Below are positions 1-64,000 of a stretch of DNA of 64,000 nucleotides, piece by piece. The position numbers and the translations under genes were made by a program. Position 1 is the first letter of the stretch. Each line of letters starts with the position of its first letter. The DNA comes from Nageia nagi (Eukaryota; Plantae; Pinophyta): NCBI GenBank assembly GCA_050084985.1, contig JBITNC010000001.1, positions 163,618,001 to 163,682,000 on the forward strand, read 5' to 3'. A model generated the notes under the pieces. The model was not told where the DNA came from. It searched no databases and saw only the letters and a list, made by a program, of their open reading frames with translations.

Positions 1-1160
1 TAAAGCAATTTCATACACTCTTATATCAAGAAAACTCTATAAAATTGTATGGAAAAAGTAATTCGACGTGTAGCCCTCCCACACAAATGTGATGATATTC
101 TTAGGGAGGCACATGATGGCATAGATGGTGATCATTTCAATGGATATCTAACAAGTAAAAAGGTATTACAATCTAGAATGTGGTGGCCTACTCTCCACCA
201 TAATGCCTAATTTTATGTTAAGAGTTGCAATGTATTCCAAAGAATCGATCAATCATGAGCATAGGATGAACTCCCACTTCAACTAGTAGTACCCTTGAAA
301 CCATTTGAAAAGTGTTTGATCAAATTTGTCGATCCTATATCACCCCTACCATGTAAATTAGGTTCAAGATATATTATTACTAAGGTAGAATATCTCACTT
401 TATGGATAGAAGCAGAGGCATTAAAAGATTGTATAGCACTAACAATAGTCAAGTTCATATACAAAAATATAATTATAAGGTTTGGATGCCTAAAGGAAAT
501 CGTAAGCAATCAAGGGAAACATTTTCTCAATCACACTATTAATGAGTTACTAAATTTATGATTTAGCATAATTGGTGTTCCCCATACCACCCATAAGAAA
601 ATGGAGTCATCAAAGCGATCAACAAAATTCTTGAATGAATATTGACAAAAATTGTATCTATAATTTAGTTAGAATAGGAAGAAAAATTACCAATTGTACT
701 ATAAGCATACATAATAACTTATAAATGCCTAAATAAGAAAATACCATTTGAATTAGTTTATGGAATTGAAGCAATGATCCTTATGTAATTCCAAGTTCTA
801 TCATTAAGAATTGCCCTAGTAATATGACTTAATGAAAATTGATCACTACAAGAATGAATTTTTACTCTCGTCCAATTGGATGAAAATTGATAGATAGCAT
901 TATATAACCAAATGCAAGAAAAGTATTGATAAAAAGCATGATATTATAGATATATTAAAAATAAAAAATTCAGAATCAATGACTAATTCCTTTTATATGA
1001 TAGTCAGTATAAACATCATCCTAGAAAATTATGAATTCAATGGTTTGAGCTTTACATTTTCCACCATATTAAAGGTAAAGAAATAGTATAACTATAGATG
1101 TTAAACAAACTAATTCAACCAAGTTTTGTAATTGGCCATAGACTAAAGTAGTACACTCCT
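1..1160 (+). pseudogene. Decayed Ty3/Gypsy integrase (non-chromovirus, Athila/Tat-like)
   Basis: Translates to ILREAHDG..GDHFNG..TSKKVLQS..WWPTL..C (HHCC zinc-binding region). ORF 295-561 gives PFEK..FVDPI..RFGCLKEIVSNQG.HF (rve core). Ends with a (N)GHRLK.Y-like C-terminal motif near 1133-1155. Many in-frame stops. Confidence 0.85.
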
Positions 1161-4066
1161 TGATAGGATGCATGATTCACATATTGAAATATGGAAATAA
1201 CTTTAAAAATACACTTGTATTATAGTAGTATAGATTATTTACATTAGATTTCAGATATATTCAAAATATTTATCGTTGTTTGTTTCTTTTTTCAACTTAA
1301 CAATACAAAATGCATCTCACCAAACACCTTATTAAATTGGGGAGTACATAGGGATCAAAACCAATAACATAAGTAATATCAAAATCAACCAAAACTAATA
1401 GTTCATACATTTGCAAATGATCCATAAAACCTACTTCAGTATTTAATTTGGATCTTCATACTTTGTTCATTTTAGTTCTTGCATAAATTAAAAAATGCAT
1501 ACCAAATCAAAAACACACAAAATGATGTACACACATATTTACCTTGGTTGGATTGATGTGGTCACTTTTATGATCCTTCTTTCTTCATTCTTTCATTTGT
1601 CTAAGCTGAATCACATGATCACTGTAGGCTCTCCACTAAATCCCTTTCTTGAATATGAGTACTCTCTTTTCAACAAAATTCCTTAAGCATAGTTCCACAT
1701 CTCTTGGCCCAAGATGACATATTTAGAAATATTCTTTTTATTATTCTTCTTTTTTCATCATGGCGATTATGTCATCCACTTCTTTCTCCATGGAAATAAT
1801 CTTGTCAATGTTCTTTTTCTATTTCTATGCAAACTTGAAATGTAGCTCCAATATTACTATCATGGTTTTGTTATTTTCCATAGAGTTTACAATAAAATGG
1901 AGTCTTCTACATTATTTTCAAACCTACACTAACTCCCTCTTTGGAAGAAAATCCACTAAAAAGGAATTCCATTTTTCCATACTCCTCCCTTTTATAACAT
2001 TAAGGGATTACAAATTTGTAGTTTATGGTTACATGGTGATAATATAATATTTATTATTTTTCCTCCTTTGCAATATGATATCTCACCCTCATAATAATAA
2101 TCTCCCTCATTTGTATTCCCATTGCATTATTTGGCCTCATATGGTTATATTCTCCTATTTTTTTAGATTTTACAAAACTATCAAAACTGCTTCTGGTGCC
2201 ATTTTGTCATGACCACAACTTCATGATAATAATTCCAAATGTCATGAAATTTCATCTAGGTGTTCTTGGATATACCTTAAGTGGTCCTAATTTCATTATT
2301 TAAATCCTTACTAGTAGCTCCCAACATTGTCATCAAGTTAGCCTCCAATATAGATTTGCACTTGGTAGTTGTCAAAATTTTGATTGTCATGAATGTAGAA
2401 TGAGAATTTACTATTTCGTGAGTGCAAAAAATTTCAAGTTTTTAATAAAAATACCTTCAAATTTTAACCATATGTTCACCATAATACGAGGTACCAATAA
2501 TTCAAATTTCAAGCTATGAATCAACCCAAGATGCTCTTGGTGATTCTATCAATAGAGCCTTCCATGCATATTTTGCATTTTGTATATTTAACTCCAAATT
2601 TTGAAAAGTCATAACTTAGAAACCATATCTCTATTTTATTCATCATTTGAAGCATTGAAATGTTGTAAGAGAGCTCTTTAATATAGAATGTAATAATCAA
2701 CAAAATTATAAACTTAAAAAATCACCTTTTTTAAGACTCCAAAATTCATTTTGGATTAGCAAAACAAAAACAATGTAGTAATACAACATACAACCAAAAA
2801 AAATTGATGGAAAACCACATTGTATAACCATTTCTCTATTTTCTCTTACTATGGGGATGATGGCAATCAAGTGGCTACTCCCAAATGGTGTTCTAATTCA
2901 CCCTTATGATAGATCCAATAATGTAGTAGCTACTCCCAATAACTTTGCTTGCTTTGAAGCCTCTCAATGATGCTTTTCCAACAACCACAACATATGTTCC
3001 AATTCCATGTTTAAAATTCCACCACCTTCATGCAATTGGATCATCACTACATGCAAATCCATTAGTCCAACTAAGATAAAATAGATCGAGAAAATAAAGA
3101 ATAAAAATACAAAGTAATAGAAAATTAAATCCCATAACATGAATTTATAGTGAATTTTGGTTAAAAATATTAATCCATGAAAAATTAAATGCATTAATTT
3201 AAAATATTCTCCTTTACCTTTGCATATGATAAATAACTCATAAACACAAGCAGAATATTTAAATTGCATTGGAATTTGAATCTCATCTCGAGAAACTAGC
3301 CAACATGAGTAGGGAGCACAAATTGGGATGCATGCATTTAATTCATATGACACCAACATAATGAATAGCATACTACCATTGATCCAATATATGACTATGA
3401 AACACCACCTCACCCACCACTACATGTCTCTGATACCCACTGAGTAAATTATGATAAAACCAACTCAACATGCAATACCACTCATCGATTTTAAACCCAA
3501 TAAAGATAATACCTCATAACCAAAAAACCCCCACCAAAGTAATCCTACCACTGCAAATGGAGTAGCAGATTCATTAGTAGCAGAGAGTTATAGAAGCCAT
3601 TGATAGAGAAACTAGAAATAGAGGTGAAAGAAATGGCACCAAAAAGGAAGTAACCACATCCAATAAATTATGATAAGGATCGATTTGTGGAAAGCTTTCT
3701 CGACTACCATTTCATGGAGGTACTAGATGAGGTGGATGGAATCGATGAATGCATTTCGTACATTAATACCATGAAATTGGAGGACCCTAATGTTACAGAT
3801 ACATGATTAGATGTAGAGAAATTAACACTAGAATAGTTTAAGGTGTTTGATGCAATAGATTTGTAGAACCTACTGAATATGCTGAATTTATGCTCTTATG
3901 GGAATGTGGTGAAGTTTATCTACAATTGTTACCATAATAATATGTTATGGATAGATAAGCTATATGAAATTACAAAAGAAGTGGTTGAACAAGTTATTGA
4001 TCTAAAGATAGAGGGAGTCAACCATGATCATTTGATGGTAAGAAAGAACTCAGTAAGAGCTAAGAC

Positions 4067-4536
4067 TAATGAATTTAATCCTTTTTGAATAAACTCTAAA
4101 CTACTAAGATCTCATGGAGGTTCATACAACAACAATACAAAAACTCAATAACATAAGGCAATCTCACAAATAACACAAGATATAAGTGGTTCCTTCCTCC
4201 TTGGAAGTACATCCACTAACTAAGATCTTCTTATTTTGAATGACTCTCTTACAAAATATCTCCTCTCTCTTCAAATCCTAATCCTAGCTTTACAATAATT
4301 CTAATATAATGAGAGGAGGGGTACCTCTCAATTTATAAGGAGAAACCCATCCTTTAACCTCCCTTTGACCCAAGGGTAAGGTTAAAGATGTTTCTATTTT
4401 AATCCTATTTCTAAATTTATTCCTCTTTCTATTTTTATTTCTTTAATGATTTAAGGTATCTAAAAATACTTTAAGTATTAAGTGAATTTACATTTAAAGA
4501 GAAATATAATACAATATTACATTATAAATTCTAACA
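4067..4536 (-). repeat. 3' LTR of Copia 4067-11919
   Basis: Aligns over its full length with 11450-11919. Ends ...attctaaCA and is followed by the PPT. Confidence 0.95.
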
Positions 4537-5544
4537 CTCTCCCTTAATGTAATATTGGAATAGATCTTAAAGAAAGAAGAGAGAGAGTTGTCTTCCAAAA
4601 AGATACAGGCAAAGATGAGAACTTTTACATCATTGAGAAATAAGCAAGATCTTATTTTGAGACTCATTACAACACCATTTGATAAAATGGTTTACAATAT
4701 AATCAATAACCATAATTGGTTTCACTGTAAGTATATTTGATCAACATTGACTTGATATGTGAGCCTCCATGAGTTGTATAAAGCAACCTGCATTCTCAAG
4801 ATTAAACTTGCAAGCTACAATAAGCTCATAAAAAAGACCTATTAGATGCATTATATAAACATTTATATAAATCACAATATAAATAAACTAAGTAATGCCA
4901 TCAATAAACTGATCAATGATGCACTATAATTCATCACAAAGATGCCAAACCAATACTTATGGTCATATGTTGTATATTTGAAACATGTGTTAATCAAACA
5001 AGAGCATATGCATATATAACAAACTCAAATATGGATAACCAAATAGTGCCAATAAACACATACTGATTCCTCACATAGTGATAACAAAAAATGTACCATG
5101 AGTTCCTCATAGAGAGCGAACTAACCATAAAGGTGTACATTTAGATCAACACTATACAACAAAAAATACTTCTAGGGATGAAGTTATCATCATAGACATG
5201 AATTCATATAGGAATTCAGACTTCACTCCCCCTTAATAACTTCACTACTATAATAAATTATCAAAGTGAGCACATAAAGTTTCTTACCATGGCTAGTGAA
5301 TAAATTAGGAGAGACGAATTCAAATGAACAGAGTTGTAGTTGTTGCATCAAGAACTTTCTTGTTGATACAATGTGTTTGGATTTGTGATACACTATAATT
5401 CATCCAAGCTCATACTTATAGTTACCAAAAGAGGAATGTATAAACAAAAGATATAAATCAAACAAAATTTGAATAACTTTATTAATAAGGTAGAAATGAT
5501 AATGGATTCAATAAGAATTCAACATTTACTTCCCTTTTAAGGAT

Positions 5545-8500
5545 AACTTCACCAACCCAATAGACTCCTTAAGCTTACAAAACTAACCTTTAAGAAGGGT
5601 TTTGGTGAATAAATTAGTAGATTTTAGGACTGTTGGACAATATTGCAAGTGTAGAAGACCATCCAAAACCTTCTCTCTAATGAAGTGATCTTGAATTTCT
5701 ATGTGCTTTGTTCTCTAAAGGAAAATAGGATTTTTTGCCAAAGAAGTATTTTATTTATTATATAAAGAAAAATTAGATTGAAAAACTTGCTCATACCAAA
5801 CTTATTTCATAATATGCCTCAATAATATGGCTTCTTGGCCTACAAGTGACATTACATGATATTCAATATAAGTGGTGGAGAGTGCAGTAGTAGGTTGCTT
5901 CTTGGAAGCCCAAGAGATAGAACCTAAACCAAGACTAAACACATAAGTATAGGTTGATTTTATATCATATCTATCTCTCCCATAATTATAATATGAGAAT
6001 CTTGAGGGAACAAATAAGGGTAACTTATCATATTTGAGAGCAAGATCTTTAGTGCTCACAACATACCTCAAAATTTGCTTAACAAAATTGAAGTGTTCAA
6101 CATATGGTTTTTGCATAAAGTGAGCCATCAAATTCATATAAAAGGCAATATTTAGCCTAGAGATAGTCAAGTAAATAAAACTACCAATAAGTTACTTGTA
6201 AGCTATAGCATCTATCAATTGAGATTTGGAACTGAGAGACATAGTGATTCTAGGAGAGATAGGGATTGTAGCATACGTGCATTCTTTCATTCCAAATTTT
6301 TATAATATATCTGATATATACTTATATTGACTAAGGTAAGTACAACCCTAATATTGGTACACTTTCCTACCAAGGTATTAGTGCAATAAACCAAGGTTTG
6401 TCATTTTGAAGGTCACCTTAAGTTTGGAGATGCACTCTTAGATGAAGACTATATTGTTCGCTGTAATCAATAGATCATTAACATAAAGAAGAATAAATAA
6501 TAAGTATTTTTATTGGTTGAGCACATAAAGATCTATATTAAAGAAGCATTTTAAAAAACTAATTTCCTCAAAGAATCCTAAAATCTTATGGTACCAGGCA
6601 CTAGGTGCTTGCTTACATCCATACAAAGACTTCTTTAATTTGTGAACAAAAGATTCTTTTCCTTCCATAACAAACCCTTCTAGTTGATTCATGTAGATTT
6701 CCACATCTAAATCACCATTGAGAAAGGCACTCTTAACATCAAGTTGAAATAATTTCCATCCTTGAGCTACTGAGAGAGCAAGAATTACCCTGACAGTAGG
6801 CATCTTTGCCACTAGAGAAAAGGTTTTTTCATAATCAACTCAATATTTTTGAGCAAAAATTTTGGCTGCTAACCTTGCTTTGTATTTCTCAATTTCTTCA
6901 ACTAAATTATATTTGATATTATAAACCCATTTTTTACTAATCACATTGTGTTCATTAGGATAAGGAACCAAATCTCAAGTTTGATTCTTCATTAGAGCCT
7001 CATACTCCACTTGCATGGTATTCATCCAACATTCCTACTTAGAAGCTTTTTTGAATGATGAGGGCTCATTCTTACTATGAATTTTGAAAAATAAAGATTT
7101 ATTTAGAGTCTACTCCTTGTTATGCTTTGTGTTGGGGAGTTTTATTCCTTAGATGATAAATCTACACTGACATCCACCGAGATAGGTGCAACAAAAGAAT
7201 CATCATCCTTATCTAGGTTTTCATGAGAAATATATTCTTCAGGAAGTTCATTTAACTTGAAATCCCTTGAGATAAAAATTTCTCTAGCAAAAGGTTGATA
7301 TAGCCTATAGCCTCTATGTTGATTATCATAACTAACAAAGATATACTTTTCGGATTTCTTATCCATCTTCTTCCTTTTCTTAGGAACAACAAAGGCATAA
7401 GCATCACAACTAAAGACTCTAAAGTGAGAGATGTTAGGTTTCTTTCCTATATATGCATCATAAAATTTTTTTCCTTAAAATACTTTTGTAAGATACCTAT
7501 TTAAGATGTAGATTGTAGTATTTATAGCTTCACCCCATAAGAAGCTAGGAAGATCACCCAACATACATATAGCCATTTCTTGAATGGTTCTATTCTTCCT
7601 TTCAGCCACATTGTTCTATTTAAGAGTATAATGGATTGTAAAATGCCTCTTGATTTCATACTTGGTACAATAATAATTAAATTCATTACTATTATACTCA
7701 CCCCCATTATCAGATCTTAACATCTTGATTTTGAATCTAGACTAATTTTTTTACCAAGGATTTGAAATCATTGAACCTATCAAAGGTTTTATCCATGTGC
7801 TCTAAAACATAACCAAATTTTATCCTACTAAAGTCATCAATAAAGGTTAAAACATAAGATGCTCTCCCTAGAGACTTAATTAGAAATGGACCCATCAAAT
7901 CTGAATGCACAAGCTAAAGAAGTTGAGTTGCTCTAGTTGCCTTATCCTTAGCAAATTTTTGCTGATTCATTTTACCTATAATACACTTCTCACAAAGACA
8001 ATTATAGATGAAATTGCAAGCAAACCTTTTACAAGTTCATGATATTCAATAACTTGAATTTTCTAATGGTTAAGGTGGCCTAAACGATGGTGCCAAAGAT
8101 TACCTCTAGAGCAAACATTAGTTGCAAGGCACATCTTTATTGGAGATTGATCCATAATGTAAAGATCATCTTTCACTAATCCTTTCACCAAAGTAGCAAT
8201 ACCCTTTTTCATGCACCAATACTATGGGGTAAACTCAAAAGAGTAACCTTTATTTACAACCTAAACTATAGAAAAAAGATTCATAGTAAGTTTAGGCATA
8301 TAAAGTACATTCTTAAGAATCGTTCCTTGCAACCACACACTCCCAATACCTTGAACTTTAAGGACTAAATTATCACCTATCATAATTGCATCTTTTTTAT
8401 GTTTATGAAAATTTTCAAACTTATTTTTTTCAAAACACATATGATTAGTGCATCTAGAATCAATAATCCAATCATGGAAAAAAGTGCATGACTTAGAGTA

Positions 8501-9480
8501 AAAAGCAACAACATAACCAAAATGTTTGTTCTTCTTCTTGTTATTAGAATTATTTGATTTTTTAGATTCTTTTCCACCTTGACCTTTCTTTTTCTTGAAG
8601 TAGTCAACTTCTTTATGGCCATAGCTGCCATAGAAATTACAATTTCCATCTTGCTTTTTCTTTTTCTTATGATAATAAACTTCCATATGACTATAAATGT
8701 TACAAAAATTATAAGTTCCATCAAATTTATCTTTGGTTCTCTTGAACTTATCTTGACCATAATTTTTCCTATTTCCACCATTCTTGAAGTTCTTCTTAGG
8801 AGCATGAGAACCATTCTTTTGGTTATGACCCTTGTTTTTGAATTGAGGATTCATTGGTCCTAGTGCCATAGAGGATTTCTTAGGAGTGGTGACCAAAGCT
8901 TTATTGTTAAGTGTTTCCACATGTTTTAATAGATGCTTAGACAAAATTTCTAAGGATACCAATTCTTTCTCATCATCAAGATTAGTTTCAATAATAGTCA
9001 CAAAAAATTTAAACTTAGAATAAAGGCTTTGAAGGATGATGAAAGTCAAAAACTCATTGTTGATCCAATTGCAACTACATTCCACAAGTTGAGTCCTAAT
9101 ATCAATGACCTTATTTAGATATATTGCCACACTTTCTTTTTCTTCTTGATGAGTTTGCAGTAATTTCTAAAGAATGGTAAACCTCCTAGAGGCTTTAGTA
9201 CCAAGATAAATACTTTTTAATTTATCCTAAGCTTCCTTTGCAGAGTTTGATGAAGATATCATGAGAAGGATCTCATCTAAAATTGCATGAAAGATCATAA
9301 AGGTTGCCTAATCATTCTTTATGTTGTAAGCTTCAAGTTCCTTCTCTCTAGGTAGAGTGACTTATTTTTCACTAACAATCATCCAAATTTTTTATGCTTG
9401 AAGTTCTGCTTTCATTCTAGATTTCCAAATATCAAAGTTGGAACCATCCAAGATATGCTTGCATGAAAAGAGTCTCCCAT
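5545..9480 (-). pseudogene. Copia gag-pol polyprotein (disrupted)
   Basis: Gag LDGSNFDIWK start and two decayed Zn knuckles; protease WIIDSRCTNHM (ORF 8261-9130); integrase LVHSDLMGP; RT LFQLDVKSAFLNGDL..SLYG.KQAP.AWY (6510-6812); RNase H ISWASKKQPTTALSTT (5802-6170). Confidence 0.92.
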
Positions 9481-10199
9481 TGCTACAAAATAATATGAAG
9501 GAAATAAACAATGTAAGCATATTTGTTGAATTTTTTTAAAAAAAAATCATCATGCAAATACATGTATGAACTAATCAATAAATCAAATGCTAAACTAATA
9601 ATAGAAATAATAACCATACATCCAAAATCTTCATCACCAAGGATAATTGTAAAGAGTTGAGGCTTGTTTTCTTGTATAAAAATTAGGCCTTCACTTGGAT
9701 GCTTGCAAGGAGTCCAAGACCTACCAATCCTCAACCAGTTCCCCTTAGGAAGTAATATACTCTTACAAGAAGAAGTAATAGCTATTTTTTAAGGTTGTGA
9801 CATATGTTGGATTGACTAAATTAATTATCTTGATTAAATTTTTAGTTTTCCTCCTAAGTTATTATGATAATCCCTAAATGGATGGATAGACATGGGTATC
9901 ACTACACACATGCCTATCCACCTATATAGAGTTAAATCCAGACCAATAGAGGACTTAGGAGGAATTGAGAAGTACAAACTTTTCACCATTCGGGTTGTTA
10001 AATTAAAAGGCTTTAGTCTACCTTATCCTCACCTTATGGCTCCCCAAAAAAATCATGTTACGGAATAATCATGCAGATGTGTTCATTTTAGGGGAAGCAA
10101 TTTGTCAATATTTACATACTTTATGTATAAAGTAAAGTGCAAAATAAAAAAATGCTTTAAATGTAAAACTTCATCCACACTTTTACAATAGGTATGAGC

Positions 10200-10460
10200 T
10201 AAAGAGTCCAATGGTTTTTTTTAACAACCCCTAATGGACTTTTTTTTACAATGTGTTCATTTAACTTTTAAGAAACCACATTAATTTAAATAACAACATT
10301 CAAACCCTAAGAGTCCAATGGGTATTATTAAAAAACCCTAATGGATCTCCTTTAATAAAAGGCTCATTAATTTAATTAACAACATTAAAACCCTAAGAGA
10401 CCAATGGGTATTGTTAAAAACCCCTAATGGATATCTATACAAAAAAGGTTCATTAAATTC
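10200..10460. repeat. Degenerate three-copy repeat in the Copia 5' UTR
   Basis: aagagtccaatgg...ccctaatgga recurs at about 10202, 10309 and 10395. Confidence 0.7.
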
Positions 10461-11449
10461 TCCCCCTTGTTACTTAAAAATAAATAATTTCATTAGCCAT
10501 CCACATGTGCAATAATTATGATTTAAAAAAAAAAAATTAAAATTATACATTTAAAATTATTTCTCTTTCAAAAAAAATTAGCAAACATAGGTTTGAATGC
10601 ATAATTGATATGAACATTAAGACAAAAAATTAATTCATGCTAACAATGAATTCTTGTATGTGATAAATGTATTCATCCACATTAATCCAAGCTTTCATTA
10701 ACTCATGCAAGATTTTCAAATTTATTAAGTGCTTAGATTAAGTTTGTAAAATAGCACTTAAATAAAGCTATTTAGTAATTTATTAAGTTGTAAAAATATA
10801 TATATAAAAGCTTGAATGTTAAAAAACATGCAATGTTTTAAAAACTTGCAATATTGTCTACTGAAGCAAAGGAGGGCATGAATGGATTACTAGACTTTTT
10901 TTTATTTACTTTTTTTTATAAATATATTGTAATAAATTAATAAACCTATTAATTTATAATAACAAAATTTGTAATTTTTGAATTTGTATATGTTTTTTTT
11001 TTAAAATATACTACCTTGTATGCATGCAATAATGTACGATATTTGCATGCAACAATGCATGATTTTTTTATGCATGCAATAATGCATGTTTTTTTACAAA
11101 CAAACTAGTGTAGTATTGTAAAAAAATGTAGTAACAACATGATTGTAAAAAATTGCAAGACTTGCACATGTAGCTACACATTAAGCAATTTATTAAAAAT
11201 TGCAACTAACAAATTATTGTTAGTAGATAATAATGTATAATAATTGAACTAACATGCTAGTAAAAAAAAAAAAAAATTTGCTAAACTTAAGCTCATCACA
11301 AAAATTAGTGATAAAAGGAAAATTTGACAAGAAGAGATAGAAGATTATATGTTCAAACCTTTTTATCTCAACAAAGTAGATGTAGCAGGTGAAGGAATAA
11401 CCCTCAAAGACATTGATGAGAAGCCTCTAAGAACTACTCTAATACCACT

Positions 11450-11919
11450 TGATGAATTTAATACTTTCTAAATAAACTCTAAACTCCTAATATCTCATGG
11501 AAGTTCATACAACAACAATACAAAAACTCAATAACATAAGCCAATCTCATAAATAACACAAGATATAAGTGGTTCTTCCCTCCTTGGGAGTACATCCACT
11601 AACTAAGATCTTCTTATTCTAAATAACTCTCTTATAGAATATCTTCTCTCTCTTCAAACCCTAATCTTAGCTTTACAACAATTCCAATACAATGAGAGGA
11701 GGGGTACCTCTCAATTTATAAAGAGAAACACATCCTTTAACCTCCCTTTGACCCAAGGGTAAGGTTAAAGATGTTTTTATTTTAATCCTATTTCTAAATT
11801 TATTCCTCTTTCTATTTTTATTTCTTTAATGCTTTAAGGTATCTAAAGATACTTTAAGAATTAAGTGAATTTACATTTAAAGAGAAATATAATACAATAT
11901 TACATTATAAATTCTAATA
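11450..11919 (-). repeat. 5' LTR of Copia 4067-11919
   Basis: Direct repeat of 4067-4536, adjacent to the PBS and flanked by TSD AAGAC. Confidence 0.95.
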
Positions 11920-14900
11920 AAGACAATGCAATTGATCATAGATACAAAGACAAACACCAAGGCTATAGAATTGACACTGGTTATCTTGAGCCATGTCCAA
12001 GTGATGGTAGTAGTCATTTCCTAGAGATTGTACCACAATAATAATGTCAATAGCATTACTGCAACATAGTCAATGATGGCCTATGAAATTATGCATCAAC
12101 ACAAATTATTTTCCCTCATCGATATCTTTTTAAAGTAGTTGAAGCATAATGATCATTTGATCAAAATCACAATGAAGAAGAACGTAGTATTCAAGTAAAA
12201 AACTTTCTTGGTTCTCACTTCCATGTACTTTTTGCAAATAATTTCCTTCAAGAAATCAAATTTGGAAGCTCGATAAAAAGGAAAATGAGGGGAGAAAGTT
12301 GTTAGCATATTAGGGCAAATTGATATAGAGAACACACAATCGAAAGTCAAATTTTATGATGACCTACATGGTTGAATAGTGAACTTCAATGTATGGATCA
12401 AGGGAGTGCAAAATATGATCCAAGGGCACATAAGGGTACCTAATTGAGCCATCACTAATTTAAAAATATTTGAAAATTCATTATATCTAGTTGTGATTGT
12501 TAATGAGATACTATTACGGTGTAATAAGCTAAATTCATCACACTTGGAGGCTAAGTTTCCATATATGATTGACTATAGTACATACCAAAATATCATTTGG
12601 TACCTTAAGAAGAGGAAGCCAGAGAAGGAGTTGGATTTGAGTCAAAAATCCAAGGTAATGCCAATTTTTGTTGAAGAAGGACCAAGTTTTATTGAAATAG
12701 TACCATTATCCTTGGAGAGTATGACAAAGAAAAAGGAATAGGAGTTGGAAATCGAATCCACATAGAATGAAATCTTATAGCGCCAATGGAAAAGGTAATA
12801 TACCAATGAAGGGCTTAGCAATAAGGTGGAAATAATTTTAGTTGACTATCTAAAGATACCTCTAGAAAGGGTAGCTAGGGAGGTCTTCAACAATTGATCA
12901 TCGAACCACACCATCATTAAGGAGTATAGATTTCACTAAACATCCAATTCAAAGTCTCAATACATACAACATAAACAATACAAGTAAGCTCTGACTCCTT
13001 AGTCCTAATTCCTATTCCAATTTACACTTCTATGTTTATTCCTATTTCTCTTTACACTACCCCATTGATTTTGATTTTAATACCAATACCTATCACCACT
13101 TACTATACATTATCTATACCTTAAGACCATAACCTGATAGATGCCACTATCATCACCATGAAATTGATGGAACAACCCACTAGTAGCCAATTATCATTTC
13201 CTTTCCATTTCACTAGAACACAAACAAGTAGCCATCCATGGATCGACTCATGCCCAAAAACATACCACACATCCATTTTGTAGTTCATCAAACCACTGAA
13301 CTTACTAGTTATAGATGTTAACATTACTAGAAATTGATGACATAGTATGGTTGATACACACCACTTCTCATTCCTTTATCACTACTTGATCAATAAGGTT
13401 GCGAATAAGAATATTGAGGTATTCCATTGAACTCAAGAGTTTCAACACCAAGAGCTTACCAGGATGGTTCAGTAAATTTTCCATCAACTCCAACAACATG
13501 CCCACTTCCCTTCCATCCCACCAATTAGACTAACTAAGAAACTAGTACAATTGGTCACTATCATTATCGCCAAACTTACCCAACATACTGACATCATTAA
13601 ACTCACCACCATACTACACCAACACTTTCCTTCCATCGATTTCCACCCTCATCATACCATTGAGGAGCACTTGAAGGCCATTATCACTCACATGTAATAA
13701 GAGATCAGTTACATCCAACAACAATACCAAAAAGATACAAAGAAAATAATAGACACCTACAAGGTAGAGGTGCATTAATATAAATAAGAAATCAGCCAAT
13801 TTAAGGAAGCAAAATAGCTTGGGAGCATGATAGTAACTTTCAATTCACCTCAACCCAATACCAAAACTACAATGGAGAACTTTTAGTTGCATAAAGAGAA
13901 GGAACTGCACACTCATCAATAGTAGTGGGCTAAGGAGACTGAAGAGTTGCACAGTAATAAATAAATAACTAAAAAACTTCTCCAAGCATAAAGACATGAA
14001 AAAGAAGGATTGAGCAATTGAAATGAACAACTCCAAGGAAAAAGTAAACTAACTCACAAAAGAGTTGGAACAAATTCTGCCCATCAAGGATGAAATGATC
14101 ATCTTACAAAGCAGGTCACAAGGGTAGCACTCACTCAAATGGAGTTAGAACAAATTCATTAAATGGAAGAAAAATAGTTTAAGTAGCACAAGGGGAACTA
14201 GTCAAAATTTTTAAGGAGCTAAAGGGTGATCTACGGAGTTATAAGGTCATTTGAGTGGATATCTAGCACGTCATATATTAGCACAAATAAATTGATATAT
14301 CAAATATCAATGCTCATATGATCGAATTCCAAACATAGGTGAGGCAAATTCAAAAGTATTTTCTAATAGCAATCAACAAACTCCAAAAGCTTAACACAAT
14401 CAATAACCAAGTGTTATCCTTAGAAGCAAAGATAAAACAAAGGAAAATAATAGTTGGAAAAACACTCAAGGAGTTACAATAGATCAATATTTTCCATGCT
14501 AAATAGATAACTCAATTGGAGGAGTTGATCACCAAGGAGCTCATCGATGCAATGTAAGTAATCCAAATTAGATTTTAGCTTGAATCTCTTCACTAAAACA
14601 TATATCACAATGCAAAGGTATCAATTCTTCAAAGGGAACAATACTTAGCCCAACCTAAGTTCAAATATAGCCTCTACCTTTGACACTCATTCTTGCTTAG
14701 TAACAACTTCAACATCCCAATATCAAATATATTACTAGCGATGTTGTAGGAGAGGTTTCTATTATTCCATGGTTAATATTTGTAATATGAAAATTTTGAA
14801 AGAGAAGGTAACACCATATAAAATAGAAGTTCATAATTAATGAAGGATCTATGAATGATTGTATTATTTTTAAATAATATAATGAATGCTCCCTCTCTTT

Positions 14901-16284
14901 TCATGCAAAATTTATGATGATGTTGATAAAAGTATAAAAGAAAGAATTGAGAAATAAATTATAAATGGTTATTCAAACAAGGAAGTAATGGAAACCAATA
15001 AATAGAATGAATAAAAATTAGGAACATATAAAAAAGAATAGAAGTGCTTGGTGAATTCCTTATATGAAATTTCCTACTAAGGAAGACACCACTCCCTAAG
15101 AAACACCAATTCAATGGATTACCTATTTTACTATGAAGCTTGTCATACAGACCATAACCCTTTGAATTATTTCCTTGTACCAAATTGGACCTACATCAAT
15201 TCCTATAAATAGTCTACCATATTAGGAGCCTAATACTATAGACCATTTACTAACCTAAAGTAGATGGATGGATGATGAGAGTTGAGGGGGAGGACTTAAC
15301 AATAATTGTAGATGCTCATTGAATGTTTCTAGAATATGAATGGGAATTCACCAAAATTTGGTTTATTTTCTCATACTAGCCTTACAAAACCCCTTGGGTA
15401 TGGCTAAAATGCACATCAAGAAGGCCTCTTGATGACCATCCTAAAGACTATTGGATCCAACACCCTCTAACAAGTGAAGGAGTATTGGAATGGATCATGG
15501 CAAGGTTATCACATATGAGGGTAGTATTTGATTACACTAAATACTTTACATGACCTTACCACTCAAGAAATAGTAATCCAAAAGTATTCCAATTATGGAG
15601 GAACCAAATCAAATGAAATATTTGAAGCATCAGTCGATTAAAAAAAATTTCTAAAAAGCTCACTTGAATATTGAAAGCATAGAAGACAAAATCAAAAAGA
15701 AAGAGAGATCTTATCTGCACTGTGGCCATATTATACTTGCATGAAGTGTTACAACTCCCGATTGATATTTTAGTCACCATTGTTATTGAGATTTTCTAAA
15801 AGAGGGATTTGTATGCTTGGGAGTTAGACATTTACAGAGAGAAGTTACTTATAAAAGCTAATGCTCGATAGTTATTTTTGGAAGAAGACTTTGACCTTCA
15901 TTTAATGACCAAAGTGCTATAATTTTGGCTAGGTATTACTACTCATATTGATTTGGAATGTGCAACCCACTACTAGTTTTGACATTCTTTTGGATCCATA
16001 CCAATCAACTTTATGGTACATCTGCATGAGATCGAGTGGATAAGTGATCGATTACCAGCAACAAAAGTAGTGTACGATTATATTAACTACTTTATGGGAA
16101 TTGATGATTCAATTAACATGAATACAATGCAAAGGAAAACCCATTGCAAAAGAAGAAGTGTGAATCTTATCGCAAGGATCTAAAGAAGAGCTTAGGATTG
16201 ACTTCATAGAGACTTCTTGCATCAAAAGTTTCTTATCAATGGCATAATATGCTAATACCTAGCTTGGGAACAAGTCAAAGTATT

Positions 16285-17140
16285 AAGTTAGGGAGGATAT
16301 TAATAGGAGATAATTTCATAATATAAATTGATCTACTTTTTCATAATATAAATTGATCTACTTTAATCAATAATTAGTGACCAAATACTATTTGTTAGTC
16401 ACTCTACCTATCTCAACTAAAAGTACATGACTCCATCAACCATCAAATGCATTTGATAAGAAGAGAACCAAGGGTAAAGGGAGTGTGTGAGAGCTGAGTG
16501 TGTAATAACTACATATTTATAATTGATTTATATTGATTAACATTAATAAAAGGCTTGACCCCTTATTTTTTATGATTGGATTACTTGTCCTTGCTTTTTG
16601 TTCTTCCTTTCCATTTACCCATTGATTCTTGATTGTAGATAAGAACCCTATCGACCAATTCAATCGATCAATAGGATGTTGAACCACAGGTGGGTAATGG
16701 AACATTATCAACCAAAGGATAATGACCATAAAGAAGATTGATCTATCCAATAAATACAAGTAAGAACATAGAAATGATGCAAACCCAAAAGATACTTTCA
16801 ATAATAATATTAAAATAATACAATGTGTCAAATTACAATGCTTTATATATGCTTTGATGGTGATAAAATATGAATGAAATATGATGTTGATGGATTAATG
16901 CTTCTCCTTAAATATTCAATTCACCTTTATATCCTTTTTGTACCTCTTCAGAATAGGTGTGTCAATTAGTTCTCCTAGTGTCACTTTGCTTAATATTGAT
17001 TAGTTAACTTAACTCATCCTTCTAACTGCTATGATTAGTTGCCAAACTAGTATAGTTCAACCATCAAACTGATACATATTACTTAGTTTATTCAATTGAT
17101 CAATCGTGTAATATTCAATCAATTTCCTTACTAAAATTGA
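16285..17140. repeat. Probable LTR-derived sequence (3' LTR region of the Gypsy element at 1-16.3 kb, possibly composite)
   Basis: PPT-like AAGTTAGGGAGGA at ~16286-16298 is followed by non-coding sequence that stops abruptly at a Copia protease fragment. No partner LTR in the window. Confidence 0.35.
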
Positions 17141-17144
17141 TATC

Positions 17145-20085
17145 CCTTGAATAATTTTTGGTCATGGAAGGGTGAAAGTAAAGTTTCATGATGGTAAGGT
17201 GAGAACCCCCCAAGTGTGGTACACATTCATAATCTTGCTATAAATTTGATTTCTATAAGCAAGATGGCTAATGCAAATGTAGATTTCAATTTCACTAAGA
17301 TTGGATGTAAAATGGTTTGTGGATAAATGATGTTGGTATGAGGGGTTCTTGATGGAACCATTTATAGGTTGTTGGGAAGCACTGGGACACCTCAGTAAAA
17401 TAATGCATCTATTTATGAGGCTAAATTAGATGGAACTTTAGCTGATGATTCAACACTCTAGCATCAAAGAATGGGACATATTGGAGAGAAGGTATTACAA
17501 AATTTATATACAAAAGGTATGGTTTAAGGCTTTCTTAATTGCTCTATGGGTTTTGATTTTTATGAGCATTATCTTTATGGAAAGCAAAAACATGTGAGTT
17601 TCCCGTATCGTGCTACAAGATCTAAAGGAGTTATAGATTTGATACATAGTTATGTTTTTGGTCTTATTATTCTACCATCCCTTGGAAAATCATGGTACTA
17701 TGTTTATTTTATTGATGATTTTTAAGATATATATGGATCTATTTTTTCAAGAGCAAAGCTGAAATGTTTGATAAATTTCAATAATTTAAAGCACTTATTG
17801 AAAACCAAATTAGAAAGAAAATCAAGGTGTTGAGGAGTGGTAATGGAGAAGAATATTGTTCAAATAAATTTGAGGAATTATGTAAGAAATATGGTATGGC
17901 AAGGCAAAGGACTACTCCATATACACCTCAACAAAATGAAGTTGTTGAGAGATTGAATAGATCTCTTATAGAAAAGGCAAGGAGTATGCTCAATGGTGCT
18001 AGATTAGCATAAAAATTTTGTGCAGAAGCAATGCATACAACATGCTACCTATTAAATCAATCTCCTACATCAGCTTTGTCTAACTAAACTCCATTTAAAT
18101 AATTGTTTGGCAAGAAACCATCTCTATCACATATTGGAGTTTTTAGATGTGATGCATTCATGCATATTCCAAAGGAAAAAAGGAATAAGCTTGATAACAA
18201 GATTATTAAGTGCATATTTATTGGTTACAAATATGGTGTTAAATATTATAAAATTTGGAATTAAAAAACTAAAAGTATTTCCTACATTAGAGATGTGGTA
18301 TTTATCCCAAGAATGAAGTAACACAAGAAGAATCGAAAAAAGTACAGTTTGAGTTTATGGATTATGAGTACTAGATAATAGAAGAAGAAGAAGAAGGAGA
18401 ATAAAAAGAACTAGAGTTTCATGCACCAATATTAAGGAGATAAACACATGAAAGAGGAAAACCTCAAAGGTATATCCCCCCTAATTTTCATTCTTCTTTT
18501 ATTTTATGTGTAATCGATGAAGATCCTAGAACTCTTAAAGAAGTAGTTAATTATGAAGAGGCAAATCTTTGTTAAGAGGCCATGAATGAAGAAATAATAT
18601 CTTTGGAAAATAAGATATGGGATATGGTAGAATTTCCTACTAAAGGAAAGGCAATTGGTTGAAAATGGATCTTAAAGAAGAAGCAAAATGTTAAAGGAAA
18701 AGTGGACAAATATAAAGTCCACCTTGTTGCCAAAGGCTATTCATAGGTAGAGGGAATTGACTATGGTGAAATATTTCCTCCCATTGCAAATTTAACTTCA
18801 ATAAGATGTCTTTTGTCTTTGGTTGTCGCATTTGATCTAGAAATAGAGCAAATGGATGTGAAAACTACTTTCCTTAATGGGGAATTAGAGGAGGAAATTT
18901 ATATGAAATAACATGAAGGATTCTTTGAGGAAGGAAAGGAAAATCTTGTTTGCAAGTTAAAGAAATATTTGCATGGACTAAAACAATCCCCTAGGATGTG
19001 GTATCAAAAATTTAATACTTACATTTTAGAACTTGGTTTTGTTCATAACAATGTTGATTGATGTATATACATGAAGCAAGTTGGTGAAGATTTTTTCTAA
19101 TAATGTTGTATGTTCATGATATGTTGTTGATTGGGAATAGTTATAAAATGGTTAGTGTTGTGAAGTTCCTATTAGCACAATAATTTGATATGAAAGATCT
19201 TAGACTACAAATTACATTTCGGACATGCAAATAAGGATAGATAGATCAAACAGAAAGTTGTGGATAGATAAAAAAATATTTTGAGATTGTATTGAAGAGA
19301 TTCAATATGGATGATTCCAAACCTGTGAAAACTCTTATAGCTTTGGGAACAAAATTATTTGTTGAACAATGTCCAATACAGAAGAAGAAGTTGAAGAAAT
19401 ATCTCATGCTCCTTATGTAAATGTTATAGGGAGTTTGATGTATGTCATGGTCTATACCAAACCAAATATTACACATGCAATGGGAGTTCTGAGTAGATAC
19501 ATGTCTAATCCTAGAAAAGAGCATTCGATTGCTATGAAGAGAGTGTTCAAATATTTATGTGGTACCATTGACTTTTTAATCTTTTATCAAAGGAAAAGAA
19601 AGAAAAAATATTTGAATATTGAGGATTTTGTTGATGTATATTAGGCATGAGATATCAATAATAGAATATATACCAGTGGCTATATCTTCAATTTGCTTGG
19701 AGAATCCATTAGTTATATGAGTAAAAGGAAAGATGTTGTTTCCCTTTCAACTACTGAAGTTGAATACATGGAAGCCACTCATTCAAGTAAAGAAGCAATA
19801 TGATTGTAGGGATTATGTGTTGATATTGGTTTTGCATAAGGATTTGTGTAGGTGAATTGTAATAACTAAAAAGTTATATTCTTGGCTAAAAATGTTGCTT
19901 TTCATGTACGAACTAAGAAAATTGATGTACAATACCACTTCATCAGGGACATGGTTGAACCAAAGAAAGTATTGTTGGGAAAAGTGGATACAAAGGAAAA
20001 TATTGTTAATGCATTGACCAAGTTTAATAGCATAGAGAAATTCATGTGGTGTATAGGAGAGATGGGTTTGGCTAGCCCAAATGTT
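17145..20085 (+). pseudogene. Copia pol (Tnt1/Tork-like), 5'-truncated within the protease
   Basis: GHGRVKVKFHDG protease tail; GAG-pre-integrase HQRMGHIGEK; integrase TTPYTPQQNEVVERLNRSLIEKARSML (17827-18012); RT EQMDVKTTFLNG; PYVNVIGSLMYVMV (19369-19644); RNase H FHVRTKKIDVQYHFIRD (19882-20214). Confidence 0.92.
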
Positions 20086-21081
20086 GGAGCAAATATATTT
20101 TACAATTTTTTTGGAAAGTATTCACCAAGTGGAAGAATGTTGGATATAGCTCATCCTTTGCAAAGGAAGTATTATACATTGGTCTCTTACCTCAACGGTC
20201 CCGCTCACCAATGAATGAGTCAAGGAGGTTTGGGGGTGGGAGCCCCTCTGATCTAAGGGTTTGAGGGAAACACCCCTGAGAAATTATTTTGGGGATTCAC
20301 TTGATATTTGCCTATTTTCACATGGCATTGGTGGATTTACAAGGTTTCATATTAGAGTAAGAATGGGTGGTTTAGCCCATGGGTTTCTAATATCACATTA
20401 TGATTTAGGATTGAGGATTTTCCTATATATTTATTATAATGAGCTATTTATGGCAGATCGTATTCATTGTATGAAATAATATAGGAGGAGAAGTTCTTGA
20501 TATGTTGGACTAGCCCACATTGGGTGAATCAAGATAAATCTCATATGTTCCTTGTGTTTGTGAGATTGTTATGTTCTAATTAATTCATTTCTGCATTATG
20601 ATTTTAGAATAGGTTTAGATAAGACTCTTTATGTTATTCTTTTCTTGGGCATATTGTTCTCTTTTGTGATGAGCCATTATAGGGCTCACTCCTCAAACAT
20701 GCCCTAGGAAAGGGACATTTGGCTTCTTGCTCCAAAATTGCAAAAGACAAGCTCAAACATACATAAAATATCCAATGACTTGCTAGGAATGAAAAATATG
20801 AAATCAACCTTGCAAAAAATTTCTTCAAACCCAACATTTAACTATGATGAGCAATTACAAAATTAATGCAAGCTAATATCTCTAATATTCTAATGAATTG
20901 ATTAGGAAAAAAACAAGAAGTAAACAATGTAGAACACCACTCCAAATCCAATGTCCAAACATAAGAATACAAATAACAAAATATAGAAAACAAAATACAA
21001 TTGTATTAATGAAGCAATGGTGAAAGTCCAATTGCAATATATTTTTCAACCTAAGGAGCTTGTTCCATGAATACCTCCAAT

Positions 21082-21180
21082 AGGGTTTTCTTGGATGGCT
21101 TCAAGGCCTCACCAATCCCATAAGTAGTGAGGGGTTTTCTTGGATGGCTTCAAGGCCTCACCAATCCCATAAGTAGTGAG
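21082..21180. repeat. Two-copy ~49-bp tandem duplication inside the left LTR
   Basis: gggttttcttggatggcttcaaggcctcaccaatcccataagtagtgag occurs twice here and once in the partner LTR (~25922-25970). Confidence 0.9.
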
Positions 21181-22208
21181 GTAAAACTAGGTCTCCTTTA
21201 TAGCAATTATGATGGAACCAATGTTCCTTTCAATATGGCTTGATTAAGTTCAAGTATAGTCTCATATCCCCTTGATATCTTAGATGTAGTTTTCCCTACA
21301 AGTGCCAAAGAAAGAGTTCTCACACTCAATCTAAAAAAGGGGTTTAAAATTAATAATCAATATATCTCATAATGGTTATGATACCTCCTTTTATAGGTGA
21401 GGGTGATTATCTTCTAATCTTGCATTGAGATGATCCAATGGTGGGAAGATGCAATATGTGTCCTCCTATGTGCAACATCCAAGATAGGAAGCTTTGGGAT
21501 GAATGAAATCATATCTAAGGGCTAGAAATATCAACATATAAGAGTGTGTAATATCAAAGCACCTCATGATTAAAGCCATAGGTCCATGTGCCTAAGAGAG
21601 CCAACATGGGATCTTGGGATGCTCACATGCCCAACATCCATGTTAGGAAGTCGTCCACTTGCCTCAATATTAGCAATGCCTAGTTTAAAGTTCCATGTCT
21701 ATTCTTGGAGCTCCAAATGACCTTGAAGTCAATGCAATCATCTAAGGGGATGCCCTACCTCAAAGATAGGATCAATAATTACTAGAGATACATTTAATGC
21801 TAATATTACAATTATCAAAGCCAAAATATGCAATGCCTCTTTTAATGAGACTAATATTGCATTCACAATTATAATTGCCTTGGTATTACAAATACAATAT
21901 TATTGGTATTTTAGTAATTAAACTAAACATAAATAAATAAAGGCTATGTATTCCATAATTAGAGTTTTATTAAGTCTCTAAGTGGAATTTACAACATTTT
22001 GGCCAAATTAGATAAAATCATTCCTAAATTAATATTTCCATTTATCAGAGGTGAAATGGGAAAAACACCTAAAAAATAGGGATATTACTTGTCCTCCCTC
22101 CCTAAATTATTTGTCCCCAAAAAATTTGAAAAATCCATAATTGCAGCAATATCTTCTTGGATGGTCCAATAATCTTCAAGTAGTGCCTTCTTCTTTTCAA
22201 TAGCACTT

Positions 22209-23790
22209 CTATCCTATGGAACTTAGTATTTCTTCTCTAGACTCTTTCACACCATGAAGTGCCACCTCTTTGCCATGCATTTTAAACTTCATATCCAACA
22301 TTTTGTAGTTGGAAATTACTTCTCCCAATGTATATAACCATTGTACCTTAACCACTATATATGGTAGTCCTCCAAGGGGAAGAATGTAGAAGTCACTAGT
22401 GACTGCATAATCTCCCAATTTAACTTTAACATTTTCCATTAGCTTGTGGCTAGTAGTTGAAATACCATTTCCAATTACTACATCAAATCTAGAGAACTCC
22501 TTTGTTTTAAATCCCTTAATTTTCATGAATTCTTCGTATATGAAAATATGAGTGTCTCCTCTATCAATGAGTACAACAACTCTACCTTTTTCCATAAGTC
22601 CTTCCACCTTGATTGTTACAAATTATGAAGGTCCCTTCAATGTGGCTAGTGCTCCTCCAATATCTTGAACTCCCACTTCATGTTTGTATCTATTCATCTC
22701 TTCTTCTGAGTCTTCTTGCATTTCACATACCTCCAAGTATATATGTTGAGCCTTTCCGTTACATTGGTGTCCTCTTCCTAGGGGTTTCAACAAGTAAAAT
22801 AGACCTTTTTCATACTTAATGCCTCTTGTATAGCATAATCCAATCTATTTGCATGTATTTGAATAGGAAGTGGGGGTTTGCCTCTTATTGGTTCCTTGTT
22901 TACATTTTTTTCTTGCATCCCTATCATAAGAATCATAGTGAGACTTTGGGTACCTAAATCCTTCCAAAAACTTAGCCTTGTAGATGGTCATGGATAAAGT
23001 GGATGGTTCCATGGCTTTTACTGATGATCTAATTGATTCTTGTAAACCATCCATGAAGAGATATGCTAGCCTTCCATCTTCCATATTGGGGATAAATACT
23101 ACAATCCTTTGAAATTCATCAATGTATGCATCCATGATAGTTGTATGTTAAAGCATAGCCAACTCTTTGAAGTATTTCTCTATATGCTTGTGCTCAAACC
23201 TATTAAGCATGCTTTAGCTAAAGTCTTCAAAGGTCCTAACCTTCCCATGTCCTAGCATAGTAACACCATTATGCCACCATTCATAGGCTATTCCATATAA
23301 AAACATGGTTATTTTCTTGATTCCTTTTTCTTCACTCATGGTATGGAGAGAGAAATAATTTTATGGTTTTTGCAATGAAGCCCTTGCAGATATTTTATCA
23401 CTCCCATCAAAAGTAGGTAGGGGTACCTTGGGTTTCTTATCATCTAATGGTTTTGGAGATCTCTAATTTTTCTTCCTATAGGTATCCTAGTATGTGTGGA
23501 AAGGTATAATTGTTATGAATGTTTAGGCTTATCCATGTACTCTTGAAGAACTTCATCCATATTTTCTTCCTCTTGCTCATTCCCATAAATCTATTTAGGG
23601 GTGAAAAGTGATTCCATGATGTGAATGGATGGAGTATGTCTTGAGGATTCTTCATTCTCAATTGGGGTCCCTTAGTTTTATGCCTTCATATATGTCATCA
23701 TATCAATTAAGAGAGTGATTAGAGCATCTAACTTTTGCTCAACCATTTTGATATTCTACCTTTTGTTCATGCATTGATATTGCTTGTAGA
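22209..23790 (-). pseudogene. Gypsy gag plus aspartic protease (disrupted)
   Basis: KVPLPTFDG..SARA; AYEWWHNG; MDAYIDEFQR..LFMDGLQESIR (22845-23135, retrotransposon gag); VVVLIDRGDTHIFI..DFYILPLGGLPYIVV.VQWLYTLG (22209-22607, retropepsin). The start is approximate. Confidence 0.85.
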
Positions 23791-26700
23791 TATCAAAGGG
23801 CATGAGCTATGAATGCTTGGACTGAAACTCAATGTATTCACCCAGTGCAAAAAAGATGTAAAAGAGATTCATCCTTCCTTCATTCACCAAAATTACCAAC
23901 ATCTAACCTCTAGTGGATGATTTTTATTAAACTCACAACAAATTGAGCCTCTTATACACCCAACATCTCACTTACATCCTCAAGTTTTAGACACATAAGT
24001 AAAATTACTCCAATGTCTCCTTATCAAGATTCCATGGTGTATCATAAAATTTACTCCTATTTACCAATGACCTCCTTACAGTGACTTGTAGGTTAAAATA
24101 TGTCTAGTGACCTTGTAAAATTGTCAATAATTATCTTCCATGATGAAAATGAGTTAATAATTATAAGTAATATTTCTTGTGGTGCAATTTCAACTCCCAA
24201 TTGGTCTCAATTAGCCAACATCCAACTTCAAGTTCCTACAAAATGCAGCAAAGGTTTCAAAAAACCCTTTAATAGCTCAATGTATGACTTCTAGTTACTC
24301 AAAAATTTAGCAAGGACTCTAAAAAATCCTCCAAACCTCCAACATTTGGCCCAAAATGAACTCAAAATGCCAAACAAACTTTGAAACAATTATCATTATG
24401 CCATGTTTTCTTCAAAATGATCTCAAAACGTAGCTCAAACTCCAAAAATATCCTTAGTGTGTTAACATTCACCTTAATATTGGTCTAGAATGCATATTGA
24501 TCTTCATAAATGCCCTCAAATTGCTAACATTTGGCCTAGGGGAACCTCAAAATGCAAAAAGGAGCTCTCAAATTCCCCTACTATGCCAACATCTTTCCAG
24601 AAATGGTCTTGAAATGCAAGATAAATCATAAAATCCTCTTAGTTGGCCAACATCTGCCTTCAAGTGGACTTGAGATGCAAAACCAACCTCAAAAAAGCAC
24701 TCAAAACACCAACATCTATCTCCTTACTAGCTTGAAATGCAAAAATGAACTCAAAAATGCCCTCAAGAATGCAACATCTAGCTTTAGGTGGTTCTAAAAT
24801 GTAGCTTCAATCATAAAAAACACCCTTAAAATACCAACAAACTCCTTATAAGATCCTCAAAATATTGAATAAGCCTCAAATTGGCTCCTAGAATACCAAT
24901 GTACCCCTTTAGGTTGGTACAAAATGCCAATGTATAGCTCTAAATGAGCTTAGACTCTCCTGACAAACCCTTATTCCTCCTTTGAACTCAAAAATATCAA
25001 AAAGGAACTTCAAAATTGATATAAAAATGTAAAAAAAATGGAACTATACCTTATCAAATTGGATGAACCTCCTCAATGCCTCAAAATTTGGAATTAGGGT
25101 CAAAAAATGCCCGATGACTTTCCAAAAGGATGAGATAGAGCTCTCAAATCCCCAACATCTTACTCCAAATGGATAAATCCTTTAAAAACTCCTTCAAAAT
25201 TACCAATATGTTGCTAGGTCAACTCCACTCTTCAACAACAAGATCTCTTAGCAGGTAGCATTATGAGAACTATGATCTACCAGAATATCACAATAATTCT
25301 CCTTCAATTTCTCCAACTCCTTCACCAATCACCTTCAATAGAAACTCCTCAACTCTTACCCATAAGCAAGGGAAAGGTTTCCAACTTCTCTCAACAAATC
25401 TTTTATTTTTGATACCACTGTGATATGGGTATCCCAAACCTTCAAACTCTCTTTAGCTCCAACTCAAAACCGATGCCCTTAATTCTAATAGGATGGCAAA
25501 ATCAAAGCTCTGATACCACTATGATGAGTTGTTCTAGGGCTCACTCCTCAAACATGCCCTAGGAGAGGGGCATTTGGTTTTTTCCTCTAAAATTGCTTAT
25601 GACAAGCTCAAACATGCATAAAATATCTAATGACTTGCTAGGAATGAAAAATATGAAATCAAACTTGCAGAAAATACCTTCAAACCCAACGTTTAACTAT
25701 GGTGCACAATTACAAAATTAATGCAAGAAAATGTCTCCAATATTCCAATGACTTGATCAAGAAGAAAAATAGAAAGTAAACAATACAAAATACCACTCCA
25801 AATCCAACATCCAAATATAAGAAGACAAATAGCAATAGACATTAAAATGTAATTGTATTGATGAAGAAATGGCAAAAATGCAATTACACCTAAGGAGCTT
25901 CTTCCATGAATACCTCTAATAGGGTTATTCCAAATTGCTCTAGGGCCCCACCAATACCATAAGCAATGAGGAAATACCAAGTCTCCTCTATAGCAATCAT
26001 GATGGAACCATCAACATTCCTCTCAATATGGCTTGAGTAAGTTCAAGGATAGTATCCTATCCCCATGTAGATTTCCCTATAAGTAGCGAATAAAGAATTC
26101 TCACACTCACTCCAGAAAAGGGCTTTAAAATCAATAATCAACATATCTCTTAATTGTTATGATTCCTCCTTTTATAGATGAGGGCGATCATCTTCTAATC
26201 TTGCATTGAGATGATGGAATGGTGGAGAGATGTGATTTGTATGCTCCTATATGCAAAGTCCAACATAGGGAGCTTTGGGATTACTAAAATCACATCCAAA
26301 GGATAGAAATGCTAATTTACAATAGGGGGTGATGTCATAGCACCTCATGATCATTTCCATAGGTCCATATTCTTAGGAGGGCCAACGTGAGGTATTGGGA
26401 TGCTCATATGCCCAATGTCCATGCTAGGGAGCCATCCACTTATCTCAAGATTGCCAATGCCTAGTTCGAAGTGCTACATCCATCCTTAGAGCTCCAAATG
26501 ACCTCATAGTTAGTACAATCACTTAGGGGGATGCTCTACCTCAAAGAGGGAAGCACTTATGACTAGAGATACATTTGATTCCAATATTACAATCATCAAA
26601 GCTAAAATATGCAATGCCACTTTTAATGAGACTAATATTGCATTTACAATTATAATTGTTTTGGTATTACAAATACAATATTATTTGTATTTTATTAATT

Positions 26701-27384
26701 AAATTAAACATAAATTAATAAAGGATCATTTATTTCATAATTAAAGCTTTATTAAGTCTCTAAGTGGAATTTACAACATTTTGGCCAAATTCTACAATAA
26801 TAGACATTACTCCTAAATTAATGTTCCCATTTATCAAAGGTGAAATGGAAAAAACACCTAAAAAATGTGGACATTATATCTTTCTAGGGTGAGTTTTCTC
26901 TTTTAGGTCCTAGTTTAAACTCAAAGGTAAATGAAAAAAGAAAGCCTAATCCACTAATAGAGTTAGACAATTCTAAGACCTCCTTCTAGCCCACTTTATG
27001 TTGGGATATTTTTCTTTCCACTTATGAAGGTCACTTAGATGAAAACAAGAAAAGGACACCCAACATATAAGTGATGTTGTGTTACTAACCTCCACTTGTA
27101 AGGACTGATTACCCTAAGGTTTATAGCATCGTATGATGTCTTTTGTGATAATAAAAGTAGCTATACTTAGAATGATCAGTGGGATGATGGAGGCAATAGT
27201 TGTTAACCATGTTTGTTGTAGGATGTGGAGCTGTTCAACACCCCTTGAGGGTATATACTTTTGAAGATAAAAAAGGGGGAAAATGACTAAGTGAAAAGGT
27301 AAAAAGCGCAATATGGGGATGATGGCACTCGATGGGGGTTCATTCAAAGATAAGCCCACCCATGGGGTAGTGATTCGAGTTAAT

Positions 27385-28009
27385 TATGATATGTTTACCT
27401 ACATATCCAATCCTACCACAACTAACTAAGTCCAAGTTGTGTGTAGGATCCTAGGGCAATGTTGACAATGATAATACCATAAGCAACATATGAGGCCAAA
27501 TGACATATAAAGGAATTCATTAACATACACCCATTGCATGCGAAAGAGTAGAAAATGTTCATAAACATTCATACAAAATAGAACCCAAGTAGTAGCAAGT
27601 TCTCAAAATAGCTCTCTTGCAAAAATAATCATCCTCCTTTAAAAATGAGCCTTTAAAGGCTATATATAACATTTCAAAAACCTTAATGGCTAATTACCTA
27701 ATTCTCCTAGAACTACATGAAGATTGACCTTGAATTTGGTGAAATTCACATAAATTATTATTACAGTCAAACCCCTAATGAGATTAAATGAAATTATGTC
27801 AAAAATTAACTAAAATGAAATGAGAATCTTGAGAAAATGGCAATAAAATAAAATATGCTAAAATATACAAAAATATAGAATTCTTTTTCAAACTTGTGGG
27901 AGCAAATCCTCATCCATCACAAGGTCAAAAAATAAACTACATCTAAGAATCAAAGAAAATATGATCTTGAGCATGGGAGGGCTCATTGATTTCCTAATAG
28001 GAGTATGAC
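27385..28009 (-). repeat. Probable truncated LTR fragment of another family
   Basis: LTR-like start tatgatatg and TATA-like ggctatatataac at ~27658. Cut off by the LTR at 28010. Confidence 0.35.
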
Positions 28010-29387
28010 TTTGATGATCCCAAATTGGTAGATCATGCTCAAACATTCCCTAGGAGAGGGGCATTTGCCTTCTTTCTTTGGATCTAGCCATGCAACTTAA
28101 AATAGCACAAATAACCTAATGTGTAGCTAGATTAATAGTTAAGCAACTACAATCATACAAATATAGCTCCAAAAACTCAATGTTGCAACAAGGAAGGTAA
28201 AACAAGAATTTAAGCATGAAATAACACTTCTAGATCCAACATCCAAGCACATATAATAGTTATAGCAAAATGATAGAAATAATATAATTGTATCAATATA
28301 ACAATGGCAAAAGCATAATTACGTAAATATATTTTCAATGCCTAAGGAGCTTTCACCAAGGTTACCTCCAATAGAGTTAGCTTGGATGGCTCTAGGGTCT
28401 CATTAATCGTAGCAACAACAAGGCCAAGCCCAAGGCTTCCCTACTTCTTTGTGATGGAATCAGAAATATTCCTCTCTCGAATGATTAGAGTAAGCTCAAG
28501 GCTAGCCTTCTACCACCCTGAGACCTCAAATGCAGATCACTCCATAAGTGGTGAAGAAATAGTTCTCACAATTTGTCTGATGAAAGGGATTTTAATCATC
28601 AACTTAGCATATCTCAAAATATCCAATAGTTCTCCTTTTATAGGTGAGGTAGTCCATCTTCTAATTTTTCATTGAGATGATCTAATAGTGGAGATATATG
28701 ATCTATGTGCTCTTGATGACAACGTTCAAAATGGAGATCCTTGGGATAAGTGAGATCACATCTAAGGGTCTAGAAATGGAGCATTGGGTTGATGAGGATT
28801 CCAATGTGCCTCTGAGTCCATGCCATGTGGGCAAGTAGCCAAGGATGGTGACATGGGGCCTTAGGATGCACAATCCTTCAACGTGGGGGTGAATGTCTCC
28901 TTAAATTCCCAACATCAAATTATGGGAATCATCCTATGCTTTGAAATACCAAATACTTCTCTAGAAGTGCCATGTCCAAGCTTGGGTGTCCTTGATATGC
29001 CTCGAAGTCGATGTAATCACCTAGGGAGATGCTCTACCTCAAAGAGGGGAGCATTAATGACAAGAGGACCATCTAATGCCAATATTACATTCATCAAGGC
29101 TAGAAATATGCAATGCCTAATTAAAAGAGACTAATATTGCATTTACAAATATAATTACCTTGGTATAACTAACACACATTATTGGCATAATTTAGGCACT
29201 CAAATATACATAATGAATTAATAAAAAGGGTCATTGTTCCATAATTGGAGAATTTAATAAAGTCTCTAAGTGGAACTTACAATAATTGGCCAAAACCTAC
29301 AAAAAATAGATAATGTCACACCTAAGCTAATTTTCCCATTGATCAAAGGTGAAATGGGGAAAACACCATAAAAATGTGGACATTATA
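28010..29387 (-). repeat. LTR related to those of element 20665-26878 (3' LTR of a second minus-strand element)
   Basis: Collinear shared blocks: ctcaaacat.ccctaggagaggggcatttg, ctccttttataggtgagg, gagactaatattgcatttaca, and the terminal aaaaatgtggacattata. Followed by PPT-like gtgacctcctcct. Confidence 0.88.
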
Positions 29388-29409
29388 GTGACCTCCTCCT
29401 AAAAATTAT

Positions 29410-32392
29410 CTCCCATAAATGCCTCCATATTGGTAATGCCTAGTTCAAGAACATTGAAGGCTTTGCGATTCAGGACACTTTGTTTTGAGATATTAGTTGC
29501 AACCTACTTCATTTGATACTCCCATATAGACAACTATCTCTAACATCTTACATATAAAACATATTGTTCACCATATGTTGAACCACCTTAGATACCAACT
29601 CCTCTCTCCTAGGTACCCCAAAGCCATCCAAAAAGGTAAGCCCAAATAAGAATTTGACCATTTGTGTCTTGATTTCATCCTTCTCTTTGGCTACATTTTT
29701 AGCTAGGTCTTGATATTTATCCATTACATGTGTAAGCCAATTAAAGTAGAAGGAAAATGTTATGCAATATTCTTGTTAGATTGAATTATCTTCTAACTTC
29801 ACACACAACTCATCTACGTCATCTTGATATGAATTCCATACCTTAAATAGTTGAAGGAGTTTCTTGATTTTTTCTTAGACTTTGGCTTCTGCTTTGACAA
29901 AGCTTAAGATCTTCAAAGACAATATTTTGATAGTCTCCATGATTTCCTTTTCAATTATTCCTTCATGACCACCATACCCATGTTCAAAGAGGCTTGCTTC
30001 TTGATATCATCTTGTTGCATATGGGCAACTTTAATCTGCTTACAAAACTTATTTTTTTTATTAACTCCTTTAACATTCAAATCTCTTGGTCTTTCTTTGT
30101 TCCTTTTCATCTCAAAGAAAAAGCACTAGCATTGATGTTGTATTCATATACTTACAAATCAATATTTCCAACATCAGTCTCCTGGGCTTGGATTTTACAA
30201 TCATGTGCACCTTGTGGTCTTGTTTTATATGTGGTTTCTCTATTGATGATAATATAAGACCATTTCATTTGAGAAAAATGTCCTTGAATATTGAGGTTGA
30301 GAATACTCTCCCTCTTCTAGAACCTCTTCGTTATCCTCTATCCTTTATACTTTTAGATGCTGAAGATATTTATGTAGGAAGCTGTAATATTTTTCATTAT
30401 TTTCATTTCCTTTTGAAGGACCTACAACTATGATGAACTAACTCCAGATTGATGCATGGGTGTCTTATTTGGGACTCTATGTGAAGACGACGTAGAAGGC
30501 ATAGGTTTAGATGCTTCCCTAACTAGTCGAGGGACTTATTTTACAAATTCTTCTTCCATTTTAGTATCTCCTTCTTCCACTTGTTCTTGACTTCCTCTAG
30601 TGAAACCTCATTTAGGGTGATTTTTCTCCTCAATATCCTCATCATTCTCCCTGGGGATTTCATAACCATATTGTGAACTTAAACTTTTTGATAATTATAT
30701 TCTTTTTCCTTGTGGGCTTGGCCTTGAAGCTCTTTCTCTAGCAATTCCTTCCATGTTTAGCCCTCCAAGCTGATATTGAGCAATTCTATTCAATTCTTGG
30801 GTATCTCCAACCTACATTTGAATTGTCTTTTCTATGTCTCCCATTGATCATTTTGATACTCCCATGGTGGCATGTTGTCTTATGTGTCCATTTCTCCTTC
30901 TCAAAAAGGAAGTTGACTCTTTCATCATCTTGGAACCTATCAAGATATTCGAGGGGGACTTTTTCCCTCTTTTCCCCTTTGCCTCTTCTACTTGCCTTGT
31001 TTGGGTTACCCTTCTCCCCTCTCTATCTATTGTTGCTTGTACTTTCTTAATGTCCTCCAATTGTATCAAATTTTTGAATCCTACTTCCAACCCTAGATAC
31101 TTTTGTTCATATGGATACCTCTTGTTCTTATCTAAGAATGTTGCAATGCTCCATTTTGGATCATAGTTCTCAGCTATGGGGAACTCTTTGAACCTATACA
31201 AAGATTACTCAATTTTTATGGTATCAATATCAACCCAAATACCACATGTATATCCCCCAACTATGATGGGAAATGTTACTATGGAAACCTTCTTCTTCCA
31301 CACATTATCATCCAAATATGACAACTACTAACAAAAATCCAACAAAACTATTCTATTGTTGATGAAACTAGGGAGCATTTGTGGGGCTACCTAAAATCCA
31401 TACACCCTAATGTAAGTATAGTTGGAATGATGTATGTAAAAATCAATGTGACCCTTGAGAGCATCTATGGTTGCATTTGAAATACTCTTTACTTCTCTCT
31501 TCATGTAAAAATGGGAATATCTACTCCCAATGAACCACTTTGGATAACATCTCCATATTGGTCCCCTCCTTTCCTATCAAATTTACTTCACCATGTATTG
31601 AGGTTTTTTTCTTTGTAGCTAAAAGAAAGTACACCATGTAAGAATTCATGTAGAACTTCTTGTTGGTATCAATTGATGATATCTAATTTTTCAATGCCTC
31701 CTTGATCATCAACCCCCACATGATTTTCTTTCCCCATCCAATCAAGTATATGAAGGTAAAGAATTCTTTTTGGAATTTGATATCATCTTCCTTGCCCAAC
31801 ACTTTAGAAAATAAATGGATCAACTTGGATACTAAGGGATGAAAATTCATTCTCTTGGTTTTCAATAAGGCATTCCCTTTTATCTCCCTCGCATGTGAAA
31901 GAGGCCATTCCCTAATCATGTTACCTTGCCCTTTAAATGACTCATAGAAAACTATGGAATCTTCCTCTATGAATTCTATGTCATCTCCTTCCCATTCAAA
32001 CACATCTTCTACACCCTCAAGAGTGAACTTCATAATGATTTCAACATTGTTGTCATGGAGACTTCTTGCTCCCACATCACATTGTTCAACCACCTCACAG
32101 CATAACTCTAGAAAGAGGACTATGAAATGCACACATTTGCTTTGATTAATTTTGAGTGATAAATTAGTTCAATGGATAAACTCTCATTCTAGATCATCAC
32201 TATATTCTCTAGCAACTTGATAGGGTCTATGTGCTACCAGTTTGAATCTCTAATACTTGCAAGGTCACTCTTGATACAAGCTTCAGGTACCAGATCCTTT
32301 CCAAACTTCCCCAACTCAATGGGACTAGATTTCAATAAGTTATTCAAACTTCTTACCCAACTATTTGAGGTGAATTGTAATTTTTCTATGAT
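29410..32392 (-). pseudogene. Decayed ~1000-codon TE accessory ORF of unknown function (homologue of 54605-58207)
   Basis: ORFs 31683-32132 and 30848-31201 plus the sequence between them. Shares motifs with the second copy: D.NW..IDPI, F.ELC.EV, F(T/S)LEG(V/I)E, FYMNSY.VY, DFY....TYI.VYGF...P..LP, NYDP. Confidence 0.75.
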
Positions 32393-34370
32393 AGCATACC
32401 TACAAAATACAACAAACTTAAGTTGAGTATATGGCCTAAGGTGAAGATGTGGTCTTCAAGGCTCATACCTATGGATAGGAAGGATTCATTTTTCGTAAGG
32501 GACACCAAGCTTAGTTTGAAATGTGATGTAATTTTTTAATTAGACAAGGTTTGCATCTTGGAAGAACTTATGTCAAAGGAAAGTGGTACCTTGCACAAGC
32601 TTCTAATAGCATGAAGGTGACGACCAGGTAGAGTCTAGTGTTGGGGAAGTTGGCAAAGGAATGAAAGAGGCCATGGTGTAGGTGTGGAAGGAGACAAACT
32701 TGTTGTCTCGTGGAGGATTTGTGTTGATATGGCTTGTGTAGGGTTATGGGGCCATATTAGGGTTGGTGTAAGCATCCAAGAGGATAAATGAGGTTTGCTA
32801 CAAGCGATGAGGGAGACAAACTTGTTGTTTTATGACCAACTTGCACTAGGAGAAGTGTGAGGTCATGATAGGGTTGGTACAAGCCTTGAGGATGAAAAAC
32901 TTCATGTCTTGGGGCACATTTGTGCCTAAGGAGCATGTGTAGGAGGGAAATGAGGTATGGCGCAAGTGTGGAGTGAGACAAACTCCCTATCTCATGGTGG
33001 ACGTGCATTAGGATGGAGTGTACACATGAAAGGGATGAGTCTAGCCACTGACAAAGATGAGGATATGTCCAAATACTACTCAAGGGCTTGCACTAAGGAA
33101 GACATATTAATTTATGAAAGATTCAAAAATTGAATACATTATGACTCGACTACTTACCTTGATGCTTTGACAAGTGTGAGATATTGGCTTTGCTATCTTG
33201 CTCCAAATATTGGTAAAAGAATGCGCTTACCTAGATGCCCTAATGAATTTAGAGAAGAGAGAGCAAATTTATGATGTAGAAATGTGGGTAGGCTCTTCTT
33301 TTATAGGTTATTCCTAGGATTTCTTAGGATTAGGTTGGTTGAGATCTTAGGAATGTGTGCATTTAGGGATAAGGATGACTTTCAAGGTAATTAGATGTTA
33401 ATTTCGAGGTCAACTAGCCTCTTAGGATGGGTGCAAGTTCCAAGGAGGTCAAATGGTGCATATATTCACCAAGGTGGCAATATTAAAATCCAATGCAATC
33501 TCCTTAAGGGTCAATGATTGTGGTTGCATCATTCAAAATTGTCTGGTGAGCTTTCAATGATAGCCATGGTTATGCTTTTAAGATCTGCCATAATGGAGGT
33601 GTCCTAATGACTACTACTACTAGTGATTGTTGACATTGATTTCCCATCAATGGATGATGCAAATCATTGAGTTTTCAAAAAAAAATTATTTATTTTTATT
33701 TTGCTATTGTTGTGCTTGCAAAACACACCCCAAGATGCAGCATTTTGGGGACCCAATTTTTGCAACAACAGTGAGTGACATTACTTGGGGATGATTAAAC
33801 TATGGCTAGTATGGATGTCCAGTATGGCCAGATGATCTAGCAACGAAACATCATGCCCTAAAGTCATGATGAGAGTTCATCACAACCAATGGCCAGGTCA
33901 AGGCCCGATTTCAAGCGACATCTCATAGGATGGAATTTTAGGTCACGAAAATAGAGTTTTTGAGTGAATAGTAGATGTGGCAAAAATAGCAATGTTTTTT
34001 TATCTTGAAAAAGGTGACTACGACCAAAAGGTGAGTTTTGGTCACTTTTTATTTGAAATTGTAATGTAATGTTGTGTAATATTTCTCTTTAATGTAAATT
34101 TACTTAATGCTTAAAGTATCTTTAGATACTTTAAAGCATTAAAAGAATAAATATAAAAACACCTTTAACTTTACCCTTGGGTTAAAGGGTGGGTTTCTTC
34201 TTATGAATGGAGAGGTACCCCTCTCATTATGAAACTTGATGAAGTGTGGTAATGTTTGTCTTATAGAGTTGTAGGAATGCTCTTGTAGGAACTTTGTAAA
34301 AGAATTTTTATAGAAGATTTCTTAAGAATTTATAGGAGAGTTATCTTGTGAGAAGTAATAGAATGATGGT

Positions 34371-37300
34371 TGATGCATTCAATTGGGTCTAAAATCTTTG
34401 GTCACCTTGCTGAGGGCATGGCTTTTGATTTGGGTGCCTGTTGGGGCTCATTTTTCTTTCAAATCACCTTGGATTTTTTGGACCACTTTTTGGGGCCTGA
34501 TGACTTCATCTTGGACCCTGAATTTCGCATGCAAAGTTATTTCCCAATTTTGGAAAGTGTTAGTTTTTTAGTAGTTTTTAATAAGAGTATCAATTTAGTG
34601 ATGCTATTTTAGAAATGGCATAGTTAATCTATAATGGATGCATGACTCTAGTTCAAAACTCATCCAAGCTATTTTGTAGCCTTTCTAAAAATAGTAAGCT
34701 GATTTTTCTAGGTGTAACAAAAACTTACTTTTTTAGTAAGTTCCGTTACGTAGAATTGGAGGTGGAATTTGGGTATAAAGGAAATGTAATCCTCTTGAAG
34801 GAGGCAATCTAGATTCGAAAATAAAGAAAATTTCATTATTTGGTGAAATTCTTTGTTCATGGTAATTCTTTGTCTATGGAATTAACAAACCAAAAATTAC
34901 CCCTTGAATCCATTATTGGTCTCTTGTAATGAATCTGCACCATTTGGTATCAGAGTAGGTGTGATCTTGCTTGGGGAGAAGTGCCACCTAGAAAAGCCTA
35001 AGGGAGGAGCTATGCCTAGATGAATAGACAGATCGAGAATTTGCATGCAGATATAACATGGTTAGTTGGGGCAATTAACCAAATGGGACATGTACGTCCC
35101 AACATGCAACCAGATCCAAGATCAGATCTAGAAAGCGTGAATGAGGAAGTTGGGTCTCAGGCTAAGATGGAGGCCGAATAAGAAGGTCCAAGGGTAGCAA
35201 AAGTGCCTTTTGAGAATAGACTGATTCAAGCCTTAGAAGGGATGAAAGGGAATCGAGATGGAATCAAGATTGAGGTTCCTAAGTATGTTGGTGGGTGAAA
35301 ACTAGAGGAGCTGATCAATTGGGTGAATAGCATGGAAAAGTATTTTGAACAGAGCAGCCTTGTGGAGGAAAAAAAAGTGAAGCTCGCATGCACAAAGTTG
35401 AAGGGACATGCATTAATCTAATGGGATCATCTACAAGATCAACGCTAAAGGAAAGGAAAGGAGTAGATTAGATCTTGGAAAAAGATGAAGAAAAAGTTGT
35501 AGACTAAATTCATTCCTATAGAGTACTCCCAAACCTTGTTTCCTAGATTTCAGAATCTTTGACAAAAGGAAAAAAGCATTAAAGACTACACCAATGAGTT
35601 CTATAAGCCATCCATTCATGTGGAGCATAGTGAAACAAAGGAACAACGAGCTATGAGGTATGTGAATGGCTATTCAAGATGAGATAAGTATGCATCGCAC
35701 CATTACTATAGAAGATGCATACCAAATGGTCTTGAAAGTTGAGGAGAAACTTAAGAGGATTAATAGAGGGAGTAAGAAGGGAGGAACACCCTCATCCAAT
35801 TAGGGGCATGGTGAATCTAGCTTTGTCAAAGGAGAATCTTTGACCCCTAACAAGCAAGAGGATTAGGTTGGGCATGCTCAAGGTGTCTCCCAAAGGGGAA
35901 GAGGATATTCGAGAGGTAGAGGTAGTTAGGGAGGAAGGAACAAGAATGAGCCAAGGAAGCCATTCATCTGTTATAGATGCAGCAAGAAGGCCATAAGGCA
36001 TTAGAGCACCCTCATTATGATGCTGATGAAAGAGGACCAGCTAGGGTTGCTCTACTTGAAGAAGAGGAGACTGAAACAGAAGTTATTGAAGATGTTGGAG
36101 AAACCCTCATGATAAAAAGAGCCATGACTATCCCAAAGAAGGCCAGCATGCAAGCAGATGAAGGTGGAGATTCATGGCTATGCACAAATATCTTCTGCAT
36201 GAGGTGCACCTTTGGAGGGAAGGTATGTAACGTGATCATAGATGGAGGTAGTTGTGAAAATTTGGTCTCTAAAGTCATAGTTGAGGAACTGAATCTAAAT
36301 TGTGAGAAACATCCTATGCCCTACCGTGTTACATGGATCAAGAAAGGAAATGAGATGATTATTGACAAGAGGTGTTTGATAAGTTTCTCAATCGATAATA
36401 TGTATCAAGATGAAGTATCGTATGATGTGATTCCAATGGATGCATGTCACATATTGCTTGGGAGGCCATGGAAATTTGATAGGAAGGCTTTTCATGATGG
36501 ATGCAAGAATACCTATACATTCTAGAAGGATGGCGTAAAGGTAATACTTTTACCCCTTAAGGAAGAAGTACCCAATCAAAGTTTGTTGTCAAGAAAGAAA
36601 TTCATCACAGAACTACGGGAGGTTGGTTGGTGCTACGCTTTAAGCATAAAATAAGTAGAGGAAGAAGAGGTTCGTATACCGCATACGATCCTAAAATTAT
36701 TGGAAGAATATCCAGATGTCATACCTGAAGAGCTATCAATAGGACTACCACCCAAGAGAGATATTCAACATCACATTGATCTAATTCCAAGTTCAGCCTT
36801 TCCAAATCAGGCAGCCTATCGGCTAAGCCCAACACAAAATGTTGAGTTAAGTAAATAGGTAAATGAATTGATGAAGAAAGATTCATACGCCTGGACTCTT
36901 GACTCCTAAGAAAGATGCCTCCTGGCGGATGTGTATAAATAGTAGAGCCATAAATAAGATCACTATTAGGTTATCAATTTTCGATACCTCGAGTAGATGA
37001 TATGATGGATGTTTGATCGGGGCTAGCTACTTCAATATAATTGATCTTCAGGGCGGCTACTACCAGATCAGTATCAGGGAAGGTGATGAGTGGAAGATAG
37101 CTTTCAAGACCTGATACGGGTTGTATGAATGGATGGTGATGCCATTTGGATTTTCAAATGCACCAAGTACATTTATGCGATTGATGAATAGGGTACTCTA
37201 ATAATACAATGGTAAGTTTATGGTTGTATATTTTGATGATATCTTAATTTTCAGTAAGAGTGAGGTGGATCATTTGTATCATTTGAGGCTGGTGTTAGAT

Positions 37301-40102
37301 CTGTTAAGGAAGGAGAAATTGTATGCCAACTTGAAGAAATGCAAATTTCTATAGGAAAGTTTAGTGTTTTTGGGATTTGTGGTCTCAAAAGGTCTCAAGA
37401 TGGAAGAAGAAAAGGTACAAGCGATTGTTGACTGTCCTAGTCCAAGGAGCATAACTGAGGTTAGGAGTTTCCATGGCTTGGCAACCTTTTACAGAAAGTT
37501 CATCAGGAACTTTAGTAGCCTTGTGGCACCTATCACAGAATAAATGAAAGGGAAGGAATTCTCATGGACAAAGGCAGCACAAGAGAGTTTTGAACTCTTA
37601 AAGAAGAAAATAAAAATAGCTCCTATTTTAGTGTTACTTGATTTCAGAAAACTATTTGAGGTTGATTGTGATGTTTGTCACCTTTGGGATTAGAGTTGTG
37701 TTAAGCCAAGAGGGATGTTCTGTTGCATTCTTCAATGAAAAGTTGTATGAGGTAAGAAGGAACTACTCCACTTATGATGTTGAATTCTACGCTATTGTTC
37801 AAGCATTACGATATTGGTGCCACTACTTACTGTCTAAGGAATTTGTACTCTTCATTGATCATGAAGCATTGAGGTATATTAATTCTCAGAAGAAGTTTAA
37901 TAGTAGGCATGCAAAGTGGGGATCATTCATTCAAGAATATGTGTTTATTTTAAAACATAAATCAAGGAAGCAAAATAAAGTTGCAAATGCATTAAGTAGG
38001 AGAACATTGTTAGTAAGTACCATGGAGAATGTAGTAGTTGGGTTTGAGAGTATCAAAGGTATGTATGAAGATGACTCTAACTTTGCACATGTTGTGTGAC
38101 AGTTTAAAGACCCAACCATGGATGAAGTTGGTCTTATTTTTGCAGAATATGTTATGCAGGATGGGTATTTATTCAAGGGTACATAGTTATGTATTCTAGT
38201 TGGTTCCATGAGGGAAAATCTCTTGCGAGAGTTGCATAGCAAGGGTCTAGCTATGCACTTTGGAGTAGACAAAACACTCACACTTGTTGCAAGGAAGTAT
38301 TTTTGGCCAAATTTGAGGGATGTGACCAGGTTTGTGAGATGATGCAGGATATGTCAGACAACTAAAGGCCAGGCTCAAAATACTGGTTTGTATATGCCCT
38401 TCTTGATCCCTACCAAACCTTGGGTAGATTTGAGCATGAATTTTATTTTGGGACTATCATGAACTCAGCAAGGTAAGGATTCAATCTTTGTTGTTGTTGA
38501 TAGGTTCTCTAAGATGGCCCATTTTCTTGCATATAAGAAGATCGAAGATGCCACTAGTGTTGCAATGTTGTTCTTTGATGAAATTGTAAGGCTACATGGA
38601 GTCCCAAAATCTATCACCTCATATCAAGATGTCAAATTTTTTAGCCACTTTTGGAGGACCCTATGGAAGAAAATGGAGACACAGTTACAGTTCAATAGTG
38701 CATATCACCCACAAACTGATGGACAAACAGAGGTTGTAAATCGTAGCTTGGGTAATCTCTTATGATGCATAGTTGGAGCAAAGCCAAAGCAATGGGATCA
38801 AGCTTTAGCATACGCAAAGTTCGCATATAACAGTTCAGTTAATCGATCCACAAGGAAGTCACCATTACAAATTGTTTATGGAAAGAATCCTAAAGGTGTT
38901 CTCGACTTGGTTGAATTACCACTCACACAAAATGTTAGTGATGATGTTGAGGTGTTTGTTAAACACATACAACAATTGCAAGTGGAGGTTCGAGTATAGT
39001 TACAAGAGAATAATGCCAACTATAAGGAAGCAGCAGATTTGCATTGAAGAGAGAAGATATTCCAGGAGGGTGATTTAGTGATGGTCCACCTTCATAGAGA
39101 ACAATTTCCTAAAGGCACGTACAATAAGCTAAAGATGAAGAAGATTGGTCCTTGCAAGATTCTAGAGAAGAGGAATGACAATCCATATAAGGTGGAATTG
39201 CAAGAGGACCTGGATATTTCACCTATTTCAATATTTCTTATTTATATGCATTCCATGGGGAAATTCATGATGGTGAGGTAGAAGGTCAAGTAAACTGGGA
39301 GGAACAGCTTCCCAAGAAAAAGAAGGAACGCATCGTGCAGATCCTTGATCAAAAGGTGATCACCACTAGACATGGCCAATATCCCAAGTACTTGGTATGA
39401 TGGGAAGGATTATCTGTAGCCAAAAATAGTTGGATTTAAGAAGGGGAATTGAAGAAGCTTGACAACAAGAAGCTCCAAGAATTCCATCAATTGAACTCAC
39501 AGGAGCTAAGTTCTCTTCAACCAAAGGAGATGATGCACTCAATCGGGCCTAAAATCTTGGGTCACCTTGTCAGGCCGTAGCTTTTGATCTGGGTGCCCGT
39601 TGGGGCCCCTTTTTATTTCAAATTGCCTTAGATTTTTTAGACCACATTTTGGGGCCTGATGACTTCATCTTGGACCCTGAATTTCGCATGCAAAGTTATT
39701 TCCCAATTTTTGAAAGTGTTAGTTTTTTAGTAGTTTTTAATAAGAGTATCAATTTAGTGATGCTATTTTAGAAATGGCACAGTTAATCTATAATGGATGC
39801 ATGACTCTAGTTCAAAACTCATCCAAGCTATTTTGTAGCCTTTCTAAAACTAGTAAGCTGATTTTTCTAGGTGTAACAAAAACTTACTATTTTTAGTAAG
39901 TTCCGTTATGTAGAATTGGAGGTGGAATTTGGGTATAAAGGAAATGTAATCCTCTTGAAGGAGGCAATCTAGATTCGAAAATAAAAAAAAATTCATTATT
40001 TGGCGAAATTCTTTGTTCATGGTAATTCTTTGTCTATGGAATTAACAAACCAAAAATTACCCCTTGAGTCCATTATTGGTCTCTTGTAATGAATCTGCAC
40101 CA
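34371..40102 (+). mobile_element. Full-length Ty3/Gypsy chromovirus, CRM-like (5.73 kb)
   Basis: Two 572-bp LTRs (34371-34942 and 39531-40102) with TGATG...CACCA ends. TSD ATGGT at 34366-34370 and 40103-40107. PBS TGGTATCAGAG at 34945-34955. Domain order gag-PR-RT-RH-INT-chromodomain. Confidence 0.96.
34990..39525 (+). pseudogene. CRM-like gag-pol with C-terminal chromodomain (disrupted)
   Basis: KVKLACTKLKGHAL gag; NIFCMRCTFGGKVCNVIIDGGSCENLVS (CRM-type protease, 35977-36525); RT VVYFDDILIFS; RNase H NYSTYDVEFYAIVQALRYW; integrase [21 protein letters not shown]; GPCKILEK; ILDQKVITTRHGQYPKYLV*WEGL...SWI chromodomain at ~39335-39460. Confidence 0.93.
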
Positions 40103-43100
40103 ATGGTTCAAAGTGGATGTACTCCCAAGAGTTGAAGGAACCACTATACATGGTGTGTTATCATTTGTGTGACTGATCCTTGTTTTTCTAGATGGATGAA
40201 TGTTAGATTTGTTGGAGAAGCTTCAAGGAGATCTTGGTTTATGAAATCCTTCAATTCCATCACTTTTGAGCCCAAAAAGCCTAAAAAAGGTCATTATGAC
40301 AAAAAAGCACATTTTGGTCAATTTTGAGCCAAGAAGTGGCCAATATGGTAAAAATGTGCATTTTTGCATAGTTCGAGCCCGGAATGCTTGGAAATGACCA
40401 AAATGCAAAGTTGAGCTCAAAGTGCTCAAAAATACCGAAAATGTAGAATTTGAGCTTGAAATGCCAAAAATATCGAAAATGATCATTTTTGCACATCTTA
40501 AGTCCGAAATTACAGACTTTGAGCTTGAAATATCAAAAATGATCCTTTTTTACCGTTCAAGCTCGAAAATGTTCGAAAATATCAAAAATGGTCGAAAGTG
40601 CATACTTTGAGCCTGGAAATGCATAGCTTGGGCCCATAAAAGATGGAAAAGACCAGAAGTATGCAGTTGAGCCCATAATGGATTAGAAAAACAAGTTTGA
40701 GCATCCTTGGAGGATGAAATCAAAAAATAAGCATTTTGGTGCCTAAGAAGTTGGAGGATGAAATCAAAAAATAAGCATTTTGGTGCCTAAGAAGCCTCGA
40801 GTTGAGCCTAGGAAAATGGGTTTTTTTCTAAATGCTCAAAATGAAAATCTGAGAGAAAGGTGTGATGCCAAATGATGAATTAAGGCAACTTTGCTCTTAG
40901 AAATTTCAAAAAAACTCAAGTTTCACCCTCCAAAAAGTTAGGGGGAGTTTTGCAAGTTTTCCCTCACTCTATCAAATCTCGAAAATGGCCTATTATCTTC
41001 AAAACCTACACCTACGTTTTGGGAGGCCCAAATTGAGATAGAAGTGGGATTTTTGATCTTGGGAGCTTGGAGATTATGATTCTACATCAAATTGGTCTTT
41101 CAAGTTCCCAATTTCGATAAATTTTGCTTCCTCAAAAGTGGAAAATGAGCAAAAAGGACAACCAATAAGAATGCATCAAAATGAAAATCTAAGAGAAAGG
41201 TGTGATGCCGAATCCAATTTTAGGCACCTTTGCTTTTGAAATTTTTGAAAAAAATTAAAAAGCACCCCCCTAAAAGCTAGGCATAGGTTTTGCATGTTTT
41301 CCTACCTTTGGCCAAATTTTGAAAATGGCCTAATTCCCTCAAAACTAGATTGCAAAAAAAAAAAAATGAAATTTTTGATCCCCATGAGGTGCAGGATGGG
41401 ATTTCACACAAAATTGATGATTTGAGTTTTCCAAAAAAATGAGATCTACTTCTTCAAAATCATCAAAAATTGATTAGCCAATGAGAGACCTCCAAAATTT
41501 TCCAAAGTTGGCCAAATCAAAAAAGAAGAAAGAGGTAGGGTAGCAAATCCAAAATGGAGCATCTTTCCTCTTGAAATTAAAAAAAAAAAAACAACAACTT
41601 TTTGACCCCCAAAAAGTTAGGTGGCTCTTTTTCTCAAAGTTCCAAACTTGCCTAAAAATCCCAAAACCTAACCCAAACTTGGGAGTGCCTAAAATTGCTC
41701 AAAAATCAAAACTTTTGGTCCTAAGAGCATGGGAAATCCAATTTTGCACAAGTTTTATGTTTTAAGTTTTTGAAAAAAAACGGATCTACTCCCTCAAAAT
41801 CACAAAAAATGGATCAGCTGATGGGAGAGCTTGAATATTATCCAAATTTTTCAAAATAATCAAAATCAAAATTGGAGAGAAAGGTAGGGTGGAAAATCCA
41901 AAGTTGAGCAACATTGCCTCTTGGAACTTTTCAAAAAACTCAAGATTTGCCTTCCAAAAAGTTAGGGGAGAGTTTTGAAAGTTTTGGGCCATTTCACCAA
42001 AGTTCTAAACATGCCCAAAACCTCTTAAACCTACGCCTAGCCTCCTTCACCCCCAAACTTGCTTAAAGTTGCCATTTTATGATTCCATGTGATAGGTGGT
42101 GTGATTCTACACCATTTTGGTCTCTCATTTGTGCAATTGGTCCATCAAAAACTCCCAAAAACCATCTTTTGGTCTTCAAAGAGGACTCAAGGGCTAACAA
42201 ACTCAAAATTTAAAATCCAAACTCAAAATATTTGGTACCTATGCTTGTTTCTTGGTCCTTAACATACAAGTTGAATGGTATTCTATGTCAGTTTCTCCTT
42301 TCATGACATCTTTTTAGATCCATCCAAAATCATTACCCTTTCACTTTGAAACTTTCTATTTCCATCCATTTGAGGTTCATCCCTACTCCTTTTTGAAGCA
42401 ATTCAAATGTGAAGTTGTTTGCTTGCAATGTTGGATGAATTGGATGAAGAGTCTTTAACTGATTAAGAAGAGATCAACACTTAGACACCTTCCTGTTAGT
42501 GAACCTCAAACTCATATCCGATCAAGTATTCATTCCTTCTCCAAGGTGTTCTCCTTCACCTTTTACTGTATTGTCTTTATGCTTTATTTATGCTTTCGAA
42601 CCCAAATACAATTTTTAAGTCCACACAAATATTTCGAATAAACTCTATACACCAAATAAAACAACGTTGGTTAACAGACTATTACCTCTCATGAGGGACA
42701 TCACACTTTCTTTTATCTATCTCTACACCAGAAACACACTTGACAAACATACCTACAACGTCAAAACGTTGAGTTGTTGAGTAGGGTGTTTCAACAAGAG
42801 CCTTGGAGGTATAAAGTTCTTTTCAAATGGGGGAATTGGTCACATATTCCCAACTACGTTGCTTGGGAGCTCCTAAGTCCTTCACATGATTTTCAAAGAG
42901 TCGCTGCGGGGAAAGAAAAGCCTCCCAACACATCCGAATATAGTAAATACTTCTACTATATTACAAATATTACAATCCTTAAGGATTATGTGTCTAACAA
43001 CTAGTAGAACTAGCTAGTACATACACTATAATCATGAAGAATATTTACAATTTTTGGCTATATAAGTAACTCTTCCTGTAGATGTTGATGTTTATTCTTA

Positions 43101-44241
43101 ATAAATTTGTCCCCAAGTTTTGCTTAACATGTCATTTTATTTCTCTCCCATGCAATCTTTAAACAAATGATTGATATAAGGATCATCTAAAAAAACATAA
43201 CATTAAGCTACTGATTACAATTCAACATGCAAAATAATGTATTGCAGTTTGAAGTAGAAGATCAATATCTTAATAGTTAATTTGGTTGCAGATCATAAAT
43301 TAACATTTTGTTTTCTGTCAGTCGAACATCATCTTAAACTTATTTTTGTATCATGCATTTTATTGTGTAAAATAAACTTATGAAGTCGTCAAAAAACATG
43401 TTACAACTTCACCTAAGATCTTTTTCTTCTGTTTTACCACCAATTGCCTTGTTATAACAAAGATGCAGGGGACCATCCACGCTCAAATTAAAAAAAAAAC
43501 TTGTGCAATTCAACATTTTCTATATCACCTTCCATGTCAAAAGTCATTTTTTCATTGTGTATATTAGTTATTGCGAGCTTGGTTTTGATATTAATAGTAT
43601 ATTATTAGAAATCTTTGGACTTTCAAGGTTTCTAAAGACGAACAAAAGTATTTCAGATGAAACAAATCATGTCACACACTTTTTATGTTTTCTATTTATT
43701 TGTCAGTCTTACAATTAAACCAGATTTGCTGGTTGTTTTTAAATACATCCACATGTAGCTGTAATGGAACATAAGGTCTTGATTAATGGAACAATCTGCA
43801 AGAGAATAATGATATATGAAATAAAAGAATTGCTCTAAAGAGATGGCATGATAGTAGATATCTTAGAAGACCTTTTAATCAATCAACAAAGAGCAGCTCC
43901 TAAGAACTTAATATTCAGGATAAATAGAATTGTGACACTTATCAAAAGAATTATGCAGTCACTATTTTCAACATCATTTGACAAATGCACATGCCAGCCA
44001 GCGATATAGAATGCCAAATTAATCGTCTCAGCCTTCCGGTTGTCCTAGCAACTCTCTTATTTCTCTAAACCTCAGACGGTGAGGTTCCACTCTAAATTGT
44101 GATTGAACTTTCAATATAAATATGAAAGAATAAAAAAACGTCTCTCACAAGTTAACCAATGCAGCTTCTCCATCCAAAATATCACAATTTTTATGTGTAT
44201 AGATATGGTTATAAACCATAGGAAACAGTCACTAGATAAGC

Positions 44242-44305
44242 TCACTTTGGTGGCTGCCAAGTTCCTGGCTGAAAGGACTGTCCTGTGCCTCTAGGCTCTG
44301 AAGAC
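44242..44305 (-). CDS. NDUFAF2: Terminal coding exon of the NDUFAF2/mimitin-like (NDUFA12-family) complex I assembly factor gene
   Basis: Acceptor gtttatag, then phase-2 reading SSEPRGTGQSFQPGTWQPPK*. This matches the C-terminal G.G.SF.PGTWQPP motif I recall for plant NDUFAF2-like proteins (from memory, not searched). Confidence 0.85.
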
Positions 44306-44798
44306 CTATAAACATTAACAGGATATCAGAAAAAATCCTAAATGAATCATTTTAATGTTAAACTCATTGTAAAGTGATATGTACAATCTGTCAATTTGTT
44401 ATTACAAATCCAAGTTAGTGCATAACTTCTTTGTACTACTTCCGTTATAAAATAATAACGATGTAAGATACAGAAGATCATGGTAGAATGACTATGACAA
44501 AAAAAAATACAAAATAGTACTTTGGAGGGATCTCCATGGTTTTTGAGAGCAAGCATGAAACATCTACAATTGATAAGATATTTATAAAATAAATGACCTA
44601 TGAGAAGTGTCAAATCTATTAACTTTTAGTTTCAGACATTTCTCTACACTGCTTGCAAGGTAAAATTCCAATAATTTAATAAGCAATGTCATGCTTCAGA
44701 GACATGACGAGGCAATTTAATTTAACTATTTGTTAACAGATATACTTGTTTTTTTTAATCAAAAACATCTAAGGAGACCTGTGAACAAAACCACTTAC

Positions 44799-44858
44799 TC
44801 TGAGGGCTGCCAGGTTTCAGGTTGAAAAGAATCTCCTGCCCCTCTTTTTTCCGAATCT
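44799..44858 (-). CDS. NDUFAF2: 60-nt exon of the NDUFAF2-like gene; diverged duplicate of the terminal exon
   Basis: Acceptor tgctacag, donor gtaagt, phase 2-2. Encodes (R)DSEKRGAGDSFQPETWQPS(E). Confidence 0.72.
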
Positions 44859-46303
44859 CTGTAGCATAGAATGCATAAAGGTTAAATTCTTACCATAATA
44901 TCACAGGAAAGACCAACTAAAATTTCCATGTTGGTCAAAATCTATTTTGGAAAGCAAGATGCACAACGATGATGGACACAGCTATTTTCACTAACATTTC
45001 ATTAATGCATTCTCTCACACATCAACAAAAGACAGAAAAGCCTTCCTTATCATAAGCTTGCCATGGCCTTTCATTGCCGGACAACTGCTCATTTTTCTGA
45101 AGATTTTATTCGGGATGCAACTTTTTGTTGGAAAAAATAAGAATTCTTCAAACTACATTCCTTCCAAGTTGTATTCACTGGAGATAAAGGAAAGAATTAC
45201 TAGAGGCTTGGGCATTTCCAGATCAAATATGATAAGCTGCTTGCCAATTGCACATAACGTTTAGTTATACAAGTTAATAAGTATTTTCCAAAGTGTTCAC
45301 TGAGATCCTTGTTGACTTTTGGCCAACAATCCGTGCAGACTTATGATTTGGTTGGCCTCAATAGTCATCCCACCAGAATTTCAAAGAGATAAATAGCATT
45401 GATCTTGTCCCTTTGGATTTGTTGTAGATATTTGTCTTCCAAAAACAATAGCACTCACTCACCACTTACAAACCAAACAATGTAAAAGAACAAAACGCAT
45501 AAGCATCACAGTTTCCAGCACGGCACATAGCATCAATAACAACTTTCTATTAACTGTTACACAAAAGGAAAAACAATCTCTAATCATAAAACTAGCTAAA
45601 ATTCTCTACTACTAGCTAATAATACTATTTTATTACAGAGACTGAGAATGACTCTTAGTCAGAATAGAGAACATATGACAAATAGGCCACCAAACAACTG
45701 TAAATGACTGATAAATTTAGTCTTAGGAATTTTTTTAATAGACTGAACAGAATTTATTCCTTTGTAATTTTTTTAATAGACTGAACAGAATTTATTCCTT
45801 TGTCTTACTTAACCCCTTTGATATCTGATTTAAAAGAGAATGACCACAGTTCTAAAGTGAGGAATCAGGTTGACACTTGTGCAAAGATCAAACAGGGTAA
45901 GAGGCCAATTGAAATTTGTCTTCTTCCTTCTTCATCAGCATCATCATTCCAACATTTGCTTCTAGAAAGGCTTTTACAGACTCAGTATTTTGGTTGCATT
46001 CAAACTTCAATTGTAAACAAAAATAAGCGGGTCTTTTATGGGACTGCTTTAAGGACATTATGGTTGTCTTTTTCCAGGTATCTATCATAACATTCCAGGA
46101 CAGACTTTAATAGTGTCTGGCAAGGACTTTTTCTGTCACGAGATATTTATGCAATCAAAGTGACAGGTCTGTTATAAAGCAGTTTTGGTAGAGAAGCATT
46201 CAATAAGATGACATGAACAAGTGATTACAACAAACTGCTAAAATTATTTTTGGCCTTTGTTGAGTCATGTGAGGGTTCCAAAGCATCTAGTGTCTAAATT
46301 CAT

Positions 46304-46538
46304 CAAATTCAAAAGCATTTTGACAAATGGATAAAACTGCATTACAAATGTTTCACTGAATCTCTGCAATGCCTCTACCTCATATTTAGTATAACAATAT
46401 GATGGCATCTAAATATGCCATCCCTCTCTACATTTTTCAAATTCAAAAGCTTTTCAATAAATGGGTAAAATTGCATTACAAATGTTTCACTCAATCTCTG
46501 CAATGCCTCTACCTCATATTTAGTATAACAATATGATG
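46304..46538. repeat. ~100-bp direct duplication in an intron (46304-46404 and 46438-46538)
   Basis: caaattcaaaagc...tgcattacaaatgtttcact.aatctctgcaatgcctctacctcatatttagtataacaatatgatg is present twice. A smaller duplicated block also lies at ~45728-45803. Confidence 0.85.
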
Positions 46539-46819
46539 TACTAACAATCAACATAAGGAACAATACAAGCATTTTACGGAGAGTGAAGCAGTATAACGAA
46601 TAGAACATGTTTTGGGAAAGCATTCAATGATAGCAATTATATATTGAATGAAACCTTTAAAATGAATAGAATTTATAAATAAAATGTGAAAATGCTAAAA
46701 CAGCTTCAATTTTCCACTTGTATGATAATAACACTTTCCCTGCCTCGTACACAAACCAATTCCAAACAAATGCCAAAGCTCCAAAGCAATTAAATGTGAG
46801 CGTTTTAGGAAGATTGTAC

Positions 46820-46874
46820 CTGAACCTCTCAGCACCTTCGTATGACTCATGTGATATTGTCTCTGTGCCTTCAC
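46820..46874 (-). CDS. NDUFAF2: 55-nt internal exon of the NDUFAF2-like gene
   Basis: Acceptor tttgaacag, donor AG|gtacaa, phase 1-2. This links the phase-1 upstream exon to the phase-2 downstream exons exactly. Encodes GEGTETISHESYEGAERF(R). Confidence 0.75.
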
Positions 46875-48151
46875 CTGTTCAAACCATAAATACCACAAGC
46901 AACATTCCAAAGGAAGTGTTACAACCAAAACCATTTTGCACAAAAATGAAATCAATAATAAATGCCCAATCAATAGATATGATATCAACATTGATCATGA
47001 AAGCTTAAACAAAGAAAGGATAGACGAATTAACCCTGAAAAAGACAATCAAAAGAATGACCTCCGTTGAAAAAATGGCTCTAGTGAGTTAACTCCCTAAG
47101 AGAACAATGACTACAATGCCCGACTTGCTGACCCTCTAATGGTATTAGTCTTCGAAATTTACATTTAAGATATATATTTCTTAAACTGAAAAGAATTTAA
47201 ATCCAAATTTTGCAAATACACGAGTTGAATGAATGGGGGTGTTGCCAAAACATCAACTAGATGCCTATCCTTTATCAAAACATTATAACAAGGAACTGGG
47301 ATAGTACGTAGGTGAACTCTACTATACTCAGGATGGTGTTGCAAGCTCCTAATAGAATCCAATGAACTGTCAAGAGGGTTGATTAGCCGATCTTATTTGA
47401 TAGATGAGGGCAATTAAATTATAATAAACATGAGTAGTTCATCAATCAGCCTAAGGCAATTTAAACATAACTTTTCTCCATTTACCCCTTCTCCCCTTTG
47501 AACAATTATCTTGTGTGTATGCGCTTATTCAAAAGCTCAAGAAAGATCACAGGCAAGACAACAAAGCTAATCCTCTTTATACCCAATCTGCCTTAAGGAA
47601 AAATAGAATTTTTATTAATGTTTTAAATGTCCACTCATGAAAAAAAGGATGTGAATGGGACCCAAATAGAAAATGCCTACCAGACAAATAACTTGCTGAG
47701 ATCTTATTAAATTTGTGATGTTTCTTTTACCTTGCTTATTTACAAAAGAGAAGGCTATGAAATATGTTTGAAAAGATTTAAAAGTAAAATGCGATAAGCA
47801 GGAATAGTTTTCGTTTCACCTGTTAGATGTCAAAAGTTGTTTCAATCATTGCCCAAATCCCCATTCCCACTATAGTGAATCTAATAACTACAATATTTAT
47901 GTTAAACTAAAGAAAAGATTGAATCTCACTAGTGATACCATATGCACTCCCTGCTGTTCAAAGGACTCACTAGTGAGCAGAATATATATTATTTGCATTG
48001 TGTACATATAGTACTTCAATGTAAATTAATCAGTCACAAAATTATGCTTAAAGGAATTCAAGATATCATAAAGAACTTCCTTCAGTCGCAGTAGCATCCA
48101 TGTATATTTCACCATACAGATCATATTCAGGTGCCATGCTAAAATATATAC

Positions 48152-48223
48152 CTTTACTATGGGAAACAGTAGCATCACTCAACTGCTGAATGAACCTTTC
48201 CAAATTTGGTGGACCAACATCAC
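48152..48223 (-). CDS. NDUFAF2: 72-nt internal exon of the NDUFAF2-like gene (upstream exons lie beyond the window)
   Basis: Strong acceptor ttttgttttcgttttcttatacag, donor AG|gtatat, phase 1-1. Encodes (G)DVGPPNLERFIQQLSDATVSHSK, similar to the recalled angiosperm motif GKVGGPDLKSFIRQF. Confidence 0.82.
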
Positions 48224-48681
48224 CTGTATAAGAAAACGAAAACAAAAATGAACTTTAAAACATTTGAGTACAAGAATCTATTTTAAAAAGAAACAAAAAG
48301 AAAACCGAGCTTGACCATATAGTTACTCATAAGCACCTATTCGTGTCAGGTGTAAGATTTTCACTATAACACAGTACTATCAGGTCAACAGTAAAGTGGC
48401 AAATGTACAGGAAGTACGATTGCACAGACAACCCAAGGTGTTCAGAGGCACCATGCTGCTGTGGCTACATCAAGTTCTACATCATTTCAAGGAAAACTAA
48501 ATATGTATTAGCCTAATCATCTTAAATAAAAAATGCAAGCAGCAATATCCAATGCAAGATAAATAAGAGGACATTCATATGTCAGCAAAGATCTATTTTT
48601 CTTCACTTTTGCAACAAGGTAACATTTGTTTCATTGCTATCTCAACATAAGTAATTCCATGACGGATGCTATTCTTCCTCA

Positions 48682-49988
48682 TGATGTGGTACGCACCTCC
48701 TCTAGGAGGCATTCTTTGTGATTTAAAGTTATTTTATGTAATTAGAGGTAATTATGCCATTTTATGACTTCCTAACATGGATGAGCATTCATCTTGGGTG
48801 CAAAAAAGTATTAATTGAGCACTTAATGTTGGACATCCCTCTTCTAGGGATCTAGGTGTGATTTTTAATTAATAGGAGTATTTAATTATTTATTCAAGAG
48901 TCTTGGGCTATTTTCCACCATCGGATGTAAAAATGTAATTAATGATCTCAATCTATACTCCTAAAGGGTGACGTCTCACTTATGGGACATAATGAGGCCT
49001 TAAGTTGTAATTTGGTAGGTCCAATAGGTCAATTAGACTAGATGCCTCATCTTGGGGGGTTTAATAATGTTTTGTAACCCCAATGAGGAATTAGAATGTC
49101 TAGGTCGGGTCGGCCAACCCTTTCAGTGAGATGCCTCCTATAGAAGGCAATTAGAGTCTCATTTGAAGATATGTATGATTTGATTATTGATTTTAGGGTG
49201 GGTGCAAGCTCTCTTCCGCCTCTTGTGTGCACAAGGGAGGTACTTGGGTTCTAGCATTCCTCAAACCTTAGCTGACTGCTACTTTGAGGCCTAGCATTCC
49301 TTAAAGGTTTTTCGACTGCTACTTAGGGCCCGATATTCCCTAAGTTACCTAAAGACTGTCACCACTGCTGATGAGTCCTGGAATCCATCAGGGATTCACT
49401 CCAACTACTGCTACTACTGAGATTCATTTGGGATCTAACTAGTACTGAGATCCACCATTGTTGAGCAAGTGTGCACCTCCTGATCTGCTGAGAAGGGCTT
49501 TCTACTCCAGACGTCCAGTTCCTAAAGCCAATTTGAGCACATGTGAGGGTTCCTGAAGTGAGATCCAGTCTTCCTGGTTGAGATGTCTCATACTTGGGCA
49601 CAAATCTAGCTATTCAAGGCTTGTAATACATTTCTTTTGGTTCATTCGATCATTTGGTATTCAAGATATATTTTAATGTCATTAATTGTTGAGTGAGATT
49701 GAGATCTACTGTTTGGTAATTGGATGCATGCATTATTTTGGTGTAATTTCAATTGTTTATGCCCTTGAGTAGTTTGTCACATTTCTGGAAGCATGATTGG
49801 TGCATTTTGAGTGATTTTCCTGCTCTAGCTAGTTCATCCCATTTTTAGAATAATTGTGGAGTGATGAGAATTAATTTATAAGTATGAGTAGGGCATTTAG
49901 AGTAATTTTGGAAATTTATGGAAAATTAAGGAATTTATTCAGTAATCATTTGAGCTATTACTAAAGTTCCTGGATTGGGAGTATTACA
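48682..49988 (+). mobile_element. Intronic solo LTR (1.3 kb, Gypsy-type)
   Basis: TG at 48682 to gggagtattaCA at 49988. Near-TSD CCTCA/CCTAA. TATA-like cctatagaagg at ~49137. No PBS or PPT adjacent. Confidence 0.72.
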
Positions 49989-52192
49989 CCTAACATGACA
50001 GATCACAAAATTTCCAAAATCCTTCATGGTGCAGTAAATGATTGATAAAAAAAGAAAAAAAGCCAAGAGACCAAATCAATGCTGAAACAGAATTGTATTA
50101 GAGAACTGACTGCAAACATTAGAGAGGAACAAGAGGAATATAAATCAAGTAGCACAAAAAATATCTGCACTAGCAGCATTTTCTCCTTTTGGGACGCATT
50201 TTCTACTAGCCTTCAAGGCCTATATCATGCAATGCACTCTGTTGGAATATAATGCTGACCATGTGTCAAAATGAATTTGCAACTCCTCTTTTAATTGTTT
50301 CAGTAGAATATGTCAATAGGAAAAATTATTAAGTGTTTCAATAGAATATGTCAGTTTGTAAGAGATTCTTGTGAATGTAACAGTATTGTAATGGGTAGTT
50401 TTTAGTGAGGGATATTTGATACTGAAAAAGTTTTTTTTCAAGATACGATGTCTTTGTGTGCAGACCAGTTTTTTTTCTATTAGATTAAATTGTCTGTATC
50501 AGAAGGTTGTAACTTGTGTTTTATAGATTGGTTTTTGTTCTTATTTATACTTTTGAAAGCCCTTACTAATATTTTTCCAAAAGTATAAACTTTGTCCAGT
50601 TTGAAGCTGTGTAGCTCTTACTGTAATGTTTGCAAAAGCCCCTTCTAGTCTTTTTCTGCTTGGACCTCAGCACTCTAAAATTATCTTGCAAACCTCGTAA
50701 CTTTTTCTGTAGTTCGTATTTTTCCATGAAGTAAAGTTTTCTGAGTACTCGTTATAGAGCAGAAAATACCTTCTATATTTCATGAAATTCTGCATCATTT
50801 TGATCCTTGGTTAAAATGGTTTAAGTGCTCTTTGGAATCTTAGTACACTATGTAGAACTGTAACCCCAGCGCACTGGAGTAACCACACGCTTGTTTTGAG
50901 CTATTTTTCTCCCATTATTGTGTCATAAACTTCATTTAGTATCATAGCCTTGTACAGTTGGAGGATTAGAGTCACCTGTGGTCTCACTAACAATTTATCA
51001 AGTTGTTTTGTAAAGATTATTGCAGGATCCTTGCTTCTTGAGTGTAATGGCCAACAACACTAACTCATTGCCAATCCTTGAGTTTGATGGAGTTGATTAT
51101 GAATACTAGAGCATTAAGATGAGGACCTTGGTAATGGGAAAAAGTTTATGGGATATTTTGGAAGATGGTTACATAAAACCAGTAGATTGGAGCACACTTC
51201 CCGCAGCAGATAGACAAGCTAGGAAGTGTTGGTATGTTTTTTCTTTCCTCGCCCAAAACATGCACAAGACTTGGAGGAAACAGTGTTACTTGTTTCCGCC
51301 TAAAAGGACTGGTTACCCCAGGCACTCACATGGAATATTGACTAGGGCACAGTGGTCAAAGATGCATGTTGTTAACCATATACAAGGGAAATACATGGTC
51401 GGGATTTGTTTTCCACAAAGAGGAAAGATTGCAAATGTGAACGAAAGCGAAGAAAGATCACAAATGCAAGGATAAATGCATAGGAATATAAGAAGACATC
51501 ACCAATGATGCAATGTCTCAGCAGGTCATCTCCGGATTCATTAAGAAAATGTATTCACTTATCAAGTCAGGCAGAAATAGCAAAGAGGCTCAAGTTACTG
51601 CCAGACGAGAGCAAGAAGCTGTAGGGTCTTGGTGGAAGACTGGATGGAATAGGGTGAAGGGAAATGACCAACATGCGAATACATGAATCTAACCGTATGA
51701 CATAGAGACAAGCTATACACCCCAGAATACATTCACTTACGTGCAAACCATGCAATGAACAACTTACACCACTTCGAAAGATATTTAATCAGCTTTTCTT
51801 AGAACTCGTAGTTTTCAAAGAAAATGCACTTAAGCAGTAAAAATCACTCAAAACAGCAAGAGAATCTTACAAGATAATATGCATGATCCCACAAATGATA
51901 ATCTTCATAGCATTAACTTTATAGAACTATTCCAAAAAGAAATAAACTCACAATGATAATCCATAGCATGAACAAAAGCATTCCTTTCTTGATTGCAATG
52001 ATCTCAATATGATATTCAACATGAAACGTAGATACGACAATATGCATCCATGATATGCAAAGAATCCCTTATGTAGCAAATTCTTATGCAACCATATACA
52101 AGAATCCTCAGTTTTAGCAGATGCAATAGTCTTCAATCAACATTATGCCTCCAATTTTGCAAATGCAAAAATCTCATATATGTAGGCCACAA

Positions 52193-52260
52193 GGCATTGG
52201 TGTAGTGGTAAGGGCTCTTGGTCTCCTTTGGGAGGTCATGGGTTCCAATCCCACAAGCCA
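52193..52260 (+). promoter_or_regulatory. tRNA-derived (SINE-type) Pol III internal promoter
   Basis: A box TGGTGTAGTGG (52198-52208), B box GGTTCCAATCC (52241-52251). T-stem TGGG/CCCA, acceptor-like GGC(A)TTG/CAAGCC, anticodon-arm-like CTCTT/GGGAG. Confidence 0.8.
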
Positions 52261-52666
52261 AGAGAGGAAGCTATACCCATGTGGAGGGGTAATAAAGGTA
52301 GTGGTAAAACCTGAGGTGCTAGTAGTGGCTAACTAGGGTTTCCTACATAGTAGATTATAAGGACTCCCCATTACACGCACATAGATATAGATTCTTCAAA
52401 TGTTTACCCTAACAGTTGTTACAAATTCCTTCCAAGAGAAGGCATATGATAGATCTATGAATCGAGCGTGTGATCTATTACGAGAGAAGACCTAGGTGAG
52501 CGAAAGTCGGATTAATCCTGTCAGTAGAAGAAAGTTGGGAGGGGAATGGTGACAGATAGGAACCTCCTACACCCGTAGCAAGGTAAATTTGTTTAACTTT
52601 ATTTTGCTTCTTAGAATGCACCTAGGTTTTCAAATTGCCCTGTAGGCGAATGGAAAGACAAAAACC

Positions 52667-53881
52667 ATGGCGGGAACTCTCTTCGTAGGAGGCAAAAATC
52701 GATACAGGGCCCCCATTGCAGGCAACATGGGAATCGAATGGGAAGCTTCATCTAAAAGTCCCACAAAAAGTTATAGATCAGATAGCAAAAAGAGGGCGAT
52801 TGAGCTTAATTGGCAAAGTACAAGGAGCTAGGCCAAATATAGATGATGTGCGGAGATGGGCAGAGTTCAAATGGAAACTGAGAGGAAGTCTGGATATAAT
52901 AGCCTTACCAAATGATTATTTGCTCTTTGTTTTCGGAAATGAAGAGGATTGAAATGAAATTCTGAGCTCTGGATGGTTCATATCCAACAGGGGACTATTC
53001 CTGGAGAGATGGCAGCCCGGATTTGACCCGACTAAAGCACCGATCTTGAGAGCACCAATCTTAGTTACACTACCCAAGCTCCCGTTTGACCTTTGGCACC
53101 AAAAGGTTTTTGAAGGAATTGGCAATTCCTTTGGAAGATTTATCAAAGCAGATGATGTAACAAAAGCTCGAACACGAATGATATCGGCTCAATTTTGTGT
53201 CATGATAGAATTCGGGGAAAAACTCCCAACCTCTATCACTTTGGTAGCAAAAACAGAAGATTTTGAACAAGAAATTAAGTATGAACCAAATAACTACTTA
53301 TGCTCCCTATGTAATCAGGTTGGTCACATTGCGAGAGTGTGCCCAAAGAGATTGCTACGGGATAAAAAAGAATGGAGATTGAAACCACCCCAAGCGGAAC
53401 CATATATTGAAGAAGATATAGAGAAGAATGATCCGGAGGAAGGTGAGATCAACCCTAAACAGACTATATGGAGAATAAGTCAAGCAGGCTAGAAGATGGC
53501 AAGACAGCACAAAGCACTAATGATCATACTACGGGGGCTGAGAATAACCCTCCGACCAATGAAAATCCATCAAACCCTGCGGTTGAACCTATCTAGCTCA
53601 GTATGGATCTTGATCGTTCTAAAAATGAGGAATGGCAAACAGTGAAAAGTAGAAAGAATAGAGCCAGTCCAACTCAATCTAGTGACACTACAAGTAAAGA
53701 AACCTATCAAAGAGTACTACGTAGTACTTCGAAGAAACCTGATATAGGACAAAGACATTTTGGACGTCCAAGGAAAGAAGAACTCAAGGGATTAGAGACT
53801 GCAAAGGAAGTCACTAATGGAAAACAAGCAACACTCGAAGGCCTTGAAAGAGAATTCCTCCTCAAAACTAAGAAGAAATGA
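52667..53881 (+). pseudogene. Plant L1 ORF1-like protein (DUF4283/RRM-like plus CCHC zinc knuckle), lightly disrupted
   Basis: SLIGKVQG..W.LRGSLDIIALPNDYLLFVF..EED, LFLERWQPGFDP, VTLPKLPFDLW..IGNSFGRFIKAD, YE...LCSLCNQVGHIARVC, EWQTVKSRK. About two frameshifts and one or two stops. Confidence 0.88.
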
Positions 53882-54604
53882 GGTGATAATCTACAGGCTA
53901 CGAGTTTTGTAGCAGATTCACTTAGAGAATTGTTGATTCACACACTAGCAGATTTAAATCTTGAGATTGATAATTATATAACTGTGGCAGCATGTGAAAG
54001 GGTGGTATGAACAGTAACCGATGGAGAAAGTTGATAAACCGTAGCCCATAGTTCTCTTCTCATCTACGGGAGAAACTATGTTAGTTTTTCTCTCAAATGT
54101 AACTTTGTTGAATATCTATCATCATGTATATACAGGTTTTGGGACCCTGTTTTTTGGAAAACCCACTCTTCTTTTTTACCCTTACCAAAAAAAAAAAAAA
54201 AAAAATCTCATATATGCAAAAATCCCCTTCTAAATGGCCTAAGTGGGGTATATATAAGCCACTAGAAGTGTTTCCCTAAAGGCATCAAATCTGATATGGT
54301 GTGCACACACACACAACATACATACTGATACAAAATCTGATTGTTCACAAAAAACAATGCGAGTGGCATTTAAAAGCTGACAAAATATAAATGCCATAGT
54401 CGTAATGCATCTAATCTACTTATAAACTATGAAAAAGAAAATCATATATGCAATAAATGTCTAACATCTGATCCGGCAAGAGCAAAACCTCATCCCTACA
54501 CCAGTCAAATCAAGTAAATGAAGTCTGACATAAAAACAACCACCATCAATATGCATTAAACAAAGAAAGGATAATCGTAGACAAAATCTACGAGTGGATC
54601 AAAT

Positions 54605-57600
54605 CTAGGCCAGATCTGATCCAGTACCAACGAAGCTCCACTCCTTATTGGTGAGACCGTACGACTCAATGGTCTCTTCCAAGAACGCTACGGTCTTTCG
54701 TACTCCCCTGGAAACCATGCCAATGATGCTGCCATTCTGCCTAAAGTAATCCTCAATCTGTTTGGACATAGCCTACATCTGGAATCTTCATATGACCATC
54801 TACCTCTCACAGAGAATAAGATGCCCTGCCTTCAATAAGTTAAGGTCCTCGACCTCAAGATGCTCCTGAATTAGATTTTGAGCCTCTACCAATAACACTT
54901 CCTTCTTGCGCACGTTGTTGTCTTTCCCTTGAAATCTGAGCTAATATACATATTTACTCATCTTCTCCTCTACCTCCTTTCTCAAAGGGATCCTAACTTT
55001 CAGGGCAGCATTGCACTTCTTAAGTGCATGCATCCAGTCGTGCTGATACATAAATTCATGGCAGTAGACCAACTTATCACATTTGTCAGCGAAGATCTTC
55101 CACAGATGGGTGACGTTTGCGAGATAATCATCCAGCTTCTCAAGGAGGGCTGTTATTTGTGATTTCAGCTCTCGAATCTCAACACCTTCCTCGAGGAAGC
55201 TATATATCTGAGAAGATAACTTCTCAATGGTCTCCATCATCTCCTTCTTCAACTGGTCCTTCATTAACTCCCATCTTGCATTGAACGAGGCTTGCTTCTT
55301 CAACTCGATGGGGGTGGTGCTAACGGTTTGGAACTCCTTGATGATTTTCCTATTGGCTGTGAGTTCCTTCTTGAGTCTTCTCAACTCCTTCTTGGCTTCG
55401 TAGCCTTTTTGTTCCATGACAGCAACATTTTGAGTAACAATGTGCTTTTGGGCTATCAGACCTAGCTTCACAGGCATCTTAAATGTTTCAATCATATAGT
55501 CATCAGGTCTCTGGGGATGTTTCTCCTTGGAGTAACAATGGTTGATGGAGATCTCCTTCCTTGTAGTAAAAAAAAGGTGTCTATTCTTCTAACCTTTTCA
55601 CCATCGAAGAACTCCTCTTCTTCATCCTTAGATATCAAGTCCTAATCAATTTCTTCATCGTGAGTCATATTCATGTTCAAGGCTCTAAAGCAGGCATCTA
55701 AGTCAAGATCTGGATGTTTGGTTGCTAGTTTGGAAGGGAGCCTCTGCACCAGTACTTGGCCTCTATTGATCTTCTTGACTTCTTTTTCCGGAGTGACTTT
55801 TGTTGGAGTGGCTTGAATAAGGGCAACCTCCTTACCCTAGTGCTCATCCCGCTTCCTCTTCTTCTTATGTTCCTTGGTTTCCCCTTCATCTTCTTCATCT
55901 CCGCCATCGCCACCTATTGATAAACCTTTCTTGCGTGGTTTAGGGGATCTTTCATGGCTAGTCCTCTTCACAAAGGGCTTTTGAGAAGACAAGGGTGACC
56001 ACCTTCTGTGTTCAGCAGGAGAGTGTTTGGAAGAACCCACCTCTTTGGCATATTTCATTCCAACAATCTGGACTTTTTCGTCATAAGTCCCAATGTCTAC
56101 AATCTGGTCATCACCATCATCCAGGAGAGTTTCAATCTCCATCTCATCAGGTGCAGACGCACCTATGGCTACATTGTCTTGTCCAAGGTACTCTTCATTA
56201 GCAGCATCATTTGCATCATCATCATCTTCTTCTTCTTCATCACCACAGCTTTCTTCATCATTCTCTTGGTTCTCCATCTCTTCCTCTGAGTCTTCTATAG
56301 TACAGTCAGGTTCTTCATCACTTTCTTCATCAAAAGAATAAGTGGAATATTTTGAAGAACTAGAACTTGGTTGCAATGGGGGAACTTTCTCTCTGCATCC
56401 AGGAGGACGAGTAGGTCTAGATGGAGCTTCTTCAACAGGGGAATCACTAGCACAAGCTTCCTCCAGCATACTCAAGGGGATGGTATAATAGTCAGTATCT
56501 CTAAGATCAGCCACCACCTGTTGGCTTTTCCTAACTACATCAGTCACCACATCATGTTTACTAGGTCCTAATGCATGTTCCCTTGATGCTCCTTGTCATT
56601 TCCCAATGAGAAGCAAGGGTGTTTTAGCATGTAGAGGCGCAACGTTTGCAGAAGGAGGAGGGGACGTTATGATCCTCAATGGTACCTCTTTGGGTCTTGC
56701 CTTTACAGTTTTGGATCTTGCAAGTAACCATTCTTCCTAGAGGGGAGCCTTATTCTTGCTCAAAAGAGCGCTATCTCCTCCTCATCTTGCACATTCATGT
56801 ACTTCTCCACATTCCCTAAAGATTTGTGCTAGTAAGTAACAAGTTTTTAGAATGCAATGCTGTAGAAATGAACAATTACACCTCTGGGATCATAATTCTT
56901 GGCTGCCATCTCCTTAAAGAAGACGTATTGTTGCAGTTCCTTCTTCATATTGTTGGCCTCAACCCATGTCTGGCAAACATAACTTGCGATGGAAATGGGC
57001 AAGTTGATGGTTACATCCATCTTTCTCCATACTCGTTCCTTTAAAAACACCAACTGCCTAGCAAATTCCATGAGAATGAGTCTATTACTGGCATATCTGG
57101 GTAGGAGCAAGGGTTGTTCTTCAAAGCCATAGACCATAATGTAAGTATGATCAATATATTGCAGATAGAAGTCTGCATGCACACTGATAGCCTGAATAGC
57201 AGCATCAAAAATCCTCCTGACTACTAATTCTCCCTTAATATCTTTGTAAATGGTGTACTCCCACTGATCATTCCTCTCATAGAAATGCTTGAACTTATTA
57301 TAATACCACCACTTCGGGTAGGTCCGCCACACTGGAATGCCTTTCTAACCCAAATATCTCTCATCTGCAAGCTCTCTCGATCTAAGCTTGCCATGTAACA
57401 ATAGGTACACAAGATAGGAATTCATATAAAATCTTTTGGAAGAGCCAAAGTAGGCCAATTGATGACGTAAGGCATCACTGATTACCCTGCTCCATCTGAC
57501 AACTCTCCTTGAGTTGATCAATGAATCCAATCAACTCCCTCCTATACTTGGAGTCATTTACTTGACCCATGACTCTGGACAACAAAGTGATCAACTTAGC

Positions 57601-58207
57601 AATCGTGGGAAGGAATTCCTCCCTACGAGCACTAATCAACCTCTGGCCCTAGATGCCTTGGTAGTCTTCATACAACCATCGTCTGATATAATCCCCAGGC
57701 CAGGTAGTGGAATCATGGAATTCTTCTAAATTGACCAATATGTGATCATCTTCGTATCTTTTCCAGCCAAAGGCAACTTCAATCCCTTCCAGAGAGAAAT
57801 CCATGATCATGTTCCCCTCGATGTCCAAGAGAACTCTCTTATCATATTTACAGCATTTAGCGACCTCATAACACAACTCAGGAAATGAAACAGCCAAAAA
57901 CAATCATAGTGGTATTAAACAGCCCACAAGAGTGGATAATCTCATCTGATAAATCCTCCTTACTGATGGAGGCAGTGGAGGCTATGGTCTAGATGGGGTC
58001 AACATTTCCCCAATCTGTATCACCAATATAGGTGAATGTCCCCTTGAATTTGGCTTCAAGAAGCTGAGGTTTCTCTCTTTCTTGAAATTCTATTTGGCTC
58101 TCCCTCAAAATCCTCTCCATCTAGTCATCTGTGACATGTCTTTTGAAAAGTTGTCCCTAAATCTTTCTAGCCTTGGAAGGGAGAGGCCTCACCTTAGAAG
58201 TCATCAT
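54605..58207 (-). pseudogene. ~1200-codon ORF of unknown function inside the giant LTR-like element (disrupted)
   Basis: Collinear ORF pieces 57649-57903, 57345-57530, 56847-57332, 55837-56550 (D/E-rich, basic KKKRKR) and 54941-55495 (coiled-coil-like). ATG ATG at 58207, last stop ~54605. Homologous to 29410-32392. Confidence 0.8.
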
Positions 58208-58479
58208 TAAAATCTGAAAAATGTGCAAAAACTTGCAGAAAAGCTAGAATTTTGATTAGGGAATGCCCCAGCACCAAATTGAATGTGTTTTGCAAAAAAA
58301 ATAACCAAACATATAGGTCTAGACTGTAAAATGTCCTGCAGTGATGAACTGGGGCTGTCCTCTTTTATAGAAGATGCATGGAGGGTTTGTGCATGGCACA
58401 ACACATGTGTGCCACTTGTCTTCTTGATCTTTCAACTCTTGGCTTCTTCCACACTTAGGTAATTTCGACTCACAGACCC

Positions 58480-60200
58480 CAGGTCGCACGGTTTAGAGGA
58501 CGTGCTTTTTCATTGCCTGGAAAACATGTGACTAGGTTCCTGATGGGCAAACACATTACTTAGTCAATTTAGGTCATCAATACTCCATAATGAAGGTCAA
58601 ATCACCACCTCATACTAGGGTCATGGATTAGAGGACGTGTTTTTTCATGTCCTCCAAAGAATGCGCTTCAGATTTGTATGCACAACTGAAAAAAGAATGA
58701 AATGCACCTATTTTTCATGTATACTTAGCCAAATTCCTGGACATGGACCTGGGCGCACCATTTCGGATGAGTCCTTGAAGCACTAATAAGATAGCATGCG
58801 CATAGGTCAGTTTAGGGTAAACTTTGTCAAGAAGATGCAAACTGAATTACAAAAAATGGACCCTGAGATCCAGCTCACCCTCTTCGAAAATGGTTACTAG
58901 TAGTCTAGACGCCTCTTCAAACCCTTATGTCTCCTGGGCGCACCGATTTTGATGAGTCCTCAAGCATGTTCCAGAAATGGTGCGACTAGGAATCTTTGTT
59001 CAAAATGAAATGAAGTGGTAAAATGATAAAGGGGTGACTTGGTATATATATCCTTCAAACTTGCCACATGTCACCTTTTGGTTGGTTGAAAATGATGTCA
59101 AATGATGAAGCTAGGATGATGGGCACACGGTTTTGGATGAGTGGAAAAGCATGTCCTGAAATACATGCACCTACCAACTTTGATGCCCAAAAAGGACTTA
59201 GTCAATTTCCACTATACTTTGAAAGCTCTTGCAACTTGGTCGAACCTTTTGAGAGGGGTGCCAAAGCATGTACCTGAAAATATGCGCCTGGCCCTCTTCC
59301 ACCTAGATTTTATACTTAGTCAAAAGTGCTCCTGGGTGAGGACATCTAGGAAACTGGCACACCAATTTTGATGAATGCCTAAGCACACCCAGAAACCTTG
59401 TGCCTATTATGTGGCACACTCTCCAATGCAATGGACTAAAATTAATGAAAAAGATCTTGAAATTTACCATCCAGGATAGGGCGTACCGTTTGGGGGACAT
59501 GCTCCTTGGACTTAGCTCTGCACAATGCTCCGAATTCAACCAAACAAACTGAATGCTAGGATTAACCTTCCTTTTATAGGCTTGCTGAGGTGGACAGGTG
59601 TCATGCAATGACTGATGCGAGTGAAGATCCAATGCATGTGGACACACCTGTCTCTCTCATGATGGACGTCCAAATTCAACACTTAGCCAATTTTTGCATC
59701 TCGAAATAGGGTGCACAGATTTGGGGATATGCAAAAGCATGTACCTGAAAACATGCACTCAAATATCCTTGCCAATTTTCCCAAAAAAGACTAAGTGCCG
59801 AAAATGCTTCTCTCATAGGCACACCATTTCGGGTACATGCAAAAGCATGTGCCAGAAAACATGCGCTCAAACATTTTTAACAATTTTCCTGAAATTTTCT
59901 AAGTGTTGAAACACCTTATCATCCTAAGTGCATCATTTTGGAGACATGTAAAAGCAAGTTCCTCAAAGCATGTGCTCAAACACAAAATGCAGCTTTTCTT
60001 CGAAAATGACCAAAATGACCCTCGATGATATCGTGCAAAGGAGGGGATGCAATTTCCACAAAATGACTAAGTGAAATGAGTATGGATGATGCAATTCAAG
60101 ACTAAAAATGCAGGACTTAAGCTAGAATTATGCAGTATGAAGGAGGGCACATGTTCCATGGTACATGCAAAAGCATGTCCCTTAAAACGTGCACCATAGG
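58480..60200. repeat. Degenerate interspersed subrepeats in the distal part of the giant LTR
   Basis: Recurrent ggg(c/t)gcacc...tttt(g)gatgagtcc..aagcatgt.cc.gaaa..atgc motif at about 58750, 58935, 59120, 59355, 59708, 59817 and 60145. Confidence 0.65.
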
Positions 60201-62330
60201 TAAAATGGCCAAGTTTTGACTTGTTTCATCATGAAGGTGCAAATTTGATAGGTTCTCCTTCGTCTACTCTACGATGCATGCATTTACTTAGAAACATTCC
60301 TCCATGCCTTTACATTTTAGTACAATGAGGGTCCTCAAAAATGCAATTTTTTTTGGGGGGTGTTGTGCAAGCACAACAGGAAGGAAGCTCAAGAGAATAA
60401 CTACATGGCACTGTACCATGTTCAATCAGGATTGGATAAAAGTACTTTTCCAAGGATAGATTGATGTAAAACAATTGTATATGCATGGAAGGCCTTGAAA
60501 GATGGTTACCAAGGAAGTGAGCAAGTCAAGCAAGTGAAGTTGCAGACTTTAAGGAGAGAGATTAAAAACCTAAGGATGTAAGAGGCTGAAAGTGTTGGTG
60601 ATTATTGTGTGAGGGTAAAGGATATTGTCAATTAAATGACAACTCTTTGGAGAAGAATTTGAAAAAGTGGTTGTTGTAAAGAAAGTGTTGAGAACAACTC
60701 ACTTCCAAGTGGAACCATGTGGCTATTATTATTGAAGAGAGTAAAGATATATCTACTCTCGAGTTTGATCAGTTGATGAGACTGAGAGAAATTGTTAGTG
60801 GTGTAGAGGAGAAAGCATTTTCTTCTAAGAGTGATGAAGCAAGTTCTAGTGGGAAAGGAAAAGGAAATGGTCAAGTAGAGGTCAAAATTCTTCTAGAAGA
60901 AGAGGAGGTAGAAGAGGTGGTGCAATTAGTAGAGGCAAAAGCAAAGGTGATAAGAGGAATGTGCAATGCTACCATCACAATAAGTATGGGCATTTTGAGA
61001 TAAAATGCAAACCGAACACTAGTAATGAAGGCAAGACTACAAACTATGTTGAAGAAGAAACTGCTGATCAACATTTGTTCTTACCAAATAACAAGGATGA
61101 TAAGAATCTTCAAGAAACTTGGATTCTTCATACAGGATGTTCCAATCATGTGTAATATCCCCAAAAATGCTCAATGCAGAAATTAGCCAACTAATTATCA
61201 AACAATATTCAATTCAGTCCTTAAGCATGCCACCTTTGAACTAGGGCATCAAATACATGTAAAAACAAACCAAGAATGCCAATGATTCACTCTATAGGCA
61301 AGAATATCACTCAAATGCCCAACGTCACACACAATGAGACAAGATTGCACCAAACGCGCACAATTATAAGACAATAATGAGATCCAAAGTACCCACGGTT
61401 GTATTAATGATGAAAGGAGTGAATGATACAATACCAGGCCCAAAGGGCTCAACGTTGGCCTCCAAGGAGCCAACTAGGGCACATGCAGTGCTAAGATATA
61501 TGTTGAAACTAGGGTAGAACAACCACCTCCTACTAGTTCTATGGATGCCTCATTGAAGGGCTTCCTCACAAACTAGATCCCGGTGAAGAGAACGGGTGTG
61601 GTTCCAAAATGCCACCGGATGGATTCAAAGTTGAAGATCGCTTGTGAATGCCTCAGGGTAGGGCAGCCTCACTTGCACGAACAACACCTCAACCATGTAA
61701 GATAGAAGGTGTCCTAAGCCTCCTACACTCCTTGTGTGCTATGCTCAAGGGTGCTGGACACTGCCAAGACTTTGGTAGCTCCGAAGAGAAGGGTTTCCAT
61801 ATCAAATTCAATCTATCTCAGATATGAGGCTCTTTAGCCTTATATAGCTCATCATTGGATCTAGATCTCACCTAGGATTCATCCCCAACATCTCTAATCT
61901 CAACATTGGCCTCCTGGAAGCTCAAGATCTCTAACATGTATGCCTAGGGGTCAAGCATGTCTAACCTGGATACCTAGGGGTCATTAATGCCTACATGGGG
62001 ATCTGGGGTGCCCCACATGCCAACATGGGTGTCCAAGGTGCCACGCATGCCAATGTGGGAGTCCAAGGTTCCACGTGGGTCTAGGAGTCATGCATGGGTG
62101 CAAGGGGGTCATCATGGGCCAACATGGGGTCTAGGAGTCTCCCCAAGGCTAGCGCATATGTACAAGTTCTCCCAAATCCAACATTGGGGCAAATAGGTGC
62201 TTATCCATGTTCTAAGTGTTGAATAAGCCTTGGGATTCCCAATCATATTTGGGATCTCCAAGTATATTAAATAATAAATAAAATAACACATCCTAGCTTA
62301 GAAGGAAAACGTCCCTCATGGGGCTCATAA

Positions 62331-63559
62331 TGTGACATCCAATTTGGACCATTGACAAATTGTGTCATGGTCACTTTGTAACCTAGTGTTTGTTCATTGT
62401 CATGTTGTACATGTGTAACTCAAGTAGGAGCTTATGGTCTATGGACCCCACTATAAGCCCAATAATGGGACATCACCCCTTGAGTAGTGTTGTGTTAGTT
62501 TGCATTGGGTTATCCCGGATTGTGGGAACCCCTAGATAGGTATGAGTCTTGCGTAGGCCAAAGTGCATGGAGGAGCATAGCAGTGTTGGGAGGGCCCCAC
62601 ATACCCCACACTGGCTTATGAGGCCACCTAGACCCCACGTCAGCCTTGAGAGGCCCATCAGACCCCAAGTCAACCTTGAGAGGCCCATCAGACCCCACAT
62701 CAACCTTGAGGGCCTTTATGACCCTCACGTTGACACACTGGGCCCATGGGACCCCCATATTAGCATATTGGGCCAATATGACCCCCACGTTGGCATGGTT
62801 GACCTATTGACCCCAACGTTGGAATAGACTTAGCTTGGGATGATATCGAGGCATGGTGGATAGACATAGGAGGCTATATATTGAGGATGTAGCTCCATGA
62901 TGAGGTTAGCTATTGATTATACTTGTATTACACTGAACCCGATTGAGCTTGCAAGTCTTGGCAGTGCAGAGCATTCTTTTTAGGTGATGTCTAGAGGGGT
63001 GATAGGGTTGGGAGCTTGGCACTCTACAACTTAAGTGGGTCACCTAGTCCATCCGATGGTATTCCGAGGATGAGCTTCTACCTTCAGTGGTTAGCCAGGG
63101 TTCGAGGAGGCTCCTTCACAAGAGAGGATTCAGAGTCTAAGGGAGTTGATCTTTCTTGTGGTGTTCGGCTTGTACAAGGGTTTGGAACCCTAGATCTAGA
63201 TATTGAAATCCTCATTGTGTACCATTGCATATCAAAATATAATCCATCTCATTGTGTCTCTCTCCATTGTGTTGTTCATTGATGTGTATGTGTTGTGTCC
63301 TGTATACTGGTGTTGGAAGCTACATTGTGTTGTGTTCATATATGTGAGGCATTTGTTGAGGTGCCAAGTGTCACTATGTGCCCTAAAGGGCTGACGTCAT
63401 GGTGTAGAGGTTGCGTGGAGGCCTTGGGAGGCTCACGTCTGCATTGTGGGGTATTAGGGTGCCCTAGGGGCCTAATGTAGGTGTGCTAGCTTCATTTGTC
63501 GAGGGTTTGAGTTGCATAGTTGGAGTCGTTTGTATTGAGAGTGATTTTAGATCATCACA
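62331..63559 (+). mobile_element. Solo LTR (1229 bp) nested inside the previous solo LTR
   Basis: TGTGAC...ATCACA ends with perfect TSD CATAA (62326-62330 and 63560-63564). TATA ggctatatattgagg at ~62872. Confidence 0.88.
62630..62822. repeat. 30-bp tandem repeat array (~6 degenerate copies) in the LTR U3
   Basis: Unit gacccca(c/a)gtcaaccttgagaggcccatca. Confidence 0.85.
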
Positions 63560-64000
63560 CATAAGTGGGTCCAATGGACCTTTATAATTCTATCCCAAGG
63601 AATTAACTACAATTATGTAAGGAAGTAAATATTTACAAAAAGGGAATCCTTAGGATTACAAAATTAATTAATTTTTACAAAAAGGGGATGTTACAATATG
63701 AGTGGTGGGATAGAGGTAGTAACTGTTAACGCACATTTTTTTATAAGGATTGAGGTGTTTATCATGCAATAGTTCAAAAGTTGTTATGGATTTTAAAGAA
63801 AGTGTAAAATAAAGAAAAGAAAAAGAGGATGAGAATGAATCAATACTGGTGAGATGACAAAGGGTCACAGTGAAGCACTGTCTAAGGTTTCTTACTTTTT
63901 GATCAATCAAGAAGTCTCATTCGAAGTCTTCCAACCTAAAAATAAAATGACCTAAGTCCAATTTATCCTTAAGAGGAGCAGGGAACAAAGCTACTAGCGA

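What the first reader, a model, noticed from the sequence alone, without database searches (positions are those of the whole stretch)
51227..60378. Giant ~7.1-kb solo LTR that appears to encode its own ~1200-aa protein within U3
Seen: the insert has integrase-type ends (TGTTG...CAACA) and a perfect 5-bp TSD, splits a Copia gag cleanly, and shows no second LTR, PBS, PPT or gag/pol. A minus-strand TATA-like box at ~54249-54258 places R/U5 at the left end. The long ORF (58207-54605) lies upstream of it in the sense orientation and has its own TATA-like CTATAAAAG at ~58342-58350. The protein has a conserved N-terminal globular domain, an acidic low-complexity tract, a basic NLS-like KKKRKR and a coiled-coil-like tail. 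Established: genes inside U3 are known from retroviruses (MMTV sag; HIV nef overlaps U3), whereas plant LTR-element extra ORFs normally lie in the internal region. Inference: this family may carry an accessory gene in each LTR, so even solo LTRs would keep a complete transcription unit, possibly a chromatin or anti-silencing factor.
Basis: partly seen in the sequence, partly recalled or inferred. Interest (0 to 1): 0.87.

Follow-up and report, generated by a model that had tools for sequence, protein, structure and literature searches.

The report
Giant LTR carrying VANC-fold gene
This is a lone, 7.1-kb end-repeat of a plant (likely conifer) jumping gene that holds a now-broken, formerly selected gene of about 1,200 codons inside the repeat itself, and the protein's core is predicted to fold like the anti-silencing protein VANC21, so each end-repeat likely carried its own shield against host silencing.

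Summary
The insert is real. It has TGTTG...CAACA ends, a GGAAG target duplication and a clean split of a Copia gag. It is 7,118 bp without the nested LINE piece and has no terminal repeat. The ORF is not open: 15 stops, 4 frameshifts. It was under purifying selection, with dN/dS 0.17-0.19 against three copies. It lies inside the LTR. Three other copies run colinearly from the ORF towards the LTR 3' end (one reaches it). A diverged paralogue in this window (26999-33707) puts the ORF upstream of an LTR end followed by a primer-binding site. A related ORF-less LTR has both of these end types. No element with two ORF-bearing LTRs and no PPT was seen. A confident model of a homologue (pLDDT 86) matches only VANC21 bound to DNA (Z 7.2, next 2.7). 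This is a moderate match. Likely reading: an Athila/Tat-group gymnosperm element whose PMD/VANC-fold accessory gene moved into the LTR, next to tandem sub-repeats it would bind to resist silencing. Function is untested.

The parts
51227..60378 (-). E1: solo LTR, 7,118 bp net of the nested LINE piece
   Evidence: ends and 5-bp TSD; no terminal repeat; contigs of 4 of 4 runs break at 60378 with mixed flanks
51222..51226 (+). left target-site duplication GGAAG
60379..60383 (+). right target-site duplication GGAAG
51047..51226 (+). 5' part of the interrupted Copia-type gag (Copia label from sequence look and recall; no Pfam hit on the 60-aa piece)
60384..61150 (+). 3' part of the interrupted gag (decayed; right limit approximate)
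52183..54216 (+). nested L1-type LINE piece (ORF1 with DUF4283 and zinc knuckle, poly(A), own TSD); absent from L002 and L005
54605..58207 (-). broken accessory ORF, 1,201 codons in span, five frame segments, 15 stops
56709..58207 (-). N-terminal globular domain, predicted VANC/PMD-like fold (modelled on homologue P0037)
55579..56730 (-). low-complexity middle with acidic tract and KKKRKR (about 55851-55868); least constrained part, dN/dS 0.29-0.34
54605..55588 (-). conserved C-terminal helical, coiled-coil-like part (by eye), dN/dS 0.12-0.14
58487..60201 (-). degenerate tandem sub-repeats (7-8 copies, spacing mostly 108-117 bp or multiples), candidate binding sites
58362..58370 (-). sense TATA-like CTATAAAAG about 160 nt before the ATG; intact in L002, altered in L001 and L005
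59571..59579 (-). second sense TATA-like CTATAAAAG; E2 has a similar one near 33305 followed by two consensus splice donors
58214..58225 (-). T-rich tract and CAG 6 nt before the first ATG, splice-acceptor-like (inferred)
   Evidence: 4 of 6 copies pass a post-hoc rule that 1.8% of background positions pass
54249..54258 (.). conserved TATA word downstream of the ORF; canonical polarity is antisense in most copies
26999..33707 (-). E2: diverged paralogous ORF-bearing 5' LTR (ORF about 32400-29390; nested solo LTR 28011-29387); its 5' start is not seen
26979..26993 (-). primer-binding site 5 nt after the E2 LTR end (matches the L005 site but for one missing base; tRNA-Asn assignment recalled, not tested)
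33708..42931 (+). E3: related ORF-less LTR, about 3.0 kb net of nested elements, no TSD

Best explanation
This is a solo LTR of a plant Ty3/gypsy-type retrotransposon (likely the Athila/Tat group, likely in a gymnosperm) whose LTR contains a now-broken accessory gene of about 1,200 codons, and the protein is predicted to have a VANC/plant-mobile-domain fold that would bind the LTR's own tandem sub-repeats and likely keep the element from being silenced. Shown: ends, TSD, split gag, purifying selection on the ORF, the same ORF-to-LTR-end layout in other copies, and a primer-binding site downstream of the ORF in E2. Inferred: (a) an ancestral 3'-internal block of tandem repeats, promoter and sense ORF entered the LTR when plus-strand priming moved upstream, so reverse transcription copies the gene into both LTRs; (b) recombination between the two LTRs left this solo copy; (c) the gene has its own promoter and probably a leader intron; (d) the N-terminal domain binds a short motif in the sub-repeats, the basic motif imports it to the nucleus, the C-terminal helices oligomerise, and methylation falls locally as with VANC21. 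My odds: gene inside the LTR as a family trait about 0.8; VANC/PMD-like fold about 0.75; anti-silencing function about 0.5.
For: Architecture: L002 338-5515 is colinear with 58399-51227 at 74-88% nt and ends in the same CATACCAACA. L001 and L005 are colinear from the ORF start to 54293 and 51632. No LTR start lies between ORF and LTR end in any of them or in E2. E2 has 25-36% aa identity over four stretches, shares the post-ORF motif and U5 box and is followed by a PBS. L005:103-4054 has both E1-type ends and a PBS, which defines both as LTR ends. Selection: dN/dS 0.17, 0.19, 0.19 over 1052, 1102, 1098 codons (bootstrap 0.14-0.23); shifted-frame controls 0.75-1.23; third-position changes 2.1-2.6 times second-position. 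Family: 166 homologues at E<=0.001, one named from Taxus chinensis (1 of 10 looked up), one uninterrupted 1,010-aa member with the same layout. Fold: model pLDDT 86, pTM 0.84; best of 48,161 chains is VANC21 with target DNA, 9lnk_A, Z 7.2, 228 residues, rmsd 4.5, next Z 2.7. Atlas leads were Transposase_32 and ATHILA at 0.79-0.81 (lead only). VANC targets are short motifs in tandem repeats that differ between families (PMC5735166, passages). E1, E2, E3 and L005 each have different sub-repeats in the LTR 5' part. VANC is structurally related to MAIN/PMD (PMC13547354 and bioRxiv 2024.09.27.615353, passages).
Against: No element with two ORF-bearing LTRs, no gag-pol and no PPT-adjacent copy was found. 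No copy other than E1 links the LTR start to the ORF in one piece; L002 reaches only 58967, and E2's start is missing. The two other LTRs seen end to end (L005:103-4054 and E3) lack the ORF. A purine tract follows the downstream TATA in E1, L002 and L005. Z 7.2 is within the 7-8 typical of best hits for models without a clear match; identity is 7%; Foldseek found nothing in PDB or BFVD. The model is of a homologue about 23-30% identical to the close family, not of E1. 0 of 45 homologues and 0 of 5 E1 segments reach a Pfam cut-off, PMD, DUF1985 and ATHILA included. CpG o/e in the sub-repeat region (0.38) is not clearly above the rest of E1 (0.28-0.44) or the LINE piece (0.47). A shared fold shows no function.
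Confidence: 0.6

Rival explanations
1. The gene is inside the LTR but in R/U5, not U3. The sense TATA at 58362-58370 or 59571-59579, right after the sub-repeat block, is the main LTR promoter, the ORF is the first cistron (like the Ogre 5' ORF, but upstream of the PBS), and gag is reached by splicing or read-through. This competes on position only and is compatible with the VANC-like function.
For: The canonical sense TATA words lie upstream of the ORF in E1, L002 and E2. The downstream TATA has antisense polarity in 5 of 5 copies and sense in 2 of 5. E2 has two consensus donors after its upstream TATA.
Against: It needs a minus-strand strong-stop DNA of about 5 kb and gag translation behind a 3.6-kb ORF (inference). 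The downstream TATA is kept at a similar place in all five copies.
Confidence: 0.35
2. The canonical family has shorter ORF-less LTRs with the ORF in the 3' internal region; E1 and its look-alikes are deleted or recombined derivatives joining an LTR start, the internal ORF and an LTR end.
For: ORF-less related LTRs exist, one with a PBS (L005:103-4054) and one in the window (E3). Tandem repeats plus an extra ORF is the usual 3'-internal layout of Tat elements (PMC11963269, passages). A purine tract lies downstream of the ORF in three copies. No two-LTR element was seen.
Against: It needs a second LTR start between ORF and LTR end, absent in E1, L001, L002, L005 and E2. Homology between the PBS-bearing LTRs (E2, L005) extends upstream of the purine tract to the post-ORF motif (91% over 35 nt). 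The layout is shared by copies at dS 0.8-1.1 and by a paralogue at about 30% aa identity, so it was replicated as a unit.
Confidence: 0.15
3. The gene is in the LTR and binds DNA or chromatin, but acts as a transcriptional activator, an integration-targeting tether or a Polycomb antagonist rather than a VANC-like demethylation factor.
For: The same fold is used by MAIN/MAIL proteins, which counter Polycomb silencing (bioRxiv 2024.09.27.615353, passages). Functions of retrotransposon extra ORFs are unknown (PMC7264820, parts 1-2 of 3). The acidic tract could be an activation domain (inference). No CpG excess in the E1 sub-repeats.
Against: The pairing with family-specific tandem repeats is the VANC pattern (PMC5735166).
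Confidence: 0.3

Closest known systems
OTA non-chromovirus Ty3/gypsy elements with extra ORFs: Athila (ORF-1 PF03078, Transposase_32 PF20167), TatII/TatIII, Ogre (PMD plus coiled coil)
   Same: 5-bp TSD, TG..CA ends, non-Met PBS (tRNA-Asn occurs in Athila 12%, TatII 15%, Retand 4%; PMC6317226 supplement), very long LTRs, tandem repeats, sense extra ORF with globular domain, NLS and coiled coil (PMC4408406, PMC11728184, passages).
   Different: Described extra ORFs lie in the internal region (PMC7264820). No Pfam family is matched.
VANC anti-silencing proteins of VANDAL Mutator-like transposons (VANC21, PDB 9lnk)
   Same: Predicted fold of the core (Z 7.2, 228 residues); neighbouring family-specific tandem repeats; a coiled-coil region (PMC13547354, passages).
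   Different: Carried by a retrotransposon LTR in a likely gymnosperm, not a eudicot DNA transposon; 7% identity; binding and demethylation untested.
MAIN/MAIL plant mobile domain proteins and retrotransposon PMD-A
   Same: Structural kin of VANC per the two papers read; PMD ORFs occur in gymnosperm TatIII (PMC4408406, passages).
   Different: No PF10536 hit; the TatIII ORF is antisense and internal.
MMTV sag, HIV nef (retroviral genes in or overlapping U3; recalled, no call)
   Same: A protein gene copied into both LTRs.
   Different: Unrelated protein, about four times longer than sag; plant element; U3 position not proven.

Membership tests
Solo LTR | TG..CA ends with 4-6 bp TSD | tested here: met
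Solo LTR | No second LTR, PBS or gag/pol inside | tested here: met
Solo LTR | Both ends are LTR ends in relatives; 3' end followed by a PBS | tested here: met
   L005:103-4054 and E2; these are related families, not E1's own subfamily
Solo LTR | Unit occurs as two direct copies around gag-pol, with a PPT before the 3' copy | not testable with these tools
   no genome held; no such locus among 5 fetched; flank consensus at 60378 unresolved
Athila / Tat (OTA) Ty3/gypsy | RT/RH/INT phylogeny; aRH presence and position | not testable with these tools
   no pol linked to any copy
Athila / Tat (OTA) Ty3/gypsy | PBS for a non-Met tRNA (Asp/Asn/Ala/Arg/Lys) | tested here: inconclusive
   a PBS-shaped site is present in two relatives; the tRNA-Asn match is recalled; searches found no relevant paper with the word
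Athila / Tat (OTA) Ty3/gypsy | Extra ORF located in the internal region | tested here: not met
   ORF is upstream of the PBS-adjacent LTR end in E2
ATHILA ORF-1 / Transposase_32 / PMD / DUF1985 Pfam families | Pfam score at the gathering cut-off | tested here: not met
   0 of 5 segments, 0 of 45 homologues; Atlas lead only
VANC-like anti-silencing factor | VANC/PMD core fold | tested here: inconclusive
   single clear top match, Z 7.2 vs 2.7, 228 aligned, rmsd 4.5; not found by Foldseek
VANC-like anti-silencing factor | Family-specific tandem repeats in non-coding parts of the element | tested here: met
VANC-like anti-silencing factor | Sequence-specific DNA binding and induced demethylation | not testable with these tools
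   needs experiments; the CpG o/e proxy was uninformative
U3-encoded gene | Genomic-RNA start downstream of the ORF | tested here: inconclusive
   TATA polarity ambiguous; no RNA holder listed

The most novel reading that the evidence does not exclude
An old lineage of gymnosperm retrotransposons has turned each LTR into a self-contained anti-silencing cassette: a VANC-fold DNA-binding gene with its own promoter beside its co-evolving target repeats. Every solo LTR would then start life as a trans-acting source of protection for its family, and such elements would be missed by LTR finders capped at 5-6 kb.
Probability: 0.4. Interest if true: 0.88.

Novelty: new variant of a known kind. Interest (0 to 1): 0.72.

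Why it matters
If true, solo-LTR formation, the host's main way to delete these elements, would leave the accessory gene behind. It would extend sequence-specific anti-silencing from eudicot DNA transposons to retrotransposons of giant gymnosperm genomes. It gives a testable function for a large family of unannotated proteins (166 clusters, no Pfam) and for long-unexplained tandem repeats in Tat/Athila elements. It also suggests that 7-kb LTRs are missed by standard annotation limits.

Tried and rejected
No host genome was held, so the genome-wide copy search could not be run. The record behind L005 could not be searched further. Viral-contig scans were empty: 0 of 35 candidate stretches by protein, 0 by end-plus-PBS pattern. 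Sequencing runs: no RNA holder listed; four runs with a 0.05-0.08 share. All 30 bins were covered in 4 of 4 runs, but summed contig depth is no copy number and was not used. Flank consensus at 60378 was mixed (agreement 0.48-0.63), so no PPT could be read. Searches for long homologues found none (one search looked only at 1,769-5,000 aa, so it did not test full-length copies). A model on a 10-row alignment failed (pLDDT 37) and was not searched. PDB sequence search gave nothing under E 0.07. A second Atlas search gave no usable hit. Plus-strand orientation (an antisense ORF as in TatIII) was rejected because the PBS follows the left end on the minus strand in two relatives. A one-off chimera was rejected because the layout recurs. 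An ORF remnant in the ORF-less LTRs was not detected. The first acceptor-site script had mis-cut slices and passed 1 of 6; the corrected, post-hoc rule passed 4 of 6. Positions 1-76 of L002 are a perfect inverted copy of its 1668-1743, probably an assembly artefact, and were ignored. Ten literature searches showed no plant LTR with a gene inside it. The library lacks most subscription papers; the VANC21 structure paper and Sasaki 2022 were not held. Additional file 1 of PMC6317226, the per-element table, was too large to read and may list such elements.
Full report
Observation. The insert 51227-60378 starts TGTTG, ends CAACA and has GGAAG on both sides. The flanking gag frame reads through once the insert is removed, and one contig of run X1 holds the empty gag site. 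Contigs of all four runs break at 60378 with differing flanks (2, 5, 6 and 8 contigs), so this is a terminus at many loci. Self-comparison finds no terminal repeat. The nested 52183-54216 piece is an L1-type ORF1 fragment with poly(A) and its own TSD. Net length is 7,118 bp. The upstream TATA-like word is at 58362-58370.

The ORF was a real gene. A metagenome scan returned five plant-derived loci (5 of 306 candidate stretches). Against L001, L002 and L005, Nei-Gojobori dN/dS was 0.17, 0.19 and 0.19 over 1052, 1102 and 1098 codons. Codons with gaps or stops and short zones round the frameshifts were left out. L003 (short) and L004 (distant) were not used. Shifted frames gave 0.75-1.23. All five segments are constrained; the acidic middle least so (0.29-0.34). 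A profile search found 166 homologous clusters. Of ten looked up, one carries a species name, Taxus chinensis; this is the basis for 'likely gymnosperm'. P0135 is an uninterrupted 1,010-aa member with the same domain order.

The ORF lies inside the LTR. L002 is colinear with E1 from 58399 to the last base of the LTR, then runs into unrelated sequence. L001 and L005 are colinear from the ORF start to 54293 and 51632, where the contig ends or another element begins. The window itself holds a paralogue, E2 (ORF about 32400-29390, 25-36% aa identity; profile hits 2e-41 and 1e-44). Its left end at 26999 shares the U5 box and end motif and is followed after 5 nt by a primer-binding site. L005:103-4054 has an E1-type start, an E1-type end and the same PBS, so both E1 ends are LTR ends and the sense strand is minus. 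No LTR start was found between ORF and LTR end in any copy. An ORF upstream of a PBS-adjacent LTR end, with no new LTR start between, is by definition within the LTR. Limits: E2's own 5' start is missing (E3 abuts it head to head at 33708); only E1 links start and ORF in one piece; no PPT, gag-pol or two-LTR element was seen. L005:103-4054 and E3 lack the ORF, so the lineage has both forms. L004 carries a 40%-identical ORF about 1 kb downstream of sub-repeats 79% identical to those of E3, which suggests E3 lost the gene.

U3 or R/U5 is open. Sense TATA words sit upstream of the ORF (58362-58370, 59571-59579; E2 near 33305). The downstream word at 54249-54258 is kept in five copies but reads canonically on the antisense strand in all five and on the sense strand in two. 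A T-rich YAG lies 2-11 nt before the ATG in six copies by eye; four pass a post-hoc rule met by 1.8% of background positions. E2 has consensus donors at 33230 and 33157. A leader intron is therefore plausible but not shown. There are no RNA data.

Protein. Pfam gives nothing at cut-off (0 of 5 segments; 0 of 45 homologues). A 143-row alignment gave a confident model of homologue P0037 (pLDDT 86.2, pTM 0.84). Among 48,161 PDB representatives the only match with Z above 5 is VANC21 with its target DNA (9lnk_A; Z 7.2, 228 residues, rmsd 4.5, 7% identity, model 29-309); the next is 2.7. The tool warns that Z under 8 can be chance. The gap to rank 2 and the aligned length argue for homology. Foldseek found nothing. 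The Atlas pointed weakly to Transposase_32 and ATHILA. Papers read as passages report VANC as structurally related to MAIN/PMD (PMC13547354; bioRxiv 2024.09.27.615353), PMD plus coiled-coil ORFs in Tat elements (PMC4408406), and VANC binding short motifs held in tandem repeats that differ between families (PMC5735166). E1 has 7-8 degenerate sub-repeats at 58487-60201, and E2, E3 and L005 have different ones. CpG content gave no support.

Mechanism. Most likely a 3'-internal block of repeats, promoter and sense ORF, the usual Athila/Tat layout (PMC7264820, parts 1-2 of 3 read; PMC11963269, passages), became part of the LTR when plus-strand priming moved upstream. The gene is then copied into both LTRs and survives in solo LTRs. 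Its product would bind the repeats and locally resist silencing. Origin, expression and function are inferred; this copy is dead.

Comparison. It works like an OTA element's extra ORF and probably like VANC. It is not filed as Athila, TatII or VANC: pol is unseen, Pfam tests fail and the ORF position differs. The REXdb survey capped LTRs at 6 kb and saw about 5 kb at most (PMC6317226; passages, section 13, supplement file 3 whole, file 2 searched). It lists TatII with forward extra ORFs at both 5' (23%) and 3' (26%), as an LTR-borne ORF would score; PMC4408406 saw none in its lineage II. Ten literature searches showed no plant case of a gene inside an LTR, within the library's limits. PMC11728184, PMC12859917 and PMC10508981 were read as passages and added no such case. 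An unreviewed note of this scan (e1-10590828, seen) describes a similar design in another plant; it was not checked and is not counted as support.

Verdict. Observation partly confirmed; first reading partly supported; new variant of a known kind; interest 0.72.

Noticed in passing
window 26979-33707: E2, a second and much older ORF-bearing LTR with its PBS; its internal region is almost wholly lost under nested elements (Gypsy-like 20667-26876 with TSD TCTTT, Copia ending near 20596).
   Followed up: yes
window 33708-42931 and L005:103-4054: In both places an ORF-less related LTR abuts, head to head, the upstream region of an ORF-bearing LTR. L005 has a second such junction near 14788. Could be targeted nesting, recombination or assembly artefact.
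   Followed up: partly
window 60330-60378, 33708-33771, L005:4005-4054: The LTR start holds a conserved palindromic block (CCCCAAAA..TTTTGGGG type) near the terminus; in E3 the first 64 nt are themselves bounded by TGTTG..CAACA.
   Followed up: partly
window 52183-54216: The LINE piece has ORF1 and a poly(A) tail but almost no ORF2, an unusual truncation for an L1 copy.
   Followed up: partly
window 34371-40102: LTR element with ~590-bp LTRs (94% alike), TSD ATGGT and a Met-type PBS, nested in a solo LTR (about 34046-40259, TSD TCACT) that is nested in E3.
   Followed up: no
window 4069-11917: Minus-strand Copia element with LTRs 94% alike and a long AT-rich stretch (about 9800-11400) between gag and its 5' LTR.
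   Followed up: no
window 44800-48225: Exon-like pieces of a minus-strand host gene with splice-site-shaped edges; not identified.
   Followed up: no
window 63712-63984: Weak match (60% over 312 nt) to the 3' part of E3, opposite strand, at the window edge.
   Followed up: no

What the first reader, a model, noticed from the sequence alone, without database searches (positions are those of the whole stretch)
52183..54216. tRNA-headed, ORF1-only L1 derivative: a protein-coding SINE/LINE hybrid
Seen: a single 16-bp TSD and poly(A) tail enclose a 2.0-kb unit. It starts with a tRNA-like cloverleaf (A and B boxes; the 5' end loosely resembles tRNA-Gly), continues with a complete L1 ORF1 of ~400 codons with few lesions, and ends ~300 bp after ORF1. 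ORF1 stops at ...AAGAAATGA, where an overlapping ORF2 ATG could sit, but that frame closes at once (ATG AGG TGA). Established: ordinary L1 decay is 5' truncation, which loses ORF1 and keeps RT; ORF1-only HAL1 elements are known in mammals; SINEs are normally non-coding. Inference: a non-autonomous family that supplies its own RNA chaperone and borrows ORF2 in trans. T-runs at ~52602 and ~52627 should stop Pol III, so full-length RNA probably needs Pol II, with the tRNA head acting as an enhancer, insulator or promoter module.
Basis: partly seen in the sequence, partly recalled or inferred. Interest (0 to 1): 0.85.

Follow-up and report, generated by a model that had tools for sequence, protein, structure and literature searches.

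The report
SINE fused to half-L1 plant retrotransposon
One 2-kb jumping-gene insertion in a plant genome joins a short tRNA-promoter repeat (a SINE) to a LINE-1 element that has only its RNA-binding gene; the two parts also occur apart in related genomes, so this is likely a one-off fusion made during copying rather than a new hybrid family.

Summary
The anatomy is real: an exact 16-bp target-site duplication and a poly(A) tail enclose a 2.0-kb unit with A/B boxes, a plant L1 ORF1 (DUF4283 plus zinc knuckle, ATG 52650, about 409 codons, 4 lesions) and no detectable ORF2. The head is not a tRNA cloverleaf. It is a complete 230-bp SINE that exists on its own: in contigs of 7 public runs it has sharp ends, varied flanks and head-to-tail tandems. 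The ORF1-only body also looks like a family: a relative shares the non-ORF2 sequence right after the ORF1 stop, another ends ORF1 at the same residue, and a third related locus lost ORF2 at a different point. No contig joining SINE and L1 5' UTR was listed, but none of the runs looks like the window's own organism, so a species-specific fused subfamily stays open (about 20%). Best reading: a SINE/half-L1 chimera formed in one target-primed insertion, like the human Alu/L1 chimeras, with ORF2 borrowed in trans. The more durable result is a HAL1-like ORF1-only L1 family in a plant, which my searches did not find in print.

The parts
52167..52182 (+). Left target-site duplication (16 bp)
   Evidence: Exact match to 54201-54216; 2 copies in 64 kb
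52185..52414 (+). Full-length tRNA-type SINE, 2 nt inside the TSD, without the T-rich tail that other copies carry; A box 52198-52208, B box 52241-52251
   Evidence: Loose ends before 52192 in 55, 50 and 45 contigs (X1, X2, X8) and after 52410-52414 in X8, X3, X5, X14; tandem joints 52412->52184-52194; A+B pair unique in window
52415..52475 (+). Spacer of unknown origin between SINE end and the conserved L1 5' UTR
   Evidence: First 10 nt resemble a SINE-to-SINE linker in one X14 contig; two X6 5' UTR contigs read unlike letters here
52476..52649 (+). L1 5' UTR, with splice-like signals (GT at 52496, AG at 52613-52614; unconfirmed by RNA)
   Evidence: Contigs of X3, X5, X6 lie on 52470/52484-52720 at about 85-90%; motifs read directly
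52650..53881 (+). Decayed L1 ORF1, about 409 codons: DUF4283 (about 52833-53192), CCHC knuckle (about 53286-53354), basic C-terminus; stops at 52686, 52950, 53594 and a 2-nt insertion near 53465
   Evidence: Pfam; P0002 intact 390-aa relative 61%; P0008, P0157 fix both ends; the 2 extra letters are absent in 2, 4 and 5 contigs of X2, X8, X3
53882..54186 (+). 3' region with no ORF2 domain; 54004-54127 shared with related locus L001; last 12 nt match the SINE's last 12 nt at 10 of 12
   Evidence: 0 Pfam hits in 3 frames at E<=1; 72% to L001 2240-2368
54187..54200 (+). Poly(A) tail (14 A, running into the A-rich TSD)
   Evidence: Sequence
54201..54216 (+). Right target-site duplication

Best explanation
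The unit is a complete SINE joined to a full-length ORF1-only plant L1 inside one target-site duplication, likely made in a single insertion when an L1 ORF2 protein supplied in trans copied the ORF1-only RNA and then switched to (or met an RNA already ligated to) a SINE RNA. Shown: one TSD, poly(A), ORF1 without ORF2, and each module occurring without the other's flank in related genomes. Inferred: the ORF1-only element is a HAL1-like family that made its own RNA-binding protein and borrowed endonuclease and reverse transcriptase from an autonomous L1; the SINE used the same machinery (its 3' end resembles the L1 3' end); the fusion is likely private to this locus and dead, since ORF1 has four lesions and 12 T-runs would stop Pol III read-through.
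For: SINE is free-standing: 55, 50, 45 contigs (of 6246, 6165, 4876 laid) run into varied letters before 52192, 37 X8 contigs into varied letters after 52412, and head-to-tail SINE joints occur in X1, X2, X8, X3, 7 X3, 2 X5 and 9 X14 contigs leave the window at 52410-52424, some straight into another repeat head. L1 5' UTR contigs in X6 go on upstream into 21 and 46 unlike letters. L001 (69% ORF1 relative) has no SINE match in 785 bp upstream (score within shuffles). The SINE is full length, sense, 2 nt from the TSD and has no TSD of its own, the pattern of the 452 Alu/L1 chimeras (PMC13174262 section 12). ORF1-only family: X1 record 8 bridges the ORF1 stop with 65 and 96 letters on either side and carries the same non-endonuclease sequence; 3 X3 contigs cover 54015 at up to 65 letters from their ends; P0157 ends at the same LLKTKKK; L001 goes from about 90 codons of endonuclease (Pfam E 7e-4) directly into the shared 3' segment. 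ORF1 dN/dS 0.14 over 248 codons against L001. SINE and L1 3' ends match 10 of 12, a score reached at 5 of 63988 window positions.
Against: None of the 7 runs laid (of 19 listed) looks like the window's own organism (1 of 61 records >=99% alike), so a young species-specific fused subfamily would be invisible. The upstream-running 5' UTR contigs (8, 21, 46 letters) are too short to reach where a SINE would end. The head is far more CpG-depleted (o/e 0.09) than the L1 body (0.39-0.67), which fits capture of an older genomic SINE copy better than a fresh SINE RNA. The 60-bp spacer is unexplained by a clean switch. In X1 and X2, 50 and 31 contigs leave the window at 53995 into one shared sequence; by eye it is a second copy of the 53958-53995 unit, but I could not follow it, so ORF2 further down in those relatives is not excluded. 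Only one listed record bridges the ORF1 stop (32 of 18467 rows shown). dN/dS includes time spent in autonomous ancestors. L001 may be 5'-truncated.
Confidence: 0.55

Rival explanations
1. A propagating SINE-headed, ORF1-coding subfamily in the host lineage: an ORF1-only master captured an upstream SINE as its new 5' end and made further copies.
For: 5' end of the insertion coincides with the SINE's first base; the body is full length; the SINE lacks its T-tail; the CpG-poor head suggests an older captured copy; 5' UTR replacement is known for L1 (PMC5753468 passage); in X3 the SINE is followed by recurrent fixed sequences in 3 and 4 contigs, so fused units do amplify.
Against: Every listed SINE contig that runs past 52424 goes into other letters; the body has its own 5' UTR found with other upstream letters; 12 T-runs block Pol III; U6/L1 chimeras usually do not propagate (PMC13174262 passage); no second copy in the 64-kb window.
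Confidence: 0.2
2. One-off 5' transduction: at a source locus an old SINE lay about 60 bp upstream of an ORF1-only L1, and a transcript starting at the SINE was retrotransposed once.
For: Explains the spacer and the CpG-poor head.
Against: Needs a 2-kb transcript that starts at a Pol III start and crosses 12 T-runs; the spacer keeps 2 CpGs like the L1 body.
Confidence: 0.1
3. Two separate insertions: the ORF1-only L1 came first and the SINE later landed just inside its left TSD.
For: This SINE often sits directly in front of other repeat heads (tandem joints), which could be a target preference.
Against: No duplication longer than 2 nt flanks the SINE, its T-tail is missing, and it sits 2 nt from the TSD; the head looks more, not less, decayed than the body.
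Confidence: 0.08
4. ORF2 was lost only in this copy (private deletion near 53995-54004) from an ordinary L1 with a long inter-ORF spacer; independent of how the head arrived.
For: 50 X1 and 31 X2 contigs diverge at 53995; L001 homology starts at 54004.
Against: X3 contigs cover 54015 well inside their length; in L001 the endonuclease starts right at the ORF1 end, not after a spacer; the divergent letters look like a duplicated UTR unit.
Confidence: 0.1

Closest known systems
Alu/LINE-1 and U6/LINE-1 chimeric insertions (Law and Burns 2026, PMC13174262)
   Same: Full-length, sense Pol III RNA copy 5' of an L1 part, one TSD, poly(A); formed by template switching or RNA ligation; 452 Alu cases in human.
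   Different: Plant host; tRNA-type SINE; the L1 part is itself non-autonomous (no ORF2) and full length; a 60-bp spacer lies at the junction.
HAL1 (half-L1), with HeT-A and Ag-Sponge as ORF1-only elements of other clades (PMC5753468, PMC5786205)
   Same: L1-derived, encodes only ORF1p, keeps 5' and 3' UTRs, poly(A) and TSD; repeated independent origin is suggested here too by L001.
   Different: Plant-type ORF1 (DUF4283 + CCHC) rather than mammalian Transposase_22; so a separate origin, not a member by descent. HAL1 is described from mammals in the passages I saw.
SINE2 with LINE-derived body (Bov-tA, CoeSINE4, SINE2_Gav; Kojima 2018, PMC5786205)
   Same: tRNA-type head upstream of 5' and 3' parts of a LINE.
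   Different: Those are short, non-coding, RTE/Vingi-derived and multi-copy; that paper states that SINEs cannot encode a protein. Here a whole ORF1 is present and multi-copy status of the fusion is unshown.
Autonomous plant L1 such as Celine (PMC11288735)
   Same: DUF4283 ORF1, 5' UTR, poly(A), TSD.
   Different: No endonuclease or reverse transcriptase; 2.0 kb against 6.1 kb.

Membership tests
Plant L1-clade non-LTR element | ORF1 with DUF4283 and CCHC knuckle | tested here: met
   DUF4283 as plant ORF1 marker per PMC5203782 passages
Plant L1-clade non-LTR element | TSD and poly(A) tail | tested here: met
Autonomous L1 | ORF2 with endonuclease and reverse transcriptase | tested here: not met
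   0 Pfam hits in 3 frames of 53878-54190; no tblastn hit with one distant endonuclease that does hit L001 weakly
HAL1-like ORF1-only element | ORF1 followed by 3' UTR without ORF2 | tested here: met
HAL1-like ORF1-only element | Several copies share the ORF2-less structure | tested here: inconclusive
   One listed bridging record in X1, X3 cover at 54015, P0157 same C-end; no full second copy seen end to end
HAL1-like ORF1-only element | ORF1 under purifying selection after ORF2 loss | tested here: inconclusive
   dN/dS 0.14 against L001 but the path includes autonomous ancestors
HAL1 proper (mammalian) | Descent from mammalian L1, Transposase_22-type ORF1 | tested here: not met
   ORF1 is DUF4283 type
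tRNA-derived SINE (head alone) | A and B boxes at tRNA spacing near the 5' end | tested here: met
   52198 and 52241, consensus motifs recalled, one mismatch each allowed
tRNA-derived SINE (head alone) | Dispersed repeat with fixed ends and varied flanks | tested here: met
   Loose ends and tandem joints
tRNA-derived SINE (head alone) | Assignable parent tRNA or cloverleaf | tested here: not met
tRNA-derived SINE (head alone) | Pol III transcription | not testable with these tools
   No raw RNA reads available
SINE/L1 chimeric insertion | Full-length sense small-RNA copy 5' of L1 within one TSD | tested here: met
SINE/L1 chimeric insertion | Both parts arrived together (orthologous empty site) | not testable with these tools
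   No genome held
Protein-coding SINE/LINE hybrid family (proposed) | Same head-body junction at several loci with different TSDs | tested here: inconclusive
   No bridging record listed in 7 related runs; source genome not searchable
LTR of a small-RNA-bearing TRIM (Cassandra, Helenus type) | TG...CA ends, 4-6 bp TSD, internal PBS/PPT region between repeats | tested here: not met
   Other copies start after T-rich letters without TG, tandem linkers are mostly 3-14 T-rich letters; no 5-bp TSD

The most novel reading that the evidence does not exclude
A multi-copy plant retroposon family whose RNA starts at a tRNA-type SINE, encodes its own ORF1p and borrows ORF2p: a protein-coding SINE/LINE hybrid of the kind that Kojima 2018 argued cannot arise, formed by a half-L1 capturing a SINE as its 5' end.
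Probability: 0.2. Interest if true: 0.78.

Novelty: new member of a known kind. Interest (0 to 1): 0.42.

Why it matters
Under the best reading it extends two things described in mammals to a plant: ORF1-only L1 families, apparently arising more than once (this element and L001 have different ORF2 breakpoints), and SINE/L1 chimeric insertions, here between two elements that both lack ORF2. That would suggest cis-supplied ORF1p is an advantage for plant DUF4283-type elements too, and gives a natural system to test what that uncharacterised ORF1 does. If the fusion is a family, it would break the rule that SINE-headed elements are non-coding and catch 5' end replacement in the act.

Tried and rejected
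No genome held for the window, so no copy count. Holes in cover prove nothing and are listed only here: 52432-52467 had no cover in X3, X5, X6, X14, 52422-52595 next to none in X1, X2, X8, and 54015 none in X1, X2, X8; summed contig depth is not a copy number and was not used as one. Viral contigs: 0 loci for ORF1 and 0 for a 21-nt SINE pattern. GTDB match L003 is a chance 21-mer in a bacterial gene. L002 is a weak 33% match, not studied. Search for ORF2 proteins with L001's endonuclease piece found none, so whether 54004-54127 is UTR or ORF2 remnant rests on position and lack of Pfam hits. tRNA cloverleaf and Gly isotype rejected. LTR/TRIM reading of the head (it happens to be bounded by TG and CA) rejected, see membership table. 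ORF1 read-through into the 42 open codons after the stop rejected: P0157 ends at the same residue. An early frameshift near 52700 rejected once P0002 and P0008 showed the true frame. Earlier scan findings: 3 look-ups, all empty. Bao and Jurka 2010 (HAL1) not held. No structure prediction run; it would not bear on the question.

Full report
Setting. The window is 27-44% GC and full of LTR-retrotransposon debris. The ORF1 domain is DUF4283, the dominant plant L1 ORF1 domain (PMC5203782, passages), so the host is a plant; a conifer is my guess from recall and was not tested. No genome is held.

Observation. A 16-bp exact duplication bounds the unit at 52167-52182 and 54201-54216; it occurs twice in the window with 0.0002 expected. 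Poly(A) runs 54187-54200. ORF1 starts at ATG 52650: P0008 begins with the same residues at 80% identity and P0002 is an intact 390-aa relative at 61%. Pfam gives DUF4283 at E 1e-25 and a zinc knuckle. It ends at 53881; P0157 ends at the same LLKTKKK. Lesions are stops at 52686, 52950 and 53594 and a 2-nt insertion near 53465 that 2, 4 and 5 contigs of X2, X8 and X3 lack, so this copy decayed after insertion. The three frames after the stop have no Pfam hit at E<=1. The head has an A box at 52198 and a B box at 52241 (consensus motifs recalled), the only such pair in the window against 0.05 per shuffled window. It is not a recognisable tRNA: ARAGORN and Rfam find none, the relaxed ARAGORN call is matched by 107 of 200 shuffles, and the fold is not a cloverleaf.

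The head is a free SINE. I laid contigs of 7 of the 19 listed runs. In one search (6246, 6165, 4876 and 973 records laid; 24 of 2058 loose-end rows and 15 of 99 joints shown) 55, 50 and 45 contigs run into varied letters before 52192 and 37 X8 contigs into varied letters after 52412. Joints from about 52394-52414 back to 52184-52197 show head-to-tail copies with short, mostly T-rich linkers. In one search (61 records laid) 7 X3, 2 X5 and 9 X14 contigs leave the window at 52410-52424, one into a second SINE head and several X3 contigs into recurrent other sequences. So 52185-52414 is a complete SINE whose usual T-tail is missing here. Its last 12 bases match the 12 bases before the L1 poly(A) at 10 positions, a score reached at 5 of 63988 window positions, which hints that it depends on this L1 clade.

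The body looks like an ORF1-only family. The 5' UTR from about 52470-52484 is present in contigs of X3, X5 and X6; two X6 contigs go on upstream into 21 and 46 unlike letters. X1 record 8 spans 53817-53977, across the ORF1 stop, with the same non-endonuclease sequence, and three X3 contigs cover 54015 at up to 65 letters from their ends. L001, 1 of 2 loci from the metagenome scan, has a 69% identical ORF1, then about 90 codons of endonuclease (E 7e-4), then directly the segment matching 54004-54127 at 72%: an ORF2 loss with a different breakpoint, and no SINE in its 785 upstream bases. ORF1 dN/dS between window and L001 is 0.14 over 248 codons, 11 stop-containing codons skipped; this includes autonomous ancestry. 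Against: 50 X1 and 31 X2 contigs leave the window at 53995 into one shared sequence that I could compare only by eye (it resembles a second copy of 53958-53995), and only one listed record bridges the stop, from a table showing 32 of 18467 rows.

The junction. No listed record joins SINE end and 5' UTR. That is weak: the runs are relatives (1 of 61 records at >=99%), contigs are short, and the upstream-running UTR contigs stop short of where a SINE would end. What is positive is that each module is seen with other neighbours. The SINE is full length, sense, 2 nt from the TSD and without its own TSD. Law and Burns 2026 (PMC13174262; abstract, passages and section 12 read) report 452 TSD-bounded Alu/L1 chimeras, mostly full-length and sense, and say U6/L1 chimeras usually do not propagate. 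Two facts fit less well: a 60-bp spacer of unknown origin, and CpG o/e of 0.09 in the head against 0.39-0.67 in the body, which would suit an older captured SINE; the SINE's own consensus was not available, so this is only a hint.

Mechanism. Shown: structure, decay, separate existence of both modules. Inferred: an ORF1-only RNA with its own ORF1p recruited ORF2p in trans; after copying it, ORF2p switched to a SINE RNA, or the two RNAs were ligated first. No evidence here bears on enhancer or insulator roles.

Comparison and novelty. HAL1 encodes only ORF1p and arose several times in mammals (PMC5753468, passages). Kojima 2018 lists HeT-A, HAL1 and Ag-Sponge as ORF1-present non-autonomous LINEs and says SINEs cannot encode a protein (PMC5786205, passages). 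Celine is an ordinary autonomous plant L1 (PMC11288735, passages); PMC8312256 (passages) had nothing relevant. Six literature searches (listings only unless named above) showed no plant ORF1-only L1 family and no plant SINE/L1 chimera, but the library lacks most subscription papers, Bao and Jurka 2010 was not held, Repbase was not searchable and no supplements were read. Verdict: real; two known kinds of element meeting in a known kind of chimera, in a host group where I did not find them described. Interest 0.42; a propagating hybrid family remains possible at about 0.2.

Noticed in passing
window 52496-52614: Intron-like signals in the L1 5' UTR (AG|GTGAGC, a branch-like TTAAC, pyrimidine tract and TAG; 119 nt); L001 has a similar acceptor at 728-742. 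The T-run at 52602 is part of this tract. No RNA evidence.
   Followed up: partly
L001 786-2368: A second ORF2-deleted L1 relative keeping about 90 endonuclease codons, suggesting repeated origin of half-L1s in this clade.
   Followed up: partly
window 52412-52414 (runs X3, X5): The SINE is followed in several contigs by recurrent fixed sequences, probably other repeat heads, so SINE heterodimers or composite repeats may be common.
   Followed up: no
window 51900-52182 and 54217-54500: Both flanks are covered by contigs of other genomes and share an ATGCAAAAATC motif: the unit inserted into an older dispersed repeat.
   Followed up: partly
window 34371-40120: Direct repeats of about 590 bp (94% alike) around protease and RNase H-like frames: a decayed Ty3/gypsy-like element of 5.7 kb.
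   Followed up: no
window 4069-11917: Direct repeats of 466 bp (94% alike) around a minus-strand copia gag/pol remnant (8261-9166).
   Followed up: no
window 54941-57344, minus strand: Three open stretches of 215, 252 and 165 codons with no convincing Pfam hit, one very acidic; possibly accessory frames of an LTR element.
   Followed up: no
window 20667-29387: Three diverged partial copies (65-79% alike) of a 1.4-kb segment near an aspartyl-protease remnant.
   Followed up: no
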